In this document: piece after piece, positions 1 through 64,000 of the stretch
How positions within the stretch are numbered: the stretch's first letter is position 1
How the letters are laid out: the number at the start of each line of letters is the position of its first letter
Source of the DNA: Trichoplax sp. H2
Taxonomy: Eukaryota
Length of the DNA: 64,000 bases
Reading direction: 5' to 3'
Assembly (NCBI GenBank): GCA_003344405.1
Contig: NOWV01000180.1
Span: forward strand, 1-64,000
The notes under the pieces: model-generated
Seen by the model: the letters and a program-made list of their open reading frames with translations, nothing else
What the model was told of the DNA's origin: nothing
Databases searched by the model: none
Program-made: the position numbers and the translations under genes

Positions 1-2417
1 TAAAAACATTCGAAAAATTTAGTAAAAGTCTTACAAGTTGTGTAATTTGAAACATGTAAAAATCACCATTGTGGCCCGATAATATTCTTTGTATGCGCTT
101 GATATTTTTAGGCCACTGAAATGCGAATGAATTGATAAAGAGAATAGGTTTGTTAATATTTTCATACACTTCTTCTCCAAGTGGGAAGAGCCAGGCATCT
201 AAGCAAACTCCACATTGAAGCCTTGCATCTTTAGCTAATGCGGCTATGGTTGTCCCTCCACCAAAAGAATGTCCGAATACAGCTAACGAAGATAAATTGA
301 GACGCTCCTACAACATAGAACAAAAGGATAAATTAGCATTGGACTAACACACTTACGTTGGTTAATTAATTCTCATTAGACAACATACAACATTATTTAT
401 TGGTTTTCCGTTTCGCATTATAAATATCTTATAATATGTTAAAATGTACGCTTGCTATTATTACGTGCCTTGAATTGTTCTAACTTAAAGTCACTGCTAT
501 CTATCAGGTTAGTAATTGGTGCCCCTGCATTCAGTTTTTCCAGTAAGTCAATAACATTGCTTACTTCTTGAGCTCTTATATTTACCTAAAATTTATTATT
601 ACGAGCAATGAAATTAATAATATTGATAATAGGAGTTTTTGATATAATACACTAGAAATTGATAATTTCATTTAAAAGTAAGCAAAAATTGCACAGTACC
701 TGCTTATTTCTAGTTTCGAAATCATCTATAGGACATCTTTTGAAGGGTACATTAATGACTTTAGCCTTCTCAGCTATCTCCGTTCCTTCTTTTTCTGGAT
801 AGTAGTACGTGTGGGAGGCAGAAAGATCTCTGCAGAGGGATAACGTAAAACTTTACGTTAAAGATTCAATTAATATAATATAATATAGCCTGTATCTTGT
901 ACACAGCTATGTGAACTGTACTAGCTGATGCAGTCTTGATATAATCAACAAATATGGATGTGTAAGTAGGCATATATTGTACAGGGATATTAAAAAAAAA
1001 GTTTAAGCGTTTGTATCTAGTTTGACAGGCGATTTAAAATTGCGAAATTTATACGGTAATACGGCATTATTACTTGTTAATTTCTAGTTCAAGCCAAGGT
1101 TAAAGTATTGATGAAAAATACATTTTATACCAGATTCAGGTATTTACAATTAATATGGCTAAATGTACTATAATGTGCCATACAGTAAGTGAAATATCAC
1201 TTGTCTTGTAAACTTTGCAGGCAAGGCTTAATCTATTTAAGTCAAGAGTTTGAGCTTGGCTAAGTAGTCCTCACTTGTCCATGATCTTAACAATTACAAT
1301 AGGGATTTATCGTATAGATACTAGCAAAGATATTCACTTTCTTACCTATGATCAAGGGAAGCTGCAACATAACCGTAGGATGCCAATTCACAACATAGCA
1401 CACTAAGTATTGCCCGATTGCCACCTAAGCCATGCGAACAAATTAAAACACGTAATCTTTGAAGATCGAGCTGTGGTGTTTCCTCATAATCCTTCGGTTG
1501 TATTAAGGGAGCATTCTGGTAAGTCGGTATGACTGTATTGCCTAGACATTAATGTAGGTTGTGAATATTGAAAAAAGGGATATTTAATTATTTTCTATTA
1601 CCTAAATACCTTTATGGCGATCGAAATAACTGCAAACTAGGTTATCCTGTCTTGAGTATATTGATACCCTTAATATGTGATGGAATAGCTTATAATTATA
1701 TTATTGTAAGTTAGCTTTGTTATGGTCTTTGTTATTATAACGGCTAGGCAATAATACTCGTACAGTATACCATAGATACACAGATCTAGAAGTACTGTAA
1801 GTAATTCTATGACTCTACTTCTGCTACAGGCAACAGTTAAGCCCTGCACTGAGTGAATATCGACTAAATAGTAAAATCGGGAGTGAATGAATTTAAGAGA
1901 AATCTATCAAGGTAGAATGTAACAGTCCAGTAGAATACAACTTCTCTTTACTTTACGTTAATTACATAGGGGTACAGAAGTAGAAAACAGCACGTATATG
2001 ACTATTTCATCGATGTCTGTCAAGCAATTTGGTAACACTGGGATGGCCTACTGTACATGAAATAATGCAGAAGGTCTTTATCTAGTAATCTATGGTTTAT
2101 GTGTATAGTACATAGTAGTTCGTTATCCAATAGTGCAGCATCGGTAACTAATTATTCCACTTACGAAGCATCCAGCCAGTAAAGAAGCGAAGTGGCATTT
2201 CAGCGAAATCGATAATACCCTTTGTGTAATTGTTGATAGGTTCCGGTAACCAAGAAGAGGTGTGACATCTATTTCGTAATTCTTGGCTAGGCTGAGTTGG
2301 ATAATACAGTCTTACCAATGTACTTTGTTCGCCTCGGCCAGACATTATTTCAGCTGTACCAACATTGTAAGGTCCTGTTGGTTTGGGTAAAGCGGTCTTG
2401 TAGCCAAACCAGTACAT
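1..2417 (-). CDS. PAFAH2: Platelet-activating factor acetylhydrolase (PAFAH2/PLA2G7 family); multi-exon, 3' end off the left edge
   Basis: Exon 1 encodes LPKPTGPYNVG...LVRLYYP...WLP. Later exons (~1541-1347, ~829-701, 585-469, 307-~68) encode CSHGLGGNR, ELASYGYVAASLDHRD, catalytic GHSFGG and LDAWLFPL. No signal peptide, so closer to the intracellular type. Confidence 0.9.
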
Positions 2418-2427
2418 TTTAACTTTA

Positions 2428-3095
2428 ATAGTCTTGTAATTTTGTTATCAACAGCAATTTCAATCTACGTTTCGATCACTGCACTCTGTAAGATATCATA
2501 GGCGTATGCATTAGTGAATACTAATTATATTACAATAATGAGCACTGTACAGTATTAATCGATTCAATCGAAGTATTACTGTTGAAATTTGGCAATGTTA
2601 TGGTCAGAATCAATTGCAATCGACGTTTCAATCGCTACAGTCTACATACCTAGTGTGCAGCGATTGAAACGTAAATTGTAATTGCTCTCCACTATAAAAC
2701 TGCAAAACTACGAGTGTACTGTACTAGTCTGGTTTGATAATAATTGAATAGTGAATGATGAATAGATCAGATACCTTTGGGAGTGATTGAAATGTCGATT
2801 CAAACTGCTCTTGATTACAATAATCTTTCAATCTATTAATGCATTACTACAGATTTGATATGCATGTACAATGTCCATTGACTGTATGACGTCTTGTGCT
2901 GAAGACATCATATGCGTATGTTAGTTCATATACGAGTATGTACAGTATAGTAATAATAATTATTAATTCATTATGCAAAATTCAATCCAAATTTCAATCG
3001 TTTTGTACGCTTACATACTGTACAGTAGGTATTTAATCTACAGTAGTACACCGGTAGTTTTGCAATTTTGAATCAAGAGCCATTCCAATCTACTG
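2428..3095. repeat. Cluster of degenerate ~58-bp repeats in both orientations, including a long inverted pair
   Basis: Unit ~GTAGTTTTGCAATTTT..AGCAATTNCAATCTACGTTTCAATCGCTGCAC at ~2428-2485 (+), ~2580-2640 (+), ~2654-2711 (-), ~2779-2825 (-) and ~3053-3095 (+, partial). Confidence 0.65.
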
Positions 3096-3739
3096 TATAT
3101 CTATAAGATGTTGTATGGACAGTATTGTATATTAACAGTTGAAGTTTTTATTATGGACAGCACTCGTCTAGTATTGACTAGATAAGCATTGATCGTTACA
3201 TTCCACGAGTTATTTCAAGTGCTGTATGTAATCTAATCTTGTTAGTGCGTTAGTTACATGATACAGTAGTATTTCTATTGACAGCACAGGTTTGAAATTG
3301 TAAGTTGTGATCGCTTACGCTGAAGGGCATACAATTTCCTTGCTTAGACAGTTGATGGATGCAGTTCTTTCTTCCTGAAGAAAGAGATTAAGAGTGGAAA
3401 ATGTGAACTTTATGAATTCATTAACGATGGGGGTGTTACGCAATGTGCTGTCGCCAGGTGCAGCGGTGTATACTGTGGGCGACACTTACGTGCTACACTT
3501 TGTTACATCGTTTTATTGTTTGACCTGCTCATACTGGTGTCGCCATATTACGCTTCAGTAGGGTGGAGATTGTGCAGGTGGGTGAATTCTCTCCTATTAC
3601 TGTATTACGTAATACTGTATACTGTAGATGACAGTAGATGAGGGTGAAGCTCTTTTATTTGAGAATCTCCGAGTTCGATAGCAATAGACTGCACGGTGAA
3701 CTTTCAACTTTTTTACCCCGACTTGGTAATTAACAGTTA

Positions 3740-4015
3740 CTACTGTACTGTATGTAGACACTACTACTGTACTAGTGACTAGTGTAGTGTACACTGTATG
3801 CTCTACAGTGTACAGTGTACAGTCAGAGACTTCTAAGACGAGTAACAGTACAGTATGTACTGTAGACACCACTACAGTACTGTACTAGTGACTAGTGTAC
3901 TGTACAGTACAGTACTGTACTGTATACTCTACAGTGTACAGTGTACAGTCAGAGACTTCTAAGACGAGTAATAGTACTGTACTGTACTGTACAGTGTACA
4001 GTGTACAGTACATAG
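3740..4015. repeat. TACAG/CTGTA low-complexity array containing a ~120-bp tandem duplication
   Basis: ACTAGTGACTAGTGTA...CTCTACAGTGTACAGTGTACAGTCAGAGACTTCTAAGACGAGTAA occurs twice, from ~3771 and ~3884. Confidence 0.85.
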
Positions 4016-4156
4016 TGAACAAGCCAACAACGACAAAAATCAGTCTGGTCCGTAACTCCGTATAGAATATTTTCAAAGGGATTTAACACAGGTAAAAATT
4101 CTTACCTCTATAGAATCTATAGTACTTAACATGGACTACAGTACAGTCATAGATTT

Positions 4157-4272
4157 GTACATTTTTCCAGGGAAAATTGAAAAGTCTATGGTGTTGTACT
4201 GTACTGAAAGAAAAGTACATTTTTCCAGGGAAAATTGAAAAGTCTATGGTGTTGTACTGTACTGAAAGAAAA
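4157..4272. repeat. Perfect 58-bp tandem duplication
   Basis: GTACATTTTTCCAGGGAAAATTGAAAAGTCTATGGTGTTGTACTGTACTGAAAGAAAA at 4157-4214 and 4215-4272. Confidence 0.95.
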
Positions 4273-4574
4273 TTCGCTATTTTGCTCGTTATTCCAACTA
4301 TAACCATACACTGTACTGTACAGCGATTGAATTCCATCCAAAACGCAAAGCAGACCAGATTTACATTTGAAGACTATGGATGGAAAGACTGATCGATCTC
4401 TGCATAAGGTGTTTCATCAGTCAGTCAGTCAGTCAGTCTGAATTCTATTTTACGCAATAACACAGTACTAACGCTATTTTCCCCCCCTCTGTACAGTGTA
4501 TCGTACAATACACTTTTATCCATACTTTTTCTTTTACTTCGCTAGTTTTTCCATACCTTAAAGTCAATTTCGTG

Positions 4575-4656
4575 GCATGCGCAAGCGCAACAGCATTCAG
4601 TCACGTGCTTTGCAATGCTGTATAGGCCACGGCCTTGTGGGTAAAAAGCCCTTTCC
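4575..4656 (+). promoter_or_regulatory. RPL30 core promoter: NRF1-like site, E-box, polypyrimidine (TCT/TOP-type) initiator
   Basis: GCATGCGCA at ~4576, GTCACGTG at ~4600 and CCCTTTCC at 4649-4656, preceding a probable non-coding exon ending AG|GTAAAA at 4723. This layout is typical of ribosomal-protein genes. Confidence 0.55.
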
Positions 4657-4825
4657 AACGTGCTTCACGCCAGCGACGGATTTTGCCACCATTATTCTAC
4701 AACATTGCAAGCCTCAAGTTTAGGTAAAAATTAATCATGTTACAAATTATCTTCATCAACATACTGATCTTTATTTAATGGAATATTTTCTATTTCTTTT
4801 CTATGTTATGGATACAGAAGCTAAA

Positions 4826-5935
4826 ATGGTTTCAGCGAAAAAGCAGGTACTTTTTAATTGCACTTGAAAGACTGCACGAGTCTACTGTGGTGGATACTCT
4901 AGTTGACCACTCTGCGTTGTGTAGTGTAGAAATAGAAAGGCAGTGATCGGTAGTGTAGCAAAATTGATTTGATTTCTAGTTGGAGATGGATGTCTATTAC
5001 AACAAGAGTGTTTAGCCATAACTACATGACATTTTTATTTGTTCATTGATAAAAAGTATTGTAGATTAAGTATAGTGCAATATGATTACTACAGCATACT
5101 GTATTTTAATGAAAAAGATTTTATCCATACACTTATACAGAACGTACCAGTCTTAGCCAAGGCGTGAATTCCTTTTGCCTAGAGTAGATTGGTTATACAG
5201 TTGATATTCGTGTATCTTTTTTTATACTCAGCTTGTGTTAACCTTAAGAGAGATAGGACAGTAGAGTTGACTATAATCAAAGTGAGACTGATTTGAAACT
5301 GATGACAACTAAACTTTTTGATACTGTAGAAGAAGAATGTCGAAAATATCAATCAAAGATTAGCTTTGGTTATGAAGAGTGGTAAGACTTCTCTTGGATA
5401 TAAATCAACGTTGAAGAGTATTCGCCAAGGGAAAGCTAAATTAGTCCTTATTGCGAATAATACTCAGCCTATTCGGTAAGATGCTATGTGATGCTAGATA
5501 GTGACTGTTATCTTGGTCATCACTTTTTCTTAGCTTGATACCAAACAGTTTTGGATCTTGTATAATGTACTGTATCATAGACTACCAGCAGTTCTTCTTC
5601 TAGTAGTCCATGACCATATTTAACGTTATGCATGGATGAATGATCAAATTATTAATCGATCTTAACCATGACGTTATAATTTATAATCTCTTCACTTTTA
5701 TTACAATGAATTGCAAAGATGGAGTAAACTGAGCTAAATTATAACTTTTAGGAAAAGCGAGATTGAATACTACGCTATGTTGGCAAGGACTGGTGTACAT
5801 CATTATGGTGGAGACAACAATGAACTTGGTACCGCTTGTGGAAAGTACTTTAGAGTTAGTACAATGAGTATTACCGATCCCGGCGACTCTGACATTATCC
5901 GATCAGTACCGACCGCTGAGCAAGAAAAGAAATAA
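4826..5935 (+). CDS. RPL30: 60S ribosomal protein L30 (eL30)
   Basis: Coding exons 4826-4846, 5330-5475 and 5752-5935 join in frame: [46 protein letters not shown]...[21 protein letters not shown]...[11 protein letters not shown]...DPGDSDII. Confidence 0.97.
5146..5263 (+). ncRNA. Candidate intronic H/ACA snoRNA/scaRNA
   Basis: Hairpin ACCAGTCT/AGATTGGT with an internal pocket and AGGC/GCCT upper stem; imperfect H box ATACAG 14 nt below the upper stem; second stem TATCTTTT/GAGAGATA; ACA at 5258-5260, ~70 nt upstream of the 3' splice site. Confidence 0.4.
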
Positions 5936-7142
5936 TTCAAGTTACTTAAGTTTTGTATTGTATGATATATAACGTTGTATCTCCGGTTGCGATGTAATAA
6001 ATATGCATTGAATTGGGCATGACATTTTGAAATGGCTCTACTAGTTTTTTTTGTACCTATGCCAAGCATAATTCAACGAGAATTTCTATCATATAGTTAC
6101 ATTTACTGTATCATACTATCATTACGTTTATTATACGGTAAAAAGTTGTTTACCCTTAAAGTATTGTTTCAACTTTTGGAATCCCACTCTTTGGCTATTG
6201 GGTAAAATCATTTGTTACATGGACGGATCTAAGATTGCGGTACTTTGGTCTTGGAATATTAATTTTAAAAACGATTCTCTAAAGAATGCTGCATAGCTTA
6301 GTTTGCATTATTAGAGCTGTTGGACTAAACCCTCTCGTCTTGGCATTGCACATTAAACTATTGCAGATTTTAAGATTTATTAGCAGCAATGGATACTAAG
6401 ATTTAAACGCAATTGCTAAAGCTGCAAACTACAAAATAAGCATTACTTTACTTTTATACATATAATAAGTGTTGAATTTTGCATGCAAAAAGGCAATCTA
6501 TTTTATCAGCTGTAGAAATTAATAGATATCTGGTAAAATGATAAAGCTTTAATATGGACTCGTTACCTCACGGGCATTTGTACGTACATACAAATAAGGT
6601 ATTCTAGGATTTTGGTTCGAATTTCAGAGTCAGGTAGACGCACAAATTACAAATGTACAATTATTAAATTTCAGCAAATTGGTGAAATGACATTTTTATT
6701 TCGTGCTGGTTGACTGTGAACTAGCTATCAGTGTGAGGGGGTGGGGTATAGAGTATATAATGATACTGTAGTGTTATGGTAGACTACTTGCAGCCATGCC
6801 AATCGGGTAATGTAGGGATCATACATTGAAATTAGTTTCAGCCTACATAGTACTCGTATACTAAGAGGCAATGTTAGATATTTAAAATCTAGCTGAAAGG
6901 ATAACATACCTGATTTTATTAAGAGCTCATTTCGATATTTATGCATATATAAATAATTAGTATACAATAAAGGCGCAGTAAAATTTTCGCATGTTACAGC
7001 AAATCTTTAACAACGACGTATAAAAACATGACAAAACTTTTACGTAATCTACAGCTACATGTTCATTTTTATCATGTGCGAAGATATTGTATCTAATAAT
7101 ATACACAATAATCAGCTGTATACCTATATTTCAAAGTGTTGG

Positions 7143-10100
7143 TCATACAACCTTTAACCGAGGCGGTGAAGCTACTAATTCTCGAGTAGTTTGGTCCAAT
7201 AATTTATACTCATCTAACAACGAATTTAGAGATTCTATGCTATTATCAAACGTAGCCATTTCCATTCCATCGACCTCTAGATAATGATGAAGATGCGCCT
7301 GCAAATTTCGAATATGATTTACAAGATTAACGTACATGTATTATAGCATGACGCTACACTACTAGCGAGTTAGACTGACAAATAGCAATCGATGAAGCTT
7401 TCAAGGACAATACCTTGCGTTTATACAATTTCACAAATCTATGTTGAATATCAGAGAACGTGTCTTTGATACACGTATTATTTGATAATGTTAAGAGAGA
7501 ATAAGGCTAATATAAAAGCAAAAGTATTAGTGTTTTTGTGAAAGATCCAAATGATCCTGATTGATAATTATATAATTTACCAATGATACTTACATGACCG
7601 ACCGGAGGAACTGAGCATAGTCCAGTTTTCCACCCATCTTCGTTCCAGTGAATAAAATTAAGAGAAGGTCTAATCCTATCGATTATATATAATGAAAATA
7701 AGGAGAATTATCTAGTCAATTGAAGATTATTACAATGTCATAAAAGACAATACTGTACTGACGGGTGCATAGATAAAAGATTTACTGTTTACCTCTTAAT
7801 ATTCCGCCTTATATCTGATATTTCCACTTTTCCACGGACTAGAAGGGCACAAGACAAGTATCTAATTTTATTAATATGATGAATGTTAGTAAGAAGGGAT
7901 TTTGATGATATCAGTGCAGATTAAGATTTAGGAGGAGAACAAAAAAGGTTTACAGATTGCGTTTTGGGTCGGCTTTTATCAACTGATAGTCTTTTGAGAA
8001 TGCGTCAGAGAACATTTCATCAAGTCTGTAATACAGAATTATGTAAAGGAGCAGTATGAGTATGATCAATTATACTGTGTATACTCGTGAAAAGCAAATG
8101 ATTTCCGCAGGAGTACCTTCGAGTTGATAAATTTACATCGGCTAAAGCATACAGAGGGGTCATGCTGGAAATCAAATAATGTAAACGTGGAAACGGGACC
8201 AAGTTCATAGTAATTTCGTTTAAATCGACATTTAAAGAACCTTCAAACCTTGAAGAACTGATGTGATTATAAAGGCAAATACAATGAGCAATGCCAGTAC
8301 TGTTATGTTAATGATCATGTCGGCTACATTATCTTACCTTGTCATATTTAGTAGTAAATTAGCTACGATATTATTCATGCCATCAAAAGGGCGTGCTTGT
8401 GAACTTTTGGTTTTTCCTCCATGGCTATTAGTAATAGTGCTTTCGGATTTAATTTGCTTTTTACTTATCCCTCTACTAGCTGTAGCAGTTACGTTACTAA
8501 TTCTATTGCAAATATCTATTAATGACTGCAAGACATGAAATAGGCTATTAGATTAAAGATTAAAGTTAGATAATTCTTAAATAAGGCAGACCTGGTTATC
8601 TATTGGCATTACACAATCTGCATTGTCTGTTAACTCCTTCATAGCTAAGATGCTATTGTAAGGAGAAGTTATAACATCATCTTCGATAGAAGGGTATACT
8701 GCTGTCACGAAACTAAAAATTAACAAATATCTCAAGATCAGCACCAAAATTATGTTACGGCATGGATTATATTCAGTCTGTTGAACAATATAAAATGGGA
8801 AAGATATTTAATGCATACGATAAATATGATAACATTTGCACTACCGATATACGTTTGGGTAATCATCTTGAAGAATATTTAATATTGCTGTACCAACTCC
8901 AGATCCAGTTCCTTAAATAAATATTTGAGAAAGCATCGATAATTATTATAGCTGAAACTTGACCTAAATTTTAAACGATTGTAGTATGTTGCATAACTAT
9001 ACCCCCTCCCATCGAATGGATCATAAAAAACGTCTGCAAATAGTCACATTTTTCTGCTGCCCTTCTAAGAACTTCAACTAATTTATCTCGATATTGATTA
9101 CCGTAGAAGAGGTGGCCGATAGACCTATAAGTAAGCAAGAGATTAGCAGAATGTAAGGTGCTATATTACAATTTCGTGTGATTGTTGTAAGCGAGGTAAA
9201 ACATGGCGTAAAAATTTCAATCAACTATATCCTACCAGTTGTTTCCAGATCCGGAAACATCAGTTATTAACTGCTTATGATCGAAGATATCTCTTAGCGG
9301 ACTATTTAGTAATTCATTAACTACGCCTTCTTCCATATCGACCAAAACTGCCTACAATACCGAATTATCATTTCAAGTTAATTTTTGGGAAAGTCCAGTA
9401 GATAAATGGATTTTATGCTAGATGATGGATTGTCTAAGCAATAGCTTACTCTGGCTTTTAGCGTTTTAATTTTTGTCCTGCCGTTACCGACCTCAACATC
9501 GAGAGGATCTTCATACCTTATACAGTAATATAGGTGATGATTTATTATGATTCATTCAGGTAAGTTGCTTAACAGTTGAAGATCGGTTAAGTTGAGAATT
9601 AATTAGTATTGCAATAGTTTATCAACCTGTTATCAACGTTACGAAAGAAGCTGCTGTAAGGTTCATCGAAGAATCCTTCCTTCAGTAGCATAATTTATGT
9701 TAAGTAAAAAGATTCATTAGGATATTATAGTTCTATAAATTTTGAATGGCTTGTTCAATCGCATACGTATCATTGCATACACATAAAATGCGTATGCCAA
9801 ATTCTACAGTAAGTAAAATAAGTAATTAATGTGTTGCTAACCTTATTGATGGCAGCATGTTCCCTTAGAGCTAAATCCCAAAATCTACAGCCAATCTTTT
9901 AAAAATAAAGTGTTACATGTAAATCAATCGAAAATAGTGATAGCAAATCATACGTGTTTACTGATTTACGCGTATGCTCCACACGATTTAACTCAACGCT
10001 AATCTAGATATTGTTATAGTCATAAATTCAATCTTCATACAGCATAGATGCGGACGACAACATTACTTTTTACTTACAACATTGCTGATTTTGCAAATTT

Positions 10101-10643
10101 TGGTCAATACTGTACAATCTACTCGTATAGTACATTAATTATTATTATTAATTATAAGAATTGTAAGCTTACCTGATTACCGCATTGCCCGACTTTTAGG
10201 ACGTCAGTAACCGTGTATGTAAGAGTTGAGCAGCGAAAGAATCATTTCGCATTACAATAAAGATACATATATAAAAATAAATATCAGGCAGTGTTAAGAG
10301 CCAAACTTATACAAAATAAATGGTGATTAGATTTAATTTATATATGCAATAAACTTAGTAATTAGCTTAAAATTGATAGTTTGTAAATCTGCAAAGCGGA
10401 CGCGAATTTCTGCTGCAAATGAGCATTTACTATACAAGTGTGCATGCTTGTAGTTGATATCATAAGTAATCACTCGATGAGCTCGATCATGATCTATAAT
10501 GCAGATGTACAAGTCTACTGTACTAAATATTTTGGCCATATTTTTGAACAAACTTTAACAGGATCAAGATCAGCAACTAGTACTTTTCTTCTAATGTCAT
10601 GCATAAGTAGTAGATTACCTTGCACCACAACAGACTGTGTCAT
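7143..10643 (-). CDS. TUBE1: Tubulin epsilon chain, ~14 exons
   Basis: Spliced translation MTQSVVVQVGQCGNQIGCRFWDLALREHA...ARAVLVDMEEGVV...SGSGNNW...HSMGGGTGSGVG...YPSIEDDVITSPYN...RFEGSLNVDLNEITMNLVPFPRLHY...HWNEDGWKTGLC...AHLHHY; GT-AG introns. Confidence 0.96.
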
Positions 10644-10894
10644 TCTTGAATTTGATAATGTACTTATATAGTTGTGAGCTCTTCCAGGATAATATCAGGG
10701 GCTGCAGTTGAATACAATTCGGTATGAACGGCTATATCTTGAAGCTCTATGTAATACCTACAGTATATGACCAATACAGTGCATTCAATGAATTGCTTAA
10801 TTGATATTTGAAGTATTAAAAGAAATAAACAAAAAAATATTTGCAGGTTAAAAGTCTGGGGCTATGAACAACAATCATTAGGTCAATAGCTTTT

Positions 10895-11170
10895 ACTGCA
10901 CTGTACTGTATAGCTTATGTACAAAGTTGATAAAATTCTGGATTTGCGCATGGTCTGTCACTGACAGTATCCTAGCTCTATTGACTACAGTACACAGTAC
11001 TGTACACTCTGCAATACAGTACTGTGTACTGTACTCTGTACTAGTACAGTACAGTACTGTACCGCATTGACAGAAACAAATTCATTCACAAAGCTAAACT
11101 ATGTAGTATGGACTACGCAGTACTGTACGAGTATCAGTATGGCATCCAATTACGTATCACTAAGCAACCA
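10895..11170. promoter_or_regulatory. Putative TUBE1/RITA1 bidirectional promoter with TACAG/CTGTA cluster and X-box-like site
   Basis: Lies between divergent ATGs (10643 -, 12007 +). Dense TACAGTACTGTA; ATCACTAAGCAAC at 11156-11168 resembles an RFX X-box. Confidence 0.4.
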
Positions 11171-12006
11171 TTTCAAAATTTCATTTAATAAAAAAATTGC
11201 TATGAAATGGTTTTAATAGTGTTTAAAGCATGAGTTCAATCTCTATACAAATATTACTAATTTTCAATTTCATTTCATATGACTTACAGTATTTATAACC
11301 GTAAAAGGTATAAACCATTCGAAATAATATTGAGTTCATATTTCGAATAACATATTCCATCCCTTACAAGGCAAGCACGTCTTGTTGGCCATATCAATCA
11401 TAATTTGGACATATTTTACAGTCAATAAAAATAGTTCAAATAGTGTACGAGTAAATACCATAACTTAAGAATTTTGCTCCTTGATTCGCTGTGAGGATAC
11501 GCAATGTTAATAACTCTACGTAAGTTTCATGATTAAATATACGCGTATATGCATTTAGAATATCAGAATTTCATTTCATAACTTATGATGATACTGCAAA
11601 ATGATGCCATACCGTATCGGCAAATGAGTAGAAGAAAGCAAAGTGTAGTTAAAACTATAAGTATTGTATATTGCATAATTCCATACTAGTATCAAAAATA
11701 ATGCTTGATATCTCCTGAATATTAGTGTACTCGTAAATAATGTACGTATATACTAGATTGGGCGTATAGACTGATCAAAAAGTTATTGATAAACTTTCAA
11801 TCGGGAAATGTATTAACATAACCACCAGTATACAGGTATAATACAGTTTACTCGTTTGCTCGTTTGTTCGATAGCACGTTATTTCTGCCCTTCCTGTACT
11901 TTCGTTGCTTTACTCTATATAGCGCTACTTCTTAATGCACAGTATATATACCATAACAATATTTAATATGATGTGATATTTATTAAATTCGAATAGGAAA
12001 ATAGCA

Positions 12007-12597
12007 ATGACGTCCGATTCTATTGCTAGAAGAAGCGGTAATAATAAACGCAGGAATATCTATAAGAGTAGGAGCTCGTACGTGGATGAAAGCCTCTTCG
12101 ATTCAGCAAATAAGAGTGTCAGTTTTCATGAAGTTAAGTTTGATCCACCTTGGATTAAAAACAATTCAAATCGAGAACTTGCAGCCAATTCGCTTGCTTG
12201 GAATAAAGGCAAGGCCGGAAATGATAAGAAATCAGATCGCGAAAGAGTAAGGCCAGATAGTCGAAACTTAAAACGACCGTATCGTAAACAAGTGTTTAAA
12301 TCATCATTTACTGATGATTCCTTATTTGGTGATCCGCTGATTGCACAAGAACAGTCCATGAGAGAATTACCTCCGTGGGGCAAAAAAGAAAAAGGCAAAT
12401 ATATGAAGCCCTTACTATGGGATCCTGATCCGTCAAATATACGAATTGAAGGATCTAGGTCGTCTCGCGATGCGCGCAGACCGGATTCTGTCTCAGGTTC
12501 ATTTTCCTATTCCAGAAGCAGCACGCGTACTGCGACGTATGGAGTTTCATCAGCTAGAAGACCACAATCAGCAACTGTTCGACCACCATGGAGATAG
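12007..12597 (+). CDS. RITA1: RBPJ-interacting and tubulin-associated protein (RITA), 196 aa, single coding exon
   Basis: Hallmark motifs in the expected order: SYVDESLF, FDPPW, SFTDDSLFG, RAM-like LLWDP, C-terminal RPPWR. Confidence 0.9.
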   Translation: MTSDSIARRSGNNKRRNIYKSRSSYVDESLFDSANKSVSFHEVKFDPPWIKNNSNRELAANSLAWNKGKAGNDKKSDRERVRPDSRNLKRPYRKQVFKSSFTDDSLFGDPLIAQEQSMRELPPWGKKEKGKYMKPLLWDPDPSNIRIEGSRSSRDARRPDSVSGSFSYSRSSTRTATYGVSSARRPQSATVRPPWR

Positions 12598-13733
12598 TAT
12601 TAATATTAATTGCATAAACTTACAATAATTAACTACTGTATGTACCGTAGTTAGAACTGTATCTCCTTGTAAGATGAGTTACAATCAGCAACTGTTCTTC
12701 TACCATGTACAAAGTTATACTGAATAGCTACTGTATGTACCACAGTTAGAACTGTTTTGCCATAATGATGCATTACAGACGGCATTTTGGGTAATTCAAA
12801 GATGGAAATTGTCTTCATTCCAAGATAAAATGTACTGTAACAATAGAGTTGATTTCACTCACTTACTATACCTACGTACATTATTTACAAATTTTTTTAA
12901 TTTAAAAATTATACAAACAATTTATTATAAAGTTATGAAATTACTTGTTTGCACAATTATAAAATAAATGCAGTTACATCTGTTTTTACAGTATATTAAT
13001 GCCAAGCTGATAAATGTCCATTCGATTTGTAACGTAACTATTTAACCAGTTAACATATATAATATGATCAAATTGACAAGGTTGGCAATTTCACTACCGT
13101 AACCATATGAAAAAACTTCATCTCAATGCATGTCTTGTCCATATACGAACATCAACTGAGGACATTAAGTCATTATACAGTACCGCATCTATAATAACTC
13201 GGTATAACTCTGGTGCTGCGGGATTGACATTTAAACAATAGGATAAGGGTAACCTACAGAATTCTTATAGGCGCATTGTACTAACGAAAAATAAATACGT
13301 ATATAAATCAATCTTGTTATCATCCTAGGAGGGCTAACCAATTTATCTCCTAAGATTTTTGAAATAGAACCATTCAAATAATTGCAAATGTCTAGTTAAC
13401 AGCTTCCTGCGACAACACAAGCTATTGAACTTGTCTGCATTTAATACTAATAAATAAATAATAAAAAAACAGCGAATATCTTATCACTCGGACCAAGATA
13501 CAAATGATTCTATGATCAGTAGCTTGAGTGTGTCAACAGCGTCGCTTCGAGCAGTAGTAAAACATGTACATATATATATATATATACAATAACTTTAATA
13601 ATAATCCGACAAAAATGTTGCATCAGATTACTGAAAGCTGTAAATTTTCTATGTTGTAAAGGTATTACATAGTACTTGTAATATGCCTGCATGAACGATC
13701 CTACTATATTGTACAAATGAAAAATAAACAATT

Positions 13734-16286
13734 CTACGTAGAAATAAACGGGACATCTTCAGTAATATCAGGCATTAGAGCATCCAATTCTTCTAAAAAT
13801 TGAGTATTAGCGGTCATGATACTATTGCCATGGTTGCTGACAGCAGGCGTATTTGCTAGTGAATCTGGCAAACTTGAAAATCCACTATCTGCGGGGCTGA
13901 CCTGGCTAGTACTGTAAGTCGTATCGTCTGTATCACATCTTGCATGGGTAATTAAATTATTATCACTTGCGTTTTCATCACAGTCAGATGATTTACACAT
14001 TAAAGTCGGGTTCACTGTATCTTGTGCAATCCGTCCTTGTGTAGACTTTTCTTTAAGTATTTCATCTAACATTTTCGCAGGTAGATCTGTAACGGGTATA
14101 TTTTCTCGTGACATGCGTGCTAAAGGATTGCGGTCTAAAATTCTTAATAGAGACGGGCCTTTTTTACCAGTGCTACTATCTGTGCATGATTTCTTGTTTA
14201 GTTGATCCGGTATTCCAGCAACGTACGGCTTATATCTAATAGTGCTAATAGGAGCTTTTGGTAACTTCCTTTTATTGGTTTCGATTACTGTGGCTATCTT
14301 GTTATCTTTTTGATAATCTTGATGTTCCGTATCATTCTTTACGTCTTTAGATAGGCCAGTTAAGTTATTTGATTTGTAGTTTTGGTTAATGAAATTACGA
14401 TCATAAGTAACATCCTGATAGTTAGGCTGGTTATTTGTATGGCCTCGATTCTGCATTATATGTAGACCATACGATAAAAATGTATCTTTGTTATAGCTGA
14501 CGTTTCGACAAACATCATCCTTTTCCTTTTGTGGTTCATCAGTATTAACGAGTTTATCTAGATCAGAAATTTCAGGATAGCCATTCAAATTATCGTAGGA
14601 GGAGCAATCTATTGATGTAGAACTATAATGACCGTTTACACTTTCTTCCCTGTTACTAGATTTGATAATATCCTGGCAGGAATCTTTGTCTACTGTAGTT
14701 TCCAATCTCGAAGTAGCATGATTTTTAGTCGCTATATTAGCTATATTTGATTCTTCTGTGGACAAAGTTTTAGAAGGTTTCTTTTTTTCTATATCTGACA
14801 AAGTACTCTCGGTCGCGTAAATAGCTAATTTTGTATTGTCAGACACAAATGTACTCGAATCTTCTTTTTCGTGCCATTGCATAGTATTAATCTTGAAAGA
14901 AAAAATGCATAAAAGGCAATATGTTAAAATTACAAGTATTACTATATACCCTTAAAAGTAAGATTCTGGGTTGTGTGTTCAATTTCTCCCATCTAACGGG
15001 ATCTTATGGAGGCGTACGAAGTATTTACCTGGCAATTTTCCGTTTTATGTGCTAGACATCGGTCAAAAAATTTCGTTCCGAAAGGAAATGTGCACTGAAG
15101 AAGCATAAAATAAGTTAGTTAAGTTATCACTGTTATCTGTTAATGAAAAATGTGTAGTTCGTATTAATTACTAGTAAATCGTGCAGATCAGGCCAATTTA
15201 CATAGGTATATGTTAATAATTATAATTATCGATGGACGACAAAGCGTATCTATTATATTATCAAGGGTGAAATGTTCTACGCAGGTAAATATTGTTATTC
15301 CTATTTGATACACAGGTATTCTGCGAAAAAAAAGGGTCAAAACTGTAAATGTACAGCGTAATGTAGATCATCATTCTAAGCATAAGTTGCAAGTAACGAT
15401 GCTGTTTCAGGTTATGCTACGATCATTGGAGGGACTACTACAGTATTACTAATTCAATGTTTAATAGTCATAGTGATGCCGTGCTATAGCAGACCGAGCA
15501 GCAGTTAAATAACTTAATTATAGCACTGCCCTAGGATACGCTATCGTCTGGCAGCGTTACTAATGTATTTCGAAGGATTAATACAGTCAATAATACACCA
15601 TGTCAATCAGATCAGGATTACTCTGTGTTTACTATGCCAGTCCATATTGCGCACTATAATTTATCAACATGTACAGTGTTATGTCTAGTCTACAAGTGTT
15701 CAGCTTTTCGGAAGCCTACAATAAGATACAAGCATACAGTATATCACTGTCTCATTTTACCATTATAGCATTCTAAAATTTTAGTATAGGGTAAAATGGC
15801 AGCATCTAATATACACCTTGCTGATGAATTTCTATGAAATGATTTTCACTCAGTAATTAATATACTGCTTTTTTAAAGAAAGATACGCAGCGTTGTCTAT
15901 CTAAAGTGTATTTTGCTTATACAGTATGCCAAAACTGTGCTTTATAATCAATCATTGAGCGAATTTATTCAGTGTGATACGGCATCAACGTTGGTTGTAG
16001 TATGGAAATTATGATATAAAATCAGTACTATGTTTTCGACTGGAGGAACTGGTCGGACTGCTGACGTAGTATCTCCTCCATTCTTACACGTATTACTGTC
16101 AACGCACGCGGATAACGAATGGTAGGTAATCAGCTAATGAAGACGAGCCTATTGGACACAATGTCCAATGATACTAACCTCAGTCGATTGGCAAAGTAAT
16201 ATTTTTCTTTCCAAGTCAAGAGATTGCCATTGCAGATGTCTCGTTTTACCTTTCGACAAGCACAGCGGACACCGATCACGATCCAT
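13734..16286 (-). CDS. USPL1-N-terminus (DUF4650-like CxxC...CxxxxC) protein with a long disordered tail, ~443 aa
   Basis: Exons 16286-16179, 15094-15029 and 14891-13734 join by phase-0 GT-AG introns: MDRDRCPLCLSKGKTRHLQWQSLDLERKILLCQSTE-CTFPFG resembles recalled human USPL1 CPACREKGK...IFLCEDLQCIYPLG. An upstream in-frame ATG exists at 16301. Confidence 0.7.
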
Positions 16287-16599
16287 GTCCACTAGCATCA
16301 TTTTTGGGCCAAGAAAGCCAACTGCAAGCACGAGCAAACTGTCGTCCAGTAATACGACCTTGAAGACAGGTTACGATGCGTAAAGAAGAAATTCTTCTTC
16401 AATTTTAGCATGTACTGCCGAGCATAGTGTTAATCTTTTACCTGTAGCAGCTACAAGAAGCTTCCAATTTTCTTCAATGAGCAATAAGGCAAAGAAGGAT
16501 AACTCAACGTCGCCAGGCAAGCGTGCCACTCCAATTAAATACAGTGCTACTCGCACTGTTTTTAGCTTGGATTGGAGTTGGAGTCTAACGCACGGGCTG

Positions 16600-17095
16600 C
16601 ATACTGTATTGTATACTGTAGAGTTGCCAGGTACAGTCTGGACTTGCAAGTTATTGTACTGTACTATACAGTACATGTACTGTACTGTACAGTAAAGTCT
16701 AAGGTGGCGTCTGGTCCAAAACATGTCACGCGTGGGATTCACCCTCATTTTAGCTTCATACCTTGCTGTACAGTATTTTGACACTACGGTAGACTACAGT
16801 ACAAATACTGTACAGTATGGAACATTTCCTGAGAAGTGCCGCTCTGTAAAAGCGCCACCTGGTTTAAATGCTGTTTGTTTTTGTCTGAGTGAGACAAAGA
16901 AAAACCAATCTGTACAGTATTAAGTACTGTACTGTACTGTACTGTACATCGAATAGAAAACGTTTTGGAAACGTTCTACTCCACTGTACACTTGTACAGT
17001 ACAGTACAATCATCGTTGAGACTAGTTGAGACCAAATGATAACAATAGTAAGTTTTTACTCGTTTTTACTGTACTTACTATACTGTACATTTTGT
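16600..17095. repeat. TACAG/CTGTA simple-repeat cluster upstream of the USPL1-like gene
   Basis: (GTACT)n run at ~16924-16947 and many TACAGTA/TACTGTA motifs. Confidence 0.75.
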
Positions 17096-18787
17096 ATCAA
17101 GTTCTATATCGGTTCACAGTCGGATCTAAGTCCGGTTTAGATCGTTCAGGTTCTGAACCAAACGAAATGGACGGTTTCGATTCCAACCGTTTATGGAGGA
17201 TAAAGAACCGAACCGCCAGTCCCAGTGTAGTTCTGAACTAGTGCGACCACAGTGCGTCTCCGAATCGAACGAAAGGGCACAACTCAGTCTGTAGTCTGTA
17301 CGTGTACTACGCCAAGGACTACTAGAAGAATACCATCTAGTCGTCCATGACTACGCGCAACACTGGTACACGCCAGTATTCTTGTACAATGCTGTTTTAC
17401 AGCACAGCGCACACGCAATCGTACTGTACAATTTATATCACATGATCACGGTCTGTTTTGAGTAGAACTTCAACTCATGATGACGTTATTTAAAACGATA
17501 AATGGTCCTTGAATGGGGTCTGAGGTCCGTCTATCCTGAATCAGAGTACAGTTTGTTTTTCATTTCTTTTTTACAAAATCGGCTTTATTAGAAGCAATTA
17601 AAGCATACTATCCCAGTTTAGATTTGAAATTTCGACTGTAATAGCAGCGGTCTAAAATGTGTAATAATTACGAAAAGTGAAAAAAAAAATTGAAATTGAC
17701 ATTTCTATGCTGTCTGTAGGTCTTGTTCAGGTAGGATTTCGCCTGAGTTGATGTACCAAAGTAGACCAATATGAGTTCATCATTACCTGGCAATTTTCTC
17801 AGCTACATCATTCATACATCGATATTATATATTTTAAAAGATCACATTGCAATATTATTACTATACATAAATTATTATAGATAGATGCGTAAAGAATAAA
17901 AACAACAAAAGATTAGACAATATTCCATCAAATTATACTGTATTTGATACCGCGATTATCCAATATTACTTTTTTTGGTTGATATTGATTACGTATAAAG
18001 TCGCAATAATAAATCCTGGAATATGAAAAATACTAATACTGTCCAACGCTATAAAATCTATAAATGACATCTTACACATATTTTCCGATTACAATTGCGC
18101 TACTTGATACGCACAACGTCATACATAAAGTATTGCCATTGACACGAGTGATTTTACCTATTAAATTTAAACAACTTGAAACATGGGTTTTTACTTGAAT
18201 ATGGTATCTCCATCCTCATCATTATAAAGGGCATAGGATGCTGAGGTGATTGATGAGGTTGGTATTCATTCACGGAATCATAATACACCATTCAATTGAT
18301 TTGATTATATATAAATTATAGCGGTAAGCAGTAAACAGTCAAGCCTATGATGGTTAATTAATGATTCAGAACAACATTTTACACGCAATATATCACTAAA
18401 TAAATCTGTATTAGTATATAAATATCTTTTAGCTTCAGTAAAAAGAAACATCACAATTCAAAGGTAAAAGTAATTACATATTAAATCGAAGGCATAGTAA
18501 TTGATATACCGCTGCTCGATCATAAAGCAGGTATCATTATTATCGAATAACATTTTCTTACCAGATAGAAATACTATCAATTTTTAAAAAATTATTATTA
18601 ATTAGTAGGTATCATCAGATCGCAGTAAAGTAGCCAGTATTTGAGAAAGTGTAATGAATCAATTAATATAATCTTCAAGTCAATGATTTCAAACAAATAT
18701 CGCATCCTTTAAATAATACGTATTTTAACCGCGGCAAATGTGACATGTAAATGTTGAACAAAATCTCTAAAAATCAATTAATTTAAT

Positions 18788-21700
18788 TTAATTAGATGCA
18801 ATGTCGTCATTTGATTTGTCCTGAATCACTTCTATTTGTTTAATTGATCGTAATTTATCGACATCTTCATACGGTTCTTCTTCCTTAATACCCATTCCAA
18901 AAGTTTCTATATCCTCTACCTTTACTACATTATTCTCTAAATCGTCATTGGTGATATTTGCTGGCATAGTTACTAATGACGAAATCTTCTTTTTTATTAT
19001 AGCATATCCACTGCTATCGATATCTTTCAAAGAATAGGATATTTTTTTGGCAGTAGCTGTGGTAGCTGAGTTCTCAGGGTTGTCTGTAAAAGGAGAAGCA
19101 CCAGGCGCTAATTTATTTTCTAGTGTTTTGCTCTGGATACTCTGACTTAGTGCTAAATCATCTTCTGCCCAGGGCGATCTTGGAGGATACGGAGAAGAAA
19201 CCGACCTTGGATTCAAAGTCTTGGAGCGACCAACTCTTCCTCTGTATGTACTAGATTCTTCCATTAGTTTGCTTACGCTGGTAGTCGAACAGTCGATCGA
19301 TATCGGACGCGTCTTAATTATTTGAGCATATATAACATCTGGATTTTTAATACGAGGAATATCGGGTAGCTTTCTGTTCGCTATACTAGAGTTATTTACG
19401 GGTTGTTCTCCGGTAATAGGTGCTGATCGATTTGGCTTCGCAACAGGGTTAGTAACGGTACTGGTATTTTCACTAGGGGTAGCATCTTTGAACTGCAGTT
19501 CTTCATAAACGCGAGGTGCAGTAATCATTATTGAATTTTTAACATTGGAATCACTGGATAATTTTTCGTCGCTACTGTTGGCATTTTCTGAGGCTTCGGT
19601 AGTTTTTTCCACAGAATCCTTACTTGACATTGTGGAGCTGACGTTTGCGTAAGGAGATTCTATAGAGTTGGTTTTGTCTTGAGTTGACACAGAAATTGTT
19701 GTTTCTTGATCAGAATTGGAGGCCGGGGACTGAGTAGGATAGTCATCATCCAGAATATCTGTTTCTTTCAATACTGATGACTTATCGGAATTATTGGCTT
19801 CTTTTTGATTGCTCGTCATAGCTGGCGGTGAGTCAACTGCAGCAGTGGCTGTTGCTCTATCAGATTCTAAAACTGTTCAAAAAGTTATAAAATTACTCTG
19901 AGCAGGCACGACTATAGAATGAAACAATGAAATAGCGCGAGGCTAGTAAACCTGGTGCATTCGACTTTGATTTCAATTTTGGCCTACTTTGTGAACTTGA
20001 ACTAGGTTTTGATACTTGAGGTGGAATGGAATCACTAGTAACCGTGGACTTTGTAGTTTTGTCATTACTGCTTTCGGGTTGCTAAATGTAGGAATATTTT
20101 ATAAATAGCTTAGCGAATATTATATATTCAGGAATGTTAGCTAAGGTAATACAGTTATTTGTGGTAATTCTTTGTAGTAAACAGTACACACCTTTCTGCT
20201 AGTATCACTTGCTGTAGTTTTTTCCACGTCCTTGTCGCTGTTACATAGGTATACATATACGAATGAGTGCGTTAGAAGATATAATACATCTTAGCTTGTA
20301 TATTCTAATTTGACAATTTGTTTAATTGTACGTAATACGAATTAAAAATATCGTTACTTTAAGATTTTACTTATAAATTATTCAAAAAAATCATGTATAC
20401 ATTACCTTCCAATAATGCTTACCTTGGTGACAATTGAGAATCTTGAGATTTACTGGTGTTACGGGCACATAGGAATCCAACAACGATAGTAACAATCATT
20501 ACCATGATACTGGTTGCAATTATTGTCCAGTAGCTATTAAATAAACCATATGGATGATCATCATCTCCCATTAAGGCGTGGATACTTCTTTTTGCTAGCA
20601 TGTGACCATTGTCTGCTGATGAATGTGTAGACGAGGCTGGTGTTTAATATGATTACCGCTTTCATAGTACAACATAGTTTAATGAATTTATAACACTACG
20701 ATATCGTATAATGCTGCAGTAACAACATTAGTCCTTAGCAATCAAATATTGTTGAACTTTGTAATTAATCTGACTTCACAATATCTACTGCAGGGTGTAC
20801 GAAACTTTACAATACGAATTTAAAGCTCATAGACTGAAGGCTGGACTGCATATACTTTACTGTTTTGTCTTTCTAAGCTTCTAATAATGACAATAAGTAT
20901 ATATGCGTGTGATAAGATATTCAATACCCGTATACTGTATGTTTACCTTGGTATTCTTTGATTACATTAATGTTGCAATAATAGAAGCGACCGCAACGTA
21001 GTTGTGTCTTATGCACTAAGGTAGCAAGCTTTTCTATTGTCTTCGGATTGGAATACTGCGCGACCGCCAGATATAATCGCTTAAAGGAAGAAATATACAT
21101 ATCATGATACATTAGAAATACGTAGTGGTATATAGAAAAATTAAATTAAGATATCAATTCTTGAAGATCTATAATACTACGGCTACAGCCCAAATTTCTA
21201 AGTTACTACCAGATATTATTCGTATATTATATGATAGCCCTACAGTACTGTACTGTACAGTATATTACGAAATTATCGTGTAATAACTGACTATTGAAGT
21301 TACGATTTGTACGCCAGATAGGGTTAGAGAATTACAAGTTATGGCTTACAACTCACAATTATATCATTGGTGTATGGTTTTACTTATATTTCAAGTATTG
21401 CAATAGATTCTATCATGTCTACTGCTGCTTATAACTATAAGAATAATATTAGCATCAACAATTCTAATGTAAGCGCAAATCATCGAAAATCGGGATATTT
21501 TTTTTAATTAACATTTTACCGTGTGTTTGCGAAAGCTTTTTTGTTGTATGGTAAGTCTTTTGTTAGGGTTTTGAAGTATTTGTTGTAGTCATATATTGTA
21601 TTGTACGTAATTATAAAGCTGTGCTACTAGATTTGAGATATTTATGAATAGTAGTATGAAGCAGTGGTAATATTTTCAACGTTATTATGCGTTACTGTCT

Positions 21701-22788
21701 GTTTATACGTACAAATAAGCTGAACGCCTTAGGATGGTTATCCATGGACTACTCAGTTCTGGAATTGAGTAATCCAAGGCTAAACCTTACGGTATCTATT
21801 AATGGCGATTTACTTATACAGCTTTGCCAACTTAAATCTCATGAATGCATGAACGAAGTGTACCGCTATTTCGGTGATCTAAATGACAGATTGATGGAAG
21901 TTTGTCGTACGAATGTAAAGTAGCAGTCAATAACACTAAGCTTCCGTGGCTTTGATTGTGGTATAAATGATATTTAAATCATCAATTAGAAAGGTACTTT
22001 GTACCTAAAGTATCATTACAGAACCAAGAGTAAGTTAACTATGAGATTAAGGAAACTTTAGATGGTACACCATAAGCGGAATGTGAAAAGGTTTGAGTTT
22101 GGTGAATGAATTTACTGGCTAAGCATCGAGTGAAGAGCCACTAAAGCGGCCCCCCCCCAAATTAGTCTAGTTTTTTATTATAAAAGGTATAAAAGGTTCA
22201 AATACCTACTGTAGTTTTTATACATCAATACGTTGTCTCGATGATAATTGAATATTTAGCTTACAAGATACAAATTTACGATAGATGTCTAGTGTGCAGT
22301 GCACGCACGGCTACAATAGGCAACGTTTAAGTAGGACTGTCAACTAGTATTATTAAATTACATTTTTTACATCCAGCAAGACAATATCAGTGTCTAATCA
22401 AACTTGCAGTAACTACGTTCAATATGTAGCATTGTATACTGTAGATTTACGAAGTAATAGTTTAATTAATCATTTGGCTTACTTGATGCGTAGGTAGCAA
22501 ATATAGGCGAGAATCGGGTAGTAAACTTGAATCGTGTAGAAGACTGCATGATCGTCCAACGAGAGAGGTGAATGACTGATCTTCAGCGGAAACTATTTCG
22601 CCCAGTACAACGTGATGGTCCAGACTGTGGCGGAAGCTAGGGCTGCTACCTTGATCGTGGATCCGTGAATCTGGTAATCGTATTAGTTTACATTGTCGTG
22701 AATCAGTTAAATTACAGAACAGAACCAAAATGATGGTGATTATTACACTACTGAAAGTAATTCGCTTCGATTGATATCTTAACCACAT
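18788..22788 (-). CDS. Type I single-pass membrane protein with a Tyr-motif-rich disordered tail (PAG1/Cbp-like adaptor), 637 aa, 6 exons
   Basis: Exons 22788-22483, 21079-20947, 20636-20423, 20237-20192, 20081-19952 and 19872-18788; all GT-AG, phases 0,1,2,0,1 consistent, total 1914 nt. Signal peptide, TM WTIIATSIMVMIVTIVVGFLC, tail motifs YANV, YEEL, YAQI, YAII, YEDV. Confidence 0.8.
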
Positions 22789-23564
22789 TCGTTCCTCCTT
22801 TTTCTTATCTTATATACTGTACTGTATATATATAAGTAATGATAATGCTATTATAGATAGTAATGGAGCTTTCTATTCATTTTCGTGCTGCATTTTAGTA
22901 ACAGCAGATGAAGATGGCGCAAACGTCAAGATTAGGCTAAGGGGGAAAATATGGTAGGATTTGACTTGACGGTGGAAACTGAAAGTTGTACGGTAAATAA
23001 AGTACGTTCAAGTAAGATTTCAATTTTGGGGAGTAATTAAATAGTCAAAAATGTAGAGAATATTCTGTTACTTAGCCAGGCTTGATGATTGTTCTATACT
23101 ACTCGTAAGTGGAAGTACGGTATGTCTTTACAAGCTGCTGCATGACATGGCATCCAGTTTACTGCATCACTATAGAACCAGAACAGACCGTCAGTTAGTA
23201 AGTACGACATACATACAGACAGACATGGTCTTTCAATCCCATATGTCACTTCGGTCAGACAATGCTGCTAGGGTTTTTGCCACTGTCGATATGGCTTCAG
23301 CTTGTGACATTGTTTTTGCTAGAAGTGTATTGTGTACTATGCTCATCTATTAAAAAGGATGTCATCGTATACCACAGTACTTTACATTGTGTACTGTAGG
23401 GACGTTAGTGTTTAGTACTGTAATTCCTGCAGCACAGTGCTATACTGTACCATACACACTGTTATAGTACTGCGCTATGACCTTAGGCTAGAAATCGCAC
23501 TTCTGCATCTAGCTCTGTTTGAACTGTTCATCGCGTGCAAGACGTATCCTCGTGCAAATAGAAC

Positions 23565-26500
23565 ATGGCGGCGACTGTAACTCCTTTAGCAGTGAGTGGA
23601 GAAAGGACAAGTGGCGCAAATATTCGTTCTCAGAATGGTAATTGCCATAGTTATAGGGAATGATATAAATTGTGTAATTTTTAGATGAATCTACTGAATT
23701 ACTAGCTAACATGATATAGATATTCATTAACTATAAGTAACGCCGTCAACAGCGATAGAGATACGCGTAGAATCGGAGAGCGGCACTCGTAGATGGACAG
23801 TATGTACTCGTCATGACTACAGTTATTAGTGAACATAAATGAAGAGAAATTGATCATGTAGATATTAGTATCTGTCTACTATTTTTTAATATGACAAACA
23901 AGCGGTTGGAATCGATTATACTGGCTGTATCGATAGTAATTGAGTACTTGAGTACGGCTCCAGAGAAAACTGAAGCTTGACGCTAACGTACAGTAGATTT
24001 GGACTCTGAACAAGTGGATTTTGATGATAGCAGCGTTGGAAATTTGAATGAATCATACAGCATAATGATACGTATAGCCAGTCTTGTAACTACTATTCTA
24101 CTGCGGGAATGATTATTCCACATGCAGCAATTCTTAAAATCCTAGCTACCTAGATCTGCGATTATGTTTTATGTATGGACATATCGCCGTATATGAGATA
24201 GGATCTCGCCATTGCCGTAGTTATTGCAAGTCATTGCCAGCTGTTCGTTACGGCATTTCCTTAGGTATTTGTAATTGGATCAAATACAATTAAACTCATA
24301 AAGTATCAAGACTGCTCTACTCGACAAAAACGGTTTATGCGTCTTACCTAATTATGATTAGAAAAATGCTGTAGATATAGACGCTATTCCTAGTTTGTTA
24401 ATGCTGAAGTATTGTTGAAGAGTAACGTTCGAAGAAATGTCTAATTGAATCGTTCCATCAAGCACTTCCATCGTATATAGTACATACAGTATACTGTGTG
24501 TGACTACAATACAACCTTCTGACTGTAGTCATTACGTTGAACCGGCATGTTTCTGTATAGGAATTGATTTGAACGTGGAGTATTTCTCGTTGCACCATAA
24601 GAGAATAATCTACCTTACGACCTAATACCGTTGCTTTACTTAAAAAATGCAGTACTATTATTATAAATGAATTGCTGTAATACGCTCTGTAACAAATTTG
24701 GAATAGTTAATTATTACAGAATTTCTACTGCCATGTTCTGATTTACTGTGGTTATGGCTGTAGACTGATACAGTGAAAAAGTAGTAAAATTCGTAAAATA
24801 CTTCTTGGACTGTCTCAAAGTATTGGGAGTAATATTTGGATTGAATACTGTAGCATGTTTTGTGCCAAGGAAAACCTTTCAGTTCTTGTACAGTATATTA
24901 GTATAACTTGTTATTTACGCATTGAAGTATACACGTATATCATCATCAATTTTGTTTATACCAACATCATTACCTCAGGTGAGGCAGTCATTACCAATTT
25001 CTGTGTGGAAGTATAACGACGCAACTATTGGATTATCCTAAAATGTTTATGCAGAAACAAAATGTTGTATTGACTAATTAGAGTAATTGGAACCCGTATA
25101 AAATTTCTAAATAGTAATTATAATTGTCTATTTGATCGTCTTAGTTACCGCTGCGCTTTCGATTGCCAATATTGTCAAGAGTTCATTAGGACCAGTAGGC
25201 TTGGACAAGATGCTAGTTGATGAAGTCGGAGATGTAACAATAACTAACGATGGTGCTACCGTATTAAAAATGTTAGAAGTTGAGCATCCAGCGGCAAAGA
25301 TTCTTGTAGAGCTTGCAGATTTGCAAGATCAAGAAGTTGGAGATGGAACTACATCAGTGGTAATACTAATAGCATTTTACGTCATAAAGTATTCCATACT
25401 AAATCGTGTGATATTTAGTTGGTGTTCTTTATTGTAACTTGAATTCTTTTAGGTAATTGTCGCCGCTGAACTTTTAAAAAATGCTGAACAATTAGTTAAG
25501 AACAAGATTCATCCGACTTCTATAATTAGTGGCTATAGGCTTGCTTGCAAGTAAGTATCAGAAACGTATTCATAATACAATGTTGCTATTGTGCGATTAA
25601 AGTTTATTTTTATACTTTCCAGGGAAGCTTGCAAGTATATTAACGAACATCTTAGCGTATCAGTAGAAGAATTAGGAAGTGAATGTCTTATAAACGCCGC
25701 TAAAACATCCATGTCATCTAAACTAATTGGAATGTACGGGCTGACATAAATTCATGCTCAGTAAAATCATTATTTTTTTTAGTTTACAATGTGTACATAT
25801 AGATATCGTATAGATATATACGGCAGTAAGGAATTGTGTTAGTCACCGATAGGGATTTTGTAAGCTAAAAGTAAAATATAATTAGATAATGTATCGTTGT
25901 CTTATACTGTACTGTAAATTAGTCAAGTAAGTTTTGTTCAGTAAGAATTATTTTGAAAGTTATTTTGGTATTATTGATAATAGCAAAGGACGATCGGTAT
26001 CGTAATCCTCTATAACTTTTGCATGATAGGGATTCGGATTTTTTTTCTAAAATGGTTGTCGATGCTGCTCTAGCTGTTAAGAGGACGAATGCAAAAGGAG
26101 AAATCCGATGTCCTATTAAAGCTGTAAATATCCTTAAAGCACATGGACAGAGTTCCCTGGAAAGCGAATTAGTTCGCGGTTATGCCCTCAATTGTACAGT
26201 GGCATCTCAAGGTAATTGCGAAATAATGACCCATTAATTAATACTGTACTTGTTTATTAATGAGTATTTCTATTCTATTGGGTAGCTATGACCAAAAAGG
26301 TTGTAAAAGCAAAAATAGCTTGCCTGGATTTTAGTTTACAAAAGGTTAAAATGAAATTAGGTGTGCACGTTATTGTAGATGATCCCCAAAAGTTGGACGC
26401 TATACGTAAACGGTCCGTGAAATAATACCATTTAATAAGTAGCGTACTGTTAAAACTGCGAAAATTTGTAATTTTTGCAATATTATTGATCTATCATTAA

Positions 26501-27735
26501 TTATCGTAGGGAGTCCGATATCACGAAAGAAAGAATCACTAAGATATTAAAAACTGGAGCAAATGTTGTTCTTTGTACTGGTGGAATTGATGATTTGTGT
26601 CTGAAATATTTCGTCGAAGCTAAAGCTATGGCTGTACGACGTGTAACTAAGATTGATATGAAGCGTATAGCAAAAGCAACAGGAGGTATATAACATGATT
26701 GGTCGTATTGATAATTCAGAACAGAAAGTAATTTATAGAATAAATTTGAATCATTGTACTGGAAGTTAAAGTGATATAAGCATGTCTTGATTTATGCAGC
26801 AACCATGTTGTTGACGCTCGCTAACCTTGATGGTGAGGAAAGCTTTGAAGCGTCCATGCTTGGTGAAGCTGGTGAAGTTGTCCAAGATAAGATTTGTGAT
26901 GATGAACTTATTGTTATCAAAGAGTAAGATGAACTTATATTGAAGTGTAATTGTTATTTATTAATTATTAATGGTTAGTACTAAATATAAATCGATATAT
27001 CTATTGCATAGGCCAAAGTCTCGTATGGCTGCTTCTATGATCCTTCGAGGAGCGAACGATTTCATGCTAGACGAAATGGACAGGTCGATTCATGATGCCT
27101 TGTGTGTCGTTCGGCGCGTAATTGAATCGAATGCTGTAGTTCCTGGTGGTGGGGCTGTTGAGGCGGCTTTATCGATATACTTAGAAAATTTCGCTACTTC
27201 ACTGGTGAGCGGTTAATGATTCACTTATGACTCTATGATAGTAAAATTAATACCTATTCATTACAATTTATATTGAATAGAGTTCCAGGGAACAACTCGC
27301 TATTGCGGAATTTGCTAGATCCCTATTGGTTATACCGAAAACGTTGAGTGTTAACGCGGCTCAAGATGCAACTGAACTTGTAGCAAAGTTAAGAGCATGC
27401 CACAGTAGCTCGCAAACGGATTCTAAGCTTGCAAGTCTTAAATGGTATTTTGCATTGTTTACTTATATGACGTTTAAGTTATATTAAGCAATATTTGCTA
27501 ATTGTAAGTATTTTCTATCCAAAGGATGGGTTTGGATTTGGTTGATGGGATAATTAGAGATAACAAAGGTGCTGGTGTTTTAGAACCAACTATCAGTAAA
27601 ACTAAGAGTTTAAAGTTTGCCACTGAAGCTGCTATTACTATACTACGAATCGATGATATGATTAAACTTTATCCTGATGAAAAACCAGATGCAGGCCAAT
27701 CGTATCAAGATGCCGTTGCATCAGGACGTCTTTAA
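23565..27735 (+). CDS. TCP1: T-complex protein 1 subunit alpha (CCT1)
   Basis: Exon 1 (23565-23637) [24 protein letters not shown]; exon 2 from 25145 [20 protein letters not shown]...[11 protein letters not shown]; later [44 protein letters not shown]. Confidence 0.97.
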
Positions 27736-29347
27736 GCGTATCCCTGATTATCGATCATAAAATCTTTGGCGTTGCATCTTAACGTGCTAAATTTATTATG
27801 ATTTACCTTTTTGATAACCTGTATTGTTCGATAGTGCTGTAATTGAAACTTTCGAGGAGATTGCTGTGGCTAATATTTGGAATCTGTGTTGTTGCGCTGA
27901 AGTAAATTCGGCACTATAGTTCTTTTTATCTAATTTTATTATTCCTTTGAAATATGCAATTGATTATTAAGTATTAGCCTTACTAATATAATTGATAATG
28001 AATTAATGAAACGATATGGCGATAACTTTATCTTCACGATAGTGATTTTAAAATCGTCATAATTTCTTTTAGTTCTTGACGTTTCATAATAAATCTAATA
28101 TTGCTAAAACGTTTCTCGCCAATGCTTATACTGAATGATTTCAAATAAGATTGAACTAAAAGCGCGATTTTATATAGTATTTAATATTTTTCAAGTTTAT
28201 GTTTAAGTTTCCATATACATTTGCAATCGTTTATAGTGCAATTATGGCGCTGTTTAGTTAAATCTATTTAGCGATACTAGTTGATCGAAGGATGTCATTC
28301 AAGTAGTTCGTGAGCCCTAAACATAAAATTAGATTAGATCTATTCTACAGGTTGTAGTTTTATTCTCTACCACTGGGGAGGTTAAGTTATACGAATCCCG
28401 GAACCATGCAAACTATTGTCGGTGTTATTATGAGTAATACAAGAGTGATATTTTTGGTGTTGCTGTTTCACCTAAGGTTCTACTTTTAAGGAATTCCATT
28501 TTTGACTCTTTAGATGTAGATTAACATGAGAAAATTCAAGGCGGTAACTTGTTCAGTTATAGGGCTCTTTAGTGTATTATCGTTTCTTGAAGTTAATAAA
28601 GTCTTAGTTCAAAGTAGCCCATTTTGATTGATTTGGATTATTCAAAATTTAAAGATGATTAAAGCATCGATTCATTGGATTAAAGCATGCTTGTCTATCA
28701 ATACTCATATGTGCATTTTAGTTCATCCAACTTTTTAAGCTGATACCTCGACCTTGGTGACAATATTGCAGCATTCCCTAATAAGCATACGCTCGTATAG
28801 GTACAGAAAGGGGAAGAATGCTTGCTAGCAGCCTCCATTGTCTTAGCAATGACAAAAATGAAAATAACCATACTCATCTACAGTAATTATTTAACGTAAT
28901 GGAGCAATATAATGTGTACACTTGCAAAGTAGACACAAAATATCCTTCTTGACTTTCATTCAATTTTGGATCGTATTAGCAAACTTAACAGTAATGCTCT
29001 ACAGCAAAGATCGTTCAGATTGTCTCCCCATCATCGTCGTGGTCTATCGACCGCCTATTGTATGTCGTATACATGCACTACTGCACACTCTACAGTATCA
29101 AACAGGTCTGTAAAATAGCGACAGCCACTCAAAGTGTACAGTGCATGGATTTACTATACCAGGACAGTACTACAGTACATAGTACAGTAGCACATCGTGA
29201 TTTTCACTCCAGTGCCATACTGTACAGTACGATACTGTAAGACTAATACTTGATACTGTGGCTGCGGCTAGAGCTTCAAAATTCGCTTCCGATCCAACAT
29301 CCATTTGACATCGAAATCGGAGAAGTGCTGGTATCTTGTAGAGCGAT

Positions 29348-32300
29348 ATGAGCTCAAAATCGGTTTTAACATCTCTTCGTAGGTATGATGCTTTTCCAAA
29401 GACCTTGGAAGATTTTAGGATAAGGACATTCGGTGGAGCAACCAGTAAGTATTTCGATATTGTATTTTTAAGCAATATGAAGTACTTAGTATTTAGTGTA
29501 GAACAAAGGTATTGAGTTCATTTGGATTCTATCGATAGATTCGTACTGTATAAACAGGAACAGGAGACAAACTTCCACTTTGCTTTTTCTTATAGAAGCA
29601 TTAACATACTGTAGATTGATACATTTATATCAGTAATAATCATCTCGATACCGTAAAAGAGTAACGGATGAGCTTGAGTTATACAATGGCTCATCTTCTC
29701 TAGTTTATGCAACTATGTAAAACTGTGGTTTAACCGCACTGTATTTATTTGGATCATACTAACAATTAGTATTAAGTGGACGAAGTGGTAAATAGCGTTG
29801 ATGATCGTTCCAGCCCTCTAATTCTTATCCATACATCGCTGTAGATCAGCAGATTTTCAATCTCGATATGGATTAACATACGAGTCAAACATTTTTGCAT
29901 AGATTTATTCCACAATAGTCAGTTGACATGTGAGCAAAGTCTCGCTTTCTAATCTCGAAATGGTACTGACTAGAGTACTCTTGTCAGCTTACAAGATAAT
30001 TACAGTACTAGTTATGGCAGAGAGCGAACAGTGATGAAACCTGTCTAGTTTATACTCTCCGCATTTCTGATCGTATAATAATACTACTAATAAGAATCAT
30101 CTATTATCTTTTTCCCTGATTGACAAACAAGTAAACCCGAATGGAGATATCGATACCAACCCCCATATCTCAAATACGAAAGAGCGTGAAGGCTGTGCTG
30201 TACAGTGTACATACAGTATTTACCAGCAGTACTTTACTCACGATTATTCGCTTCCATATACAGTACATTAACTCTCTTTTTAAAATTCAAAGATCGGTAT
30301 AGCTAAAATCGCGTAAATTAAAATTTTCTGTCATTCTCTGATACTCTAGAACCTTAGAATCCAAATTCTTTGTTCAATCAAGGTCTTGTAAAATATTTAT
30401 AACTAATCCACCATTGTACAACCTAACCTATACTATTACCTATATTACTACAGTTCATACAATAACCTAATATACCGACTACCTTAAAAATACACTAGAC
30501 ATTACATGCATTCTACACGAAAGCCAGATAGCAAAAACAACTTAGGGATTGCATTAACGCATCTTAGCTTATAGCAATCTGAATTTATATAACTTTATAT
30601 GATTACCGCTAGTTCCTCTAAGAATGACGACTGATAGTTCTTGAGGAAAAATCTGGAAATTTTAGATAATTATTAAATAAATTTCGACGTCTGATTAATG
30701 ATGAACATTTATTTAACAGAACATGCTGTACCCTGCAATATCCTTGCGTGATATTGAAGTCTTACTATGTCTATACTGTGCTTAACTGTTATTTTTTCTT
30801 CGCAGTTACCATCGTAAGTGCTGTAATTATGCTCTTGCTATTTGTCTCTGAGATGAATTATTACTTATCGGTTGAGGTAAGAAATAGATAGCTATCGTAT
30901 GTAACTTTTTGACCATAAAATACTCGTCCCGTATTGCATTAACAGTACGTATACGAGTAAATCGAGAATGTATTTAGATTCAAAGATTAGCTTTTCAACA
31001 TGTTTTATTTATAATCCGGTCTTTATTTTAAAATTGATGTATTTACCTAAGTCAGATAGGATATTGTAAATTATCATAAGTCGATCAAATTAATTTTTTT
31101 AGACGGTCGCTGTGTTTAATATAGTACACACATTTCACACCAATATAACACCTATATCTATTTTTTATTCTAACACAGATTAATCTCATTTTTCCTTCGT
31201 AGGTAACTTCGGAACTCTTTGTAGATACTTCTAGAGGCGAAAAAATAAAGATATATATGAATGTAACCTTTCCGAAAATGGCATGTGCAAGTAAAAACTG
31301 TAGATGAAATTTGTCTTTATCTAAATCTAAATCTTCGTTTAACATTTCATTATATAGCTAATAGTGAGGTATCTAGTACTCAAGTTTAAGATTGTTTTTA
31401 CATTTCAAGTACTTAGTGTAGATACAATGGATGTTGCTGGTATGCAACAACTAGATATCAAGCAAAATTTAATGAAACGGCGCATAGATGAGAATGGTAA
31501 ACCTACAGGAGATGTTATAGTGCAAAGTAAGTAGTTTTTGCTATTGCTACCGCAAATATCATTCTTCTGCACTTGTCTTTATAGTATGTTAACACCAGTT
31601 GCTACATTTTGTTTGTTCAGATTGCTTGTTTAACTGCTATATTCGTATTTTATTATTCATTTATTTAAGAAATCAGCAACACAACTACCGACTCTAAGGT
31701 TAGCTGGTCAAATAGTGAACGTCAATGATGAGCTCGATATAGCATAGATCTATTTGTCTGAATGACTACCTTTAATCTCCTAGGCTGTTCAAAAGAATAA
31801 AACTAAATGTGGATCCTGCTATGGAGCTGAAAATGCTGAGATGAAGTTAGATTATTTCTATACCCGTGCGAAATTTGTAGCATAAGAAATTTTTTGGATT
31901 TTGTGTTTACTTGTGTGATCTTTACACGGTATCAGATGTTGCAATTCATGTGAAGATGTCAGGGAAGCTTACCGAAAAAAAGGTTGGGCCTTAACCAGCC
32001 CTGAAGGTATAGAGCAGGTTCGTTGTTATCAAATAGGCATTGTTTATTCATACTGTTAATTGTAGGAAATTCGTAAAACATTATAATGATATGGCATCTT
32101 ACTTTTAAAGTTTGCAAGCATGACCGTTCTGACTAATATTGTAAATAGAATTTAGAATTTGATACAAATTCTAATGATTGATATAAATTTCTTTAAAGTG
32201 TCAAGAAGAAGGATGGGCTCAAATGTTAAAAGAGCAAGAAAAGGAAGGTTGCAATGTATTCGGTTATTTAGAAGTTAATAAGGTAGTTTCAAGTTTGCAT

Positions 32301-33590
32301 TGTAGTGATATAGTAACCTACTAGATATTCCGTGAAATTATGTCTTAGCATTTGAACTATTATTAAGGATTTTTTGTCCAATGAACTAATTTTAGGTTGC
32401 TGGTAACTTTCACTTCGCTCCTGGGAAGAGTTTCCAACAGCATCGTGTTCATGGTAACGCTTGACTTCATAGTTTGGCAATTTACACATAGCTTCCATGA
32501 CAAGTATTGATTTGTAAGATAAACTTTTTCTTTTACTTAATTTAGTACATGATTTGCAGTCATTTGGATCACGCAAGGTAATGTGAAAGTAAATTAGTCT
32601 GCCTTTTTTGCTAGTAATGTATTTTTGAGTTCTAATGAATTGCTGATCTTACTCTTATTTGGACCCACTACGTACATAAAACTAGTTTAATACGTCTCAT
32701 ACCATTCACAAATTGTCATTTGGAGAGGAATTTCCTGGAATTATAAATCCATTAGATGGCCATCGAATGTCTTCTGATCAAGGTAAACCATGAAAGTCTT
32801 TATTATCGCTAATACTATTTATTAATGAGAATAAATTCTTTAGATTCAGCTATGTACCAATACTTTATTAAAGTCGTTCCGACCGTTTATAAAAAGTTAA
32901 AAGGCGAGGTAAAATCTATTCAAACTTATGCTTTCTTAGCTTACGGTTTGATTACTTATTCTGGAAAGAATTTCTTTTAATTAGGAAGTCAAAAGCAACC
33001 AGTACTCAGTAACCAAGCATTTGAAGTATATTAAACTTAGTATGGGTGAGCAAGGTCTTCCAGGCGTCTTTATTTCGTATGAACTTTCTCCCATGATAAT
33101 CCGGTATGCCGAAAGAAGAAAGTAAGTGCGATAAACTTATTTGCTAAGATCAAATTATAGATTGTACGTATTACGGTAGACAGAATTGCTCAACTTGGCA
33201 TTAATTGTCTAGAGCACATATTATATATTGAATGATTGCTATAGTCAAGCACTAACAGCAGTACTCGTATATTGGATATTGTTCAATACTTGTTTGATTT
33301 AGTTATATTTATACTTATGGGGATCCATTACATTGTTTTAGGTCTTTCGCTCATTTTTTAACTGGTGTCTGCGCAATTATCGGTGGTGTATTCACAGGTA
33401 TTCACTAAGAATCTATAATTGTAATTTTGCTGCTTAATAACTTATAACTCGATTGTATCATGATTTATTATGTAAGTATTAAACGTATAAATTATCGCTT
33501 TTTCTTTCAATTACAGTTGCCAGCTTGATTGATGCTATGGTATATCATTCTGCGAAGATGTTAAAGATTGAGTTAGGAAAAGCATCATAG
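29348..33590 (+). CDS. ERGIC3: ER-Golgi intermediate compartment protein 3 (Erv46 orthologue), multi-exon
   Basis: MSSKSVLTSLRRYDAFPKTLEDFRIRTFGGA; CGSCYGAE..CCNSCEDVREAYRKKGW; EGCNVFGYLEVNKVAGNFHFAPGKSF; YFIKVVPT; PGVFISYELSP; HFLTGVCAIIGGVFTVA; ends KIELGKAS*. Confidence 0.96.
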
Positions 33591-35529
33591 TGACTTGTGG
33601 TTTTCATATATCACTCTATGACAATTTTATACTCCCACAATCAGCAATCCTTCTCAGGGATGGTGAAGGATACGCACTTCTCGACTTTGTATTCTTAACT
33701 GTTATTCATATGTTGTAAATACAGCATAGATAAATAAATTTTTTTAAGTGTTTATTGAGAACGTCACTTCAATATTCGAAGCAGGCATAATCGTCCGAAG
33801 TCATTTTTATATTGTGCATGGACATGAATTAGTGTGTGAGTGAACTTTTTCCTGATCTACCGCTTTGGTTTTCGTAATCTGAGCCTTGGTCGTGAAATCT
33901 GTACGTCTACTTTCAAATGCCTTAGTCGCTGTAGTATTAATCATGTCGATTTTTTCTTATTATGTATTATTGATATTTTAAAGATTATCAATAGATAAAT
34001 CGTTATTAGTACAGTGGTATGCGGCAGTGACAGGAAGAAAAATAATGTACTGTATATGTTCTATGTTGTCAACATAAGTGAAATGCCACCTTCATCTAGT
34101 CCTGTAAAGATCCAGTTTAAAGGAGGAGGTTGTCATTGCCGAATAATGTTACATCATTTTCACATTTGTAATGTAATGTACGATATAGTATGTGCGGAAA
34201 TAATCCAAATATGCTGGAAAGCTATCGAAGCCTTTAACGATACCATTACTATGTCAGAACGAGATCATCGCATGTGAAGGTTATCATTAATATGGTATAC
34301 TGCTTTAGCTCAGCGTTATTGTAGCAGCTTTTAAAAATCACTCACTATAAATTATTACGATTTAACGTGGTTTGCCTCTTCTTGTAAGCTTTCCTTGAGC
34401 GACCAAAAAAACAGTCTAATTTTACCAGGGGAATGTTGATTATAAAACATTCTTTTCAGATACCTAAAGTACACATATTGGATATACTTTGTGAAATGGA
34501 AGTAATTAAATCATTCATTCACCCACAGATGCGCGTAAGGATGAATGAACATTTTCATGCTGTACATTGAAATATAATAGTGGAATTATTTATTATCATT
34601 CCGGTAAATTCGAAATATCAGATATTTCATAAACAACAGAATTTCTAATCACAGAAAGATAAATAGACACACTTTCGATCGAGAAACAGTGTCACTGGTA
34701 TAATACATTGTACTGTACTGTACATACGTACGAAGATTACGTCCGTGATTTACTAACAAATGGTACAATTGAGGAAAGAGTAATAGAATAATAAATTTAA
34801 CTTTAAACAAAGGTCACCGATGCCAATAATACGTGTCTTGCTTTAGGATTAAGTCTGCTCGATAGAGTAGCACAAATCTGCGCAAACAATTAAGCACTTC
34901 ATACACGAAATTAAAGCAAGATTTATCCGTTCAAGAAATTGACAACAAATACCACTCTATTCGCATCTGAAATAGCATCGGTAAAACAATACTAATATAA
35001 CGTTAATTTTTACTCGGAGTGAAGATATTTTGCTACGCATGAATAACAAACGGTGCATATAGGAAAATTTCTGCTTTTGATTTTTTCTGAAAGGGATTAA
35101 AATGTCTTTCCAAATAAAAGTGAAGTATTCTTGCGACATTGTAATGTCATCATTCGTTTACTGTTAGAAATGAATTCATCCGTATAAATTATACATTTAT
35201 AGATTACTTATAGATCCTAGAACTCATTTAAAAAAATATATTTTAATATCAAAATTGTTGTATTCAAGTATTGGCGGAGATAAGAAATTAAGAACAGTTT
35301 GGTAATGGCAAGTAGGTATACTTTACAACAGTCGTTTCTCGTACCCATAATTTCATACTAAGTGGAGAAATGTAGGAATGCTATGGCCACTTTCAAGTGT
35401 TTACGCTTAACATGCTTTCCTAATTGAAAAAAAGACATTTATCCTATTTCATCTCCTTCTGAGTGCGAGAGGTAGAGTATCCATCAACTGCAGCTGTAGT
35501 ATACGTATCTCGTACATCATTTGCATCGG

Positions 35530-36273
35530 TCACTGCTGCATCGCTTCTTGGTATTGGGAAGTCAACGATTCAACGGGTATATCCATGAGATCAGAAACAA
35601 GCCGGAGAATTTCCATTTTGTCTACTTCTACTCGCGATCGCTGACCCCAGGAGTATTCGATGATAAATTCACCATTGACAAGTTCTTTAGTACGATGTAA
35701 ATACATGGTTTTTACAAACTGATCAATCTTTTTGGAGATGTCACCAAATACATAATGAGGTTTACGTTTATCAAATTCAAGGAGGGCTTGCAGCTTATCT
35801 ACTAAATCGGTTTCTTTCATCGTGCCTCCTATCATAAAGATGATGGCTAATATGATTGTCAACAGTCCATATTCTTCAATATGATCGGTGCTATTAATGA
35901 TATTTTGGTTTTCCGTTGGCAAAGTGTTACGCAGAAAATAGCGATTTTCAGCAGAAGTTTTGGTTTTTTCCTTGATGGATTCGTCGCCTTGATCACGAGA
36001 TATAGCCACTACTTCTACACCAAAAACTTTCAACAGTTCGTCTTTCGCTAACGTCATGACTTTATCGAAATATTTTTTATAATCGAAAAGCACATCCTTT
36101 AAAATATCTGATCTTTTAATTGGAGTTCGATTACACTGTTTAAATAGAAAGTAGCGAACTAGCTCCGTGGATAATGTTGACAAGTCAGCATTTGAATTTT
36201 GTGATTGGATTGCCATACCTTGGCTTGAAGTCGGGGTATTGGAGTCATCGACATCCATTGGTTCATCAGCCAT
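35530..36273 (-). CDS. NSMCE3: MAGE-homology-domain protein (NSE3/MAGEG1-like SMC5/6 subunit), 247 aa, intronless CDS
   Basis: ELVRYFLFKQCNRTPIKRSDILK, A..EL.KVFG, GLLTIILAIIF, HYVFGD, FVKTMYL, EYSWGQRSRVEVDKMEILRLV are MAGE winged-helix motifs. Confidence 0.9.
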   Translation of the reverse strand: MADEPMDVDDSNTPTSSQGMAIQSQNSNADLSTLSTELVRYFLFKQCNRTPIKRSDILKDVLFDYKKYFDKVMTLAKDELLKVFGVEVVAISRDQGDESIKEKTKTSAENRYFLRNTLPTENQNIINSTDHIEEYGLLTIILAIIFMIGGTMKETDLVDKLQALLEFDKRKPHYVFGDISKKIDQFVKTMYLHRTKELVNGEFIIEYSWGQRSRVEVDKMEILRLVSDLMDIPVESLTSQYQEAMQQ

Positions 36274-36542
36274 TTCGATCAGGAATGTTCGATTATCGTG
36301 TCGTGTACTTGTATATTTACAAAGGCGTATGGGATTGCCAATTCCACAGTAGCTTTACTTCAGTTAAGAGGATATCTTCCAATACAGTAATCAATGATGG
36401 AGATGTCAGTTTAAAACTAGATGACCTAGACTACAGGTAAGCAACTGGAAAGATGGCGGTATACCTGGATTTCGCGTATTAATGTCTGTTTGCTTTCGTT
36501 TCAGCCGTAGCACAGGTTGGTTGGCGCCTTGGCGGGCAGGTG

Positions 36543-36991
36543 CGGCAAAGTACAGTGTACTGTACTGTAGAGTCTATAATGTACTGTAGACTACTGTACT
36601 GTACTGTACTGTAATCACTATACCAGTACGTACAGACGTACAGTACAGTATAGACATGATATTTAGCAGCATTCGGCTGGTTAAAAGATACGGCAAAGTA
36701 CAGTACAGTACAGTACAGTATAGTACAGTACTGTAGAGTCTACAGTACAATGTAGACTACAGTACTGTACAACTGTAATTAGGACTGACTGTAATCACCA
36801 ATACCTTACGTACAGACGTACAGACGTGACATTCAGCAGCAGTACTGTACACTGTACAGTACTGTATACTGTAGAGTTTACTGTACAATGTACTGTAGAC
36901 TACTATACTGTACTGTACTGTAATTACCATACCTGTACGTACAGACGTGCAGACGTGACATTCAGCAGCATTCATCGGCTGGTTAAAAGAT
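36543..36991. repeat. Nested tandem repeats built on TACAG/CTGTA upstream of the MAGE gene
   Basis: CGGCAAAGTACAG at 36543 and 36691; TACGTACAGACGT three times; GGCTGGTTAAAAGATA twice. Confidence 0.85.
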
Positions 36992-37674
36992 AAACAAACA
37001 CACTTAATATTGAAGTTTCTCCGTTTGATTACGGTTCTTCTAGGGACTTTGAAGACTACAATTAGTCATACAAGTCTCTGGTTCTACCTAGTTCTACCAT
37101 ACTATGGACTACTAAAACAAGATCTTTTTCTGGTAGTCCATGATCGTATGCACTCATGGCTCACTGTACTTTATACTGTGCAGTTTAGTAAATAAATAAA
37201 AATGCGCTTGTGTGCTACTTGAAATTCAATTCAATTCTTTTATCCCAACGTAGTTGCAGTGATCGCTGATAGACGATAGCGGTCTCTTATCCACATGAAT
37301 CTTCTGGATATTGGTGCAGCAATAATAATAATTCTAATTTAGGAGTAGAATCAAATTCATGATTTTACTGTACTGTGCCATTGTGTCATGGACTACGAGA
37401 AGAAAACTAGGTTGTTTTCATGTAGTCCATGGTGCCATGCCTAATGATGCATGGCACTCCGTTGTACAATATTAAGATCTTTTCCTCATCCTGTGTCTGT
37501 ACAGTACTGCCTAAAGTAGAAAACCAACTCGCCATGATCATTGCGAGTACTAACTACAGTATAACTGGATCACCAAGGATTTTTGTCATGCTGTACAGTA
37601 CTCAAGTCTGTGATCTTAACTCTTGAGATCGGAGATTTGAATACAGCATGACTCTGATTGTTAGCTCCCCCCCC

Positions 37675-37694
37675 NNNNNNNNNNNNNNNNNNNN
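37675..37694. other. Assembly gap (20 N) within a poly-C run
   Basis: N run flanked by C tracts. Confidence 0.99.
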
Positions 37695-38028
37695 CCCCCA
37701 AAAAAAAAAATGAATGTAGCTCTACTGCAGTCTAGTTTTTCGGTCGCAATCAGCCGTTTTCTTCTCCAGGAAATCGTTACGATATGAATCTGAGGGTTGT
37801 TCCAGTTGTGACATTGCATAGAGGTTAAAGAAAGTTTTTCCGACCGGATCTGATCCATTGTTTTTACCTCGATTGGTTACATTGTAGCAACATGGTAGGA
37901 AAATGGCGTAAACCAGACAGCTGACAACTGCCAAAGCACTTATCGAGTTGTGCCAAAACTCAACACAACAATTAGCTAGACACGATGAGCAAACATACAG
38001 TACAGTACAACAAACTGCACCCCGGAGT

Positions 38029-38369
38029 GAAAGCCTTTTGCTCTACTGACTGCGACACCCCCGGGTACCCCGGTCCCCCGGTAGACACTGGTACATTACT
38101 ACACGCTTTCGACCACCGTGTCAAGTGGCCATGGTCCACACGGGCTATAGACGGCATACAAAACAATACTGGGTTAACCCCCCCCCCCCAAATACATTAC
38201 CCTACGAAAGCCTTTTGCTCTACTGACTACGACACCCCCCGGTAGACACTGGTACATTACTACACTCCAAGGTCGGACTGCGTTTTGACCACCGTGTCAA
38301 GTGGCCATGGTCCACACAGGCTATAGATGGCATACAAAACAATACTGGATTAACCCCCCCCCCCCAAAA
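38029..38369. repeat. GC-rich ~165-177-bp direct repeat (2 copies) upstream of ASAP
   Basis: GAAAGCCTTTTGCTCTACTGACT...GACCACCGTGTCAAGTGGCCATGGTCCACAC...TTAAC(n)AAA at ~38029-38192 and ~38206-38369. Confidence 0.9.
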
Positions 38370-38629
38370 TATATGACCGTCCATTACCGTATTACTGTAT
38401 CGCAGTGAAAATCAAAAATCACCAAGAATTACGGACGTAGTTTACTCCAGCTGGCATTGTCGACGATAGTGTCCATAGCAATCGTTTGGAGGATTAATCA
38501 ACAAATTTAGAAAGTATCGTGTTGTTGTTGTTCTTGCTGGTGGAAAATCGCTTAAACAAACTTTTAAGTGTCATTTCTCATTGCAATATTGGTTGATTTG
38601 CAAAGCTTGATTCATTGAGCTAAGAGAGA

Positions 38630-48294
<9,665 letters not shown>

Positions 48295-50447
48295 AGGATC
48301 GATCCTGACTAAGTTTATTCGGATACAGTAACCATGATACTTCTGCTTACAATTGCTTTTGATTTTTATCCTGTATTCGGCCTATCTTATCATTTATTTC
48401 TTAATTCGACCTTGAATATTTCCTTTTAAATGTTCTAGTTTGCATTAATGAGCATTTCGCAATTTACAATATATATCATTGTTAATGAAGTTAAAATGAT
48501 TAATTTGCTTTTGGATGCTAGAGATCTGAAATGAAAGTAATACAGTCTTAATTGTATTACGGCATTTATAGATTTGCATCGTGTATATTACGACAATAAT
48601 TACGAGTATACTTGGTCAAAGATGACGTTTTTACCGCATACATGTACTGCAATTGCTCAAATTATCCAGTTTTAACAACATTCCTTCCGGTTATGCAAAG
48701 ATAGGTTGGATTTGAAATTACTTCAGTGAATATAGTAAATCCTATGATCTTTAAATTTTATGGTACAGCATTGGCATTAAAGTTTTAATGCACATGATTT
48801 TGTTTGCAAATTACGTTTAAAAGAGGAAATTCTCTTTAAGAGTGTTAATAATATATTGTATAAAATTTGTCTATCATTTTATCATCTATTTAATTGTTCC
48901 ATTGACCTATATGCCAAATAAGTAGTTACGAATTGTATGATTTTAAACGTTACAAGTTTAATTCACCTCTGAATTTTTTTTGTAAATCCTGCATACTACT
49001 ATTATATACATACATATATATATATATATAATCAATTTATTCAATTCCAGCTTAACCATGTCTGAGTCTCTATGATAATATTATTATAATATCATGTGAA
49101 AATATTATTTTGAACGATATCTAAGTCTCCTTTTTAAACTAAAAGTTCGCAACTTCTTGCTGTTTCAAATAAACACTTTGAAATTGTTTTTTGACCTATC
49201 TGTTATCTAATATATGAAATTCCCTGATTGAGAGCATGCTTAAAATTTGTACGGCAATAAATTGTAGGCCTTGAATTACTGGTGGTTGCTCCTAACTTTT
49301 ACCTTGCACCTGCAAATTAGTATCCGACTATTGGATTTGCAGTAAGAGTATAATTAAAACTAGAAATATACTCTTGAGTGTGGCATACATAATCTAGAAT
49401 ACATTTTTTGCGTTATACGATAAGCTACTTATAAAGGAGCACCAGTATTTGACTCGGCAATGATCGGTAACATTTTAAAAGTATTTGGATACAGTTATGC
49501 CATAGTACAGTACAGTAAAGAAATCTGTTTAACACTTCAGCTTCATTATCTAATCAATTAATGATAAGGCACGCTATATTTACCTGTATATGCAATACTA
49601 CATTGTCAAATTTTTATTTCTTTAGAGCAGATATTTAGCACGCGTCATTCTTGATTTATCTCTTACTAAAAATCGTATCAAGTACAATTTTTACAATTTT
49701 ACATGTAGTAGCTGCAGACATTAAATAAGCAAAGTTAACAAAAGTGAAAATAAAAAAAAGTACGCTTATCCATAATTGAAAGAGGATAATGCTATCATAC
49801 TATATTTTGGATGTATGATAGTAAATCTCCCGTGTAGCATATAAGATAATATATCAAAACACGAATGAAAAATACCATCACATACTACTGTTACATCACA
49901 GCTGCCAACTCAGATTATCCTAAACGGAGTATAAATCAAATTCTATCCAATAAACGATACTGTAGTAAGTGGACAAATAAGCAACTTATACATCTTATAC
50001 GTAGGAAAATTCAATCAGCACTCTCTCTCTATATATACATCTATTGAGAATATGAGTTATCATTTAAGAATGTAGATGTTGTCATCTATTTAATGACTCT
50101 TGAATCAAGTAATAAAGATGCAAAGCTCAATACTGAATACAGTATACAAGTAAAATACACATTTGTTAATGTTTTTGATATTATCCAAAAAACTATAAAT
50201 TAGTATCAAAACTGTAAGACTTGTCTACAGATTTTTTGAAAGAGAAGTCGAATCTGATATGTGAACTACAATATAAGAAATTGCAAAAATTAATCAAGAT
50301 TTCTATATATAATATAATCTGCAACAGCTATATGACTATGAAAAATAGCAAGCATGGAACTTCGAGGAAAAAATTAGAATAACCGTATAGATCGTGTTTG
50401 CAACATCCTAGAGAGTTCTAACTATTTAGTTACAGGCACGACAAAAT

Positions 50448-52328
50448 CTATGGATGATACAAAGTATTATCATCGTCACTCATTAATGAATCAGGAACTG
50501 TTTGATCAGATCCTTTCCTGTCAATGAGATTTATGGGTGTGTAAAATGTAAAGCTCTTAGCATACAACCATGGATGTTGTAAGATAGCTTCTGCTGTTAA
50601 TCGTTGCTCAGGCTGGAGCCGTAGCAAAGCTTTAATCAAACATTTCGATTTCGCGGAGATAGTATCTGGTAAATCATAAGTGCAGTTACGAATTTTTTCA
50701 AATAGCTTATTCGGATCGGTATCTTGGAAGGGATATTTACCAACAACCATTGTGTAAAACATGACGCCTAAACTCCAAATATCAGCACTTTTACTAGAAT
50801 AATAGCCTCCAGGTTGCAGCATTTCCGGTGCGACATAAGCTGGGCATCGATGTTTGATTGATGGCTTATCGTTTGGGTCAACAAGTATACAACCATCTTC
50901 TAAACCATCGATGACGATAGTATCCCTATGTTAAGAAAGATTAACGGAAGTGTTCAATATATACTTAATTACACAATATTATTGTTAATTATGTGATTAT
51001 CTACAATACGAGTTAAGTCGTACGGATTAAATGATTGAACGTATATACATCGATTTTATCATTCATACTTGAAATTAAATGTATGTATAGAAGTATAAAT
51101 TATTACGGGAAAAAATTGTGTACTCAAGCTATTACAAAGCAGAACGAAATTAATACAAGAATTAATTATTGCACGTAGCTGTTCCAATTCACGAAGACTT
51201 TACAATTACATTGGCACACTGAAGGTATAGTATAAATTTTTAAATTGATCACCATAATGGATACATCCTTCGGACAATCAATGAGAAAATATGTACTGTA
51301 CAAATTCAGAGATATAACATAAAGATAGAGCCATTGGATTCACACCCGATGATAATCACAATAACTACGACATACGGACATTAAAGTAAATATCACCGAC
51401 AGTCATCTTTGATCCATTCAGCTAACTCTCCATAAAATTTGAATTATTATTCTATAAAAATTTTCAAATAACTGAACTAATAAAGTCCTACATGAAACAA
51501 ATTGTTATAAAATAGCATTGATTAGGTAGCTACAGTATGTTATACGTATGTCTACTGGTCTAAATACACTACTATCTCATGTCAAATTATATAAGGGGCA
51601 ATCTGGCGTTTTGATTATCATTACTGTTTGGAATCTTGTATTCGAAATCATGATTACTGTACCAATGTGATGTGTACCAGTAAAAGAGATGAATAATGGT
51701 ATTACAGAGCAAGTGTATGTGTCTTAATCTAATGGTCTGTACGCTTAGTATACAGTATACTGCATTGTTATTTTTTAGTTCTTTTAATTTAGTCGTGATT
51801 ATACTTTGCAGTCGTGTTCAAAAAGTTAGTTGCTAACCATTTACAGTATGCGTCACATTGTAAATACCTATTAGTATCCATAAAAAGGAATTTTCGTAGC
51901 TTTAAATCGTTCAATATAATGCCATGTTTATGGCAATGAGCAACAACTTGAACAATTTGACGAAAGATAGAAAGGCAATCCTCTTCGTTAATACAACCAT
52001 TTTTGCGAATATAGGAATAAAGATCGTCGCAATGGCGATCATAAAAGAGATAAGCGTATCTTCTACCAAGTACAACTTGTACAATGCGATTGATACTCGG
52101 ATGAGCAGGTAACTGATCAAGGAGTATCATGTACTGATGAAATTGTTCAATCGATAATATTTTACAATTATATTCCACACCAAGATGGGCATCGATAGCA
52201 CGAATAGAAGTATCAGTATCGCCGCCATTATGACGAGAGTTTGAACGATTTGGAAAGAGTAAGTATTGACCAATCTTGAAAATATTGTCCGTCATATCGG
52301 CAACTCCATAAGTTTGATTTTCGTCCAT
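50448..52328 (-). CDS. TRIB: Tribbles pseudokinase, 2 coding exons (52328-51868, 50925-50448)
   Basis: LNDLKLRKFLF catalytic-loop variant, GLED in place of DFG, KHRCPAYVAPE, MEK-binding-type ILQHPWL, COP1-binding-type DQTVPD. Confidence 0.94.
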
Positions 52329-52566
52329 AATACACGTCTTAATATTTTATACTGTATTAATAACATATATTTTTTTTAATCTCTTTCTTGATAAAGCCTA
52401 TCTATGTAGATATTTACAGTAATCTCGATATCTTGTTTGTTAAATATGAAACAAATGCTGAATATTTTAAAATGATTAAATGGGATTGCTAACAAACAGG
52501 ATTGTTGAAGTGGGCTGTTTGATGAGCGTCAAGCGTCAAATGATAGCCGCCAGACTTTACACTTAC

Positions 52567-52802
52567 TATTTATAAGATTGATAAAATTAAAATACTGTAT
52601 AATTAAAATTTTGAAGACAAAAACAATACAACAGAGGATATTGCTTGAAGAAAAATGGCTATTCTATATATTGTTTTAATAAGGCACTAAAGTTACGTTA
52701 TTGTAGCTAGATGAAATAGTTAATTTGATGGATTGTGGGTGTTGACGATGGAGAAGCTGATCCAATAAAAGCAAAGCGAATGAACTGATTTCCTGACGCA
52801 AT
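52567..52802 (-). promoter_or_regulatory. Tribbles promoter: TATA box and C/EBP-ATF composite site
   Basis: TATAAATA on the minus strand at 52567-52574; TGACGCAAT at 52794-52802. Confidence 0.45.
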
Positions 52803-54814
52803 CAAGGAAAATTTCGGCCCTATTATAAAATACCGTAATATGAAAGATAATTTAAATTAGTACATCTAGAAAGAATATGCTTTAGTAGGTTAATAATTAT
52901 GGAGATTTAATTACTTGTACCGCGCTATAACATTTCAATATCACAACTATACATTGTATGGATTGTATGATATGAAGAGAAAATGAAAAAAAATTTGTTA
53001 CTTTCTCTTGACTTAATTTTTACTATACTGTAGAAAGGACTGCAATTTAATTTCATCAAAAATTATCAAGTATTTCGATCTTATTCAGGATAAAAAAATA
53101 AGATCCAAGATAAACCCTATTCAATAACTTGGATACAATATCGATGTCTAAAATATGCAATATCAAGGATGATTAGACTAACCGACAAAAATATAGAGAA
53201 GAATCCAATCCAAACTCCAAGCTAGTAATGGAAATGGTTTAATCTCAATTGTTTTACTGTACTGTACTGTCGCGGCTGAAGATGATGTTTTTTATTACTA
53301 TTATTATTGTCCGGCAATAAATTGAATTTGGATCAACGTTGTACTAACTCAGTCTTTATTTATACTGTATATATATATATACATCGATGATCTTTTCCAT
53401 CAGTTTGTAAATCTATTCGCATTCAGGTAAGAGTTTAAGTGTAGAGATTGTATGGTCGAAGTTGCGATGAAAGGTTATGTTGTTGTATATATATATATAT
53501 CGACTGAATGTACTACAGTATAGCACGGTAATGACTCCGATCGTGTTCCACGAAGTATGAGTAAGTAGAATAAGATTTTAAATCTATACACGTATACACA
53601 GTATTTTTTTCAATTCTTAATATGTAATAATAACTATAGTTAATGGTGCAAGAGAAGATGTTACAATCTTTAATTTCGCCTTATCTTGAGTCTACCACCA
53701 CCACTACACTGTATCCACGATGAAGAAAGTTACAAGTGTAATGTTGAATTTCCAGTCTGAATAACGTCAAGTATAATCCAATGGATGGAACCGAAAATAA
53801 TAGGAGAAAAAAAAAGTGATGTAATCTTGAATGGTAGTAAAGTTGTTGTCGTCTACAAGAGCGTACAGTCGTCAATTTGCAACTGGAAACTCTCCACTTT
53901 TGGTATCAAGGTGATTTGAAGTCGTGAAATAGGGTAGCTAAAGTCAACTGTGAGAGGGAGAAAAAGTAATTTCACCTAATCTCGAACGAAGAGATGCGCC
54001 TATGTCGAGACTACTTGAAGAAATGATATTGAATCAAGCTCCAACACTGCTATAATCGTTCGATTTCAATTGAATTTTTTTTTTTCTCTTTAGCTTGCCC
54101 AATAGGATAGAGGAGACTAATTGGAGTTGCAATGAATTGTCTGCAATATTTTACTTTGTGCAATGCAAGCTAGTATCCATATTTGGATAGTGTATTTGGA
54201 ATGAAGATTTCCTTTCCTGATTGAATGTTGGAATAATAATCCCCTCCAGTGATAATAATACAATTTGTCTGGTTGGTATTCTACTGTCTCTTGCAGCCAG
54301 CAATCGATCATTCAAATCAAGGCCACAACCACTGGAAAGAGTCAATCTATTCCACAGGCCAATGGAGGAAATTGAATTTTTTTTTTGGGGGGGGGGGGGT
54401 TTCACTAAGCGTTGGCCAATTTTTCACTGAAGGTTGGAAAAAATGTTCACTGTGAAATGGACATGGTGGCTTGACTTGACGATTTTGCTGACGCTAAAAA
54501 AGAAAACTCTCATTGAAATTCAATGCTGTCGACAAGTTTTTCAAGAATTTTGGCTGACGGTGCTATTAATCCAACTGTGGTAGAATCAAGTCGTCGTTTT
54601 AATTGAATTGCAAATATGTCTACGTGTAGTCTAAATTGACAAATGTAGGCCAAAGAAGCAAATTAATACGGCGACATTTTCTTTGGGATAGACCATCAAC
54701 GCGTCGACGAAGCGCAACTAGAGTCAAGCAAGTGAAGGCGTCCGCGTTGGGTCACTCGGCCACAACGCTACAACTCGTAGTGTGTTTGACCGTGGGAGAG
54801 CGTTTGACGTGACT

Positions 54815-54938
54815 TCATTTCCGTCGACGTAATAATCCACTATTGTACTGGATTGTATTGTACTCATCGTTACGACCTTTGTCTCGGTTGGCTCATTTCC
54901 GTCGACGTCATAATCCATTCTTGTACTGGATTGCATTG
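54815..54938. repeat. Imperfect direct repeat (~46 bp, period 78)
   Basis: TCATTTCCGTCGACGT.ATAATCCA...TTGTACTGGATTG.ATTG at 54815 and 54893. Confidence 0.85.
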
Positions 54939-55748
54939 ATACCGACTCGTCCCTTGTACACCACTACTACAAGACAGTATCATACGGTATTGTTGTAATG
55001 CAATGACTCAATGTGACTAAAATAGAAAGAGTCAAGATTTTCCTTTGTTATCACGTTATCTTAACCCACGATCGTCCTCCAATACAAAGGGCCTACTATG
55101 CCTGTTGTCGAGTACAGAACAATGATTTGTGTACACTAGTCGAGCCTGGCCCAACTCTGTCCACTACAGGACCGATCAATCAATCCCGTTTTCGACAATG
55201 TACAATTTGCAGCGATCGCTGCAAATTTTTCTCACGGTCGACAAGATAATCCACTGTAGATTGTAGACCCAACCACTTGCAGAACCTTTTTGCGTCCATT
55301 TGACTCCAACTATGGAGGCAAATGCATGAAAATCGATCTTAAAGGTGTCTGCTATTTCTTGCCACTACTGGCCCTACTGTGTACAGTAGACTACTAAAAT
55401 TGCTACAATTACCGTGTACAAGTTGGCTAGTTTTGGTCATTGTTTACAGACGCACGCTAAGGCTGAGGGGTCGTAGTACAGTACGGCGTAACGACGCGCG
55501 GTACGCCCATACCATATCATCAAATCACATCGACATTGGTAATGACGTGTATAGTACTGTATCACATTGGTATTGTTACTGCAATGACTCACTTTTCATA
55601 CATTTCCTACTGTCACACGGCGTGACAGTCGCAGTCAAGAAGAAATAAAAAAAAAATGGACTATGTGCCAGTGAATGACATTAGTCCAAATGGCCTGCCT
55701 GTTGGTCAAGATGGCAAAATTGAGTAGTTTTGGACTATAAAGTGTACA

Positions 55749-56753
55749 GCCAAGGTCCAGTTTAAGATAAAGTCTTTGAGGTTATCACGGCATTTGAACA
55801 GGAAGTAATCCTAAAAATGCATTTTTTGTCGGCGCAATCAATAAATGTCCCACTATTTTATAGCGTACAATGATCGAATCACATTCGATATAGGTTATGA
55901 GCGTAATTGCACACAGTACTACGCTATCACAAATATTCCTGCCAAGGTACAGTCTTTGAGGTATCACGACATTTGAACAGCAGGAAGTAATCCCAAAAAT
56001 GCATTTTTTGTCGGCGCAATCAATAAATGTCCCACTATTTTATAGCGTACAATGATCCAATCACATCGATATTGGTTATGAGCGTGATAGCACACAGTAC
56101 TACGCTATCACAAATATTCCTGACGGCATGCAGACATACAAAGTTCCTCCAGGCCTAGTTGGTAGTGATCGTGTTTGTAATGGATGAAGGAATTTCCCTA
56201 CGGGTCTTCCCATACAGATTGAAGTCAACGTCATTTCTTGGTCCATTAAACATTATATTATCAATAACGCTGCTGTACAGTGTACATACTGCCTTGCCGA
56301 ATCGAATTTCTCCAAATCTGTGACGTAATTGNNNNNNNNNNNNNNNNNNNNGCCAAGGTCCAGTTTAAGATAAAGTCTTTGAGGTTATCACGGCATTTGA
56401 ACAGGAAGTAATCCTAAAAATGCATTTTTTGTCGGCGCAATCAATAAATGTTCCACTATTTTATAGCGTACAATGATCCAATCACATTCGATATTGGTTA
56501 TGAGCGTAATAGCACACAGTACTACGCTATCACAAATATTCCTGACGGCATGCAGCCATACAAAGTTCCTCCAGGCCTAGTTGGTAGTGATCGTGTTTGT
56601 AATGCATGGAGGAATTTCCCTACGGGTCTTCCCATACAGATTGAAGTCAACGTCATTTCTTGGTCTATTAAACATTATATTATCAATAACGCTGCTGTAA
56701 TTTGTACATACTGCCTTGTCGAATCGAATTTCTCCAAATCTGTGACGTAATTG
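55749..56753 (+). repeat. Three tandem diverged copies of a GCCAAGGT-initiated unit spanning a 20-N gap
   Basis: Copies at 55749-55940 (short), 55941-56331 and 56352-56753; gap at 56332-56351. Confidence 0.9.
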
Positions 56754-58928
56754 TCGCTAATTAAATTACTTCAACTTCCATCCAAATAAATAGGGATAAG
56801 TATGACGCAGGAGAAATTATTCATTCTTCAAATTATTCATTGGCCATGAGTCATCATCAGAATTCGATCAGAATTAGATCAATTTCTTGTCTCGATGGAT
56901 ACAATTAGGGAGATGATATAATGATATCGCATATCATTCATTCATCGCTGGTCAAGTTTCTATACGAGTACGCGTCTGTTCAAAAAGGATGAACGATACC
57001 TAACCATTGAATAGGGACGATCATTTCTTTGGCTAGTCCTTGAGACAGCATACAAACGTACGCAGTATCGACAGCGAGCGTTTACATTGCACATAATATA
57101 CCTACAAACCAATCGAATCGGATAAAGCCACAACAAGAAATGATTGTCCTGTAATTATTTTCATCGATCTGGTCAAGTACTTGAGCCGTATTAAATACTA
57201 TCATAGGATCGTATCGATCGATCAATCTACCGTTATATTCATGTGCAATCATTTACGCATTGAGCTTTCAATTAAAAATATCAAATATAGAGCACATCCT
57301 TGCAGCCTCGAAATTAATATCTCAAGTATTGTACAGTGAAATACTAGTAGGTTGAAACGATGCCAACACAATCAAAACGCGAATGCCGTATCAATAATAG
57401 AATTCGCGACTATTTGTCACCGGATTAGGATGATTGAATGACAATCTCTAGGCAAAAGACAAAATTAAATTGAAATTGAATGACAGTCAATGAGTACCCG
57501 ATTACCAGCTAACTGATAACCTACTCATTAGATGAATCATCGTCTCAAGCTGATGAACGATGGATCATGCCATCGAGTAATGATGCGGTACCTCCCATTG
57601 CCTTCAAAATAGCCGAGCTAACATATGCAAGATAGCTTTAATTTGAAAGCAAATCAACAATAGATCAACCCATTTCAGTTTTATTTATTCTAGTTTAGGT
57701 GTTGCAATCAATGTAAAATAACGTATTTTAGATTCCGTAAATGTTTCAAAATTAACTATCCAGTATGATGCTGAGGACATACTGTACTCATAGAAATCAC
57801 ATCTGAATTACTTCAAATTTGAAAGACCTATCAACTCTGTACAATACTCATATGCCGTTGTTATACAGTACATAAATGTTATGCATTTATTATCGTACTC
57901 TATACTACAACCTATAGTGCAGTTAGTTGAACTACAACCATCAATCTAGATAATGATTGAGTGGCTGCTTGCGATAATTACAAACAAGCCCTCAGAATGT
58001 GGGGTAGCATTGGGTACAATTTATACCAGATTTCGCCGGGCAATCAGTATTAGATGCTTAGTAGATAGTACTGTACTCGTCTACTATTTTATATTGGTTA
58101 GCTTGTGCATTAATACGATGCAATACTACATACTGTGTTAGTATTATATATATTTAAGATTGCCATTGTATGTTTGCGCTAATTCGATATTACCTAAATT
58201 TAGTAGGTTATAAACTTACTATTACCAATTGAGAGAAGTAAGAACCTTCAATATGGTTGCTAGTATTCGCTCTAGATAGTAATACATAATAGATAGGATA
58301 CCAGTATTTGTATGTTGGTATTGAGTGGCACATTAGAAATTCGTATTAGAAGATAATTTGGTATAGAGCTAAAGCTCTTTCCACTGCTGCATACAAGTAT
58401 ATAAGATTTTTTCAATACTCAGTCTTTCAAACACAATAACTAATACAGCATTTAGAAAATGATAGTACTTTTCTAAATACTGTTAGTAGCAAGAAAATGC
58501 TATAGTAATGCTGGTTAGACTCAATGCACTTATTCTTATATCCTTGATGATAATACTACAGTATACGTGTAGTGCTAAAGTTGATATTAAATAATTATCA
58601 GCAACGCAAAGATACGTAGCAAATGAAACTAAATTTTCAAATCTTATTGACTACAAGTAGCAAACAGTAAAGCTGACCATTACAAGTTACAATATCTACT
58701 CTAAATTCAGATGACAACACTGTTCATGCTATAACACAATAACTTTTATATTTTTATCTCCTATATTTCACTATACGTAAGTACAGGTAAATTGAAGAAC
58801 ATCGTTCTATTGTAGAAAATTATCTTACAGTAAAATGATAGTAATTATCTGTCCCTGCTTCTTATTAAAAATTATTAATTAAAGCCATCAATTCTACCTA
58901 AATGACACGCGAATAACACTTTTATTTA

Positions 58929-59175
58929 TATATGAAATTGTTAAACTATATACGGTCAACATAGCAATTTAATTTCGCTCATTTCATTATAGATCATAGC
59001 CTCGTTACTTGAAATCGGTAAAGGGTATTCTGTTTATATCGTTCTTGTATATATCTTGTATATGAAATTGTTAAACTATATACGGTCAGCATAGCAATTT
59101 AATTTCGTTCATTTCATTATAGATCATAGCTTCGTTACTTGAAATCGGTAAAGGGTATTCTGTTTATATCGTTCT
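58929..59175. repeat. ~117-bp near-identical tandem duplication (period 130) downstream of ECHDC3
   Basis: TATATGAAATTGTTAAACTATATACGGTCA...GGGTATTCTGTTTATATCGTTCT at ~58929 and ~59059 with about 3 substitutions. Confidence 0.95.
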
Positions 59176-59366
59176 AGTAAAGATAACATAATAGACGACT
59201 ATCGTTCACTGAATTCACATCAAATCAATTAAAGCTGTTTTTAAATTTTTTTGCTAAAATCAGATTATTGTCTTAAATCACTACAAATATGTATGATTTA
59301 GATATGTAAGATAATTATACATTATGCCATCTCTTATCCTACAATCTCTATTGTTGGTAGGCATTT

Positions 59367-61548
59367 TTAATCCTTCCAAACTGGCTGGCGTTTATCTACA
59401 AAAGCATTGATGCCTTCCTGACAGTCATCATAATTTAAATTTCGCAGCATAGCATCCGAAGCGTAACTGTATATAAAGTATAATACAGGATTAGAAAAAA
59501 GCTATTCATAGTTGCAGTTAAAAGCTATCAAGGAAAATGAGATCAAGTAAAACAGATCTCAATAATCTAAAATCGCTAATACATCGTGTTTTCTTTATAC
59601 CTGTAAGCTTCATCACGACTTTTCTGTATTTGCTTATAAAAACAAGCTTTACCTAATGCCATTACTGAGCGACTAGAAGAGCTAATTTTTTCTGCAATCC
59701 TGGTAGTCTATTTTACGCATATATGAGAAATCTGTTTAGCCCTTACTGCATATAATGAACTAATGAAAAAATTACGATTACTGAAAGCAATTAATGATTG
59801 GACATGAACATTTTTTATCGAAATTCAATCTTACTTCAGTTTCTAGTTCCTCATGAGGTACCACTTTGCTGACTAGGCCGTGCTTTAACGCCTCTGTTTG
59901 TAAAGAAGTATTACTGGAAACACTCTTATGACTGAAGTAGAACATACAGCTAAGATATAAAAATATCAGTGATTTATTCATTAAAGAACTAGCCACCTTG
60001 CGCTGTAATAGCTTCTCCCGTAAGCAACATTTGCATAGCAAGTTTTCTAGGGACTGCCCTAGCTAATGCCACTGCTGGGGTCGAGCAGAAGAGGCCAACG
60101 TTCACGCTATAATAGGGCATCAATAAAAGTGATTTAGCTACTAATATGTGACCAAAGGGGTGTACAGTACGTGCTAAATGAGATGAGATAACAGTAAATT
60201 ACTAATAACCAATGCTGTACTGAAGGATAATAATCATTCTATTTATTAATTTCAATGATATAAAAAATTATCATCTGTAGAATGCAATGGTGTGAAGAAC
60301 TAATGATTACTGGTGTGGACATGAATTCAATACCCTTCTGTAGACTAATTGGATATTGGATTATCTTTGTCCTCTAAAACTAGAATCTGCGATGGCATAC
60401 GTGTATAGTATATAATGTTACCGTTACTTCCAACGTGATGCAGTTGATTATTATCTATACTTTATGTACCCTGGAGTTGCAAATCTTGACGATTCTGATG
60501 CAATAACTACATCACAACTAGCTACAAGTTGGCATCCCGCAGCCGTTGCTAAACCTTTAAAAAATTAATTATTTGTACATTAAATTAAATTATAATTATT
60601 AGCCTTTGAAAATACCACTAATAATATACAATCAAAATCATTATCGTGAATCACTTATTATTACCGTTGACTTCAGCGATGACAGGGACTTCGGTATCCT
60701 GTAAATTGAAATTATCATGTCTCAGATTACGTGAAAAGTACAATTGGAAAAGCGGTTAATATACGTGCGATTAGCTCTAGTATATGGACAGTATTACTAG
60801 TATCATCTATGTATTCAATGCTACATTGCTGCAACTTAGCAGCAAAGTGGTGTCATCAAGGCTTTCATTTCAAATACTAACCTGAATTAATTGCATCACC
60901 TTCGTACAAGCATCAAAGATGTCTTTATGATAGTCATGTCCCGTTGCATCAGTCTGTTGCAATGAAATTATAAAGTAACTATTTTACACGCTTATCATAC
61001 TCTGTACTGTACTGTAATTTAGGCATAAATAAATACGCAAATATATTCCTGTTGTCAATAATATTATATCCTCCAAGAATATTGTTACCGTATTTGCGAC
61101 AATTTTATTACCATTTATCAGATTTATTATTTATGAAGGTAGCTACCTATTGATAAATGTACCAAAATAATCCTCATACAAATAAGCGTACAACTATTAT
61201 ACTGCACTTACTAGTTCCCTCAAGTCGTGTCCAGCAGAGAATACTTTTCCAGATGAGCAAATAACAATAACATGTGGCGGTTTGCCATCAGATTCTTTTT
61301 CGATAGCACTTTTCAACGATTTCAGAAGGTCCAACGATAACGCATGACTAGTTGATTGAATAAGGAAGCATAAGATAGCCATGTTAATTTTATGACTAAG
61401 GGCAATCTGAGGTCATGAGCAGCTACTTAAATCAGTAATAATAAAAAATAATTTTACTTAACTGCTTTTTAGGATTATTTAGCTGGATCCTTCTAATCCC
61501 ATTCTTTTCCGTAACTAGTGTCAACTCCTGTTTGGCACTATCCGACAT
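59367..61548 (-). CDS. ECHDC3: Enoyl-CoA hydratase domain-containing protein 3 (crotonase family); N-terminus may extend to an upstream exon
   Basis: [99 protein letters not shown]. The ATG at 61548 directly follows an acceptor-like AG. Confidence 0.92.
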
Positions 61549-63550
61549 CTTAGCAATGTATGAAAATAGGAGTTAGATACCAGACATCAAACAGAAACTT
61601 CAAGATGTCTATCGTAACTGCTTAATTAACTTTTGAAAGCAACAAATATTCCTGGTCATTACACTATCATTTCTAAATTAACTAAATAGTAGATCACTGT
61701 GCATCAATATATAGCCTTCGGAAAAGAAAAAACAATATCGTCATGATTGCAAATCATTCGATGTGCTGTGCAAAGCACATTTGTAGTGCTTGTAGTCCAA
61801 TGGCTACGCGTATTGACACCAGTATGTAGCATTTAGAAAAATGATATCATAATGATCGCAAATCACTCGCTAGTAATGTAATATTGTAGAAAGGTAGGCA
61901 TGCGAATTTGTAGCGGTCTACGGCTGTTAATACTACTAGTATACATCGTAAATAGCATACGATATAAGTTCTACGCGTATACATTATCCTCTGAGCTCTT
62001 TCCACAACGTTCTACTAAGACAGTCTACTGTATGTGTGGTGGATCCTGAAGTTGACTAGTGATACTTTTCATAAAATGCAGCTCGCGCTTTGCTACTAGT
62101 TCATTGACTTTATTGAAGGTTGTACTGTACATACATTAGCAGAATCATTGAATGATCGTGTGAAGCAATGGCGAAGAGGTCTTAAGACTTTCCTTTTTAT
62201 AAGATTCTAGCTGTAATAGTAACGGATCGTTTTGTAACTTAGCAGCGTCGTACTATACAGATATTGAAGTTTACTCAATTGCTAGACACGACACCGACAA
62301 GCATTTTGATAATTTGCAATGTATGGTTATTAGAACTTAGAACTTCTCTATTCTAATTTATAATTAATTATCAGACATGACATTACGCTACGGTTCGGAC
62401 TTAGTGTATTAGACTAACGATACGCATATTTGAATGATTATTCGCGACGGTATGCATACCTCTGTTTAAGCATTAAGCATTGCTGTATGCCAAAATATTG
62501 CATCGATGTGTAGCATTTAGAAGGAGCAAACGTAATGCTATGATGATTTCCAATCACTTGCTAATAATGTACAGTAGAAAGTCATATTTCTAGTAGTCCA
62601 TTGCTATACACACTAGGCATTGCAGACTGCACAGGGATGCAATCATTTTTATCGTCGTCATCTACAGTTTCTTTGCGAAGTTCTACTGGTAACCCAAGCT
62701 ATTATGCATATGTTTATCTAATCATTATCCCCAATTTGACCATTGACGCAAGAAAGTATACCTTATTCTTGAATATCAGGTTATAATTACAAGCAACGCT
62801 ACGCCTGATTCCAGGTAGCAAGGATAACGATCGGTTACAGATGGTTTGATATGGAAGCAACATGATTTCCTGATTTGTTTTCCTTCCAGAGCTTACAGAC
62901 GGATAAGATCGAATTTAGGATAGTTAGGACAGTCGCCTTTGTGCTCGGACGGTACAGACTATAGTATACTTTGCCATACCGTACAGTGCAGGTAGAGAAT
63001 TACTATGGGCAAGCGTGATGGCTTAAGCAAGAAAGCTTAGAGGTTAAAAGCCTGTCCATATATAAAGGGACTGCCAGCAAAAAAATGAAAGAGGATTCTT
63101 CTCTCTTCTCTCTTGTAGTCCATAGCTTAATAAGCATGGATGACTAGAATTTCTAGTACTGTTCTAGTGCAGTATAGAATCACTATTGGCAACCGTGATG
63201 GCTTAAGTAGGGAGTAAAGCATGAATTACTATAGGAAGTCCAATCGGTAGTCTATAGCTGGAGTATCAACGTTATCCCTATTGGCTGAGCCGATCGTAAG
63301 CGTAAACTACGGAGGCCAGCAGCAGTTGGGGGCAAATACTTTAAAAGTTTACTCACTTGGTGGGTCTCCTCAATTCTGCAATGCAATGAGTAGAACAGTA
63401 ACTAAGTTAGGAGTTTTTCCTTTTATCATCTCCAGCTAAACGGATGATGAATCAAAATTGAAAAAAATCACTCCCTTATTTTATAGATTACATCATAGAC
63501 TTGTATTATAGTCAATGAAGATGCATTTATCAACGCGTTGCAGCCTTCTA

Positions 63551-64000
63551 ATGGATTTATCCACATACTGTGTCTTCATTTTAATATTATTCTCGCTTTG
63601 TAATGCATCTGCAAACAATCTACCAGCAATGTCGATGATGCAAATTGAGAAACATTTAAATGATGGATGTGCCATCATGGCTAATCATCAACCTATACCG
63701 TCTGTTGTTCAACGTTTCAACCAATTAATTCAAATATATGCTCAGGATAAAGTAGTTCTTATTGCAAGATTCGATCAAGCTATACTCAAGTGGTCTAATG
63801 GCGATACCGTAAAATATAGAATGAATGAAAAGGTAAACAACTTATCGAATACCACGTCGATAACGATTTTCCCCAAGCGTAAGATAGATAGAACATGTCT
63901 TATGAGTGTAAATCACCTACCAATAGGTGAATATTATAATGGTCAGGAAGAAATTCACTCCTTGGTCGATTTAATAAATACAAAATGCCAGGTTTTCCGA
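63551..64000 (+). CDS. Signal-peptide protein, possibly thioredoxin/PDI-like fold; open to the window edge
   Basis: 150 uninterrupted codons missing from the ORF track: MDLSTYCVFILILFSLCNASA...ITIFPKRK...YYNGQEEIHSLVDLINTKCQVFR. The last segment resembles the Y.G.R....LV.FIN end of PDI-type thioredoxin domains. Confidence 0.6.
   Translation, partial: MDLSTYCVFILILFSLCNASANNLPAMSMMQIEKHLNDGCAIMANHQPIPSVVQRFNQLIQIYAQDKVVLIARFDQAILKWSNGDTVKYRMNEKVNNLSNTTSITIFPKRKIDRTCLMSVNHLPIGEYYNGQEEIHSLVDLINTKCQVFR

What the first reader, a model, noticed from the sequence alone, without database searches (positions are those of the whole stretch)
18788..22788. PAG1/Cbp-like transmembrane adaptor with an extra, possibly cleavable ectodomain
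Seen: four disconnected ORF-track fragments plus two small exons splice into one 637-aa protein. It has a signal peptide, a ~150-aa ectodomain with 4 Cys, a dibasic AKR|S site ~20 aa before the TM, a juxtamembrane Cys (GFLCAR) and ~430 disordered residues with YANV, YEEL, RKLPDIP, VIYAQI, GYAII, EEEPYEDV. Recalled: vertebrate PAG1 has FLCSSC, YEEV followed by RELPRIP, YASV/YSSV/YATV and EPEPDYEAI, with only a tiny ectodomain, and recruits Csk to inhibit Src kinases. Inference: an ancestral Src/Csk scaffold that is receptor-like; cleavage at KR, or an internal start at MLAK/MGDD, would yield the classic short-ectodomain adaptor. Human PAG1 lies on 8q with RPL30, TRIB1 and ASAP1, whose homologues are neighbours here.
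Basis: partly seen in the sequence, partly recalled or inferred. Interest (0 to 1): 0.75.

Follow-up and report, generated by a model that had tools for sequence, protein, structure and literature searches.

The report
Placozoan membrane protein with phosphotyrosine-docking tail
This is a real, transcribed six-exon Trichoplax gene for a single-pass membrane protein whose long floppy tail carries conserved docking motifs of the kind that Src-type kinases use, but no test run here shows that it is related to the vertebrate adaptor PAG1.

Summary
The gene is real. RNA contigs from three runs in two studies carry all five splice junctions, and one contig spans every exon. The exon-3 acceptor lies 21 nt further on (20615, not 20636), so the product is 630 aa, not 637. 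It is identical to the annotated hypothetical protein TrispH2_008552 of Trichoplax sp. H2.

The layout is an N-terminal hydrophobic signal, a ~140-aa ectodomain with 4 Cys, a TM helix (173-201) ending in one Cys, and a ~430-aa disordered tail.

Two partial relatives at 51-60% identity conserve six tyrosine motifs and a class-I SH3 ligand (RKLPDIP). Three other tyrosines are not conserved.

No homology to PAG1 was detected. Pfam, including its PAG, LIME1 and SCIMP models, gave nothing at E<=10. An exhaustive phmmer of the tail exon against 1.84 billion proteins found only two relatives and two repeat proteins.

My best reading is a placozoan-restricted, receptor-like phosphotyrosine/SH3 scaffold that works like PAG1, SIT or LIME. 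Orthology to PAG1 is possible but unsupported (about 0.12). Cleavage at KR and an internal start remain untested. The ectodomain fold is unknown (pLDDT 38).

The parts
22789..23080 (-). 5' UTR (minimum extent), with two tiny uORFs starting at 22893 and 22880
   Evidence: X8 record 20 runs without a break from exon 1 to 23080, where sequencing adapter follows. uATGs listed.
22483..22788 (-). Exon 1 (aa 1-102): start codon, hydrophobic signal/anchor (aa 10-24, 22717-22761), first part of the ectodomain with Cys33 and Cys81
   Evidence: In-frame stop lies just upstream. Donor GTAAGC. Joint 21079|22483 in 3 of 3 RNA runs.
20947..21079 (-). Exon 2 (aa 103-146 plus 1 nt): ectodomain with Cys131 and Cys137
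   Evidence: Joints 21079|22483 and 20615|20947 in X5, X7 and X8.
20423..20615 (-). Exon 3: end of the ectodomain with K154-R155 (20590-20595), TM helix aa 173-201 (20452-20538), Cys196 (20467-20469). The true acceptor is at 20615, not 20636.
   Evidence: Joint 20615|20947 in 3 of 3 RNA runs. Hydropathy. AF2 helix 168-201, the only stretch with block-mean pLDDT above 70. Coordinates.
20192..20237 (-). Exon 4 (46 nt), tail
   Evidence: Joints 20237|20423 and 20081|20192 in 3 of 3 RNA runs.
19952..20081 (-). Exon 5 (130 nt), Ser/Thr/Lys-rich tail
   Evidence: Joints 20081|20192 and 19872|19952 in 3 of 3 RNA runs.
18788..19872 (-). Exon 6 (aa 270-630 plus stop): disordered tail with all the Tyr and SH3 motifs
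   Evidence: Continuous in the RNA contigs. pLDDT below 50 almost throughout. 51-60% identical ORFs in two related organisms.
19640..19657 (-). SPYANV (Y344), conserved as SPYANI in P0006
19490..19510 (-). VYEELQF (Y392), identical in P0006; a Src-family SH2-type motif
   Evidence: The YEEI/V motif type is named in the review section read.
19313..19378 (-). Most conserved island (aa 435-456): class-I SH3 ligand RKLPDIP (19355-19375) followed by VIYAQII (Y451)
   Evidence: 10/10 and 9/10 identities to P0006 in the blocks starting at aa 435 and 445. 20 of these 22 positions are invariant in all 4 sequences of A1.
18995..19039 (-). SYSLK..DSSGYAI[IV] island (Y549, Y559)
   Evidence: Conserved in P0006 and P0002.
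18854..18883 (-). Acidic EEEPYEDVDK (Y604)
   Evidence: EEPYEDVDK is invariant in all 4 sequences.

Best explanation
The gene encodes a 630-aa single-pass membrane protein so far seen only in placozoans. An N-terminal hydrophobic signal puts about 140 residues with four Cys outside the cell. One TM helix, ending in a single Cys, anchors a ~430-residue disordered cytoplasmic tail.

I read the tail as a phosphotyrosine/SH3 docking scaffold. A Src-family kinase docks through its SH3 domain on RKLPDIP and phosphorylates nearby tyrosines. pYEEL and pYEDV then hold Src-type SH2 domains. The three pY-A-x-[VI] sites (YANV, YAQI, YAII) recruit negative regulators or adaptors of the Csk, SHP or Grb2 type.

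So it works like the vertebrate transmembrane adaptors (PAG1/Cbp, SIT, LIME) but in a receptor-like format. It is most likely an independent invention, or diverged beyond recognition, and cannot be shown to be a PAG1 family member.

Shown here: transcript structure, topology elements, disorder, motif presence and motif conservation. Inferred: phosphorylation, the binding partners, and the inhibitory logic.
For: - Transcript: all 5 joints are present in 3 of 3 RNA runs from 2 studies, and one contig spans all the exons. The model equals P0005.
- Topology: two hydrophobic windows only, aa 7-30 and 173-201. The TM helix is the only confident AF2 element; mean pLDDT is 38 and 573 of 630 residues are below 50. 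The ESM Atlas model has pLDDT 0.42.
- Motif conservation: at 52% (P0006) and 59% (P0002) overall identity, Y344, Y392, Y451, Y549, Y559, Y604 and RKLPDIP are kept wherever a relative covers them. Y314 is lost, Y479 becomes F in P0002, and Y498 becomes H in both.
- Windows of -3..+4 around all nine tail Tyr are 50/72 identical to P0006, against 126/274 elsewhere (Fisher p=5e-4).
- 5 of 9 tail Tyr are Yxx[ILV] (137/20000 shuffles reach this). RxLPx[ILVP]P occurs in 9/20000 shuffles.
- Strain polymorphisms: 9 of 11 SNPs in the tail exon change a residue, yet none hits a conserved Tyr, its +1..+3 positions, or RKLPDIP.
- Whole-protein language-model neighbours include four transmembrane-adaptor clusters (LIME1/PAG 0.80, SCIMP 0.79, PAG 0.78, LIME1 0.77) and two viral membrane adaptors (pox A36R, HCMV UL135). 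This is a lead only.
- The review section read describes Cbp as using exactly this logic: Src-SH2 motifs plus a Csk-SH2 motif on one membrane scaffold.
Against: - There is no experimental or proteomic evidence of phosphorylation or binding. The SH2 and SH3 specificities I use are recalled consensus rules, and such short motifs are degenerate.
- Yxx[ILV] is also the clathrin-adaptor sorting signal.
- The atlas scores (0.83 or less) are in the range that shuffled proteins reach a third of the time. The tail alone gave no usable hit.
- Only two partial relatives exist, both covering tail sequence only, so conservation of the ectodomain is unknown. Exon 1 found nothing but P0005.
- I did not verify here that Trichoplax has Src and Csk. 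That is recalled; the review passages seen state that Csk and SFKs are conserved from choanoflagellates to humans.
Confidence: 0.55

Rival explanations
1. True orthologue of vertebrate PAG1/Cbp: an ancestral Src-Csk scaffold that still carries an ectodomain which vertebrates later lost.
For: - The general plan is the same: TM, a juxtamembrane Cys, a domain-free tail with nine Tyr, a Src-SH2 type motif (YEEL) upstream of an RxLPxIP SH3 ligand, and pY-A-x-V/I sites resembling the Csk site type YSSV named.
- PAG-containing clusters appear among the 30 language-model neighbours.
- An ArfGap+ANK gene and a kinase-domain gene lie 23-30 kb away. If these are ASAP and TRIB, they share human 8q with PAG1.
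Against: - The Pfam PAG model gives no hit at E<=10 for P0005, P0001, P0002 or the single exons.
- Exhaustive phmmer of the tail exon finds 4 proteins at E<=0.001: two relatives and two repeat proteins, none vertebrate.
- The profile of A1 finds nothing in the PDB.
- The tail-only atlas query finds nothing.
- The TM is not N-terminal, and there is one Cys rather than two palmitoylation sites.
- Neighbours such as PAF-AH, RITA, MAGE, CCT, tubulin and ECH have human counterparts on many chromosomes (recalled), so the synteny is at best of the chromosome-arm kind.
- Short linear motifs arise convergently.
Confidence: 0.12
2. A trafficking membrane protein or cargo receptor. The Yxx[ILV] motifs and the acidic EEEPYEDVD cluster are clathrin-adaptor or PACS-type sorting signals, and the ectodomain, possibly processed at KR, is the functional part.
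For: - Five conserved Yxx[ILV] motifs and an acidic cluster sit in the cytosolic tail of a membrane protein.
- A dibasic KR lies in the ectodomain 18 residues before the TM.
- All 4 SNPs in exons 1-3 are synonymous, against 2 of 11 in the tail exon.
Against: - Sorting signals usually sit in short tails near the membrane; here the motifs are spread over 430 disordered residues.
- The best conserved island is an SH3-type ligand fused to a Tyr motif, which sorting does not explain.
- LAKR|S lacks the Arg at P4 of the furin consensus (a recalled rule).
- Only one of the 4 synonymous SNPs lies in the ectodomain proper (codon 39).
Confidence: 0.13
3. The conserved tail islands serve some other, unknown partner and not SH2/SH3 signalling. 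The resemblance to tyrosine-kinase docking motifs is coincidental, in a lineage-specific orphan membrane protein.
For: - No family assignment by any method.
- Other islands without Tyr are also conserved, for example aa 485-510 around NPRS..SSP.PPR..W.EDD (8/10, 7/10 and 7/10 identities).
- Motif consensus rules are permissive.
Against: Motif enrichment and selective conservation are both seen: all five Yxx[ILV] tyrosines are conserved, whereas only one of the four other tail tyrosines (Y549) is kept in every relative. RxLPxIP matches the Src-type class-I ligand closely (9/20000 shuffles).
Confidence: 0.15

Closest known systems
PAG1/Cbp (vertebrate Csk-binding transmembrane adaptor; Pfam PF15347)
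   Same: A single-pass membrane protein with a Cys at the cytosolic end of the TM and a long tail with no folded domain. The tail has nine Tyr, including a Src-SH2 type motif and Csk-type pY-[A/S]-x-V candidates. The feedback logic of Cbp is described in the review section read.
   Different: There is no detectable sequence similarity. The TM follows a ~140-aa ectodomain instead of sitting at the N-terminus. It has one Cys instead of two palmitoylation sites. It has one YEEL plus one YEDV, against four YEEI/V motifs. The C-terminus (..DIASN) is not a class-I PDZ ligand (recalled rule). Binding of Csk is untested.
Other transmembrane adaptor proteins that bind Csk, SHP2 or Grb2 (SIT1, LIME1, SCIMP)
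   Same: The motif repertoire combines a YxN site, ITIM-like [SV]xYxx[I] sites and pY-A-x-V/I sites on one small membrane scaffold. LIME and SIT1 are listed as membrane anchors of Csk. LIME1 and SCIMP clusters appear among the language-model neighbours.
   Different: Those proteins are short (about 150-300 aa), have minimal ectodomains and are known only from vertebrates (recalled). No Pfam model of them matches.
Scaffolding receptors with a real ectodomain (for example CD6)
   Same: A substantial ectodomain is combined with a long tail that assembles a signalosome. The abstract listed (PMC11127300) contrasts CD6 with LAT and PAG on exactly this point.
   Different: CD6 has recognisable SRCR domains and a known ligand. 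Here the ectodomain matches no family and gave no confident fold.
Viral membrane adaptors (vaccinia A36R, HCMV UL135)
   Same: They appear among the language-model neighbours at 0.79-0.80. They are membrane-anchored disordered tails that recruit host SH2 and SH3 proteins (recalled).
   Different: The scores are at noise level, there is no sequence similarity, and the topology and origin differ.

Membership tests
PAG1/Cbp (PF15347) | Significant match to the family's sequence profile | tested here: not met
   hmmscan against Pfam-A at E<=10 found no PAG hit for the five exon translations, nor for P0005, P0001 or P0002. HMMER's filters drop most matches above about 0.1, so a very weak similarity could be hidden.
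PAG1/Cbp (PF15347) | Detectable homologues in vertebrates or other animals by sequence search | tested here: not met
   phmmer of the 361-aa tail exon against 1,835,955,588 representatives gave 4 hits at E<=0.001: P0001, P0002 and two tandem-repeat proteins. Word-seeded searches gave P0005, P0001, P0006 and P0002 only. Only the tail exon and exon 1 were used as queries.
PAG1/Cbp (PF15347) | Single TM at the N-terminus, with a very short extracellular part (review) | tested here: not met
   The TM is at aa 173-201, preceded by a signal-like segment and about 140 residues. RNA contigs join exons 1-2 to the TM exon.
PAG1/Cbp (PF15347) | Two palmitoylation Cys just C-terminal to the TM (review) | tested here: not met
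   Only Cys196 lies at the TM end. The next Cys is 464. Palmitoylation itself cannot be tested here.
PAG1/Cbp (PF15347) | Several Src-SH2 motifs (YEEI/V) plus one Csk-SH2 site (YSSV) (review) | tested here: inconclusive
   The tail has one YEEL and one YEDV, and three pY-A-x-[VI] candidates (YANV, YAQI, YAII), all conserved in relatives. Fit to the Csk SH2 domain is judged from a recalled consensus only.
PAG1/Cbp (PF15347) | Binds Csk when phosphorylated and thereby inhibits Src-family kinases | not testable with these tools
   Needs biochemistry.
PAG1/Cbp (PF15347) | Conserved linkage with the PAG1 region | tested here: inconclusive
   ArfGap+ANK and kinase-domain genes are present. No RPL30-type family was found among the ORFs scanned. 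Human positions are recalled. The other neighbours point elsewhere.
Transmembrane adaptor proteins (a functional class, not a homologous family) | Single pass, no folded cytoplasmic domain, multiple Tyr motifs for SH2 proteins | tested here: met
   One internal TM. Tail pLDDT is below 50. There are nine Tyr, five of them Yxx[ILV] and six conserved. This is met at the level of sequence features only.
Transmembrane adaptor proteins (a functional class, not a homologous family) | Very short extracellular part (recalled definition) | tested here: not met
   The ectodomain is about 140 aa and is encoded by exons 1-3 of the same transcript.
ITIM-bearing inhibitory receptors (motif class) | [S/I/V/L]-x-Y-x-x-[I/V/L] in the cytoplasmic tail of a receptor with an ectodomain (recalled consensus) | tested here: met
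   VIYAQI (Y451) and SGYAI[IV] (Y559) fit the consensus and are conserved in P0006 and P0002. Recruitment of a phosphatase is untested.

The most novel reading that the evidence does not exclude
Membrane scaffolds of the Cbp/PAG type, which bring a Src-family kinase and its negative regulator Csk together, predate bilaterians and began as receptors with a ligand-binding or sheddable ectodomain. This placozoan protein would be a surviving example, and the vertebrate 'ectodomain-less' adaptors would be truncated descendants.
Probability: 0.12. Interest if true: 0.7.

Novelty: new variant of a known kind. Interest (0 to 1): 0.35.

Why it matters
Csk and Src-family kinases are conserved from choanoflagellates to humans (review passages). 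The membrane anchors that bring Csk to Src, however, are known mainly from vertebrates. A placozoan membrane protein with a conserved Src-type SH3 ligand, a pYEEL site and Csk/SHP-type sites is a concrete, testable candidate for how early animals wired this feedback loop. If it binds Csk or an SHP phosphatase, it would show either deep ancestry or convergent invention of transmembrane adaptors outside the vertebrate immune system. Practically, the work also corrects the older T. adhaerens gene model. As it stands the case is a motif-based prediction on an already annotated hypothetical protein, so the interest is moderate.

Tried and rejected
All three RNA runs use 20615. Contigs drop rare variants, so minor use of 20636 is not excluded.
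- Pfam on the exons and on P0005, P0001 and P0002 gave nothing meaningful. The only hits were sub-threshold matches over the TM segment and one in P0002 (DUF1378, E 0.095).
- PDB sequence searches with P0005 and with the A1 profile gave 0 hits at E<=10.
- AF2 of the whole protein gave pLDDT 38.0, and of ectodomain residues 31-171 alone 38.6. Both were too poor for a fold search. The beta-alpha-beta-beta-alpha-beta pattern in the ectodomain is at pLDDT below 50 and I make no claim from it.
- Atlas structure matches had TM 0.14-0.23 and are meaningless.
- Exon 1 against proteins of similar length found nothing. Against longer proteins it found only P0005. So there is no evidence either way on ectodomain conservation.
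- The metagenome-contig scan with A1 matched 244 pattern stretches, none confirmed.
- The genome search 'own': no genome is held for this window.
- Earlier findings of this scan: none by place or by sequence.
- Paper searches for TRIADDRAFT_58428 and TrispH2_008552 found 0 papers. Supplements, where single-cell atlases would list the gene, were not searched.
- Searches for Csk-binding protein with Trichoplax or choanoflagellate, and for the evolution of transmembrane adaptors, turned up no report of a non-vertebrate Cbp/PAG.
- The neighbouring 405-aa ORF (13737-14951, -) is not a paralogue; the best BLASTP E-value is 4.6.
- The RPL30 neighbour was not found in the ORF subsets scanned. Small exons elsewhere in the window were not scanned, so this is no proof of absence.
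- Low RNA-contig cover over introns 1 and 2 is not interpreted.
- Complex prediction was not used, because no partner sequence from Trichoplax was at hand.
Full report
**1. What is there**

On the minus strand between 18788 and 22788 lie six open segments with GT..AG borders. I laid Logan contigs of four public runs on 18000-23600.

- Three RNA-type runs (X5 and X7 of study P3, on record as RNA; X8 of study P5, RNA by guess) each carry five joints with CT..AC ends, which are GT..AG on the minus strand: 19872|19952, 20081|20192, 20237|20423, 20615|20947 and 21079|22483.
- X8 record 20 (2247 nt) runs from 18757 to 23080 through all five joints. Exons 1 and 2 are therefore on the same transcript as the TM and tail exons.
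- X1 covers the introns at even depth and shows none of these joints, as DNA would.
That removes seven residues.
- The corrected product has 630 aa. It is identical to P0005, 'hypothetical protein TrispH2_008552 [Trichoplax sp. H2]'.
- All three RNA runs also carry an in-frame 12-nt insertion behind 19561, which adds four residues.

**2. The older annotation**

P0001, 'TRIADDRAFT_58428 [Trichoplax adhaerens]' (428 aa), starts at the internal MGDD. It also skips 42 residues inside the last exon, including YEEL. Given the RNA contigs, I read this as a truncated gene model with a false intron, not as evidence for a short isoform.

**3. Anatomy** (numbering of the 630-aa protein)

- There are only two hydrophobic windows, aa 7-30 and 173-201.
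- Between them lie about 140 residues with Cys33, 81, 131 and 137. Cys25 sits in the signal region. There is one NxT site at N26, and K154-R155-S lies 18 residues before the TM.
- The TM ends in GFLC196AR.
- The remaining ~430 residues are 17% Ser, with Thr, Lys, Asp, Pro and Asn the next most frequent.
- AF2 gives a mean pLDDT of 38, with 573 of 630 residues below 50. Only the TM helix reaches block-mean pLDDT above 70. The ESM Atlas's own model has pLDDT 0.42.
- Folding the ectodomain alone gave pLDDT 38.6. I therefore make no fold claim and ran no fold search.
- Whether the N-terminal segment is cleaved was not tested, because no signal-peptide predictor was available.

**4. Relatives**

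- An exhaustive phmmer of the 361-aa tail exon against 1.84 billion representatives gave four hits at E<=0.001. They were P0001, a 206-aa fragment P0002 (about 60% identity), and two tandem-repeat proteins that match through repeats and composition.
- A word-seeded search added P0006 (372 aa, 51% identity). This is an ORF over the last exon of a related organism.
- Exon 1 found only P0005.
- Pfam gave no family at E<=10, which includes its PAG, LIME1 and SCIMP models.
- The PDB gave nothing with the sequence or with the profile. A metagenome scan found nothing.
- So the protein is known only from placozoan-type sequences. Nothing can be said about conservation of the ectodomain.

**5. The tail carries conserved short motifs**

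- In alignment A1 these motifs are kept wherever a relative covers them: SPYAN[VI] (Y344), VYEELQFKD (Y392), NRKLPDIPRIKNPDxIYAQIIK (436-456), SYSLK (Y549), SSGYAI[IV] (Y559) and EEPYEDVDK (Y604).
- Y314 is lost, Y479 is Phe in P0002, and Y498 is His in both relatives.
- Windows of -3..+4 around all nine tail tyrosines are 50/72 identical to P0006, against 126/274 for the rest (Fisher p=5e-4). A first version of this test used only the conserved tyrosines and is circular; I do not rely on it.
- Five of the nine tail Tyr are Yxx[ILV]; 137 of 20000 composition-preserving shuffles reach that. RxLPx[ILVP]P arises in 9 of 20000 shuffles.
- Among strain differences seen, 9 of 11 in the tail exon change a residue. 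None touches a conserved Tyr, its +1..+3 positions, or RKLPDIP. All 4 in exons 1-3 are synonymous. The numbers are small.

**6. Mechanism (inferred)**

- By recalled consensus rules, RKLPDIP is a class-I SH3 ligand of the Src type. YEEL and YEDV resemble Src-family SH2 sites; the review section read names YEEI/V as the typical Src SH2 motif.
- YANV, YAQI and YAII fit the pY-[A/S/T]-x-[V/I] type, of which the Cbp Csk site YSSV is an example. YANV also fits the Grb2 YxN type. VIYAQI and SGYAII fit the ITIM consensus.
- The most economical reading is this. A Src-family kinase docks by its SH3 domain and phosphorylates the tail. The tail then holds both the kinase (by SH2) and a negative regulator such as Csk or an SHP phosphatase. 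This is the feedback logic described for Cbp.
- The ectodomain would make the scaffold responsive to something outside the cell, as in scaffolding receptors such as CD6 (abstract listed).
- None of the binding steps is shown.

**7. Is it PAG1?**

The membership tests fail or are inconclusive.

- There is no profile match and no vertebrate hit.
- The TM is not at the N-terminus.
- There is one Cys rather than two.
- There is one YEEL where Cbp has four YEEI/V motifs.
- The language-model search of the whole protein did list four transmembrane-adaptor clusters (LIME1/PAG, SCIMP, PAG, LIME1) and two viral membrane adaptors among 30 neighbours. Their scores were 0.77-0.80, a range that shuffled proteins reach a third of the time according to the tool.
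- The tail alone gave no usable named hit. The resemblance therefore lies in the architecture (a TM plus a disordered, motif-bearing tail), not in tail sequence.

On synteny, an ArfGap+ANK gene and a kinase-domain gene are neighbours. I did not resolve them as ASAP or Tribbles, and I did not find RPL30 in what I scanned. The other neighbours are PAF-AH, tubulin, RITA, CCT, an ERV-type gene, MAGE and an enoyl-CoA hydratase. Their human counterparts lie on many chromosomes (recalled). I put orthology at about 0.12.

**8. Rivals**

- A trafficking receptor whose Yxx[ILV] motifs and acidic cluster are sorting signals (0.13).
- An orphan membrane protein whose islands serve unknown partners (0.15).
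- True PAG1 orthology (0.12).

**9. Verdict**

The interpretation as a PAG1/Cbp homologue is not supported. The functional analogy, a receptor-like phosphotyrosine/SH3 scaffold, is reasonable and testable. The gene is already annotated as a hypothetical protein, and no paper held in the library names it (supplements not searched).

Noticed in passing
window 18788-20615 (-), compared with P0001: The T. adhaerens gene model TRIADDRAFT_58428 (P0001, 428 aa) starts at the internal MGDD, so it lacks exons 1-2 and part of exon 3. It also splices out 42 residues of the last exon, including YEEL. RNA contigs show the last exon as continuous.
   Followed up: yes
window 19561 (-, codon 374): An in-frame 12-nt insertion adding four residues is present in all three RNA-type runs (X5, X7, X8) but absent from the window. 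X1 has no cover there. It looks like a strain indel in the disordered tail.
   Followed up: partly
window 22874-22893 and 22851-22880 (-): Two tiny upstream ORFs (6 and 9 codons) lie in the 5' UTR of the gene.
   Followed up: no
window 21240-21266 and 22815-22835: Short ACAGTA-rich repeats. Contigs of all four runs break here with loose ends, depth jumps (184 in the bin 21179-21365; 495 at 22815-22823 in X1), and X1 shows spurious joints 21264|22815 and 21266|23300. This looks like a short repeat dispersed in the genome.
   Followed up: no
window 13737-14951 (-): A 405-aa open frame with no Pfam family. It is Ser/Thr/Asn-rich and also contains an RKLPKAP motif. It is unrelated to the finding by BLASTP (best E 4.6).
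   Followed up: partly
window 45541-46746 (+) and 50448-52346 (-): An ArfGap+ankyrin gene lies next to a protein-kinase-domain gene. If these are ASAP and Tribbles, their adjacency would mirror the recalled closeness of TRIB1-ASAP1 and TRIB2-ASAP2 in human. The subtypes were not tested.
   Followed up: partly
window 1-2444 (-), 7510-9165 (-), 11977-12597 (+), 25111-27732 (+), 32813-32977 (+), 35530-36354 (-), 59778-61412 (-): Other genes recognised by Pfam on exon-sized ORFs: PAF acetylhydrolase, a tubulin, RITA, a CCT/TCP-1 chaperonin subunit, an ERV/ERGIC-type protein, a MAGE-domain protein and an enoyl-CoA hydratase.
   Followed up: no
window 18788-22788 (-): Strain SNPs: 4 of 4 in exons 1-3 are synonymous, while 9 of 11 in the tail exon change a residue. 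This fits a constrained ectodomain and TM and a fast-evolving tail outside its motifs, but the numbers are small.
   Followed up: partly
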